Source of the DNA: a virus
Lineage: Duplodnaviria > Caudoviricetes
Strand: one strand, 5' to 3'
IMG/VR virus record: IMGVR_UViG_3300012942_000100
Coordinates: 1 to 32,047 of that record
DNA length: 32,047 nt
Shown: in pieces, positions 1 through 32,047 of the stretch
How positions within the stretch are numbered: the first letter of the stretch is position 1
Layout of the letters: every line of letters starts with the position of its first letter
The notes under the pieces: model-generated
What the model saw: only the letters and a program-made list of their open reading frames with translations
The model's database searches: none
What the model was told of the DNA's origin: nothing
Position numbers and translations under genes: made by a program

Positions 1-410
1 AGCGGGTCGATGCTGGTGATGATGACCTTCCACACCCACACGTACTGGCCAGCAGCCGGGGCAGTGTCGTGCGGCATGCCGTCCCGACGCCAGATGTAGA
101 CGACGTCACCGATGGTGAGACCGGTGAGCAGGTCGTCGTCCCCCTGGCCCGTGGTCTTGATGACCAGATCGTCGATGCTGTGGGTCGTGCTGCCAGGCAG
201 CGTCTCGCTGGCCGGGTCGCACAGCCAGTCGACGGTGTCGCTGTCGGTCTTGCTGGTGCCATTGAAGGTCTGGATGGAGCAGTCCAGCCCGATGCCCGTA
301 GTGAGCTCGGCCAGGGTCGGGTTCTCCAGGTCTGCGACGGCAGGCGCAACGCCAACCGCGACGTTCCCTCGGTTGATCTGCGTCGAGGGGTTCCACTGAG
401 TGAGCGGCAT
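1..410 (-). CDS. Major tail (tube) protein, 3' end outside the window
   Basis: ATG at 410 after AAGGAAC RBS; manual translation MPLTQWNPSTQINRGNVAVGVAPAVADLENPTLAELTTGIGLDCSI...VYIWRRDG...VWVWKV is open to the window edge; follows the head-tail connector genes; not in ORF track. Confidence 0.8.
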   Translation of the reverse strand, partial: MPLTQWNPSTQINRGNVAVGVAPAVADLENPTLAELTTGIGLDCSIQTFNGTSKTDSDTVDWLCDPASETLPGSTTHSIDDLVIKTTGQGDDDLLTGLTIGDVVYIWRRDGMPHDTAPAAGQYVWVWKVIITSIDP

Positions 411-421
411 GATGTTCCTTT

Positions 422-709
422 CTACTTGCCCTCGGTGTCAGCGGGTGCCGACCCCTCGGTTGCGGGAGCAGCACCCGTGGCGGGCTGCTCAGTCGTGGGC
501 GCAGACTCCTCAGGAGCATGCGGCGAGTGCTTGGGCTGTTCGAGCTCAGCCGGAGTCAGCGACTTGCGTGCCTTGGGCTGGAAGCCACGAACAGTCTCGT
601 GGGGAAGGAGATCACGCACGAACGTGTGGATCTTCTCGTTGAAATTGTGGAGCGAGATGGCGTACCGAACGCCACTATCCTTGTGGTCAACAACGATGCC
701 CTTGGACAT
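422..709 (-). CDS. Hypothetical virion-operon protein with Pro/Ala/Glu-rich tail
   Basis: 95-aa ORF, TGATG-coupled to the upstream gene, GGAGG RBS. Confidence 0.7.
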   Translation of the reverse strand: MSKGIVVDHKDSGVRYAISLHNFNEKIHTFVRDLLPHETVRGFQPKARKSLTPAELEQPKHSPHAPEESAPTTEQPATGAAPATEGSAPADTEGK

Positions 710-1059
710 CAGATACCTCCTTGATTGAGTTGGACGGTCACTTGTGATTCGTAGTGGCCTTCGACCGGGGCACCGGAGTAGCCCATGGACGTGCTGAGCG
801 TGGTGCCACCTACGCGCTTGCCCTGCAAGTCACGCATGACCTCCAGAGCTAGGTTGAAGCTCGCCTCTACACTGGCACCACAGCAGTAGAGAGAGAACTG
901 AGCATCCAAGTCGATGACGATACCAGCGACAGAGTTGTCTGTCTCGTTGAACACTAGAGGACGATGCACCACGTAGGGCAGTTGCGCACTGGTGGGCGCG
1001 TAGCCCATGTAGCTAGGCGCGGCCTGCACCAGATCGTTGATGTCGTTGTAGATGCTCAC
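709..1059 (-). CDS. Tail terminator-like protein
   Basis: 116 aa, LPYVV motif typical of tail-completion proteins; synteny. Confidence 0.65.
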   Translation of the reverse strand: MSIYNDINDLVQAAPSYMGYAPTSAQLPYVVHRPLVFNETDNSVAGIVIDLDAQFSLYCCGASVEASFNLALEVMRDLQGKRVGGTTLSTSMGYSGAPVEGHYESQVTVQLNQGGI

Positions 1060-1400
1060 AGCCCCAAGTCCTCCGCAGTGAAGAAGTCCTTGGCTTCGTC
1101 ATTCATGTGACGTGCTGCCTTGACGTGGAAGGGTCGGGCAGCCATCCGGCTCGTTCCCAGGGCTACGTAGGGTGCGTAGTTGGTAGTGGGGCCGATCAGA
1201 TACTCATCCTTGCCCTGTTTGTCAGCCTGAGTGCTGTTGAGCATAGTGCCGGTGTCCACCGCGTGGTAGTCCTGAATGGCTTCCTTCTCGTAGCCAACCC
1301 CAGCCTGCACGAACGTGTTGAGCTTCTTCTCGATGACGGGATCCATCTTGTCACTGGCAGCGTCAAAGCGGGCACCGAGTTGCTTCATCGTGATGCTCAT
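1056..1400 (-). CDS. HK97 gp10-like neck protein
   Basis: VDTGTMLNS and YAPYVALGTSRMAARPF motifs. Confidence 0.8.
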   Translation of the reverse strand: MSITMKQLGARFDAASDKMDPVIEKKLNTFVQAGVGYEKEAIQDYHAVDTGTMLNSTQADKQGKDEYLIGPTTNYAPYVALGTSRMAARPFHVKAARHMNDEAKDFFTAEDLGL

Positions 1401-1807
1401 GCCATGTCTCCCTTTCCCTGCTGCTGCACCTGGTCCCAGTCACTAGCGACTGCCTTGCGCAGCATGGCCAGCCCGTTGAGGCTAACCTTGTCAATGAGGA
1501 GAGTCTTGCCGACCAGCTCGGGCTCAGCCTGGCAGGCGATGACCTTGACTGCCATTCCCTTGCTGATGGTCGTGCCCTTAGCCACCTTGATGCTGTAGGT
1601 GTTCTCCACCTGGCTTTCAACGGCGTTGTTGAGCGTGGTGGTCTGCACCAGGCCGATTACTGGCTGTCCCACAGCAATGAGAGGGCGAGTGACGTTGATG
1701 CCCGTGGTGACAGGCTCACCAACAGTGTAGAGCTGCACGGTATCCACCAGTGTGGCCAGAGTGAGCACGCGACTTGCCTCAGTCAACGTCTGTGTCGACA
1801 TTGTCAT
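1397..1807 (-). CDS. Head-to-tail stopper-like protein (start 1807 or 1801)
   Basis: ORF size and position between adaptor and gp10-like genes; GGGAG upstream of ATG 1807. Confidence 0.55.
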   Translation of the reverse strand: MTMSTQTLTEASRVLTLATLVDTVQLYTVGEPVTTGINVTRPLIAVGQPVIGLVQTTTLNNAVESQVENTYSIKVAKGTTISKGMAVKVIACQAEPELVGKTLLIDKVSLNGLAMLRKAVASDWDQVQQQGKGDMA

Positions 1808-2207
1808 AGTACTCACTCCCATCGTCGTTGTGCATGTCCACTCGGACAATGCGTCGGCTGTCAGGGATTATGACCTCGGTGAGCACGGCCTGCTGCCGCA
1901 CACCAAGGATCAGGCTCATGCTGCCATAGTAGGTCAGTAGCTGCTGCCAGTTGGGAGCGTCAACAGCGACGCTAGTGCCCTCACTGGAGCTTTGCCGCAC
2001 TACTGGCTGAGCCATAAGAAAGCCGATAAGCCGTGTGGCAGCGAAGTAGATGTCGTACGTGGTCTGATAACCATCACTGCCGGGCCACACGTTGTTCACG
2101 TCTGGGATGAGCGCCGCGTTGAGCGCGTCCTGCTTCATCGTGTCGGTGAGCAGAGGAGCGTTGGGCAGGCTGACCACGAGTGCGGTCAGGTCATCCAGTG
2201 CAGTCAT
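1779..2207 (-). CDS. Head-to-tail adaptor-like protein
   Basis: 142 aa, AAGGAGG RBS, YDIYFAA motif, two genes after the major capsid gene. Confidence 0.6.
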   Translation of the reverse strand: MTALDDLTALVVSLPNAPLLTDTMKQDALNAALIPDVNNVWPGSDGYQTTYDIYFAATRLIGFLMAQPVVRQSSSEGTSVAVDAPNWQQLLTYYGSMSLILGVRQQAVLTEVIIPDSRRIVRVDMHNDDGSEYYDNVDTDVD

Positions 2208-2228
2208 GTCATCCTCCTTTAGCGCAGT

Positions 2229-2261
2229 TGAGGGGCAGGCAGACCCGCTACCTGCCCCTCA
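2229..2261 (-). terminator. GC-rich hairpin after the capsid genes (terminator or stabiliser; no U-tract)
   Basis: TGAGGGGCAGG (2229-2239) pairs with CCTGCCCCTCA (2251-2261). Confidence 0.5.
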
Positions 2262-2277
2262 TCACTTGTTGGCTGCC

Positions 2278-2595
2278 TCAGCTCGAGATGGCCTCGGACT
2301 GGGACTCGGAACCGGACGAGCTGGCCGACTCGCTTGCGATCACCGGAGCCTGGGACTCCGACTGTGAGACCGACTCGCTCGTGCTGGTAGAGTCAGAAAC
2401 CGAAGCGGACTCCGACTCCTGCACGACCGGCGCTGCCGACTCTGACTCGACCACTGGCAGGCCAGCCTCGCTGTAGAAGGCGTTCTTGGCGGCGAGGGCG
2501 TCGGCCTGCTCCTTGGCGACTGCGTCCACAGCCTTGGCCTTGGCAGCAGCGCGCTCAGCGTCCCAGTCCTTCTGGAGAACTCGCGTGACCGCCAT
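2278..2595 (-). CDS. Ser/Glu-rich low-complexity protein, possibly capsid-associated
   Basis: 105 aa directly after the major capsid gene; SX dipeptide-rich C-terminal half. Confidence 0.7.
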   Translation of the reverse strand: MAVTRVLQKDWDAERAAAKAKAVDAVAKEQADALAAKNAFYSEAGLPVVESESAAPVVQESESASVSDSTSTSESVSQSESQAPVIASESASSSGSESQSEAISS

Positions 2596-2597
2596 GA

Positions 2598-3542
2598 TCA
2601 GGCCCCTTCCGGAGCAGCCGGGGTGATGACCGCGAACGGGAAGTCCGTGGTCGCACCACCAGCGGTGCTGTACGCGTTGGCGTAGGCGACCCGGAACTTG
2701 AAGCGCAGGGCCACCATGTCGCGCTCGGCGAGGTTGATCTGGTTGGCACCCGTGCCGAGCGTCGCCTGGTCCAGCAGCTTGACCTGGACATCCTGGCGGA
2801 TGCCGAGCACTGCCTTGCTGCTGTCGCCGACGAGAGCCAGAGCCGTGGTCTTGTCCCAGCTACGGTTGGCCACGTAGCGCAGGTCCTGGCCGTAGATGCT
2901 GCTGGTGTCGCCGTCGCTGCGAAGCGCGTCCAGGTAGATGGGCTGGTTGTTCTCGTCGCGCAGGCCTCGCAGCTCACGACGCAGGAACCGACCGGTCCAG
3001 ACCGAGTTGACGTCGAACTCGTCGTCCTCCACCATGGCGAAGGCTTCATTGAAGTCCTCGGCCAGGTCGACGCCCGTGCCCTCCGCCACAGCGTTGCTGG
3101 CAGCGATGGCACCCGGAACGAGAGCCGGGTCCGTCCAGGTCGCGGGCTTGTTGACGCCGAAGAAGACAGCGGCGTCCAGCACGCGGCCGAACTCCTGCGC
3201 CACCAGAGGCTGGATCTCGCCCCAGATGTCGAAGTCACTGTCGTCGAGCGTGTTCTCGTGGATCGGCACGATGACTGCGAGCTCCTCGGCGACGAGCTGC
3301 TTGTTGCCCCAGTTGACCTTGCTGGTGGGCTTGACGTCGGTGGCCACGGTAGCACCCGAGTCGGTGACGAACCCTGCCGTCGGCAGAGCAGCGAGCACCG
3401 GCATCTGGGCCACACCCTTGCTCATCGTGATGGTGCGGAAGCTGGCGAGAGCCGCCGACTGAGCGACATCCGGCTTGATGATGTCGTTGATGTACTGGGT
3501 CGCGAGCAGAGACAGTGCATCGGCCCGTGTGATGTCAGCCAT
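2598..3542 (-). CDS. Major capsid protein (HK97 fold)
   Basis: 314 aa; AEELAVIVPIHENTLDDS, LDAAVFFG and NLAERDMVALRFKFRVAY motifs; AGGAG RBS. Confidence 0.93.
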   Translation of the reverse strand: MADITRADALSLLATQYINDIIKPDVAQSAALASFRTITMSKGVAQMPVLAALPTAGFVTDSGATVATDVKPTSKVNWGNKQLVAEELAVIVPIHENTLDDSDFDIWGEIQPLVAQEFGRVLDAAVFFGVNKPATWTDPALVPGAIAASNAVAEGTGVDLAEDFNEAFAMVEDDEFDVNSVWTGRFLRRELRGLRDENNQPIYLDALRSDGDTSSIYGQDLRYVANRSWDKTTALALVGDSSKAVLGIRQDVQVKLLDQATLGTGANQINLAERDMVALRFKFRVAYANAYSTAGGATTDFPFAVITPAAPEGA

Positions 3543-3580
3543 TGGACTGACTCCTCTCTGGCCCGTAGGCCCTTAGATGG

Positions 3581-4147
3581 CTATTGCTTGGCACGTGCCG
3601 CACGGATCACATCGTTGAGGCTTGGCCTGCCCGCTTGCGTCCCTGCTGCCGTGCTGCTGAGCGCCGTGTGTGTGGCCGTGGGGTTAGCCTGCGACCACCG
3701 CTTGACGATGTCAGCTACGTCCTCGTCCGACTCGAACAGCGCCTTGGTGAAGCTACGCGAGTCGAGTGCCTTGCCGAGCGTCCCGCCTGCTGCCTGCACG
3801 AATGCCTCCAGCCTGTCGTACCGAGCCTGGACTGCGTCCGTCATCTCGGCCTTGGGCCTGAGGTCCGCGACCTCGGCTTCCAGCGTGGTGATGCGACCCT
3901 TGGCTGCACGGGTCTCGTTGCGCGACTTGTTGAGGTCTGCGAGGAGAGACTGGTGCTTGGGGTCGGGCTTGGACGGGTTGTCCTTGCCCTTGTCATCACC
4001 TTTGTCGTCGGTGGGCTGCTGATCCGTGCCTTCCTGACCCGACGTCTCGTCGGTGGCCTGGCCTTGCGGATCTTGCGTGCCGTCCTGGGGGTCCGTCTCG
4101 GTGCCCTCAGTCCCCGAATCACTCGGAGTTCCAGCTGTGGTAGCCAT
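3581..4147 (-). CDS. Scaffolding protein
   Basis: Acidic disordered N-terminus, coiled coil, C-terminal SLNDVIRAA helix; precedes the major capsid gene. Confidence 0.8.
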   Translation of the reverse strand: MATTAGTPSDSGTEGTETDPQDGTQDPQGQATDETSGQEGTDQQPTDDKGDDKGKDNPSKPDPKHQSLLADLNKSRNETRAAKGRITTLEAEVADLRPKAEMTDAVQARYDRLEAFVQAAGGTLGKALDSRSFTKALFESDEDVADIVKRWSQANPTATHTALSSTAAGTQAGRPSLNDVIRAARAKQ

Positions 4148-4165
4148 CTCGGCTTCCTTTCGTGT

Positions 4166-4194
4166 AGTTTAGCGTAGCAGCGCCCGCAAAGCAA
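4166..4194 (-). promoter_or_regulatory. Sigma70-type promoter for scaffold/capsid genes
   Basis: TTGCTT-N17-TAAACT on the minus strand just upstream of the AAAGGAAG RBS. Confidence 0.6.
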
Positions 4195-4229
4195 GCACTT
4201 TATGGTCCCTAGCGTGTCGCCTAGCAGAA

Positions 4230-4910
4230 CTAGGACTGTAGAGCCAGGCCTTCCTCCTTGGAAGTCAGTTGCTGAGCCCAGTTTGGGTCCCAGAAGATGT
4301 CGCCCTCAGCGTTGACGCTACCCTTGTACTCCACCTGCTTGATGAGCGTGGGCTTAGGGGTGCAACGGCCATTGGGGTGATCCCGCAGGTCAGGGCTAGC
4401 CATCACCATACCGTCACGCTGGAGACACCACGGGCAGGTGCGTGGGCTGTGCTCTGTGCCCCACACCATGACCAGGTCTGGCAGGTCAGCTATGCTGTCC
4501 CAAGCGTTCTTCCAGTAGGCGGAGACAGTCTCGGTGCGAGCACGTAGCGTAAGCCGGCGAAAGTTGGTGTCCAGGCCAGCATTGAGCATCTGCCGGGCCA
4601 CATCAGTCGCCTGGAGACCCGCCGCGATTCCTGCCTGGATTGCCGCCTGCTGCATGGCGTCATAGATGGTGCCGAAGTGCGGGCTCAGTGGCAGCAGCGT
4701 AGGCGCTGGGAAGTTGCTCTCACCCCACACACCACGAGCAGCGATAGCGCCACCCAACTGCTGGATGAGCGCCTCACTGCTCTGCTGGAACACCGTGAGG
4801 TACGCTGCCAGGTCGTTCTGATGATCAGGTAGCGCAGCCAGCCACTGGAGGTACAGCTTGCGCAGCTCAACCTCCAGCTTATTGGTCGGCACCTGATTCG
4901 TGACAGACAC
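4230..4910 (-). CDS. MuF-like minor capsid / head morphogenesis protein
   Basis: RARTET, RTCPWCLQRDG and HPNGRC motifs of the Phage_Mu_F family. Confidence 0.85.
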   Translation of the reverse strand: MSVTNQVPTNKLEVELRKLYLQWLAALPDHQNDLAAYLTVFQQSSEALIQQLGGAIAARGVWGESNFPAPTLLPLSPHFGTIYDAMQQAAIQAGIAAGLQATDVARQMLNAGLDTNFRRLTLRARTETVSAYWKNAWDSIADLPDLVMVWGTEHSPRTCPWCLQRDGMVMASPDLRDHPNGRCTPKPTLIKQVEYKGSVNAEGDIFWDPNWAQQLTSKEEGLALQS

Positions 4911-4913
4911 GTG

Positions 4914-6293
4914 CTACGCCTTCGCCTTCTGTCCAGGGTTAGCAGCGTAGGCCGCAACCTGGCCGGGCGTCGGCGTAAGGCCCTGCTGACCGGTGGCCGT
5001 CATGTCGGTGGGCTGGCCGACAGGCGGAGTTGCAGGCAAGCCGCCAGGCTCCGGCTCCGCGTAGTCGTCCAGGTCCACGCCGGGCGTGACCACGCTGGCG
5101 ATGTACTCCAGCGGATAGCCCATCTGGCTGAGGGCGATGCCGTGTGCGTCGAGAGCGTCCTGCAACAGGTCGTCGCTGGTGTTCCACAGCTCGTAGTCCT
5201 TGGGCTCGCCTTTGACTTCCAACGTCTTCTCTACGCCAAGCAGTGTGGCGAGCTCCTTCATCACAGGCTCCAGGTCGTCACGGATACGCGCAATGCGGTT
5301 GTTGAATCTCTTGCTGAGCACCTTCAGGGCCACACCAGTCGGCGGTGCGCCAGCGCCGGGCTTGAAGTAGAACTGAGGGATGCCGCTGGTCTGGCTGACC
5401 TTGTCGTTGACGCTGTCGTGGTAGGCGATCATGTCCGCGATGGTCGGCGGGTCAAGCTGGCCGAACGGTCCCTCACTGTTGCTGGTGAAGATGCGACTAG
5501 CGCCGCCACCAGCGTTCTTCTGCAGCTTGAGTTCGCCCGTGTCTGGCTGCTGGCTAGCAGGCAAGTACGGGTTGGCTACCGGAACCTCGACGTTCAGCAG
5601 ATACCAGAACGGGCGTGCGTACATCTCCTCGACGATGGTCTGGTCCAGGATGCTATGGTTGATCCTGTCCTGCAGAGCGGCCAGGCTCGCACCCATGCCC
5701 TTGTCGTCCAGAGCGAAGCGGAACAGCGTGTTGCCGGTCTGCTCCTCAACGAACACATAGCCCTGACGGTTGGCCGCAGCGAAGTCAGTAGGCACAGCTT
5801 TCTGGAACAGGCGAGTGCGACCGTCACTGTAGGCAAACGTGACGTAGTCCTGCATGGTCTCCAGGCTACGAGTGAAGATGGCGGCCACGGTGTACTTGCC
5901 ATCGCTCATCATCTCGTAGTGTTCGGGAAAGTGAGGAGTGCCAGCGGAGTCCACCACCACTGGACACTCCCCACGACTGAGCAAGGGCACCAGCACGTTG
6001 CTGAACCCTCGCAGCTCATCAGGCAGGGGCACCAGGTTCTCAGCGTACAGGTCGATGACGGCCTTGTAGATGTTCTCGCTGGTGGTCATTTCCGCCATGT
6101 CTGGAAACTCTTCGGCGATGTACTTTTCCCAGCTCTTGCCGTAGATGGCGTACGACATCTTGCCGTCGTAGTAGCTGGTGTACGTCTTGGTGTTGCGCAA
6201 CAGCAGCTGTGACTCAATCGGTGCCATGCTGCCTTCCGCCACCTGGCTAGCCACACGTGTGGCCGTGCTGCTGGTGTTGATGACCATGCTCAT
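4914..6293 (-). CDS. Portal protein
   Basis: 459 aa between terminase and MuF genes; SGIPQFYF...PTGVALK motif as in SPP1 gp6-like portals. Confidence 0.88.
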   Translation of the reverse strand: MSMVINTSSTATRVASQVAEGSMAPIESQLLLRNTKTYTSYYDGKMSYAIYGKSWEKYIAEEFPDMAEMTTSENIYKAVIDLYAENLVPLPDELRGFSNVLVPLLSRGECPVVVDSAGTPHFPEHYEMMSDGKYTVAAIFTRSLETMQDYVTFAYSDGRTRLFQKAVPTDFAAANRQGYVFVEEQTGNTLFRFALDDKGMGASLAALQDRINHSILDQTIVEEMYARPFWYLLNVEVPVANPYLPASQQPDTGELKLQKNAGGGASRIFTSNSEGPFGQLDPPTIADMIAYHDSVNDKVSQTSGIPQFYFKPGAGAPPTGVALKVLSKRFNNRIARIRDDLEPVMKELATLLGVEKTLEVKGEPKDYELWNTSDDLLQDALDAHGIALSQMGYPLEYIASVVTPGVDLDDYAEPEPGGLPATPPVGQPTDMTATGQQGLTPTPGQVAAYAANPGQKAKA

Positions 6294-6445
6294 GAGCTAG
6301 CCTCCTCGGGGTATACTGTGAGTCCGGTGTCGTCGTCTTTGATGTAGCCACTGTTGGCGTCGGCGTACTGCTGCATGTTGAGGCTGACCATGCTGTCACC
6401 GCTGAGCGGCTTGCCGGTGGAGTCGTACACGGTGTAGGTCATCAT
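6290..6445 (-). CDS. 51-aa hypothetical protein (not in ORF track)
   Basis: MMTYTVYDSTGKPLSGDSMV...VYPEEASS; TGATG overlap with terminase and ATGA overlap with portal. Confidence 0.65.
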   Translation of the reverse strand: MMTYTVYDSTGKPLSGDSMVSLNMQQYADANSGYIKDDDTGLTVYPEEASS

Positions 6446-7836
6446 CAGCCCTTCATCTGGAAGTAGTCGGCACGGCCATTGTTGACGGCCTGGGTGAATG
6501 CGTCCACATCATCGTCGTGTGGACCGAACGGGAAGTCACGGAACTCCTGGAACATGCTCTCGTCGTACACGGTGTCCAGCACGGCGACGTTGCCTTCATC
6601 CACCAGCGGCTGAGCGGCCAGGGCTCGCACTTCCTTGCTACCCTGAGGCGTGACCGGCTTGATGAGGTTGGCTCGCTTGCGTAGCGTGTTGAGCAGTGCA
6701 GCGCCATTGGCAGCCCGCTCCACGTAGATGCGGCTCGTCTGTGGCCAGCGTGCCGACATCTTGAGAACCTCGGTCACTGTCTCGGTGAAGGTGAGCCGTG
6801 CATGCACGCGATCCACGAGCACCCACTTGTGACCGATGACAGCGTACACGTGCCCAGCTACGTAGTCGCCGGTGGACTTGCGCTTGCCATTCTGCGTGCT
6901 GCCGAACGTGAGATCCCAGCTCTGGATGACGAGTGCGCGGTCGAGTGTGGCCATCTGTCCGCGGTCGGTAGCGTAGACGACCTGCTCCCACGGGATGACG
7001 TCGAACTTGTCCACGTTGAGATAGCTGCCCCCAGTCACCTGTGGGTCACCTTGGTACAGTGCCTGCCATACGTACGTACCCACGGCTCGCTTGATGAGCT
7101 GCCATGACTTTGCACTACGGTTCTGCACTGAGGGCAGCCAGTCACCGACGGCACGACCAAGGATATCATCCTTGTGTGTGGCCTGAGCGGGGACATTCAC
7201 GTACTTGGCCGCGAGCACGTCGGGCTTCTGCACGTGAGCAATGAGATCATCCTTGTGCCACCGTGTAGCGATGACGATGATCTGGCTTAGGGAGGACATA
7301 CGAGTCATGACAACCGAGCTGAACCACTCAACCGTCTGCTCACGGATTAGCTCGCTCTGGGCCTCCGTCATGTCCTTGATGGGGTCGTCAATGACCGTCA
7401 TGTCACTACGGAAGCCCGTCATGGCGCTACCACGACCAGCGGCTAGCAATCCACCGCCTTCTTCAGTCTCCCACAGTTGGACGTTATTGCTACCTGACTT
7501 TAGTGGAGTCCACGCTGCTACCATTGCGCGGATCTGCCGGCTGACCGCGTTCGCACGTGCCTGGCTGTACGTAGCGTAGACAACACGGATCCACGGATTG
7601 CGAATCAGCTGCCAAGCGATGTAGTGGACAATCCAAGTAGTCTTGCCTTCCTGAGGCGGAGTTGAGTAGGCCACACAGCCCAGAGACGTGTTCAACGCGT
7701 CAGGATCCATCGTGTCAAAGAGCACGTTTGTGAGCGCCGATTGACGAATTCCCTGTGACTTGCAGAACACGTGGAAGTCTTCGCTGACTTGAGTGTACGT
7801 GTACGGCGTCATGTCGTCGGTGGCGAGTATGCTCAC
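6445..7836 (-). CDS. terL: Terminase large subunit
   Basis: PPQEGKTT Walker A, VIDDP Walker B, TRWHKDDL, nuclease SWDL and HDDDVDAFTQA motifs. Confidence 0.95.
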   Translation of the reverse strand: MSILATDDMTPYTYTQVSEDFHVFCKSQGIRQSALTNVLFDTMDPDALNTSLGCVAYSTPPQEGKTTWIVHYIAWQLIRNPWIRVVYATYSQARANAVSRQIRAMVAAWTPLKSGSNNVQLWETEEGGGLLAAGRGSAMTGFRSDMTVIDDPIKDMTEAQSELIREQTVEWFSSVVMTRMSSLSQIIVIATRWHKDDLIAHVQKPDVLAAKYVNVPAQATHKDDILGRAVGDWLPSVQNRSAKSWQLIKRAVGTYVWQALYQGDPQVTGGSYLNVDKFDVIPWEQVVYATDRGQMATLDRALVIQSWDLTFGSTQNGKRKSTGDYVAGHVYAVIGHKWVLVDRVHARLTFTETVTEVLKMSARWPQTSRIYVERAANGAALLNTLRKRANLIKPVTPQGSKEVRALAAQPLVDEGNVAVLDTVYDESMFQEFRDFPFGPHDDDVDAFTQAVNNGRADYFQMKG

Positions 7837-7982
7837 TTGGAACCTCGCATGAGACGCCAGAGCTCTCTCCAGACAGCTACGAACGGATTGATATGGTTTT
7901 CACACGGTTCACCACAGATGAGGCATCTCCAAGCCCAGTAATCGGGGCCAGGCTGAGCAGCGTGCTGAATGCGCTGATTCAT
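7833..7982 (-). CDS. 49-aa putative Zn-binding protein (not in ORF track)
   Basis: MNQRIQHAAQPGPDYWAWRCLICGEPCENHINPFVAVWRELWRLMRGSK; 4-bp overlaps with both neighbours. Confidence 0.6.
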   Translation of the reverse strand: MNQRIQHAAQPGPDYWAWRCLICGEPCENHINPFVAVWRELWRLMRGSK

Positions 7983-8623
7983 GACGCCTTCTTCGCTACC
8001 TCAAGGGCGACCTCGTCCACGCCGAGCCCGGGGAACGCCTTCATCAGGCGAGCAGTCTCACGAGCGGTCTGCAGACGAATGCGACGAGTGTCAACCTCGC
8101 CACCGCCACCAGTCACCTCTTGCAGCAGCTTGAGAATCTGCACAAGCTCCATCTCGGTCTTGTGCAGCTCCTGCACCCACACGCTGGTCATCGCCTTGCG
8201 CGTACGACTCTCTTGCGTGCCACTCTTGCTCTGGACCGTGCCCTCAATGTCATACTCGGTCACGCTTGACGACTCTGTCAACTGACCAATGTGGCGACTT
8301 ACCTCATCACCGCTGATCTTGATGCGGAGAGCGATGATGTCCGTCATCTTGTTGCGAGCGAGCTTGGTCAACTCATCTGCAACGGAGATGCTGCCAGCGT
8401 CAGTGCTAATACCCCACAGCGTAGCGGCACGCTCCCCAACGGCCGCACGCTTGCTAGCCCTGACGCTGGCAGCAGTAGCCCCACCATGACTGCTACACAC
8501 CGTGAGACCGGGAACAGCTGCCCGTGTACAGCGCTCACCGTCTTGCCGCAGGGCAGTGCAGCGACGCCGCTTGCCCCCAACACCACTATGGGCGCTAGGG
8601 GCTGGCGGCTGCACGGGGGACAT
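7979..8623 (-). CDS. HGGxSTG-type Cys/His protein, probable terminase small subunit
   Basis: RCTALRQDGERCTRAAVPGLTVCSSHGG motif; near terL; start 8623 inferred from a leaderless promoter. Confidence 0.7.
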   Translation of the reverse strand: MSPVQPPAPSAHSGVGGKRRRCTALRQDGERCTRAAVPGLTVCSSHGGATAASVRASKRAAVGERAATLWGISTDAGSISVADELTKLARNKMTDIIALRIKISGDEVSRHIGQLTESSSVTEYDIEGTVQSKSGTQESRTRKAMTSVWVQELHKTEMELVQILKLLQEVTGGGGEVDTRRIRLQTARETARLMKAFPGLGVDEVALEVAKKAS

Positions 8624-8630
8624 GCACCCA

Positions 8631-8660
8631 AGCATAGCATGGCTAGGCCGCTTAGGGCAA
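8631..8660 (-). promoter_or_regulatory. Promoter giving a leaderless transcript of the 8623 gene
   Basis: TTGCCC-N18-TATGCT with TGn extension, ending 7 nt before the ATG; no SD. Confidence 0.55.
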
Positions 8661-8710
8661 GCCCAGCGCGCTAAATGATCACTACGCCTACAGGCGCTAG
8701 GCCACACGCC

Positions 8711-9064
8711 TCATACGTGCTCGTTGTAGCCGCGCACGAGCGCCTTCTCCACCAGACGCTGCACCACGGTCCAGTCGGCAAGGCTGAGGGTGAGTGACTC
8801 CGTGTTGATGACCTCGTAGGCGATGTTGGGCACGTCACGCTGGAACCTGCCATAGACGCTCAGAGTGTCGCTGTCGGACTTCTCGGTCTCAGGACCTACG
8901 ACCTCATCCAGCACCTGGCCGATGGACTTGGGCTCACGATCATCAGCGTTGCGACCTAATCCACGCTCTACATCCTTGCGCATAGCTTCTTGGGCAAGCG
9001 TCAGACGATAGTCAGCTCCGCGCTCGGGCATCCCGGTCGGCTCGGTGTCGTATCCGGACATCAC
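8711..9064 (-). CDS. Hypothetical protein
   Basis: 117-aa ORF with GTGA overlap to the upstream gene. Confidence 0.65.
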   Translation of the reverse strand: MMSGYDTEPTGMPERGADYRLTLAQEAMRKDVERGLGRNADDREPKSIGQVLDEVVGPETEKSDSDTLSVYGRFQRDVPNIAYEVINTESLTLSLADWTVVQRLVEKALVRGYNEHV

Positions 9065-9303
9065 AGGTGCCAGTAGTGGTTCTTGGAGACCGAGTAGTAC
9101 ACCGTGGTGATGTACATCGTGATCGGCCCAACGATGAACAGGTTCAGCAGCAGACTGTGACCACGCTGCTGACGCACGTACGCTGCTCCGTCACGACCCT
9201 TGAGCTGACGATTGTTGTTGGCGAGTGCAGCAGCCAGATCATCGAGACTGACGTGCTGCTGAGCCGAGACGGGCGCTGCCATGGGTGCATTGTGCTTGGA
9301 CAT
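9061..9303 (-). CDS. Small membrane protein
   Basis: 80 aa, hydrophobic LLLNLFIVGPITMYITTVYY segment; AGGAG RBS. Confidence 0.7.
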   Translation of the reverse strand: MSKHNAPMAAPVSAQQHVSLDDLAAALANNNRQLKGRDGAAYVRQQRGHSLLLNLFIVGPITMYITTVYYSVSKNHYWHL

Positions 9304-9334
9304 TTGAGTGGACTCCTATGTTGTGAAAGTTGGA

Positions 9335-9383
9335 TGTGGGCCGGACGGAGTCAGTTTGGGGATGAGGAGCCGTCCGGCCACAC
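9335..9383 (-). other. 5'-leader hairpin of the leftward transcript
   Basis: GGCCGGACGG (9339-9348) pairs with CCGTCCGGCC (9370-9379), just downstream of the predicted start site. Confidence 0.5.
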
Positions 9384-9387
9384 CACA

Positions 9388-9416
9388 AGCATTGCACACA
9401 CCGTGCCACCGCGCAA
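9388..9416 (-). promoter_or_regulatory. Leftward promoter of a divergent pair
   Basis: TTGCGC-N17-AATGCT on the minus strand. Confidence 0.55.
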
Positions 9417-9588
9417 GCATCAATATTGGCGCAGCGAGCGACAGATGACGGAGAGCGTCCTTGGACGCGGTTCCGGCACTCTGTCCGCCGAGCGAGCACC
9501 CCTAGTAGCTATTCTCACTAGTATGTCCCTGCTTGTGCCGTTGGCACCGCAGGGAATATAGTGATTCAAAGCTAAAGCTAACAGCCCC

Positions 9589-9617
9589 TTGCGCTAAAAC
9601 CTGGGGTAGGCAATACT
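9589..9617 (+). promoter_or_regulatory. Rightward promoter of a divergent pair
   Basis: TTGCGC-N17-AATACT upstream of AGGAG RBS and ATG 9649. Confidence 0.55.
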
Positions 9618-9648
9618 GGCAGGGCACGCCACACACCTAGGAGAACGC

Positions 9649-9945
9649 ATGAGACAAGAGAACCGAGTTGCACTTACCCACCTGGCTAACGTGCTGGAAG
9701 CACTCGATGAGATTCCAGTAAAAGTGTTGCTCATCGTGCATGACGCCGTGAAGGACTATGCCCTCACAGAGCAGCGCAGCGTCAAGCGCATGGAATCATT
9801 CAAGGACGAGCCTGGAACTGCGCAGAACTACCGCAATGGTGAGCGCTGTTTGCGTGAACTCAACAAGTGCCTCGTAATGCTAGAGGACGAGAATCTGGAG
9901 CGTGCAGTAATGCACATGCGCAGAGCAGCAGAGGCAAAGAAGTGA
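9649..9945 (+). CDS. Hypothetical helical protein
   Basis: 98 aa, AGGAG RBS, first gene of the rightward arm. Confidence 0.75.
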   Translation: MRQENRVALTHLANVLEALDEIPVKVLLIVHDAVKDYALTEQRSVKRMESFKDEPGTAQNYRNGERCLRELNKCLVMLEDENLERAVMHMRRAAEAKK

Positions 9946-10397
9946 ATAATCGCAGAGAATCAACCCTAAAGAAGCTGCTTAGCAGTCTGCGAGACGGAGA
10001 CGACCCACAGGGTGTGGCAAGGGATCTAGCTGTAGCACTCAGAGAAGAGATGAAGTCGGACAAGCGCTATGTGCAGGATAAGATGACCGACGCGCACCAG
10101 AATTCAGTGAGAGCACAGGCAATCCTAGAAGTAACCATTGAGTTGCTAGAATCTGGTGATACAGCACAAGCTTGTGATGAACTTGCTCATCTATTTGGTG
10201 AAGTATCAGTAGCGCCTAAGACTGTAGAAGAGCGTATCTCCATCCGTAAGGGCGCTAAGATTGTTACTCTCCTGGATACCCGAAGCCCTAACTTTGAGCA
10301 TGACAGATCTAGGATAGCTGCTGAAATCCGTAAAGCCAACCTTGCCAATGGGTGGGCAGCTGCTGAGTATGATGAGTACCTGAGGAGTACAAAATGA
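9942..10397 (+). CDS. Hypothetical protein
   Basis: GTG start overlapping the previous stop (GTGA), 151 aa. Confidence 0.7.
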   Translation: MNNRRESTLKKLLSSLRDGDDPQGVARDLAVALREEMKSDKRYVQDKMTDAHQNSVRAQAILEVTIELLESGDTAQACDELAHLFGEVSVAPKTVEERISIRKGAKIVTLLDTRSPNFEHDRSRIAAEIRKANLANGWAAAEYDEYLRSTK

Positions 10398-10567
10398 ACT
10401 ACACACTGATGTACGTCCTGTTCGTGCTAGCGTGCCTAGTGCTATCAGCAATTGCCGCCTACCTGATTGATAGGTGGAACTGGCGACGTACCTATGGCCA
10501 GCAGATGCGACACAGGCGTGGCATCAAGCGAGGACGCGGCCACACTAGACATGAGGAGGATGACTGA
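10394..10567 (+). CDS. 57-aa single-TM membrane protein (not in ORF track)
   Basis: MNYTLMYVLFVLACLVLSAIAAYLIDRWNWRR...; GAGGAG RBS; ATGA overlap. Confidence 0.65.
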   Translation: MNYTLMYVLFVLACLVLSAIAAYLIDRWNWRRTYGQQMRHRRGIKRGRGHTRHEEDD

Positions 10568-10698
10568 TGGCCATGTGTCCATTCTGCAAGACTCACTACA
10601 CACATGAGCGTGACAACGTGCAGGCGATCAAAGACTGCGCACGGCGCGACATTGTTGCTCATGTGGCCGAGAAGATGGAAATTAGAAGCAATGGCTAG
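10567..10698 (+). CDS. 43-aa CxxC/His protein (not in ORF track)
   Basis: MAMCPFCKTHYTHERDNVQAIKDCARR...; GAGGAGG RBS; TGATG overlap. Confidence 0.6.
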   Translation: MAMCPFCKTHYTHERDNVQAIKDCARRDIVAHVAEKMEIRSNG

Positions 10699-10885
10699 CT
10701 GGCGTGTGGAGAAGATGCACCAGCACTGCAAGGGCTGTAGCGAGTGTGCTGCTGCTGCCATTGAATGGGCCAACAAGACGGATGCCGACCGTGCCACCAG
10801 CACCGATCACACCGCTGACATGGTGGCGCTGCACAGTGCCACGGTCGTGCTGAAATCTTCAGAAGGAGGGCTTGCGCAACCCTGA
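10691..10885 (+). CDS. 64-aa protein with HxxxCxxC motif
   Basis: MASWRVEKMHQHCKGCSECAAAA...; overlaps the previous stop. Confidence 0.55.
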   Translation: MASWRVEKMHQHCKGCSECAAAAIEWANKTDADRATSTDHTADMVALHSATVVLKSSEGGLAQP

Positions 10886-10900
10886 TGGTTGAGCAATAAT
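10872..10900 (+). promoter_or_regulatory. Promoter for a leaderless gene at 10907
   Basis: TTGCGC-N17-AATAAT, 6 nt before the ATG. Confidence 0.6.
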
Positions 10901-10906
10901 CATCAC

Positions 10907-11056
10907 ATGAGCACTTACACCTTCATCCTCAAGTCCGGCGGTTCCATCATCCTCTACAACTGCTTCATCGTAGGCAATGGCGTTGCGGGAGAGCTGGCTG
11001 ACGGTCTGCCGCGCTGGATCGCCGACGAGGACATCGAGTACTCCCACAAGCACTAG
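10907..11056 (+). CDS. 49-aa hypothetical protein, leaderless (not in ORF track)
   Basis: MSTYTFILKSGGSIILYNCFIVGNGVAGELADGLPRWIADEDIEYSHKH; GC-rich third positions. Confidence 0.65.
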   Translation: MSTYTFILKSGGSIILYNCFIVGNGVAGELADGLPRWIADEDIEYSHKH

Positions 11057-11145
11057 TCCACACCCCGAAAAGGAGTCCATGGCTACCGTGCTGGCCAGAA
11101 CGCCAACACAGGAGAGAAGTCCATCAACAACAGGAAGGCACTGGC

Positions 11146-11301
11146 ATGAACCGCGAGAAGCTGTTCGAGCAGCTAGGATTCTCGTGGGACGACCCATTCA
11201 ACATCGGGGAGTTCCGAATCACCGACAAGGAAGGAGGCGTCCACATGGCCAACGTGTGGGAGAGCCGCCTCATCAACGCAATCGAAGGAATGATCAAGTG
11301 A
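11146..11301 (+). CDS. 51-aa hypothetical protein (not in ORF track)
   Basis: MNREKLFEQLGFSWDDPFNIGEFRITDKEGGVHMANVWESRLINAIEGMIK; GGAAGG RBS. Confidence 0.65.
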   Translation: MNREKLFEQLGFSWDDPFNIGEFRITDKEGGVHMANVWESRLINAIEGMIK

Positions 11302-11423
11302 GCAAGCAGCGCAAGAAGCTCCATTGCATCTGCAAGGGCAAGCAGGACCGGGTCCACCCCGGCACCGACCACCAGAAGCACATCGCCACGTGCCCGATGG
11401 TAACGGGTAGGCGTGACAGCTGA
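11298..11423 (+). CDS. 41-aa Cys/His-rich protein
   Basis: MSKQRKKLHCICKGKQDRVHPGTDHQKHIATCPMVTGRRDS; GTGA overlap, AAGGAA RBS. Confidence 0.55.
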   Translation: MSKQRKKLHCICKGKQDRVHPGTDHQKHIATCPMVTGRRDS

Positions 11424-11536
11424 TGGACGTCTGGTACGAGTGCACGTCGTGCAGCTTCGCCACCAACTCGCAGAAGTCCAGCTGGACTCACGAGCTCGAG
11501 ACCGGTCACAAGGTCAACGAGTCAGACAACGAATGA
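11423..11536 (+). CDS. 37-aa C2H2 zinc-finger micro-protein (not in ORF track)
   Basis: MDVWYECTSCSFATNSQKSSWTHELETGHKVNESDNE has C-x2-C-x12-H-x5-H; TGATG overlap. Confidence 0.6.
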   Translation: MDVWYECTSCSFATNSQKSSWTHELETGHKVNESDNE

Positions 11537-11540
11537 CCCA

Positions 11541-11579
11541 CGGCCACACCAAGTTCCTTAGCGCCGCTAGGTGTGGCCG
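11541..11579 (+). terminator. Hairpin ending the micro-gene operon
   Basis: CGGCCACACC (11541-11550) pairs with GGTGTGGCCG (11570-11579); no U-tract. Confidence 0.4.
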
Positions 11580-11584
11580 CCCCA

Positions 11585-11613
11585 TTGTGGGAAAATAATC
11601 TATGCGCTAAACT
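11585..11613 (+). promoter_or_regulatory. Promoter for the nucleotide-modification cluster
   Basis: TTGTGG-N17-TAAACT; same gcTAAACT -10 as the 4166 promoter. Confidence 0.45.
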
Positions 11614-11661
11614 TAGCTAAGCCCGGTGCCCCATACCGGCAGAACAGTCCAAGGAGGACTC

Positions 11662-12411
11662 ATGCTGCACACAAACTCCATCGACGACGTCGTTCAGGCG
11701 CTGGCCGCAGCCTACATCGATCCCCGTACTGGGAACAAGGTGCTCTACTCGGTCAGCTGGCTGGCCGACAAGGACTCCATGATCGGCCACATCAACAAGG
11801 ACTGGGTCCGCCGCGAGCTCGACTGGTTCAACAGTGGCAGCAACAACGTCAACGACATGGAAGGACCTGTGCCGAGCCTGTTCCGGGCCTGCGCAGGCGA
11901 GGACGGCAAGGTCAACAGCGCCTACGGGTACATCCTGTTCGGCAGCGGCGAGTTCCTGCCCCCGGTGCCCAGCCTGTACGAGCGCATCGTGCAGACCCTC
12001 ATCAACGAGGGAGCAGGCACGCGCCACGCAGTCGCCATCATCAGCGACCGCGACATCCACTACATCAGCAAGTACAGTGGGCGTCACGACTTCATCTGCA
12101 CCAACGCACTCAACGTCATGGTTGACGCGGACAACCAGTTGCACATCATCGCGCAGATGCGCAGCATGGACGCGGTGTTCGGCTACAGGGCCGACTACAG
12201 TATGTGGGACAGCCTCATGACCCGGCTGCTGCAGGACCTGGCGCTGGTCATCCCCGGCATCGAGCGCGGCAACATCTACTTCCAGGTGGCCAACCTGCAC
12301 GTCTACCCGCGTCACTTCGCGCTGCTGCAGGACGTCGCCTACGACACCGAAGAGCGCCTGGCCCGCCGAGTGTGGCAGAACCCGGTGCGCATTCCCGGTC
12401 TGGACAAGTGA
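11662..12411 (+). CDS. Thymidylate-synthase-fold enzyme, T4 gp42-like dCMP hydroxymethylase
   Basis: AAGGAGG RBS; RELDW, VNSAYG, DFICTN, MRSMDAVFGYRADY and NLHVYPRHF parallel T4 gp42 (RELEW, INSNYG, DFMCTN, MRSNDVVFGFRNDY, SLHVYSRHF). Confidence 0.85.
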   Translation: MLHTNSIDDVVQALAAAYIDPRTGNKVLYSVSWLADKDSMIGHINKDWVRRELDWFNSGSNNVNDMEGPVPSLFRACAGEDGKVNSAYGYILFGSGEFLPPVPSLYERIVQTLINEGAGTRHAVAIISDRDIHYISKYSGRHDFICTNALNVMVDADNQLHIIAQMRSMDAVFGYRADYSMWDSLMTRLLQDLALVIPGIERGNIYFQVANLHVYPRHFALLQDVAYDTEERLARRVWQNPVRIPGLDK

Positions 12412-12581
12412 TGGTCCCGCAGCGCAGCCGCAGGGGGCTGGCCATCATCATCCTCTGCGTGCTGGTAGTGGCCGTGCTGCTGGCCGCGTGGCTCATCCTG
12501 GTGGGCCTGTGGTGGGTCATCGCCATCGTGGGCGCAGCAGCACTCGTCTACACGATCATCGAAGGGTACTGGAAGCCATGA
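12411..12581 (+). CDS. 56-aa two-TM membrane protein
   Basis: Very hydrophobic; TGATG-coupled to the hydroxymethylase gene. Confidence 0.7.
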   Translation: MVPQRSRRGLAIIILCVLVVAVLLAAWLILVGLWWVIAIVGAAALVYTIIEGYWKP

Positions 12582-12871
12582 CCGCAACGCTCTGGACCGT
12601 CATCGGCTACATGGGTCAGCTGTTCCTGCTGCTGCTCCTAGCCATCCTCCTCTTCATCGTCCTGGCAGGGCTGGGGCTGGCCATCTGGCGCGCAGTAGCC
12701 AAGCTGCTGCACCGCCAGCCCAAGTACCGGCCAGAGCAGGACCTGGAGAAGTACGTGCGGGAGGTCAACGCCATCAGCGCCAGTCAGTACGGCAGTGGCA
12801 CACACGACCGTGAGGTCTTCCGCGCAGGTGCCAACTGGGCGTGGGGCTACTTCCACCGGAAGCACAGCTGA
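12578..12871 (+). CDS. 97-aa membrane protein
   Basis: N-terminal Leu-rich TM segment; ATGA overlap. Confidence 0.7.
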   Translation: MTATLWTVIGYMGQLFLLLLLAILLFIVLAGLGLAIWRAVAKLLHRQPKYRPEQDLEKYVREVNAISASQYGSGTHDREVFRAGANWAWGYFHRKHS

Positions 12872-13098
12872 TGGCACACGCAATTCACCTGAATGGTGGT
12901 CCCTGGCACGACAAGGTGGTCGCCATAGAGGATGGCCGTGACCACATCCACTTGGTCATGCCAGACATCGACCCGGCCAAGATGCTTGACCCGACTGCTG
13001 CTGGCGAGCGTGTCCCTGTCAAGGAGGGCACGTACAGCCAAGTGCTGGGAGAACCGGATCAGTTCGAGTGGGATGGATGGGGGTCGACCCGTGCCTAA
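12871..13098 (+). CDS. 75-aa hypothetical protein (LxGGP motif)
   Basis: MAHAIHLNGGPWHDK...; TGATG overlap. Confidence 0.65.
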   Translation: MAHAIHLNGGPWHDKVVAIEDGRDHIHLVMPDIDPAKMLDPTAAGERVPVKEGTYSQVLGEPDQFEWDGWGSTRA

Positions 13099-14029
13099 CG
13101 AGCACATCGCGCTACTGCGCACGCCCAAGCTGACCAAATGGTTATACCCCATCTACGTGCCTAGCTACAGCCGGGCCGGTAGCGCACCACTGCTGGAGAT
13201 GCTGAAGGACGCTAGCGACTACGTCCAGCGCAATGTGACGATCGTTGTGCGTCCCGAGGAGGTCAGCGACTACCACCTGGCCTACCCGTGGGCAGTTGTC
13301 ATCGCAGAACGCCAGCCAGGGATCGGCCCGGCCCGAATGCGCTGCTTGCGTAACGCTGAGCGTCGTGGGTACAAGCGCATCGTCGTGCTAGATGACGACA
13401 TCATCCACGTCAGCCTGCTGGAGCGACCCGCTGGCAGCAGCCACACGCGCCGATACAGCGCCAAGGTCAGCGGCTGGGCTGAGCCCGGCCTACTGGTGCG
13501 CAGCTTGGCTGTCGCCTGCCACCTGGCCGACGGGGTGTTCAAGGTGCGCCCGGCTGCAAGCTACGGCGCAGCCCGCAACGCGCTCTTCAGCGGTGACGTA
13601 GACACCAGCATCGGGGCCACACTCAACAAGGGCAGCTTCCCGGCCTGCGTCATGTTCATGGACGTTGAGCGGTTCACCATGCGTGAGCGCGACCTGCCTG
13701 CGGAGTTCCACTTCCACGGTGAGGACCTAGCCATGTTCCTGGATGCCCTGACGCAGGAGCAGGAAGTGTTCACCTTGCCTGGTGTGGCCTACGACCAGCA
13801 CGGCAGCATCCAGACCACGATCCCACTGGACCCGCAGGACGCAGTTGGCAGGCCGCACCTGCAACACACCGCTGACGCCTACCCATACATGCATGACTTC
13901 CTGCGAGTGAGCATGAAGAACAAGCTTGGCGGCGTCATGCGAATCGGAGTAAACTGGAACCGCTGGTACAAGGCCACCGGCACCGAGCCGGTGGAGATTC
14001 CACTGACAGAGCTCATCAAGGAGAGCTAG
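13091..14029 (+). CDS. GT-A glycosyltransferase, TAGT / beta-glucosyl-HMC-alpha-glucosyltransferase-like
   Basis: IYVPSYSRAG, IVVRPEE, GIGPAR, VLDDDI (DxD) and HGEDL motifs, as in the T2/T6 second glucosyltransferase family. Confidence 0.8.
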   Translation: MPNEHIALLRTPKLTKWLYPIYVPSYSRAGSAPLLEMLKDASDYVQRNVTIVVRPEEVSDYHLAYPWAVVIAERQPGIGPARMRCLRNAERRGYKRIVVLDDDIIHVSLLERPAGSSHTRRYSAKVSGWAEPGLLVRSLAVACHLADGVFKVRPAASYGAARNALFSGDVDTSIGATLNKGSFPACVMFMDVERFTMRERDLPAEFHFHGEDLAMFLDALTQEQEVFTLPGVAYDQHGSIQTTIPLDPQDAVGRPHLQHTADAYPYMHDFLRVSMKNKLGGVMRIGVNWNRWYKATGTEPVEIPLTELIKES

Positions 14030-14602
14030 ATGTTCATCGCGTTTGAAGGCCCAGACAACGTGGGCAAGTCCACCAGCGCAGCCAACCTGGCGACTAGTGG
14101 CCATGCTATCTACAATGCCACTAAGGGTGTGCACCAGGTAGAGCAGCAGCGAATCAACCCCGAACCGGATCTATTGGTCACGTACGATCGTATCGACTGG
14201 TTCAGCCACATGGTGTACCGGCTAGCACTGCCCACGCACGAGTGGAACGACGCTCGGGTGCGCACCGTGTTCGCCATGCCAGACACTCACCTGGTGGTGA
14301 AGTTACACCGCCCAGACATGGCTGAGAAGATCAGCGATGAGCTGTACAAGACCGGCACGCTGGCAGAGGTCAACCCCGTGTACTACTACTTCACGGACTG
14401 GCTGATGCAGCTCAATCGCATTCGTGAGTACAACCTGTTCAAGACGATCAGCATCGTAGAGGTCGTCAACGACCAGCAGGGCAACTTCAGCCAGCGTCTG
14501 GCAGCGTTCGACAGCCCTATTGCTGAGCGCTGGGACGAGGCTGACGGCTGGACAGACGAGGCACTGCTGGAGTTGTTGCGCCATGAAGACCAGCACCGCT
14601 AA
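14030..14602 (+). CDS. Thymidylate-kinase-like dNMP kinase
   Basis: IAFEGPDNVGKST P-loop and YDR motif. Confidence 0.85.
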   Translation: MFIAFEGPDNVGKSTSAANLATSGHAIYNATKGVHQVEQQRINPEPDLLVTYDRIDWFSHMVYRLALPTHEWNDARVRTVFAMPDTHLVVKLHRPDMAEKISDELYKTGTLAEVNPVYYYFTDWLMQLNRIREYNLFKTISIVEVVNDQQGNFSQRLAAFDSPIAERWDEADGWTDEALLELLRHEDQHR

Positions 14603-15305
14603 GCTGGCTCAGTACCGGCACGAGGACCACGTCTTCAAGATAGGAGCGCTGCTCAAGAGAACAGAGCCAACCTACCCGTTAGCAGTACGGCTGGAAGCTC
14701 AGCAGGAGATTCTCAGCTGGCGCGACAACGGACTCATCCTGCAAGAGTATGGAAAGGAAGTGAACATGGCTCAGCAGAAGACGCGGGCGCATGCCAAGCC
14801 CGACCCCAAGACGTTCAGCGGTCAGGGCATCATCTTCGCTGTGGTTGACGACCGTGAGGAGATGCGTACTGGACGTGTGACTACCATCGATGTCATCGCT
14901 GATGGCATTGAGAAGGCGCTGGACAACGGCAAGGAGACCAGCGAGGATATCGCTAGGTACCTCACCACCAGCGCGTTCCAGCATGTGCCAGACAAGCGCG
15001 TGCGGTTCAACAGCATTCTCAAAGCCGGAGACGCTGTGGGCGCTATGATCACCCGCAAGCTGTACAATGCGTACAACGAGCTGGCTGCCATGGCGGACGA
15101 GGAAGAGGACGCCAAGAAGAAGGCCACACTCAAGGAGGAAGCACGTGGGTTCGCCGAGGCGCTGAACGTGGTCATTAGCCCTTTCTCGTGCGAAGACAGC
15201 GAAGACCCGCGTCTGGTCAACTGGGATGAGGTTGACCGTATCACGGCCAACTTCGAGAAGGAGCAGCGAGAGGTTCGCCGAGCGAGGAAAGGAAATCCGC
15301 AGTGA
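14583..15305 (+). CDS. Hypothetical protein (alternative start 14766)
   Basis: 240-aa ORF; internal GAAAGGAAG RBS before ATG 14766. Confidence 0.7.
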   Translation: MKTSTAKLAQYRHEDHVFKIGALLKRTEPTYPLAVRLEAQQEILSWRDNGLILQEYGKEVNMAQQKTRAHAKPDPKTFSGQGIIFAVVDDREEMRTGRVTTIDVIADGIEKALDNGKETSEDIARYLTTSAFQHVPDKRVRFNSILKAGDAVGAMITRKLYNAYNELAAMADEEEDAKKKATLKEEARGFAEALNVVISPFSCEDSEDPRLVNWDEVDRITANFEKEQREVRRARKGNPQ

Positions 15306-15685
15306 ACGAGGCAGTAGAGAAAGTACAAGCAGCAGAGGGCTTCGACTTCCTGCTGGATCTCCAGCTTCAGGTGGAAGAAGGCTGGGGACGAGCCATCGAT
15401 CCCAGCATCGACGAGGACGTGAGCAGCTATGTGCGCGACGTGGTACTGTGTGCCACGGACGAGCTGCATGAGGTCCTCGCTGAGGTCCACTGGAAGCCGT
15501 GGAAGGACAAGCGCGGCATCAAGGACATCTCCAAGTACCGTGAGGAGATGGCAGACGTGCTGCACTTCATCCTGGACCTGTACCTGGCAGCGGGTCTCAC
15601 CGGTCAGGACATCGTCACCGACTACATCGCCAAGAACACCGAGAACCTGCTCAGGATCAAGAACCCCGACTACCGAGCAAGCTAG
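15302..15685 (+). CDS. All-alpha NTP pyrophosphatase (dimeric dUTPase / T4 gp56 dCTPase / MazG-like)
   Basis: DELHEVLAEVHWKPWK and EEMADVLHF motifs, C-terminal YIAKNTENLLR. Confidence 0.85.
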   Translation: MNEAVEKVQAAEGFDFLLDLQLQVEEGWGRAIDPSIDEDVSSYVRDVVLCATDELHEVLAEVHWKPWKDKRGIKDISKYREEMADVLHFILDLYLAAGLTGQDIVTDYIAKNTENLLRIKNPDYRAS

Positions 15686-15694
15686 GAGAACACA

Positions 15695-15856
15695 ATGAAA
15701 CCCACGAGTGAACAGAAGGTGCTTGCCGACGAGGCAACCGAAGGCGCACGTCGTGCCGAGCGCCAGTACGAGCTGGAGCGCGCTAAGGTGCTGGCGCTCG
15801 CTAGCATAGCGCAGAGCCTGGCAGTCATCTCAGAAGCCATCGCAGAGGACATGTGA
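15695..15856 (+). CDS. 53-aa helical hypothetical protein (not in ORF track)
   Basis: MKPTSEQKVLADEATEGARRAERQYELERAKVLALASIAQSLAVISEAIAEDM; AGGAG RBS. Confidence 0.65.
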   Translation: MKPTSEQKVLADEATEGARRAERQYELERAKVLALASIAQSLAVISEAIAEDM

Positions 15857-16017
15857 TGCCGGGCAAGGTGCTGAGCTGGGGAGACAAGCACAAGTGCTTC
15901 CTCCTGGTGCCACCCGAGGCCGGTATTCTTGCTCCGGTGGGCACCAAGTGGCAGTGCAGCGAGTGTGGCACCGTGTGGACACTTGTCAAGGGCAAGGGCT
16001 GGCAGCCCCATGTCTAG
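15856..16017 (+). CDS. 53-aa zinc-ribbon-like protein (not in ORF track)
   Basis: HKC...KWQCSECGTVW; TGATG overlap, GAGGA RBS. Confidence 0.65.
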   Translation: MPGKVLSWGDKHKCFLLVPPEAGILAPVGTKWQCSECGTVWTLVKGKGWQPHV

Positions 16018-16477
16018 GTCAAGTTGGGACACCGTCTGGGCTGATGTGGCCCGGGCGGTGTCTCGTCGTAGTAGTTGCACACGTGCCCAGGTTGGTGCTG
16101 TCTTGGTCAAGGAGAACCGAGTGGTAGCCACGGGCTACAACGGCCCTGCCAGCGGCTACCCCGGAGACACCGACCTGGGGTGCACGGCCTGGTGCGCCAG
16201 GGCTAGCCAGCAGCCCCAGCAGCAGGCTGGCTATGGGTTTAGCTGCCCCAGCATACACGCCGAGGCCAACGCGCTGCTGTACGCCAGCCGAAGAGACGCT
16301 GAGCAGGCCACACTCTACGTAACCCATGCACCGTGCGCGGATTGTGCCAAGCTCATCAGCAACAGTGGTGTAGCGAGAGTGGTGCTGCTGCAAGAACCCG
16401 AGCCGCACCGACCAGATCCTATCCCGTATCTTGTGTCGTGTGGTTTGGAAGTGAGCGTATACTATGGAGTTACGTGA
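16010..16477 (+). CDS. dCMP deaminase
   Basis: RSSCTRAQVGAVLV, TGYNG, HAEANAL and PCADCAK Zn-deaminase motifs. Confidence 0.92.
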   Translation: MSRSSWDTVWADVARAVSRRSSCTRAQVGAVLVKENRVVATGYNGPASGYPGDTDLGCTAWCARASQQPQQQAGYGFSCPSIHAEANALLYASRRDAEQATLYVTHAPCADCAKLISNSGVARVVLLQEPEPHRPDPIPYLVSCGLEVSVYYGVT

Positions 16478-17825
16478 GAGCCAACGTATCGCTCTGGAAC
16501 GCCTCACCGAGTCAGGTCGCCACTATGCCGCTCTGTGGGCTGAGCCACGTAGCGGCAAGACGGCCGTGGCTCTCAAGTGGCTGGAGCACGTGCAGCCCGA
16601 GGTTGCTGTCATAGTCGGTCCCAAGATTGCTGAAGGCACCTGGCGTACAGAGGCTGCCAAGTGGCTGGAGGTAGACCACAGGTTCTACCCGTTGACAGCT
16701 GGTAACGAGTACCCGGACCCGTGGCAGTTCAGGGGAATGACACTCCTGTTTGTCAACTATGAGCAGTTCGGTAAGATGCCATGGAAGCGCCTACGTCCGT
16801 ACCTAGCTAAGCTGGCCAAGCTAGCTGGTGACAAGGGTGCTATGCTACTTGACGAGAGCCATATGATCAAGACACCTAACAGTGTTACTGGTCGTAATAT
16901 TCGTCCTCTGGCTGCTCAGTGGCATTACAGGCTACTCATGACCGGAACACCTGTCACTAATCCGGACCAGGTAGACGCTGTGTATGGCCAGTGGACGTTC
17001 CTGAATCCAGACATACGCGACAACTGGCCTACAGCGCGTGACTTCCGTGAACACTTTGGCGAGTGGACAAACGTCAAAGGTTACCCCGAGCTGATACGAC
17101 CACGAAACCAATATGAGCTGAACAGCTACATCCAGTCTGACGTCATCACGATGGTTGGACCTGGGGAGCCTGTACCTGTGCGCAAGATCACCTACCCAGT
17201 ACCGGCTCAGGTGCTGGCCTGGCACAAGGCCATGCTCAAGAAGGGTGTGTTCGAGCTAGACGGTCACGACATTGTTGGGCTCAACCCACTGACACGACTT
17301 CTGCGCATGCGCATGCTGGTGGCTGGCTGGGTAAAGGACGACATGGGCCAGAGCATTACCGTGCAGGCTTCCGCCCGTGCCCGGCTGGCAGCTCTCGGTA
17401 ACGTGGTAAAGCGGTGTGACGGTAAGATCATCATAGCCTGCACTCACCTGCATGAGGTGAAGCTCGTGAGGCGCTGGCTACGACGCAGAGGCATCGGTCA
17501 CCTGGTGATCACTGGGGCCACACGTGAGAAGAACGCCGTCATTGACAACTTCCAGCACGACCCTGCCGCGCGCGTGCTGCTGGTACAGCCGCGCACTGTG
17601 GCCATGGCGGTGGACATCAGCGTAGCAAACGACCTTATCTGGTACACCAGCGACTTCAACTACGTCACGTTCAAGCAGGCCAGTGACCGCATCAAGCTGA
17701 GCCCGGCCAACCCTACAGTGTGGTTCCTGTGTGGCTGTGGCACTGTGGACCAGGACGTGTGGGCCACACTGCAGGAAGACCACGACCACCTACGCAAAGT
17801 CATCCGCCGCATCCGCAAGCCCTAG
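16464..17825 (+). CDS. SF2 (SNF2-like) DNA helicase
   Basis: LRESQ Q-motif, PRSGKT, LLDESH, MTGTP and QASDRI motifs. Confidence 0.9.
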   Translation: MELRESQRIALERLTESGRHYAALWAEPRSGKTAVALKWLEHVQPEVAVIVGPKIAEGTWRTEAAKWLEVDHRFYPLTAGNEYPDPWQFRGMTLLFVNYEQFGKMPWKRLRPYLAKLAKLAGDKGAMLLDESHMIKTPNSVTGRNIRPLAAQWHYRLLMTGTPVTNPDQVDAVYGQWTFLNPDIRDNWPTARDFREHFGEWTNVKGYPELIRPRNQYELNSYIQSDVITMVGPGEPVPVRKITYPVPAQVLAWHKAMLKKGVFELDGHDIVGLNPLTRLLRMRMLVAGWVKDDMGQSITVQASARARLAALGNVVKRCDGKIIIACTHLHEVKLVRRWLRRRGIGHLVITGATREKNAVIDNFQHDPAARVLLVQPRTVAMAVDISVANDLIWYTSDFNYVTFKQASDRIKLSPANPTVWFLCGCGTVDQDVWATLQEDHDHLRKVIRRIRKP

Positions 17826-17871
17826 AGTGGCTAGGACAAAAGATCTATTTCAGAAATTATCTGTTTTGGGC

Positions 17872-17900
17872 TTGCATTGCTGTGCCAGGTCAGGCATACT
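17872..17900 (+). promoter_or_regulatory. Promoter for the basic protein and tRNA-like RNA
   Basis: TTGCAT-N17-CATACT with an AT-rich upstream tract. Confidence 0.6.
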
Positions 17901-17957
17901 AACTCTTGTCAGCGGCACCCGCCGCAACTCACAGGCCCATCAATCAAGGAGATCACA

Positions 17958-18338
17958 ATGGCCACCAAGAACACCGCCGCTGTCGAAGAGGTCGAGGAGA
18001 CCACGGCCGAGCCGACCACCAAGCAGCTCATCGGAGAGGGCATCGCAAAGGTCATCGAGGCGACCGGCATCGACGTCCAGAAGAACCGCTACAAGGCCAT
18101 GCGTGCCATCGCCTACCAGGCGTTCAGCGACGCGATCGAAGAGGGCACGTTCGACGACCTCGTCGAGTCGGCCATCGCCAACGTCGACAACCTGCCCAGC
18201 GGCTGGGAGATCGAGCGCGCGCCCAAGGAGGACGAGAAGCCGGTCGCCAAGAAAACGCCGGCGAAGGCCCCGGCCAAGAAGCCGGTCGCCAAGTCCGCGG
18301 CTGCCAAGCCCGCCGCGCGCCCGCGTCCGCGCCGCTAG
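17958..18338 (+). CDS. 126-aa protein with histone-H1/HupB-like PAKK tail
   Basis: AAGGAG RBS; C-terminus KPVAKKTPAKAPAKKPVAKSAAAKPAARPRPRR. Confidence 0.8.
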   Translation: MATKNTAAVEEVEETTAEPTTKQLIGEGIAKVIEATGIDVQKNRYKAMRAIAYQAFSDAIEEGTFDDLVESAIANVDNLPSGWEIERAPKEDEKPVAKKTPAKAPAKKPVAKSAAAKPAARPRPRR

Positions 18339-18344
18339 CAAGAC

Positions 18345-18388
18345 CAACGGCCAGCAGCTTAACCCCCCGGGCTGCTGGCCGTTGCTTT
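18345..18388 (+). terminator. 14-bp hairpin with short U-tract (leaky terminator or processing signal)
   Basis: CAACGGCCAGCAGC (18345-18358) pairs with GCTGCTGGCCGTTG (18371-18384), followed by CTTT. Confidence 0.6.
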
Positions 18389-18389
18389 C

Positions 18390-18538
18390 GGGACTGTAGC
18401 TCAACGGTAGAGCATCGAGAGCAGATAAGTTGTCCTAGTCCTCAGCAGGACCGGGTATTCGCGCTATCTGGAGCCGACTAAGCCTCAAGGTTATGAGGAG
18501 AAGCTTTCGAGATGTAGGTTCGAATCCTGCCAGTTCCA
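18390..18538 (+). ncRNA. tRNA-Ala-like RNA with an 80-nt structured insert in place of the anticodon loop
   Basis: Acceptor GGGACTG/CAGTTCC plus A; D arm GCTC-AACGGTA-GAGC; stem TCGAGAGC/GCTTTCGA; T arm GTAGG-TTCGAAT-CCTGC. Confidence 0.75.
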
Positions 18539-18761
18539 CGATCCCCTCATAATTACCGGGGATGCTCCTAGGCAATTGGACGCCGAGCCCTAGAGACGCG
18601 CGGGACAGCCGAAGAGCGCACAACTGAATACCTGGACACAGTTGCTCCTGGGCTTTGCCAGGCGTGTCAGTTCCTACGTTGCTACCCAGCTTGGGTCTAG
18701 GACAGCAGGCGGTCTTGCACTCCGTGGAACGTGCTCCTACCCACTTTGGAGGAGTCCACCA

Positions 18762-20615
18762 ATGGAGCTGTACGTAACAGACAGCCTAGCTGAGACCAGA
18801 GAGTATCTGGCTCAGAGCAATAGCCACATCATTACCGACATTGAGACCACGTCTCTGTCGGTAGGTCAGGGACAGCTGCTGTGCGTAGGATTCGCGCCGT
18901 ACGACAGAGAAGACGTGCTGGTGTGGTGGCCCGAGACCGAGGAAGACATTGCACGTCTCGCCATCAGCAAGATGACTGCTCACAACAGCCCGTTTGAGCG
19001 TAGATGGCTCAAGAGCTATGGTGCCAAGGTGCACACTACGTGGGACACCATGTTCATGGCACATCTGCTAGATGAGAATCACCCCATCGGTCTCAAGGAC
19101 CTGGGCATGCGTCTGCTCGGATATGAGGACTGGGGAGACGACAACGTAGCAGGGTTCGGTAGTGAGTTTGGTCAGTTCTGGACTGATCGCCACCTACCCA
19201 CAAAGTCAAAGTCACGGGTCAGCAAATACAATGGCATGGACGTTCACGTCACTCGTGAGTTAGAGCGGTGGCAGCGCAAGCACATAGCCAAGAACTTGAA
19301 GCCTGGCGAGAATCCCGTGCACGTCATGCGCCACATCATGATTCCTGCTGTGGTACCTCTTAGCCAGATGGAGGACAACAAACTACCGGTTCGACTCAGC
19401 GTGGTGAAGAAGACACGCGAGAAGGTCGAGCAGCAGATCGCAGATATCGAGCGCAAGCTAGACCGCAGTATCCCAGATGTGGACAAGTGGCCTGACTGGC
19501 TCAAGAAGACCAAGCCTAAGTGGGGCAACACTAACTGGACCAAGTGGTGGCTATTCGTCTACCAGGGCGCTCTCTGCCCGGCACGCGGCAAGCCCACCAA
19601 GACCTGGCCCGAGGGCAACCCCAGCCTAGCTGCTGAGAACCTCTCCAAGATCGACCACCCGGCAGCACGTCTGCTTACCGAGCGCGGCAGCTTATACAAG
19701 CAGCTCACCGGATTCCTTGTGCCTATTGAGCAGCGCACCAAGGATGGCAGAATCGGCACTAGCTTCAGTCTCACCGGTACCGTCACGGGTCGCCTGAGCA
19801 GCAGTAGCCCCGGCAAGCACGACCCAGGGCTCAACAGCCAGCAGATTCCACGAGATAAGGCCACACGTAACCTGTTCGGTGAGCGCGGGCAGGCATGGAT
19901 TGAGGCCGACTTCAGCCAGCTTGAGCTACGTGTGGCCGCGGTGATGTCTAACGAACCTAACATGATCAGCCTGTTCGAGGCTGGCGAGGACATTCACACC
20001 TACATCGGTAGGCGTGTGACACGTAGTGAGACTCTCACCAAGGAGCAGCGCAGCCTCGCCAAAGGTGTCAACTTCGGCTTCCTCTACGGCATGATGGCTA
20101 AGCACTTTGCCAATTACGTGTTTGAGAACTACGGTGTGAAGATTACACCCAAAGAGGCAGAGGCGTTCCGTGAGGAGTACTTCACTACCTTCAGCGCTCT
20201 ACCTGATTGGTACCGTAAGCAGCGTCGTGAGGCCCTAGAGTATGGCGGAGTACATAACGAGTTCGGTAGGTTCCGTCACCTGCCACGCGTGTATCATAGC
20301 GACTTCTGGGTACAGGAGAATGCGTTCCGTCAGGCTATCAACAGCCCGGTACAGTCTACCGGTAGCGACTTTATGCTTATTAGCCTGGCTAGGCTTGGCG
20401 GGGACTTGCGCTTGCGCCAGCTAGGTGCCAAACTTATTACAACCGTTCACGATTCTGTGTGCCTAACGGCACCCTACAAGACAGCACGTCGAGTAGGTAG
20501 AATTGTCAAAGAAACAATGGAACAGGCCGATGACACGCTCCCCAGAAAGTTCTTCCTCAAAGCCGACGTCACAATCTCCCGATGCTGGGGTGGCGAACCA
20601 CTCGCAGAGTTCTGA
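18762..20615 (+). CDS. polA: Family A DNA polymerase with 3'-5' exonuclease
   Basis: GGAGG RBS; DIET ExoI, TVTGRLSSS, ADFSQLELR, AKGVNFGFLYG and VHDS motifs; no 5'-3' exonuclease domain. Confidence 0.95.
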   Translation: MELYVTDSLAETREYLAQSNSHIITDIETTSLSVGQGQLLCVGFAPYDREDVLVWWPETEEDIARLAISKMTAHNSPFERRWLKSYGAKVHTTWDTMFMAHLLDENHPIGLKDLGMRLLGYEDWGDDNVAGFGSEFGQFWTDRHLPTKSKSRVSKYNGMDVHVTRELERWQRKHIAKNLKPGENPVHVMRHIMIPAVVPLSQMEDNKLPVRLSVVKKTREKVEQQIADIERKLDRSIPDVDKWPDWLKKTKPKWGNTNWTKWWLFVYQGALCPARGKPTKTWPEGNPSLAAENLSKIDHPAARLLTERGSLYKQLTGFLVPIEQRTKDGRIGTSFSLTGTVTGRLSSSSPGKHDPGLNSQQIPRDKATRNLFGERGQAWIEADFSQLELRVAAVMSNEPNMISLFEAGEDIHTYIGRRVTRSETLTKEQRSLAKGVNFGFLYGMMAKHFANYVFENYGVKITPKEAEAFREEYFTTFSALPDWYRKQRREALEYGGVHNEFGRFRHLPRVYHSDFWVQENAFRQAINSPVQSTGSDFMLISLARLGGDLRLRQLGAKLITTVHDSVCLTAPYKTARRVGRIVKETMEQADDTLPRKFFLKADVTISRCWGGEPLAEF

Positions 20616-20718
20616 GCCCTTGTGGGTATGTGAATGCGACGGGTGCTGGGGCTGCTCTGGCCATGAGCCTGGGTGCACCTGTGATGTCGACTGGGAGGAA
20701 GTCTACAATGCCCGCTAG
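20590..20718 (+). CDS. Cys-rich micro-protein (start uncertain)
   Basis: ...WVCECDGCWGCSGHEPGCTCDVDWEEVYNAR fills the gap between polymerase and exonuclease. Confidence 0.45.
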   Translation: MANHSQSSEPLWVCECDGCWGCSGHEPGCTCDVDWEEVYNAR

Positions 20719-21871
20719 TAAACTTCCAAGCACGGGCACCAAGCCCGGCAACAAGGCGTGGCGCGGTACACGTGGTACGTGGCCCAAGACAGAAGACGGT
20801 CGCCTGGTCATCACTCAGTCCATGGTCAGTGGATTCGTCGAGTGCCCCCGAGAGACCTACTACGGAATCGTGCTAGGCTTGCGCCCACGCTTGGAGAGTA
20901 AGCCACTCACTCGTGGCACATGGGTACACGCCCTGCTGGAGGAGCGTGGCCGTGGTGGCGATTGGAAGGCCAAGCACAAGGAGCTGCTGGCTGCTGCCCG
21001 TGATCAGCAGTTCGACGAGGAAGTCGACATCCTTGCTGAGGAGTGCTTCAACATAGTGCTGAGCTATGAGTTCGCGCACAGACGTGAGGCACTCAAGCCT
21101 ATAGCCGTGGAGCTCACTGTAGAGCGACCCATGTTCCGAGACAAGGTTCTGTATCGCGGTCGTATCGACATCATCTGGATGGACGAGCAGGGCGACGTGT
21201 GGCTGGGCGACCACAAGACCCACGCCACCCTACCGGACTGGCGCTACCGTGAGCTAGCGTTCCAGCATTACTCGTACCTGTGGGCTGCTGCCAAGAGCCC
21301 TGAATACGCTGCCCTGCGCTACCGTGGCAAGCCGCTGCCGCAGCCTAAAGGATTCATCTACGACTACTGCCGTACTGGCGCTATCAAGACCCCGACTCTT
21401 ACCCAGTCTGGCAAGATTAGCCGTCAGCTCAAGCCCAGTGGCACCACGTACCCCGTGTTCATCAAGTGGCTCAAAGACATGGGTATGATGACCACTATCC
21501 ACGGCAAGAACTTGCTCGCCATAGAGGACGCCAAGGAGCGTGCCTACGTGGAGGAGTTCATCGTAGAGCTCCGCAACCGTGACTACAGCGATCTGTTCCG
21601 CAGGGACAAGCTGGTGTTCGACTCAGCCCAGGCCGAGCGCCAGCGTAAGAGCTTCTACACCAGCGCCAAGAGGCTGCTCACGTACAAGTGGGATGACCCT
21701 GATTGTGTGGAGCGAAACCTACATGCGTGCAGCGGGTTCATGTGCAACTACAAAGACCTCACCGTGGCGGACCTTATGCACGGTACTAGCGAGATCGAAC
21801 AGCGTACTCGATACGTTACTACTCGTGACCCGCTGGATTACTATCCTAACCAGAAGAAGGGCAAGAAATGA
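20708..21871 (+). CDS. PD-(D/E)XK (Cas4/RecB-like) exonuclease
   Basis: GGAGG RBS; ECPRETYY, RGTWVHALLE, GRIDII, GDHKT, QHYSYLW and C-terminal Cys cluster. Confidence 0.88.
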   Translation: MPASKLPSTGTKPGNKAWRGTRGTWPKTEDGRLVITQSMVSGFVECPRETYYGIVLGLRPRLESKPLTRGTWVHALLEERGRGGDWKAKHKELLAAARDQQFDEEVDILAEECFNIVLSYEFAHRREALKPIAVELTVERPMFRDKVLYRGRIDIIWMDEQGDVWLGDHKTHATLPDWRYRELAFQHYSYLWAAAKSPEYAALRYRGKPLPQPKGFIYDYCRTGAIKTPTLTQSGKISRQLKPSGTTYPVFIKWLKDMGMMTTIHGKNLLAIEDAKERAYVEEFIVELRNRDYSDLFRRDKLVFDSAQAERQRKSFYTSAKRLLTYKWDDPDCVERNLHACSGFMCNYKDLTVADLMHGTSEIEQRTRYVTTRDPLDYYPNQKKGKK

Positions 21872-22560
21872 TCTACTGCATCTATGGCAGGCCCAAGGTC
21901 GGTAAGACCACGCTCGCCCTGAAGGACGCACCGCGTGGCAAGACGGCTGTGTTCAGTGCGGACCAGGGTCTGCTCGGTATCAACACTACCGGCATGACCA
22001 TTCTGGAAGATCTCAGCTCCAAAGCCATCAACCATACGGTCAACGGCACATTCCTCGCCAAGCACCAGAGGTTCGTCATCGACACGGCCAGCAGCTTGCA
22101 CACCCTGTTCCAGCAGGAGAGCGCTGGTGGCCCTGGCGCACAGATCCGTAAGCAGGACTTCGGTGTGGCCAACAACGCTCTGGCCACACTCGTGCGCACC
22201 CTGCGAGACAGCAAGAAGGAAGTCATCATCCTAGCTCAGGAGCGCCTCATTGTGCCCGGCCAGGGCCTAGGCGCGGACGGCAAGGAAGAGTGGACTCCGG
22301 AGGACGTGGACGAGGACAGTGTAGCCATGACCACGGTGGACCTCAGTGCTGGTGCTGCCAGCGCCGTTCTGCAGATGTCAGACGTCATCGGTAGGCTGTA
22401 CATCGCCCACGTCAACGAGAAGCCTGTGCGACGCCTCTGGCTCGGTCCTAGCAGCAGCATCATCGCTGGTGCGCGCAGCGACACCTACCACGGCACTCCG
22501 CCGTACCTCAAGCAGCCAAGCATAGCACGGCTCAACCAGCTTCTCGGCTGGACCCGCTAG
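21868..22560 (+). CDS. AAA_24 / Sak4-like ATPase
   Basis: IYGRPKVGKTT Walker A, VIDTAS Walker B, SDVIGRL; between exonuclease and SSB-like genes. Confidence 0.85.
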   Translation: MIYCIYGRPKVGKTTLALKDAPRGKTAVFSADQGLLGINTTGMTILEDLSSKAINHTVNGTFLAKHQRFVIDTASSLHTLFQQESAGGPGAQIRKQDFGVANNALATLVRTLRDSKKEVIILAQERLIVPGQGLGADGKEEWTPEDVDEDSVAMTTVDLSAGAASAVLQMSDVIGRLYIAHVNEKPVRRLWLGPSSSIIAGARSDTYHGTPPYLKQPSIARLNQLLGWTR

Positions 22561-22589
22561 TCGAGATCACATAAGAGAAGGATACTCAA

Positions 22590-23405
22590 ATGGCTATGAA
22601 GAAGATCCGCCTGGACTTCACCAAGACCGAAGAGCGCTCGGGCTGGAACACCCGGCACATCGAAGAAGGTCTGTACAAGATGAAGATCGCAGGCGTGCAG
22701 GAGACCGAGGCGCAGGACGGCACGGCCATGCTGGTCTACAGCCTGGTCCCCACGGACAGCCGGTACAAGAGCCGCAACTTCCCGTACTACTGCAAGCTCC
22801 AGGCCAACCAGCTCTGGAAGCTTCGCGACCTGCTGGTGGCTGCTGGCCAGACCGTGCCCAAGAAGGCGCTTGCCATCGACCCCAGCGTGGTCGTCGGCAA
22901 GTTCGTAGCGGCCGAGGTAGAGGACGACAGCTACCAGGGAAACGTGCGGTCCAGTGTCAACGGCACGTACGGACTCGACATCCTCGACGAGAACGAGCAG
23001 GGTGGTGGCGGTCTGGACGAGTTCTCGGGTGACGAGGACGACGAGGAGGAGTACGACGAGCCCGAGGAAGACGAAGCAGAAGAGGAGGACGAGGACCTCA
23101 GCACCCTCAGCCTCGCTGAGCTTCGCAAGCGCGCCAAGGATCTCGGCGTGGCAACGGCAGGCCTCAAGAAGGACGACCTGATCGACGCCATCGCAGACGC
23201 CGAGGGCGATGCCGAGGAAGAGGAGGACGACGAAGACGAGGACGACCTCGACGACGAAGACCTCGCTGACGAGGAAGACGACGAGGAGTACGAGGACGAC
23301 GAGGAAGAGGAGGAGCCTGAGCCTGCTCCCAAGCGTCGTTCCGCCCCGGCGCGCAAGCCTGCTGCCAAGGCAGCTCCGGCCCGTCGCGTGGTCAAGCGCC
23401 GCTAG
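22590..23405 (+). CDS. DUF669-like SSB with acidic tracts and Rho_N/HeH-like domain
   Basis: EEGLYKMKI...LWKLRDLLVAAG...VVGK core; LSLAELRKRAKDLG...KKDDLIDAI; long D/E runs. Confidence 0.7.
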   Translation: MAMKKIRLDFTKTEERSGWNTRHIEEGLYKMKIAGVQETEAQDGTAMLVYSLVPTDSRYKSRNFPYYCKLQANQLWKLRDLLVAAGQTVPKKALAIDPSVVVGKFVAAEVEDDSYQGNVRSSVNGTYGLDILDENEQGGGGLDEFSGDEDDEEEYDEPEEDEAEEEDEDLSTLSLAELRKRAKDLGVATAGLKKDDLIDAIADAEGDAEEEEDDEDEDDLDDEDLADEEDDEEYEDDEEEEEPEPAPKRRSAPARKPAAKAAPARRVVKRR

Positions 23406-23409
23406 TACC

Positions 23410-23703
23410 ATGGATGAGGCAGAGGTAGTCCGGCGTATGCTGGGTGTCCTCAATGCCTTGCCAGGGGTGTTCGCTATCCGTACACACGGTGGCACATTCC
23501 AGGCCAAGGGCACACCTGATGTTATGGGGTGTGCCCTTGGTCACTTCTTTGCCATAGAGGCTAAGAAGACAGCGCGTGAGAAGCCGAGTACTGCTCAGCT
23601 GTACATGCTCAAGAAGTTCACTAAGGCTGGCGGAAAGACATTCGTTAGCTACGATCCCAAGGCTCAGGAAGTAGTACAGTGGATAATGAGTCTCTCGAAC
23701 TGA
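23410..23703 (+). CDS. VRR-Nuc domain nuclease / resolvase
   Basis: GTPDV...FFAIEAK...PSTAQ...AGG motifs. Confidence 0.88.
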   Translation: MDEAEVVRRMLGVLNALPGVFAIRTHGGTFQAKGTPDVMGCALGHFFAIEAKKTAREKPSTAQLYMLKKFTKAGGKTFVSYDPKAQEVVQWIMSLSN

Positions 23704-25340
23704 TCCGTAAGGTATGGCGTCACACTGGGGTGACTGGTAACGTATGGGTACCTCATATCTACAAGATCGGTCACAAGACAGACCAGCGGTTTCGTGAGGG
23801 TGTGCCACTTGACCCACGTAACCCTCAGTTCCCGGATATGCGTGACAACGTAGACTGGTATTGGACCCCAGCAGTAAGCAGCACAACGAGCCGCAAGGCT
23901 AACGCATACCCTGCACAGCGCGCAGTGTGGGTAGACTGTGACGAGAGCTTCAACGATGAGCTACTCCAGCAGCTGAAGCCTAGCTACATGTGGGAGACCA
24001 GCCCTGGCCACAAGCAAGCGGTGTGGCTGCTGCGAGAGGCTATGCCGCCAGCAGAGTTCCACAAGGACGGCTTCATCGGCATGCTCACCCAGGCGCTTGG
24101 GGGTGACAAGAGTGGAGTAGACATTGGTCAGCTCCTGCGCGTGCCGGGCACGTGGCACCACAAGCGCACCCCGTACAAGGGCCGCATCCTACGCAAGGTG
24201 GGCAACGTGTTCACGCGCGGCCAGGTGCTACAGTGTGTGGCCAGGGGCTTAGGATTCAGTGCTAGTCTGGCAAGCGAGCTAGGCGCAGACGACCCATATG
24301 GCGACCGCAGTAAGCTACTGTGGAAGTTCAGTCGTAGTGCTGCCGAGCTAGGCTTGGCGCAGGACCTCACGTTCAAGCTCATCAAGGCTACCAAGTGGAA
24401 TAAGTGGGCTGACGAGCCAGACCGTCTCAAGGAGGACATAGCCCGTGCCTACGACCAGCAGCCTGCCCCGGCCAAAGACGCCGAGCAGGTACAGGCACAG
24501 CAGGTGCAACAGGAGACTGATGAGGCTGAGCCCTGGTCTATGGCCAGAGTTGATGACTTCGGCCCTGTCATCCGCAAGCCTGTCAGCTGGGTCGTGCCTG
24601 GCATCATCCCAGAAGCTGGTTGTGGTCTGCTAGTGAGTGCACCAAAGGTAGGCAAGACTCGTGTAGCTATTGAGATGGCATTGGGCCTGGCAACGGGCCG
24701 CAAGCCTCTTGGCATCACGCTAGCTAAACCCATGGCAGTAGGATTCTTCAGTCTGGAGGATGGCGAGTACCTATTCTCCAGCCGACTCAATAACGGCATC
24801 AATGGTGCAGGTGGTCGGCAGCGTTACCACTGGGACGGCCACATCAAGCGTGACGGTACTGCTTACACCTGGGAGCCACCGCAACCCATGGACCTGTTCA
24901 CCAACTTTGTGCCCATCGATCTTAGTGACGACACAGACAAGCAGCGTCTATACCTCACGATCATAAAGCACGATCTCAAGCTGGTCATTATTGACACGCT
25001 AAGCATGGCTGTTGGCAAGAGCGACGTGAGCAACTCCAAGGACATGTACGCTATTCTCAAAGATATCAAGACCATCGCCAAGGCTACCGGGTGTGCAATC
25101 ATGTTCATCCACCATACCCGCAAGCGCGTGTTTGAGAAGGGTGAGAGCATCCAAGAGATGGTTCTCGGTAGCACGGCGCTGCATGCATGGTCTGACTTCA
25201 TCATGAACCTGATTGCGCCTAGCGAAGAGGTTGACCTGCTACGGCTGGGCGTTCAGACCAAGATGGGCAACGATGTCTATGCGCTCAACAGCCAGCTCAG
25301 GATCATCAAGCGTCCTCCCACCGAGGAGGAGCAGAAGTGA
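23679..25340 (+). CDS. Primase (RepB-like) fused to AAA_25/RecA-family helicase
   Basis: WVDCD, WETSPGHKQAVW, LLRVPGT; APKVGKT, VIIDTL, IHHTRK, GSTAL motifs. Confidence 0.9.
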   Translation: MDNESLELIRKVWRHTGVTGNVWVPHIYKIGHKTDQRFREGVPLDPRNPQFPDMRDNVDWYWTPAVSSTTSRKANAYPAQRAVWVDCDESFNDELLQQLKPSYMWETSPGHKQAVWLLREAMPPAEFHKDGFIGMLTQALGGDKSGVDIGQLLRVPGTWHHKRTPYKGRILRKVGNVFTRGQVLQCVARGLGFSASLASELGADDPYGDRSKLLWKFSRSAAELGLAQDLTFKLIKATKWNKWADEPDRLKEDIARAYDQQPAPAKDAEQVQAQQVQQETDEAEPWSMARVDDFGPVIRKPVSWVVPGIIPEAGCGLLVSAPKVGKTRVAIEMALGLATGRKPLGITLAKPMAVGFFSLEDGEYLFSSRLNNGINGAGGRQRYHWDGHIKRDGTAYTWEPPQPMDLFTNFVPIDLSDDTDKQRLYLTIIKHDLKLVIIDTLSMAVGKSDVSNSKDMYAILKDIKTIAKATGCAIMFIHHTRKRVFEKGESIQEMVLGSTALHAWSDFIMNLIAPSEEVDLLRLGVQTKMGNDVYALNSQLRIIKRPPTEEEQK

Positions 25341-25486
25341 CCTGCCGCAAGATTAGATACTACACGCGGCTCTCAGCCAAGATTGCACTGGCTAGCACAC
25401 AGCGGTCGGACAGCCCACGCCGTGAGGAGAAGCGGATCTACTGGTGCCAGCAGTGTCACGCATTCCACCTCACCAGCAAGAAATGA
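25337..25486 (+). CDS. 49-aa phage zinc-finger protein (not in ORF track)
   Basis: MTCRKIRYYT...RIYWCQQCHAFHLTSKK; GTGA overlap, GAGGAG RBS. Confidence 0.7.
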   Translation: MTCRKIRYYTRLSAKIALASTQRSDSPRREEKRIYWCQQCHAFHLTSKK

Positions 25487-25487
25487 T

Positions 25488-25516
25488 TTGGTGAAACTTG
25501 GAACATGTGCAATAAT
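25488..25516 (+). promoter_or_regulatory. Promoter for a leaderless gene at 25523
   Basis: TTGGTG-N17-AATAAT, 6 nt before the ATG; context shared with the 10872 promoter. Confidence 0.55.
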
Positions 25517-25522
25517 CATGTT

Positions 25523-25723
25523 ATGAGCACTTCAACTGACACCAACACCACCCTCTACTACGTTACTAGCAACCCTGGCATGGTGTTGTGTGGCAAGCAC
25601 TTGCGAGGAGCACGCGGCACCAAGGTTCCGGCCGCAGAACTGAAGCCCTTCAAGAACCCCTACACGGGTAAGATGGATGTGCTGTACTGCGAGGATTGCG
25701 CAGAGCTTGAGGCTAACAACTAA
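25523..25723 (+). CDS. 66-aa CxxH...CxxC protein, leaderless
   Basis: LCGKH and YCEDC motifs. Confidence 0.7.
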   Translation: MSTSTDTNTTLYYVTSNPGMVLCGKHLRGARGTKVPAAELKPFKNPYTGKMDVLYCEDCAELEANN

Positions 25724-26043
25724 TGAGCCGCGAAGGGCGTGCTGCATACAGCCGCCGCACCAACAAGGCTGCTCAGCGTCAGTTCGGCCACACCAAGCCC
25801 AAGCTGCCGCCCAAGGGCACTGAGCTGGATTGGGTGCCCGAGTTCCTGGAGACCATGCAAGGCCTCAAGTGTATCAGCGTCAACAGCGTCGTTGCGTTGC
25901 CACTAGGTGATACGGCTGCCTACCGTGAGGCCAAGCTACGTGCTGCCAGCCGGGCAGGATTCCTGCACATGTACGCTCTACGGGAAAACGGACAGTTCGT
26001 CGAGTTTCGCTGGGAGCTAAGCACCAGCCTGCCGGGCAAATAA
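25723..26043 (+). CDS. Hypothetical protein
   Basis: 106 aa, TAATG overlap, last rightward gene. Confidence 0.7.
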   Translation: MSREGRAAYSRRTNKAAQRQFGHTKPKLPPKGTELDWVPEFLETMQGLKCISVNSVVALPLGDTAAYREAKLRAASRAGFLHMYALRENGQFVEFRWELSTSLPGK

Positions 26044-26127
26044 CGCATTGGGCCTGCAACCCTATGTGGTGGGTAGGCCCAGGGTTGCTGGCCAGCAGGG
26101 CGCACAGTGGGCCACCAGCGCGTAGGA

Positions 26128-26173
26128 GAAACGAGAGAGCCACCCCTGGCAAGTAGCTGGGGGTGGCTCTCTT
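26128..26173. terminator. Terminator between convergent arms
   Basis: AGAGAGCCACCCC (26134-26146) pairs with GGGGTGGCTCTCT (26160-26172); short T-tract on the minus strand. Confidence 0.75.
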
Positions 26174-26184
26174 GGTGTGTCAGG

Positions 26185-26268
26185 CTACTGACAGCTGTCG
26201 CACTGGAGCAGATCCATGGGATCTTGCGGCACGGTGTAGCCCTCCACTTGTTCGATGTCCTCGGGCAT
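26185..26268 (-). CDS. 27-aa acidic peptide ending in CxxC-Q (not in ORF track)
   Basis: MPEDIEQVEGYTVPQDPMDLLQCDSCQ; TGATG-coupled to holin and ends just before the terminator. Confidence 0.7.
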   Translation of the reverse strand: MPEDIEQVEGYTVPQDPMDLLQCDSCQ

Positions 26269-26843
26269 CAGGCGCTCGGGGGCGTGATGTTGGTGGGGGC
26301 GTCTGCTACCTGCACCGGTACTGGGACATCACTACTCACTGCTGACTGCACAGGAACAGGAACGTCGCTAGCTACCGGGGCAGTAGCGGGCACCGTGGCC
26401 GCACCCAACACCACGGCAGGAGCCTGCACCACAGGCACGGGGCCAGTCTGAGCAGGAAGCCCAGTCACGGCCACACCAGGTGTGTAGGTGCCCGCGTCCA
26501 ACGTGTCCTTGTGGATGTTCACGCCGATCTCTGTGGCGAGCGCGCTCATTGCGGAAAGTGCGATGATGAGCCAGTTCTGCATGGTGAGGTGACCCTGGGT
26601 GACCAGCGGCACAGCAGTCGCGGCCGCAGCAGCAACGATAGCCGCACCGGTCTTGAGGATACCGGGCCACGGGCCACTGCTGAGCGGCACCAGGTAGGTG
26701 ACCACCGCGCCAGCGACCAGAGCCGCAAGCTGCCAGAGGTCACCCGGCGTGATGGCGCGCTGCCCTACACTTGTGAGGAACGTCACCACCACGATGGCGA
26801 TGGGAAGTAGCGCCGGAGCGTACTTCTTGACGATGGAATCCAT
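26268..26843 (-). CDS. Holin
   Basis: About 4 hydrophobic helices plus a Pro/Val-rich tail, directly after the endolysin; AAGGAG RBS. Confidence 0.8.
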   Translation of the reverse strand: MDSIVKKYAPALLPIAIVVVTFLTSVGQRAITPGDLWQLAALVAGAVVTYLVPLSSGPWPGILKTGAAIVAAAAATAVPLVTQGHLTMQNWLIIALSAMSALATEIGVNIHKDTLDAGTYTPGVAVTGLPAQTGPVPVVQAPAVVLGAATVPATAPVASDVPVPVQSAVSSDVPVPVQVADAPTNITPPSA

Positions 26844-26863
26844 TGTTGTTGATCTCCTTCTTG

Positions 26864-27745
26864 TCAGTACTTCTTGCTGTGGCTGGTGGCCGCGTTCAGC
26901 GCGTGCTGGTGTAGCTTGTTGGTGTTGGGGCCGAGCTTGCCGTCGAAGTCGCCGACCGTAGCAGCATGGCCAAGCACCGCCTTGGCGTACTCGTTGAACA
27001 GCTGGAACTGGCGTACCTTGATGGTATTCGGCCCCTCGGTGCCGTCGACGACGAGCTTGTTGGCACCAGTGAGATCGTGGATGTGACCGCTTGCCACCGT
27101 AGAGTTGAGGAACGTCTGGTCTGCCTTGATGAGGGTAGAACCAGTAGCGTCAACCTTGCCGTCGATGGGTGTGGCCATGACCTCCTGCCAGCGAGCCACG
27201 GTTGCCGGGCCGCGAACCCCGTCAACGGTCAGCGTGAGGCTGCCATCCTTGTTCTTGGCCTGTGCAGGTGCCGGGGCAGCAGGAGTGCTGCTTGCTCCCG
27301 TGCCTGCCAGGTAGTTGTACCACTGCCGTGCGAACTGCTGACGCGTGGTGCTGTTAACCACAGCAGGCCGCTCGTAGTAGCGCACGAAGTCGTCAGCAGC
27401 CTGCTCCGGCGTGATGTTGCTGCCCGCCCACGCCCGGAACGACTGCCCCGGCTTGGCGAACTGCACGCCGTTGTTGACCTCGTAGATGATGCGGTTGATC
27501 TGAGTCTGAAGCTGAGCAGCCTTGGCCTGGCTGCCAGCCCAGTCGATGAGCTTGCTGGCCGGGGTCCACTGGAGCAGACCGTAGCCGCCAGCCATGTTGC
27601 CGACACGGTCGCCTTCCCAGCGGTCTGCAATGATGCCACTCTCAGCCTGAGCATTGCCCAGGATACCAGCAGCAGTGCCACGGCTGAAGCCGTTGGCGAG
27701 GAGCTGAGCGAAGATGGTCTTCGCCGTGTCCTGTTGGGTAGTCAT
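26864..27745 (-). CDS. Endolysin: phage-tail-lysozyme (Phage_lysozyme2-like) domain plus peptidoglycan-binding repeats
   Basis: AAGILGNAQAESG, GYGLLQWTP, FVRYYERP; repeated VDG..GP.T motifs. Confidence 0.9.
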   Translation of the reverse strand: MTTQQDTAKTIFAQLLANGFSRGTAAGILGNAQAESGIIADRWEGDRVGNMAGGYGLLQWTPASKLIDWAGSQAKAAQLQTQINRIIYEVNNGVQFAKPGQSFRAWAGSNITPEQAADDFVRYYERPAVVNSTTRQQFARQWYNYLAGTGASSTPAAPAPAQAKNKDGSLTLTVDGVRGPATVARWQEVMATPIDGKVDATGSTLIKADQTFLNSTVASGHIHDLTGANKLVVDGTEGPNTIKVRQFQLFNEYAKAVLGHAATVGDFDGKLGPNTNKLHQHALNAATSHSKKY

Positions 27746-27747
27746 GG

Positions 27748-28221
27748 TTATCCTCTCTTGATTTTCAACATGGACGACGGAATAGTGTCATCCACATCAT
27801 CCCACTCAACAGTCGTGAGTGGGACGCCTACACGGAGCACGTAGCCCTGGAACACACGGATAAGTTTCTGGAACTTCCCTTCCCGGGCCTGGTCTGCCCT
27901 CTGAAGCTCATCCACCTTCTGGGTAAGAGACTTTACGGTCTCCAGCAGCTCAGCGCGCTCTTTCTTGTAGCTACTAGCTTGCTTCACTGCCTCGTCTCGC
28001 GCAAGCTCTGCTGTGGCCACACTGTTCTCAGCGCGGTTGAGCAGATCCTGATAGGCTTGTCGCTGCTCTGAGAAGACATCGGTGTCTGTGCGGACCTCAT
28101 CCAGGTTGAGCTTCTTGTCTGCATCCTTGCGGCTCAGCAGCCAGTTGAGCAGCGTAACGAATGCGCCACTCCCCAGTATGGAGCCGCCTACTGAGATGAT
28201 GATAGGCCACGGGTTACTCAT
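27748..28221 (-). CDS. Membrane-anchored coiled-coil protein (lysis region)
   Basis: N-terminal TM followed by a long charged helix. Confidence 0.75.
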   Translation of the reverse strand: MSNPWPIIISVGGSILGSGAFVTLLNWLLSRKDADKKLNLDEVRTDTDVFSEQRQAYQDLLNRAENSVATAELARDEAVKQASSYKKERAELLETVKSLTQKVDELQRADQAREGKFQKLIRVFQGYVLRVGVPLTTVEWDDVDDTIPSSMLKIKRG

Positions 28222-28666
28222 GCTTCTTCCTCCCCGTTAGCACGAATGCGAAGTAGACGAATAGAGCCCTAGCTGCTGGCACCACAGCGAAGCTGCTGTC
28301 CAGTATAGCGTTGTTGAGTGATCCGAAGTCGAAGTCGTTGAATAGGAAGATGACTTGGTTTACCTCGAACACGGTGAGCAGTGTGACGAGTATGACCGCA
28401 GCTGACATCTCTAGCCGTGCGAGCCGAGGGAAGAACAGTGCGCCAATGGCGGAGGGTACAGCTACGGGCAATATTCCCCAGGCAAACCAGAAGGTGAACT
28501 GGAAGTTTTGCTGGTATGTGGTGATGCCTCCTGCGATACCAGCCCACACCGCGTAAATGCAGTACAGTACGAATGCTGCTCGGTGACTGTAAGTGACAGC
28601 CATCTCATTCATGTGTTCCCAGGGCTTATCCTTCTTGGAGAACACACTCTTGTTCCAGATGCTCAT
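28214..28666 (-). CDS. Multi-TM membrane protein (lysis region)
   Basis: 150 aa with about 4 hydrophobic segments. Confidence 0.75.
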   Translation of the reverse strand: MSIWNKSVFSKKDKPWEHMNEMAVTYSHRAAFVLYCIYAVWAGIAGGITTYQQNFQFTFWFAWGILPVAVPSAIGALFFPRLARLEMSAAVILVTLLTVFEVNQVIFLFNDFDFGSLNNAILDSSFAVVPAARALFVYFAFVLTGRKKHE

Positions 28667-28878
28667 GAGGTTGGGTATGCCTTCCCGTGAACTACTGCCT
28701 TGCGTTGAGTAAGTTCTACACGCACGCGATCCCCCACTGCCAGATTAGCAGGATCGATGAGGCTGTCCGGCGTCATTGCCAGAGGCGCAGTATCACCGTC
28801 CAGAGTAACCTTTAGAGGACCTTTACTGGACACAGTGCCCCACTTGAACGAAGTGATATCCTTCACATCTCTAATCAC
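28663..28878 (-). CDS. Small tail-associated beta protein
   Basis: WGTVSSKGPLKVTLDGD...LAVGDRVRV; GGAGG RBS, GTGA overlap. Confidence 0.65.
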   Translation of the reverse strand: MIRDVKDITSFKWGTVSSKGPLKVTLDGDTAPLAMTPDSLIDPANLAVGDRVRVELTQRKAVVHGKAYPTS

Positions 28879-30047
28879 AGAGAGATCACCTCCTGGAGAG
28901 TAGTCTTCATCAGCCCTGTACTAGTGGTGTCCAGTGCCATGCTAGTAGCCTGATACTGAGTGTCGATACCAGCATCCGTGTTAGAGAACTGAAGCACGTC
29001 CCCAATTACGAGTGGGATAGGCAAGTGCGTAAGCTTGATAGAAGCTTGCACAGCAGACATCTGCACAAGCGTAGTTTGCGCCCTGCTCTGCAAGAACGCA
29101 AGTTGCGTAGCAGCCGTACCGTCAGGAACTTCAACGCCATCTACCACATAGGTGATCCAGCGACCACGGCTCTGATAGCTGTACGGACTAGTAGGATCCT
29201 GATTGGTCCACTCACCAACGATGGCAGGGTCATCAGTGCCACCAGCAGCCTGGATGGCGAGCACCTTATTCGGCACGCTGTAGCTGTCCTTAGTGCGGGT
29301 CCAGCTAGGGCTGTAGATGCTCTGCTCGCCATCGCGCAGCTCACGTGGCAGCCCCAGTAGTGCATAGCTCAGGTCTCGGTCAGCAGGCAATTGGCTAGGT
29401 GTAGCCTGGAAGTTTCCGTAACCGTCCATCCACAGAGCACTATAGCCAGCGATGCTGAGCAGATCGTTGATTATGTTTAGCTTGCTAGTTCCAGCATCCC
29501 ACACCTGGCCAGTGCTCACTGCTGTGGTTACACTAGCGTCAATTGCCAAATACTCCCCGGCGCTGGCAACGATAGCCTGCACCGTGGGTAGGATCTTGGT
29601 GCCAGCAGCAACGCTGTAGCTCTCATCCACGAGGTCCTGGTCAAGCACAGTGCATTTGTCCAGCAGCTCAAGTGCGTAGGTGCGACCCGTGTCTTCCCAG
29701 TCCTCGTCAGCGGCACTCACGAGGAAGATGCCAAGTGGGTTCTCGGGCAAGCCCTGAATCACCTGTACAGGGCGTAGCCGCACTGATTCAAGGGTTAGGT
29801 CGGCCACACGTAGCAGACCGGGCGTGGTGTCTACTACATCCAGGTCAATGAGGGTGGCCTTACCCGTGCCCTTGACACTGGTGTTATAGGTCCAGGACAA
29901 CGATCCTTCGAACACCCCATCCAGCACACCGACAAGGTGATCTACGCCATTAGCGTGGCTGAAGACCTCCCAGCGATAGCTTGTGGTGCGGTCCCCATAT
30001 AGCACATCCTCAACGGATGGGGTGTTCGAAGGAAAGATGTTAACCAC
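28875..30047 (-). CDS. Minor tail protein (baseplate-hub-like)
   Basis: 390 aa; PLGIF, WDAGTSKLNIINDLL...LWMDGYG, VPNKV and RGRWIT motifs. Confidence 0.8.
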   Translation of the reverse strand: MVNIFPSNTPSVEDVLYGDRTTSYRWEVFSHANGVDHLVGVLDGVFEGSLSWTYNTSVKGTGKATLIDLDVVDTTPGLLRVADLTLESVRLRPVQVIQGLPENPLGIFLVSAADEDWEDTGRTYALELLDKCTVLDQDLVDESYSVAAGTKILPTVQAIVASAGEYLAIDASVTTAVSTGQVWDAGTSKLNIINDLLSIAGYSALWMDGYGNFQATPSQLPADRDLSYALLGLPRELRDGEQSIYSPSWTRTKDSYSVPNKVLAIQAAGGTDDPAIVGEWTNQDPTSPYSYQSRGRWITYVVDGVEVPDGTAATQLAFLQSRAQTTLVQMSAVQASIKLTHLPIPLVIGDVLQFSNTDAGIDTQYQATSMALDTTSTGLMKTTLQEVISL

Positions 30048-30098
30048 TTTGTGCCTCGTTTTGTAGCGTTACTTAATGAGGTGGATAGTTGCGGTCAC

Positions 30099-32047
30099 CT
30101 AGACAGCCACGTCATCCCCGGCGCGGTATGAGCCGGTTCCCGTGACCGTCCAAACTGCCCCGCTCGGGTCGCGGTATGTCGTTCCTGCGGTGTCGCCGCG
30201 CCACCCGGTGAGCAGCGTGCCGCCGATCGTGCGCATCGCAGCCGAGTAGAAGATGCCCTGCGCGAAGCTCGTCTGACCGGCCCACCGTGCGCCGATTTCC
30301 AGCACCGATGTTGAGTCGAAGATGTTCGTGGCGGGACCTACCTGCGTGGTGCTGAGGAACGTCCATGCGCTCGACCCTGGCTTGCGCGCCCAAAAAAGGA
30401 CGCGGTACTGCGTCGAGTTGTTGAACACGGGCCAGAAATCGGCGCGCACCTGCATGCGCTGATTCGCCGCGAATCCAGTTGGCGACGCGCTGAAAACGCT
30501 CGCGGACGCCGAGCCGTTGGTCGACCAGGACACAAGCAGCTTGCCGTCCGTGTTGACGCCGAACCATACCGCCCGGTGGGTGGTGTCATCCTCCTTGCAG
30601 AGCAGCGCCTGCTGAGTCGATGCATTCGCCCAGTTAGCGAGCGCGACATCGCATTCAAGGCGGATCGGGTTGACCGTGGGCGAGTTGGCGGGCGCGTCGG
30701 GCGTGGAGACGTAGTTCCCCGACGTGCCGGGCAAATAGAGCCCCGTAGATGGATAGCCGACCCTCGGCGGCGTCTCGTCGCTGGATGGGAGCACCGTGAT
30801 AGGGCGAGTAATCGGCAGCGGTTGCACCGTGCCCGCCCAGTTCGTGTAGTCGGTATAGGCGGTCGACGTGCGCCCGATCGTCTCGAACGGTGCAGTCGCG
30901 TCCACGAGGTCAACCGGCCACACTTCTGTGGTCGAGGTCGGGGTGGAGTCGATCTGCGTCTGAGTCCACGTCGAGCCGTTGTTCGTGGTGTCCCATCGCT
31001 CGGTGACATAGCTCGATCCGACTCGGCGCGTCAGGTATGCGCGTCCTTGTACGGGCGGCACGTTCGGCACGTTCGGTGCGCCCCACTGCGAGCCGAGGTC
31101 GAGTTCCCCGACGAGCGCGATCGACTTCTGCACGGTCCAGGTTCCGCCGACGCGCACGGCATGGCAGTAATTCTGCGTCGGGATGATGTTGCCGGGGTTG
31201 CCTTCGGCCCAGAAAAGCTCAGGGTTCGCAGCACCGGACACCACGATGTTGTCGACCACCATGCTTGCGGCAGGTGCGGCGACTTGCTCGAGGCTCGTCT
31301 GCGCGAGCGGAAGGTTCGTGCCATTGATGTTTCCCAGCACGGTGCCGGCCGAGTTGCGCACATTTCCGGTCGTGAGGTCAATTTCGCAGTACCAGGCGTT
31401 GTGGTCGGTCCCGATCGTCGGGTGACCGAACGAGGCGATGCGGAAAGTGCTCCCAGCGATCACGCCCGTGCAGTAGAACTGCGCGGGAGCGCTGATCAGC
31501 GCCGTCGTGGTGAAAGTCTCGGCCCAGTCGGTGCTCACCGACAGCGACCAGATGTTCTCGGCGTAGCCGGTGCGGTGGAGCACGTAGATGTTGCCGTTGT
31601 AAACATTGCAGTTCGTGTAGTCGGTCGTGTCCTGCTGACCGAGGTCGTGGGTCTTTTCTGGCCCGAGCACAAGGGGGCTCACCTCGGCGTTGCCGATGCT
31701 CTTGCGCCAACGAAGCACACCGTCGACCGAGTGGCCTGAGTACATTGCAATCAGCGGTTTCCCGGGCACGGCGATCAGTGCGGGCAGCGTGTGGTCGTCG
31801 GTGACACCTTCTCCGGGGATGTTGCCGACGAAGTGCCGCTTGACCCATAGCGGGCCGGTCGCGCCGCCCGTGACTTCGTGAATGTAGACGTTCGAGTCGG
31901 TGCCGGCGACGCCAACCAGCGTGCGGCCTCCGATCGCGACGGCGCGGGGACGCGTGTTACCGACCCAGCCCGACTGCGGGTAGGTCGCCGCGTTGGGCGC
32001 AAGGTTACCAAGCGTCCCACCCGGACCGGCCTGCGCATCAATCGTGG
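30099..32047 (-). CDS. Large receptor-binding tail protein: BNR-4-like propeller plus LamG/ConA-like C-terminus; 5' end outside the window
   Basis: Frame stays open from 31769 to the window edge (...WVGNTRPRAVAIGGRTLVG...DDHTLPALIAVPGKPLIAMYSGH...); S/TxDxxxTF/W Asp-box-like motifs; LEIGAR...FAQGIFYS C-terminus. Confidence 0.75.
   Translation of the reverse strand, partial: TIDAQAGPGGTLGNLAPNAATYPQSGWVGNTRPRAVAIGGRTLVGVAGTDSNVYIHEVTGGATGPLWVKRHFVGNIPGEGVTDDHTLPALIAVPGKPLIAMYSGHSVDGVLRWRKSIGNAEVSPLVLGPEKTHDLGQQDTTDYTNCNVYNGNIYVLHRTGYAENIWSLSVSTDWAETFTTTALISAPAQFYCTGVIAGSTFRIASFGHPTIGTDHNAWYCEIDLTTGNVRNSAGTVLGNINGTNLPLAQTSLEQVAAPAASMVVDNIVVSGAANPELFWAEGNPGNIIPTQNYCHAVRVGGTWTVQKSIALVGELDLGSQWGAPNVPNVPPVQGRAYLTRRVGSSYVTERWDTTNNGSTWTQTQIDSTPTSTTEVWPVDLVDATAPFETIGRTSTAYTDYTNWAGTVQPLPITRPITVLPSSDETPPRVGYPSTGLYLPGTSGNYVSTPDAPANSPTVNPIRLECDVALANWANASTQQALLCKEDDTTHRAVWFGVNTDGKLLVSWSTNGSASASVFSASPTGFAANQRMQVRADFWPVFNNSTQYRVLFWARKPGSSAWTFLSTTQVGPATNIFDSTSVLEIGARWAGQTSFAQGIFYSAAMRTIGGTLLTGWRGDTAGTTYRDPSGAVWTVTGTGSYRAGDDVAV

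Follow-up and report, generated by a model that had tools for sequence, protein, structure and literature searches.

A thymidylate-synthase-fold enzyme encoded beside a DNA glycosyltransferase in a phage genome raises the question of whether the two genes serve thymidylate supply or cytosine modification and, in the second case, how much of the cytosine is replaced. The window, that is, the whole 32,047-nucleotide stretch of DNA that was analysed, is a linear fragment, 79% complete by a completeness estimate. Its capsid, portal, terminase, helicase and polymerase are 59-78% identical to those of TeddyBear and Golden (cluster EA), and its virion and replication genes lie in the EA order; the lysin and two tail genes differ from EA. 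Judged by the identity of these five proteins, the phage is a relative of the Microbacterium cluster EA siphoviruses, and the labels "siphovirus" and "actinobacterial" given to it in a preliminary description rest on the same comparison. The features under study are as follows.

11662-12411, plus strand: dCMP hydroxymethylase-type enzyme (T4 gp42 family), 249 aa; assigned by PDB match, signature residues and trees
12411-13098, plus strand: three small genes (56, 97 and 75 aa), the first two hydrophobic; phrog_4198 and phrog_5300, patchy in relatives
13091-14029, plus strand: GT-A glycosyltransferase, TAGT family (PF20691), 312 aa; Pfam, PHROG and fold model
14030-14602, plus strand: thymidylate-kinase-like P-loop nucleotide kinase, 190 aa; phrog_4121
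14583-15305, plus strand: all-helical conserved protein, 240 aa; phrog_4086
15302-15685, plus strand: all-alpha NTP pyrophosphatase, gp56/dimeric-dUTPase family, 127 aa; Pfam dUTPase_2 and RB69 gp56 alignment
15695-16017, plus strand: two small genes (53 and 54 aa); ORF list and PHROG scan
16010-16477, plus strand: dCMP deaminase (HAE...PCxxC), 155 aa, accessory; PF00383, E 7e-23
16464-17825, plus strand: SNF2-type helicase (Pfam), a fixed landmark downstream of the cluster
18762-20615, plus strand: family A DNA polymerase (Pfam, PHROG), the likely incorporator of hm-dCTP

A gp42-like enzyme with a thymidylate synthase fold

The first gene of the cluster starts with an ATG at 11662, and direct reading confirmed the two residues on which the preliminary description had relied, Cys146 in DFICTN (codon TGC at 12097) and Asp178 within RSMDAVFGYRAD (codon GAC at 12193). 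They align with C148 and D179 of T4 gp42 and with C146 and N177 of E. coli ThyA. The closest PDB match is T4 gp42 (E 2.3e-27 with the single sequence, 5.9e-36 with a profile); matches to ThyA (3.8e-5 and 2.6e-4, respectively) and MilA (3.2e-4) are weaker. Mutation of T4 gp42 has shown that S94, Y96, D145, C148 and D179 are needed for hydroxymethylation, and E60 is conserved (PMC6400193). The corresponding residues in the window are S86, Y88, D143, C146, D178 and E52; C146 is kept in 119 of 120 homologues, the remaining sequence being gapped, and the other five do not vary in any of the 120. This set contains both the water-activation pair (D143, three residues before the cysteine, and its partner S86) and, at the ThyA N177 position, the cytosine-selecting aspartate, D178. 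From the phosphate-binding pair Arg123/Arg124 of T4, R121 is kept and the second arginine is H122, a position that varies among gp42-like proteins. The marks of ThyA are absent: D178 replaces Asn177, D143 a hydrophobic residue 143, and T147 His147.

Phylogeny against gp42 and ThyA, suggested earlier as a check, groups the enzyme with gp42. In a 22-row tree it is sister to T-even gp42 (support 100/99); in an 89-row tree it forms its own clade (100) within a 72-row gp42-like group (SH-aLRT 96) that is separate from RB69/RL38J1, Xp12 and ThyA. A MilA-type CMP hydroxymethylase was rejected on the trees and on R121 and S168, which are kept where MilA has Lys133 and Ala176 for ribose (PMC5175136). 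PDB match, residue signature and trees agree that the enzyme is gp42-like and not a ThyA, and its full T4 dCMP hydroxymethylase active-site signature leads us to predict that it produces 5hm-dCMP. The gene is found in 191 Microbacterium phage records; among the best 40 of these, the label is thymidylate synthase in 39 and ThyX-like in one. The gp42 assignment would correct the label that this gene carries in about 190 records of cultured phages.

The conserved cluster and the proposed pathway

The order thymidylate-synthase-fold enzyme, glycosyltransferase, kinase, unknown gene, pyrophosphatase and helicase is conserved in 27 non-redundant loci, over which all conservation counts were taken, and the cluster is therefore not a chance assembly. 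Nor is it peculiar to this genome, as first presented, being common to the whole EA group. The kinase is present in 27/27 loci, as is some pyrophosphatase, PRA-PH/MazG-like in 15 and gp56-like in 12, never both. A transferase occurs in 25, with one further weak TAGT, and the dCMP deaminase in just 10, which marks it as accessory. The transferase, kinase, pyrophosphatase and deaminase were correctly described as neighbours: coordinates and family matches place all four on one strand, where most genes adjoin or overlap each other. The gene between kinase and pyrophosphatase, overlooked in that description, has 271 homologues and is present in 26 of the 27 loci; the model of its 240-aa product is helical (pLDDT 71), and the protein gave no Pfam match and no usable Atlas match. 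Promoters and terminators, scanned over 9300-19000, were at chance level (2 against 3.1 and 6 against 6.0).

The transferase belongs to the DNA-acting TAGT family, as judged from PF20691 (E 1e-12; 48.6 bits against a cut-off of 27.5), a model (pLDDT 96) with a GT-A fold and structural likeness to T-even TAGTs, and the invariant residues R82, D101-D103 and E211-D212. Together these residues form the R...DDD...ED motif that JGT shares with the GT-A enzymes by which phages modify DNA; the next residue is Leu, where R...DDD...ED(Y/F) has Tyr or Phe. In T2/T6, the TAGT that has been characterised puts another glucose on a base already glucosylated, and no alpha- or beta-GT was matched by Pfam or PHROG among the 40 proteins of this 79%-complete genome. 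By analogy with 5mYOX-linked GT-A enzymes, we infer that the solitary TAGT may act directly on hmC; solitary TAGTs occur in 288 of 753 genomes (PMC13216743). Across loci the sugar slot is modular, holding no transferase, one, a divergent one or two, variation of the kind expected where phages are in an arms race against modification-dependent nucleases or glycosylases.

The kinase matches phrog_4121 "thymidylate kinase" (E 6.5e-78) and has no Pfam match. The earlier parallel with the T4 gp1 kinase needs correcting, since Pfam and PHROG gave no match to a gp1-type family and the protein is a thymidylate-kinase-like P-loop enzyme; its alignment with RB69p045 is confined to the P-loop. It likely phosphorylates hm-dCMP. 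The pyrophosphatase is gp56-like, as had been claimed, matching dUTPase_2 (E 1e-11) and aligning with RB69 gp56 (pairwise E 2e-12). Its fold is short and all-alpha, and its WKPW and E..D..HF motifs recur in dimeric dUTPases. Sequence does not separate a dCTPase from a dUTPase; the top PDB matches of both pyrophosphatase types are dUTPases or DR2231. The place given to the deaminase in the pathway has to be reduced to an accessory one: the gene is present in the window, and it is absent from the annotated EA phages that were fetched.

Pfam and PHROG scans covered the 40 window proteins. No ThyA or ThyX was seen in the window apart from the gp42-like enzyme, and no DHFR among these proteins or in annotated EA records, an absence that fits the proposed reaction because hydroxymethylation does not oxidise folate. 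In the pathway that we favour, with slightly better than even confidence, the gp42-like enzyme would make 5-hydroxymethyl-dCMP, the adjacent kinase would phosphorylate it, the phage polymerase would likely incorporate hm-dCTP beside unmodified dCTP, and hmC in the DNA would likely receive a sugar from the TAGT-family transferase, with probably only part of the cytosines modified. The pyrophosphatase would supply dCMP, remove dUTP or do both; should it leave the dCTP pool unemptied, hm-dCTP and dCTP would compete, giving a mosaic genome. The deaminase, where present, would most simply supply dUMP to the host thymidylate synthase, the window itself showing neither ThyA nor ThyX. Sequence, family membership, conserved gene order and a shortage of C-rich palindromes are the direct observations from which each of these chemical steps is deduced. 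Nanopore runs were sought for an EA1-type stretch, and none was listed.

Restriction-site loss and the proposed extent of replacement

An intact pathway and ongoing restriction-site loss are a mismatch that raises the question of how much cytosine is replaced. Pooled over the 27 loci, seen/expected counts are 42/209 for GCCGGC, 17/115 for GGCGCC, 10/108 for GGGCCC and 43/134 for CCGCGG; in all-5mC Xp12 they are 97/96, 64/73, 32/34 and 61/71. Stretches of Xp12, T4 (which has few GC-only sites) and RB69 show no such loss. The loss persists under synonymous-codon shuffling, is specific to palindromes (nearly absent non-palindromes number 0/2734 hexamers in the window) and is lineage-specific, CAGCTG being 0/31 in Golden and 60/58 in L025. 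Avoidance in the window itself is mild (overall 0.75; 1/39 palindromes nearly absent). Two low-GC members show little loss (0.85, 1.02), and the test is noisy, since Hyperion, with no known modification, also stands at 0.94. Golden and L070, which lack the transferase, are both at 0.57, a hint of weaker protection in its absence, both being EA4-like. Among coliphages, those with a hydroxymethylase avoid 2.4% of host sites and their relatives lacking the enzyme 55.8% (PMC6286503); by this indirect criterion, C-containing type II sites should not be avoided under complete replacement, and EA-like genomes avoid them. This persistent loss contradicts the restriction protection in the T4 sense that had been proposed, and points to partial replacement. 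The degree of loss is alike with the two pyrophosphatase types (median 0.69 against 0.70, p 0.71), and EB phages, whose pyrophosphatase the window's equals in gp56-likeness, show none; a dependence of the loss on pyrophosphatase type is thus not supported.

The best-surviving alternative, though an unlikely one, is complete T4-like replacement by (glycosyl-)5hmC, the missing palindromes then reflecting history, modification-dependent nucleases or bulky bases crowded together on the two strands. Every T4-equivalent function is present and conserved, the gp56-like pyrophosphatase included, and a set similar to this one of thymidylate synthase, deaminase, PRA-PH and PolA is enriched among the modified contigs found by MetaGPA screens. 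Crowding could explain why EA-like genomes are also short of non-palindromic G/C-only runs (8-mers at 0.10-0.66 of expected in 19 EA-like sets against 0.78-0.92 in 6/7 others), but AnnaSerena, a non-EA phage, is likewise short of them (0.47). A 5mC-dependent BisI homologue exists in Microbacterium barkeri (PMC4926085). Neither BisI-type GCNGC (GCWGC is not depleted, GCSGC alone is low) nor McrA-type YCGR (0.88-1.09) is supported as the cause of depletion. Against complete replacement, the A/T-containing palindromes CAGCTG, GAGCTC, CTGCAG and AAGCTT reach zero in some lineages only, an ordinary type II pattern; ApaI, KasI, NgoMIV, PvuII and HindIII are listed as non-cutters of T4gt or Xp12 DNA; and Xp12, T4 and RB69 lack comparable loss.

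We consider it improbable that hm-dCMP is made and then deaminated to hm-dUMP/hm-dUTP, replacing thymine, or hardly reaches DNA. C-containing sites would then stay exposed; certain dCMP deaminases of phages favour 5m/5hm-cytosine nucleotides and upon co-expression gave hmU in DNA (bioRxiv 2024.12.05.627091), and hmU is a substrate for TAGT relatives, among them JGT. However, the 17 of 27 loci without a deaminase retain the enzyme, kinase, transferase and the same site loss, and the closest solved relatives of the deaminase are ordinary dCMP deaminases. Very improbable is a flavin-using 5-hydroxy-dCMP synthase, the alternative once offered for this gene: the RB69, DLP3 and RL38J1 enzymes share N177D, an acidic residue 143 and adjacent thymidylate-kinase-like genes, but their diagnostic D169N, the published test, occurs in 0/120 homologues (D170, at this position, is kept in 120/120), catalytic E52 is retained at a position occupied by Phe in RB69 and RL38J1, these two lie on a separate branch, and by Pfam and PHROG the cluster contains no sugar-nucleotide genes. 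Ordinary thymidylate supply by ThyA, dTMP kinase, dUTPase and dCMP deaminase is scarcely credible, for although the record labels, the suitability of the kinase, dUTPase-like and deaminase genes for dTTP synthesis, the PDB matches of the pyrophosphatases and a site loss like that of unmodified phages agree with it, N177D, L143D, the Ser94 equivalent and phylogeny all indicate gp42, DHFR is absent, and dTTP supply has no use for the DNA-type glycosyltransferase of 25-26/27 loci.

Comparison with known systems

Extending partial hydroxymethylation more broadly, we tentatively suggest, at somewhat below even confidence, that the Microbacterium phage group isolated most often may keep a T4-derived hmC pathway deliberately partial, with a mosaic of plain, hydroxymethylated and glycosylated cytosine and a solitary TAGT that acts directly on hmC and is swapped, doubled or lost between subclusters. 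EA4 without a transferase, EA1 with one and QuadZero-type phages with two form a natural comparison set that bears on the role of solitary TAGT enzymes, a question from PMC13216743, and new hmC-specific glycosyltransferases would be useful as epigenetics reagents. Among other phages of this host, those of cluster EB look like 5-methylcytosine phages, likely all-5mC, and Theresita is PurA-like, likely Z-base. If partial hydroxymethylation is true, a single host would meet three different base strategies at whole-genome scale, each in phages that can be had from the freezer.

Pairs of a thymidylate synthase homologue and a neighbouring GT-A DNA glycosyltransferase have been recognised as a class that awaits characterisation (Pyle et al., bioRxiv 2023.12.21.572611). 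Microbacterium phages are unnamed in the main texts of that work and of PMC13216743, though the supplementary lists of both may include them, and the literature searched yielded no paper on cytosine hydroxymethylation or glycosylation in these phages. The 5-hydroxycytosine pathway of RB69, DLP3 and RL38J1 (Lee et al. 2026, PMC13326640) likewise clusters a thymidylate-synthase-fold dCMP enzyme, a TMPK-like kinase and DNA glycosyltransferases, but has D169N with a flavin requirement, GT-B transferases and NDP-sugar genes, none found here. Xp12, a tailed phage whose genome is also GC-rich, likewise encodes PolA and clusters a thymidylate-synthase-fold dCMP enzyme with a deaminase; unlike the window, it lacks acidic residue 143, has DHFR and no glycosyltransferase seen, and replaces its cytosine completely without site loss.

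In Jiaodavirus (Klebsiella phage Mineola), gp42 is followed by an adjacent TAGT gene, "beta-glucosyl-HMC-alpha-glucosyltransferase", the same pair as here. Of the T-even matches to the enzyme of the window, its gp42 proteins score best (31%, E 1e-30), and the PKO111 TAGT is among the top named fold matches of the transferase; however, Jiaodavirus is a T4-like myovirus of Enterobacterales, and the transferases share just about 18% identity. With T4, T2 and T6 the cluster shares the enzyme family, catalytic signature, TAGT-family transferase, pre-replicative logic and, in 12/27 loci, a gp56-like pyrophosphatase. The T-even system comprises gp42, gp1 kinase, gp56 dCTPase, alpha/beta-GT and TAGT, whereas here, in an approximately 40-kb GC-rich siphovirus with PolA, one compact cluster has a TMPK-like kinase and no alpha-/beta-GT match, a second pyrophosphatase family is found in 15/27 loci, known host-DNA-degrading genes were not identified, and restriction sites are still avoided. 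With the pathway proposed here, hydroxymethylcytosine chemistry of the T4 kind would be extended to actinobacterial siphoviruses with small, GC-rich genomes.

A conserved cluster in EA-like phages

The window is a linear phage fragment of 32 kb (completeness 79%). In its capsid, portal, terminase, helicase and polymerase it is 59-78% identical to TeddyBear and Golden, two phages of Microbacterium cluster EA. The members of this cluster are lytic siphoviruses. Jacobs-Sera et al. 2020 (PMC7302621) assigned 52 of their 116 isolates to it and annotated "thymidylate synthase" and "MazG-like" in the right arm, with no mention of DNA modification in the passages treating these genes. The modification-type cluster seen in the preliminary description is present, its genes abutting on one strand:

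11662-12411 (+), thymidylate-synthase (TS)-fold protein, predicted gp42-type dCMP hydroxymethylase, followed by three small genes
13091-14029 (+), glycosyltransferase of the TAGT family (PF20691)
14030-14602 (+), kinase
14583-15305 (+), 240-aa protein
15302-15685 (+), NTP pyrophosphatase, followed by two small genes
16010-16477 (+), dCMP deaminase, followed by the helicase gene

Collapsing 53 loci that span enzyme to helicase at 90% identity left 27, the window counted in. The kinase is found in all 27, the 240-aa protein gene in 26, the glycosyltransferase in 25 by tblastn (a further locus, L022, has a weak TAGT) and the deaminase in 10. Each of the 27 has one pyrophosphatase, of the gp56/dUTPase_2 type of the window in 12 and of the PRA-PH/MazG type in 15, never both; that one family is substituted by another, and never by none, indicates that the function matters.

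One clade of loci (L035-L037, L040 and L078-L084; 33-37 kb, 53-54% GC) carries the same cluster with an enzyme 56% identical; its CpG is strongly reduced (0.61-0.62), its 6-bp palindromes are little reduced, and EA phages are its closest cultured match. At 26864-31769 the window encodes a lysin with a phage tail lysozyme domain, weakly matching the EB phage Dismas, and two tail genes, one matching the EA phage Chepli; none has a match in TeddyBear or Golden, which suggests that the host is a different strain or genus.

Proposed pathway and extent of modification

We propose that the pyrophosphatase would convert dCTP to dCMP, which the gp42-type enzyme would very probably convert to hydroxymethyl (hm)-dCMP; the cluster kinase would yield hm-dCDP, and host NDP kinase would add the next phosphate. 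PolA would then build hm-dCTP into DNA in competition with dCTP, and the TAGT would add a sugar on the DNA, likely from a host UDP-sugar, since sugar-nucleotide genes are absent from the cluster. The window pyrophosphatase aligns with RB69 gp56 dCTPase (E 2e-12) and also with dimeric dUTPases; the PRA-PH type aligns with DR2231, which we take to have dUTPase activity. The kinase is thymidylate-kinase-like, and such genes also occur in the RB69, DLP3 and RL38J1 clusters (PMC13326640).

The transferase scores above the TAGT cut-off, and its model (pLDDT 96) has a GT-A fold whose top named viral matches are TAGT proteins. R82, D101-103 and E211-D212 are kept in 120/120 of the best 120 of 176 homologues, and Pyle et al. 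(bioRxiv 2023.12.21.572611) describe this R/DDD/ED motif in JGT and in phage GT-A enzymes that act on DNA. All 174 matching phage records are from Microbacterium phages; no transferase was found in Golden. The transferase slot is empty in four EA4-like loci (L023, L027, L070, L098), holds a very distant TAGT in L022 (E 0.004) and one of 24-27% identity in L001, L031, L032, L086 and L087; L064 has two TAGTs in tandem, and QuadZero, CaptainRex and Zepp likewise have two. TeddyBear, like other EA1 phages, has a single transferase, and that of Chepli is divergent.

Coliphages with a hydroxymethylase show no avoidance of host restriction sites (2.4% avoided, versus 55.8% in relatives lacking the enzyme; PMC6286503). 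Type II enzymes mostly fail on DNA of T4gt, T4 and Xp12 (a phage with all-5mC DNA), which resists 82%, 94% and 90% of them, respectively (PMC7653180). T4-like protection, implied for the window by the preliminary description, does not fit EA-like genomes, which do avoid C-containing restriction sites. Against maximal-order Markov expectation, counts (seen/expected) pooled over the 27 loci, which are partial and related to one another, were 42/209 for GCCGGC, 17/115 for GGCGCC, 10/108 for GGGCCC and 43/134 for CCGCGG, with a small control set of seven non-EA GC-rich genomes; the same sites gave 97/96, 64/73, 32/34 and 61/71 in Xp12 (50 kb) and near-expected counts in EB phages. For all C-containing 6-bp palindromes the ratio was 0.54-0.87 in 26 of the 27 loci and 1.02 in one, the window giving a mild signal (0.75). 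This loss persists after synonymous-codon shuffling and varies between lineages. Ratios elsewhere were 0.89 in Xp12, 0.92 in T4, 1.06 in RB69, 0.94-0.96 in EB, 0.51 in Fork (ED), 0.49 in Theresita (EA7), 0.71 in AnnaSerena and 0.94 in Hyperion, the last indicating that low avoidance is no proof of modification.

The simplest reading of the avoidance is that many cytosines are unmodified and that single unprotected sites are still lethal. On balance we lean towards glycosyl-hydroxymethylcytosine (hmC) on part of the cytosines. Its complete replacement of cytosine, as in T4, is possible but unlikely, because EA-like genomes avoid C-containing palindromes, unlike T4, RB69, Xp12 and EB phages. A second signal, fewer G/C-only runs and CpG, agrees with selection against densely modified stretches and is present in AnnaSerena too, whose ThyX-like and oxidoreductase genes may mark a separate system. 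Compared with other Microbacterium phages, the window and EA-like loci have rarer G/C-only runs and CpG, in a graded manner, and commoner TpG/CpA; the run shortage reaches the homologous virion arms (8-mers, Golden 0.44 versus Theresita 0.84).

The TS-fold enzyme and its product

An hmU product, or an hm-nucleotide kept out of DNA, appears improbable. The most probable role of the deaminase is to provide dUMP. Some phage deaminases linked to TS accept 5m/5hm-cytosine nucleotides (bioRxiv 2024.12.05.627091), so hmU may be a side product. No Microbacterium phage is among the best 40 cultured-phage matches of the window deaminase (best 49%, Actinomycetia and Micrococcus phages); uncultured EA-like loci reach 64-75% identity.

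The codon and motif positions first reported for the enzyme, read directly from the sequence, are correct, and three published residue tests were run on it. T4 gp42 needs S94, Y96, D145, C148 and D179, with D145/S94/Y96 as the hydroxymethylation signature (Park et al. 2019, PMC6400193). The window equivalents are S86, Y88, D143, C146 and D178, plus E52; among the best 120 of 318 homologues all are invariant except C146, gapped in one. 5-Hydroxy-dCMP synthases are marked by D169N (Lee et al. 2026, PMC13326640), and retention of D170 here renders 5-hydroxycytosine, an alternative raised earlier, very improbable. CMP preference is marked by Ala/Lys (Zhao et al. 2016, PMC5175136); S168/R121 are retained here, and a MilA-like preference was rejected.

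Of 969 phage records matching the enzyme by tblastn, 191 are Microbacterium phages at 60-80% identity; the other 778 fall below 60% and are for the most part T-even-like. T4 gp42 led PDB searches with the single sequence (E 2.3e-27; ThyA 3.8e-5) and with a 120-sequence profile (5.9e-36; ThyA 2.6e-4, MilA 3.2e-4). A 22-row tree, which gave long-branch warnings for outgroups, joined EA-type enzymes to T-even gp42 (support 100/99). In a quick 89-row tree, including 67 representatives (the 200-360 aa members among the best 80 of 1267 matches; D-C-D-D signature in 65), they form their own clade (100) within a 72-row gp42-like group (96), outside the T-evens; this argues for an old gp42-family branch and no recent gift from T4. 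PDB ranking, residue signature and phylogeny thus agree with the earlier assignment to gp42 rather than ThyA and strongly suggest conversion of dCMP to hm-dCMP. Synthesis of dTMP, given that gp42 outscores ThyA and its signature is invariant, is scarcely credible.

The gene annotated "thymidylate synthase" in the EB phages Dismas (L101:38333-39265) and Eden (L102:36997-37890) has Asp at N177 and Ile/Leu at 143 and adjoins DHFR; 97 Microbacterium records match it. Both genomes also bear a gp56-like pyrophosphatase and a kinase, C-rich palindromes are not reduced, and TGATCA is missing, as from Xp12 (0/7, 0/12, 0/8). The protein is likely a dCMP methylase, giving DNA with 5-methylcytosine. Gordonia phage GodonK (L097:2028-5081, with kinase and deaminase) and L095, L096 and L007, including 45-54 kb Agathobaculum and Bacteroides phages, encode other TS-fold proteins in which positions 143, 169 and 177 are Asp, so dCMP-modifying enzymes of actinobacterial or small phages exist beyond EA. 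Theresita (L099:36713-39367) joins a different right arm, lacking a gp42-type enzyme, to an EA-type virion arm; its PurA-like gene is presumably PurZ, for Z-base DNA. The EA chassis may swap whole base-modification systems.

Relation to known systems

In the open literature, subscription papers lying outside the search, we found no proposal of modified cytosine for Microbacterium phages. None of the main texts of PMC13326640, PMC8056088, PMC13216743, PMC13390438, PMC8670742 and bioRxiv 2023.12.21.572611 and 2024.12.05.627091 contains the term "Microbacterium"; Pyle Table S4/Fig. S13 and PMC13216743 Tables S1-S3, outside this main-text search, may list EA phages. Neighbourhoods of TS with GT-A genes are a recognised, unexplored class (bioRxiv 2023.12.21.572611), and solitary TAGTs have been flagged as unexplained (PMC13216743). 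The hmC chemistry itself is established in T-evens. The cluster of the preliminary description is real, but it extends well beyond the window and is less T4-like than first read.
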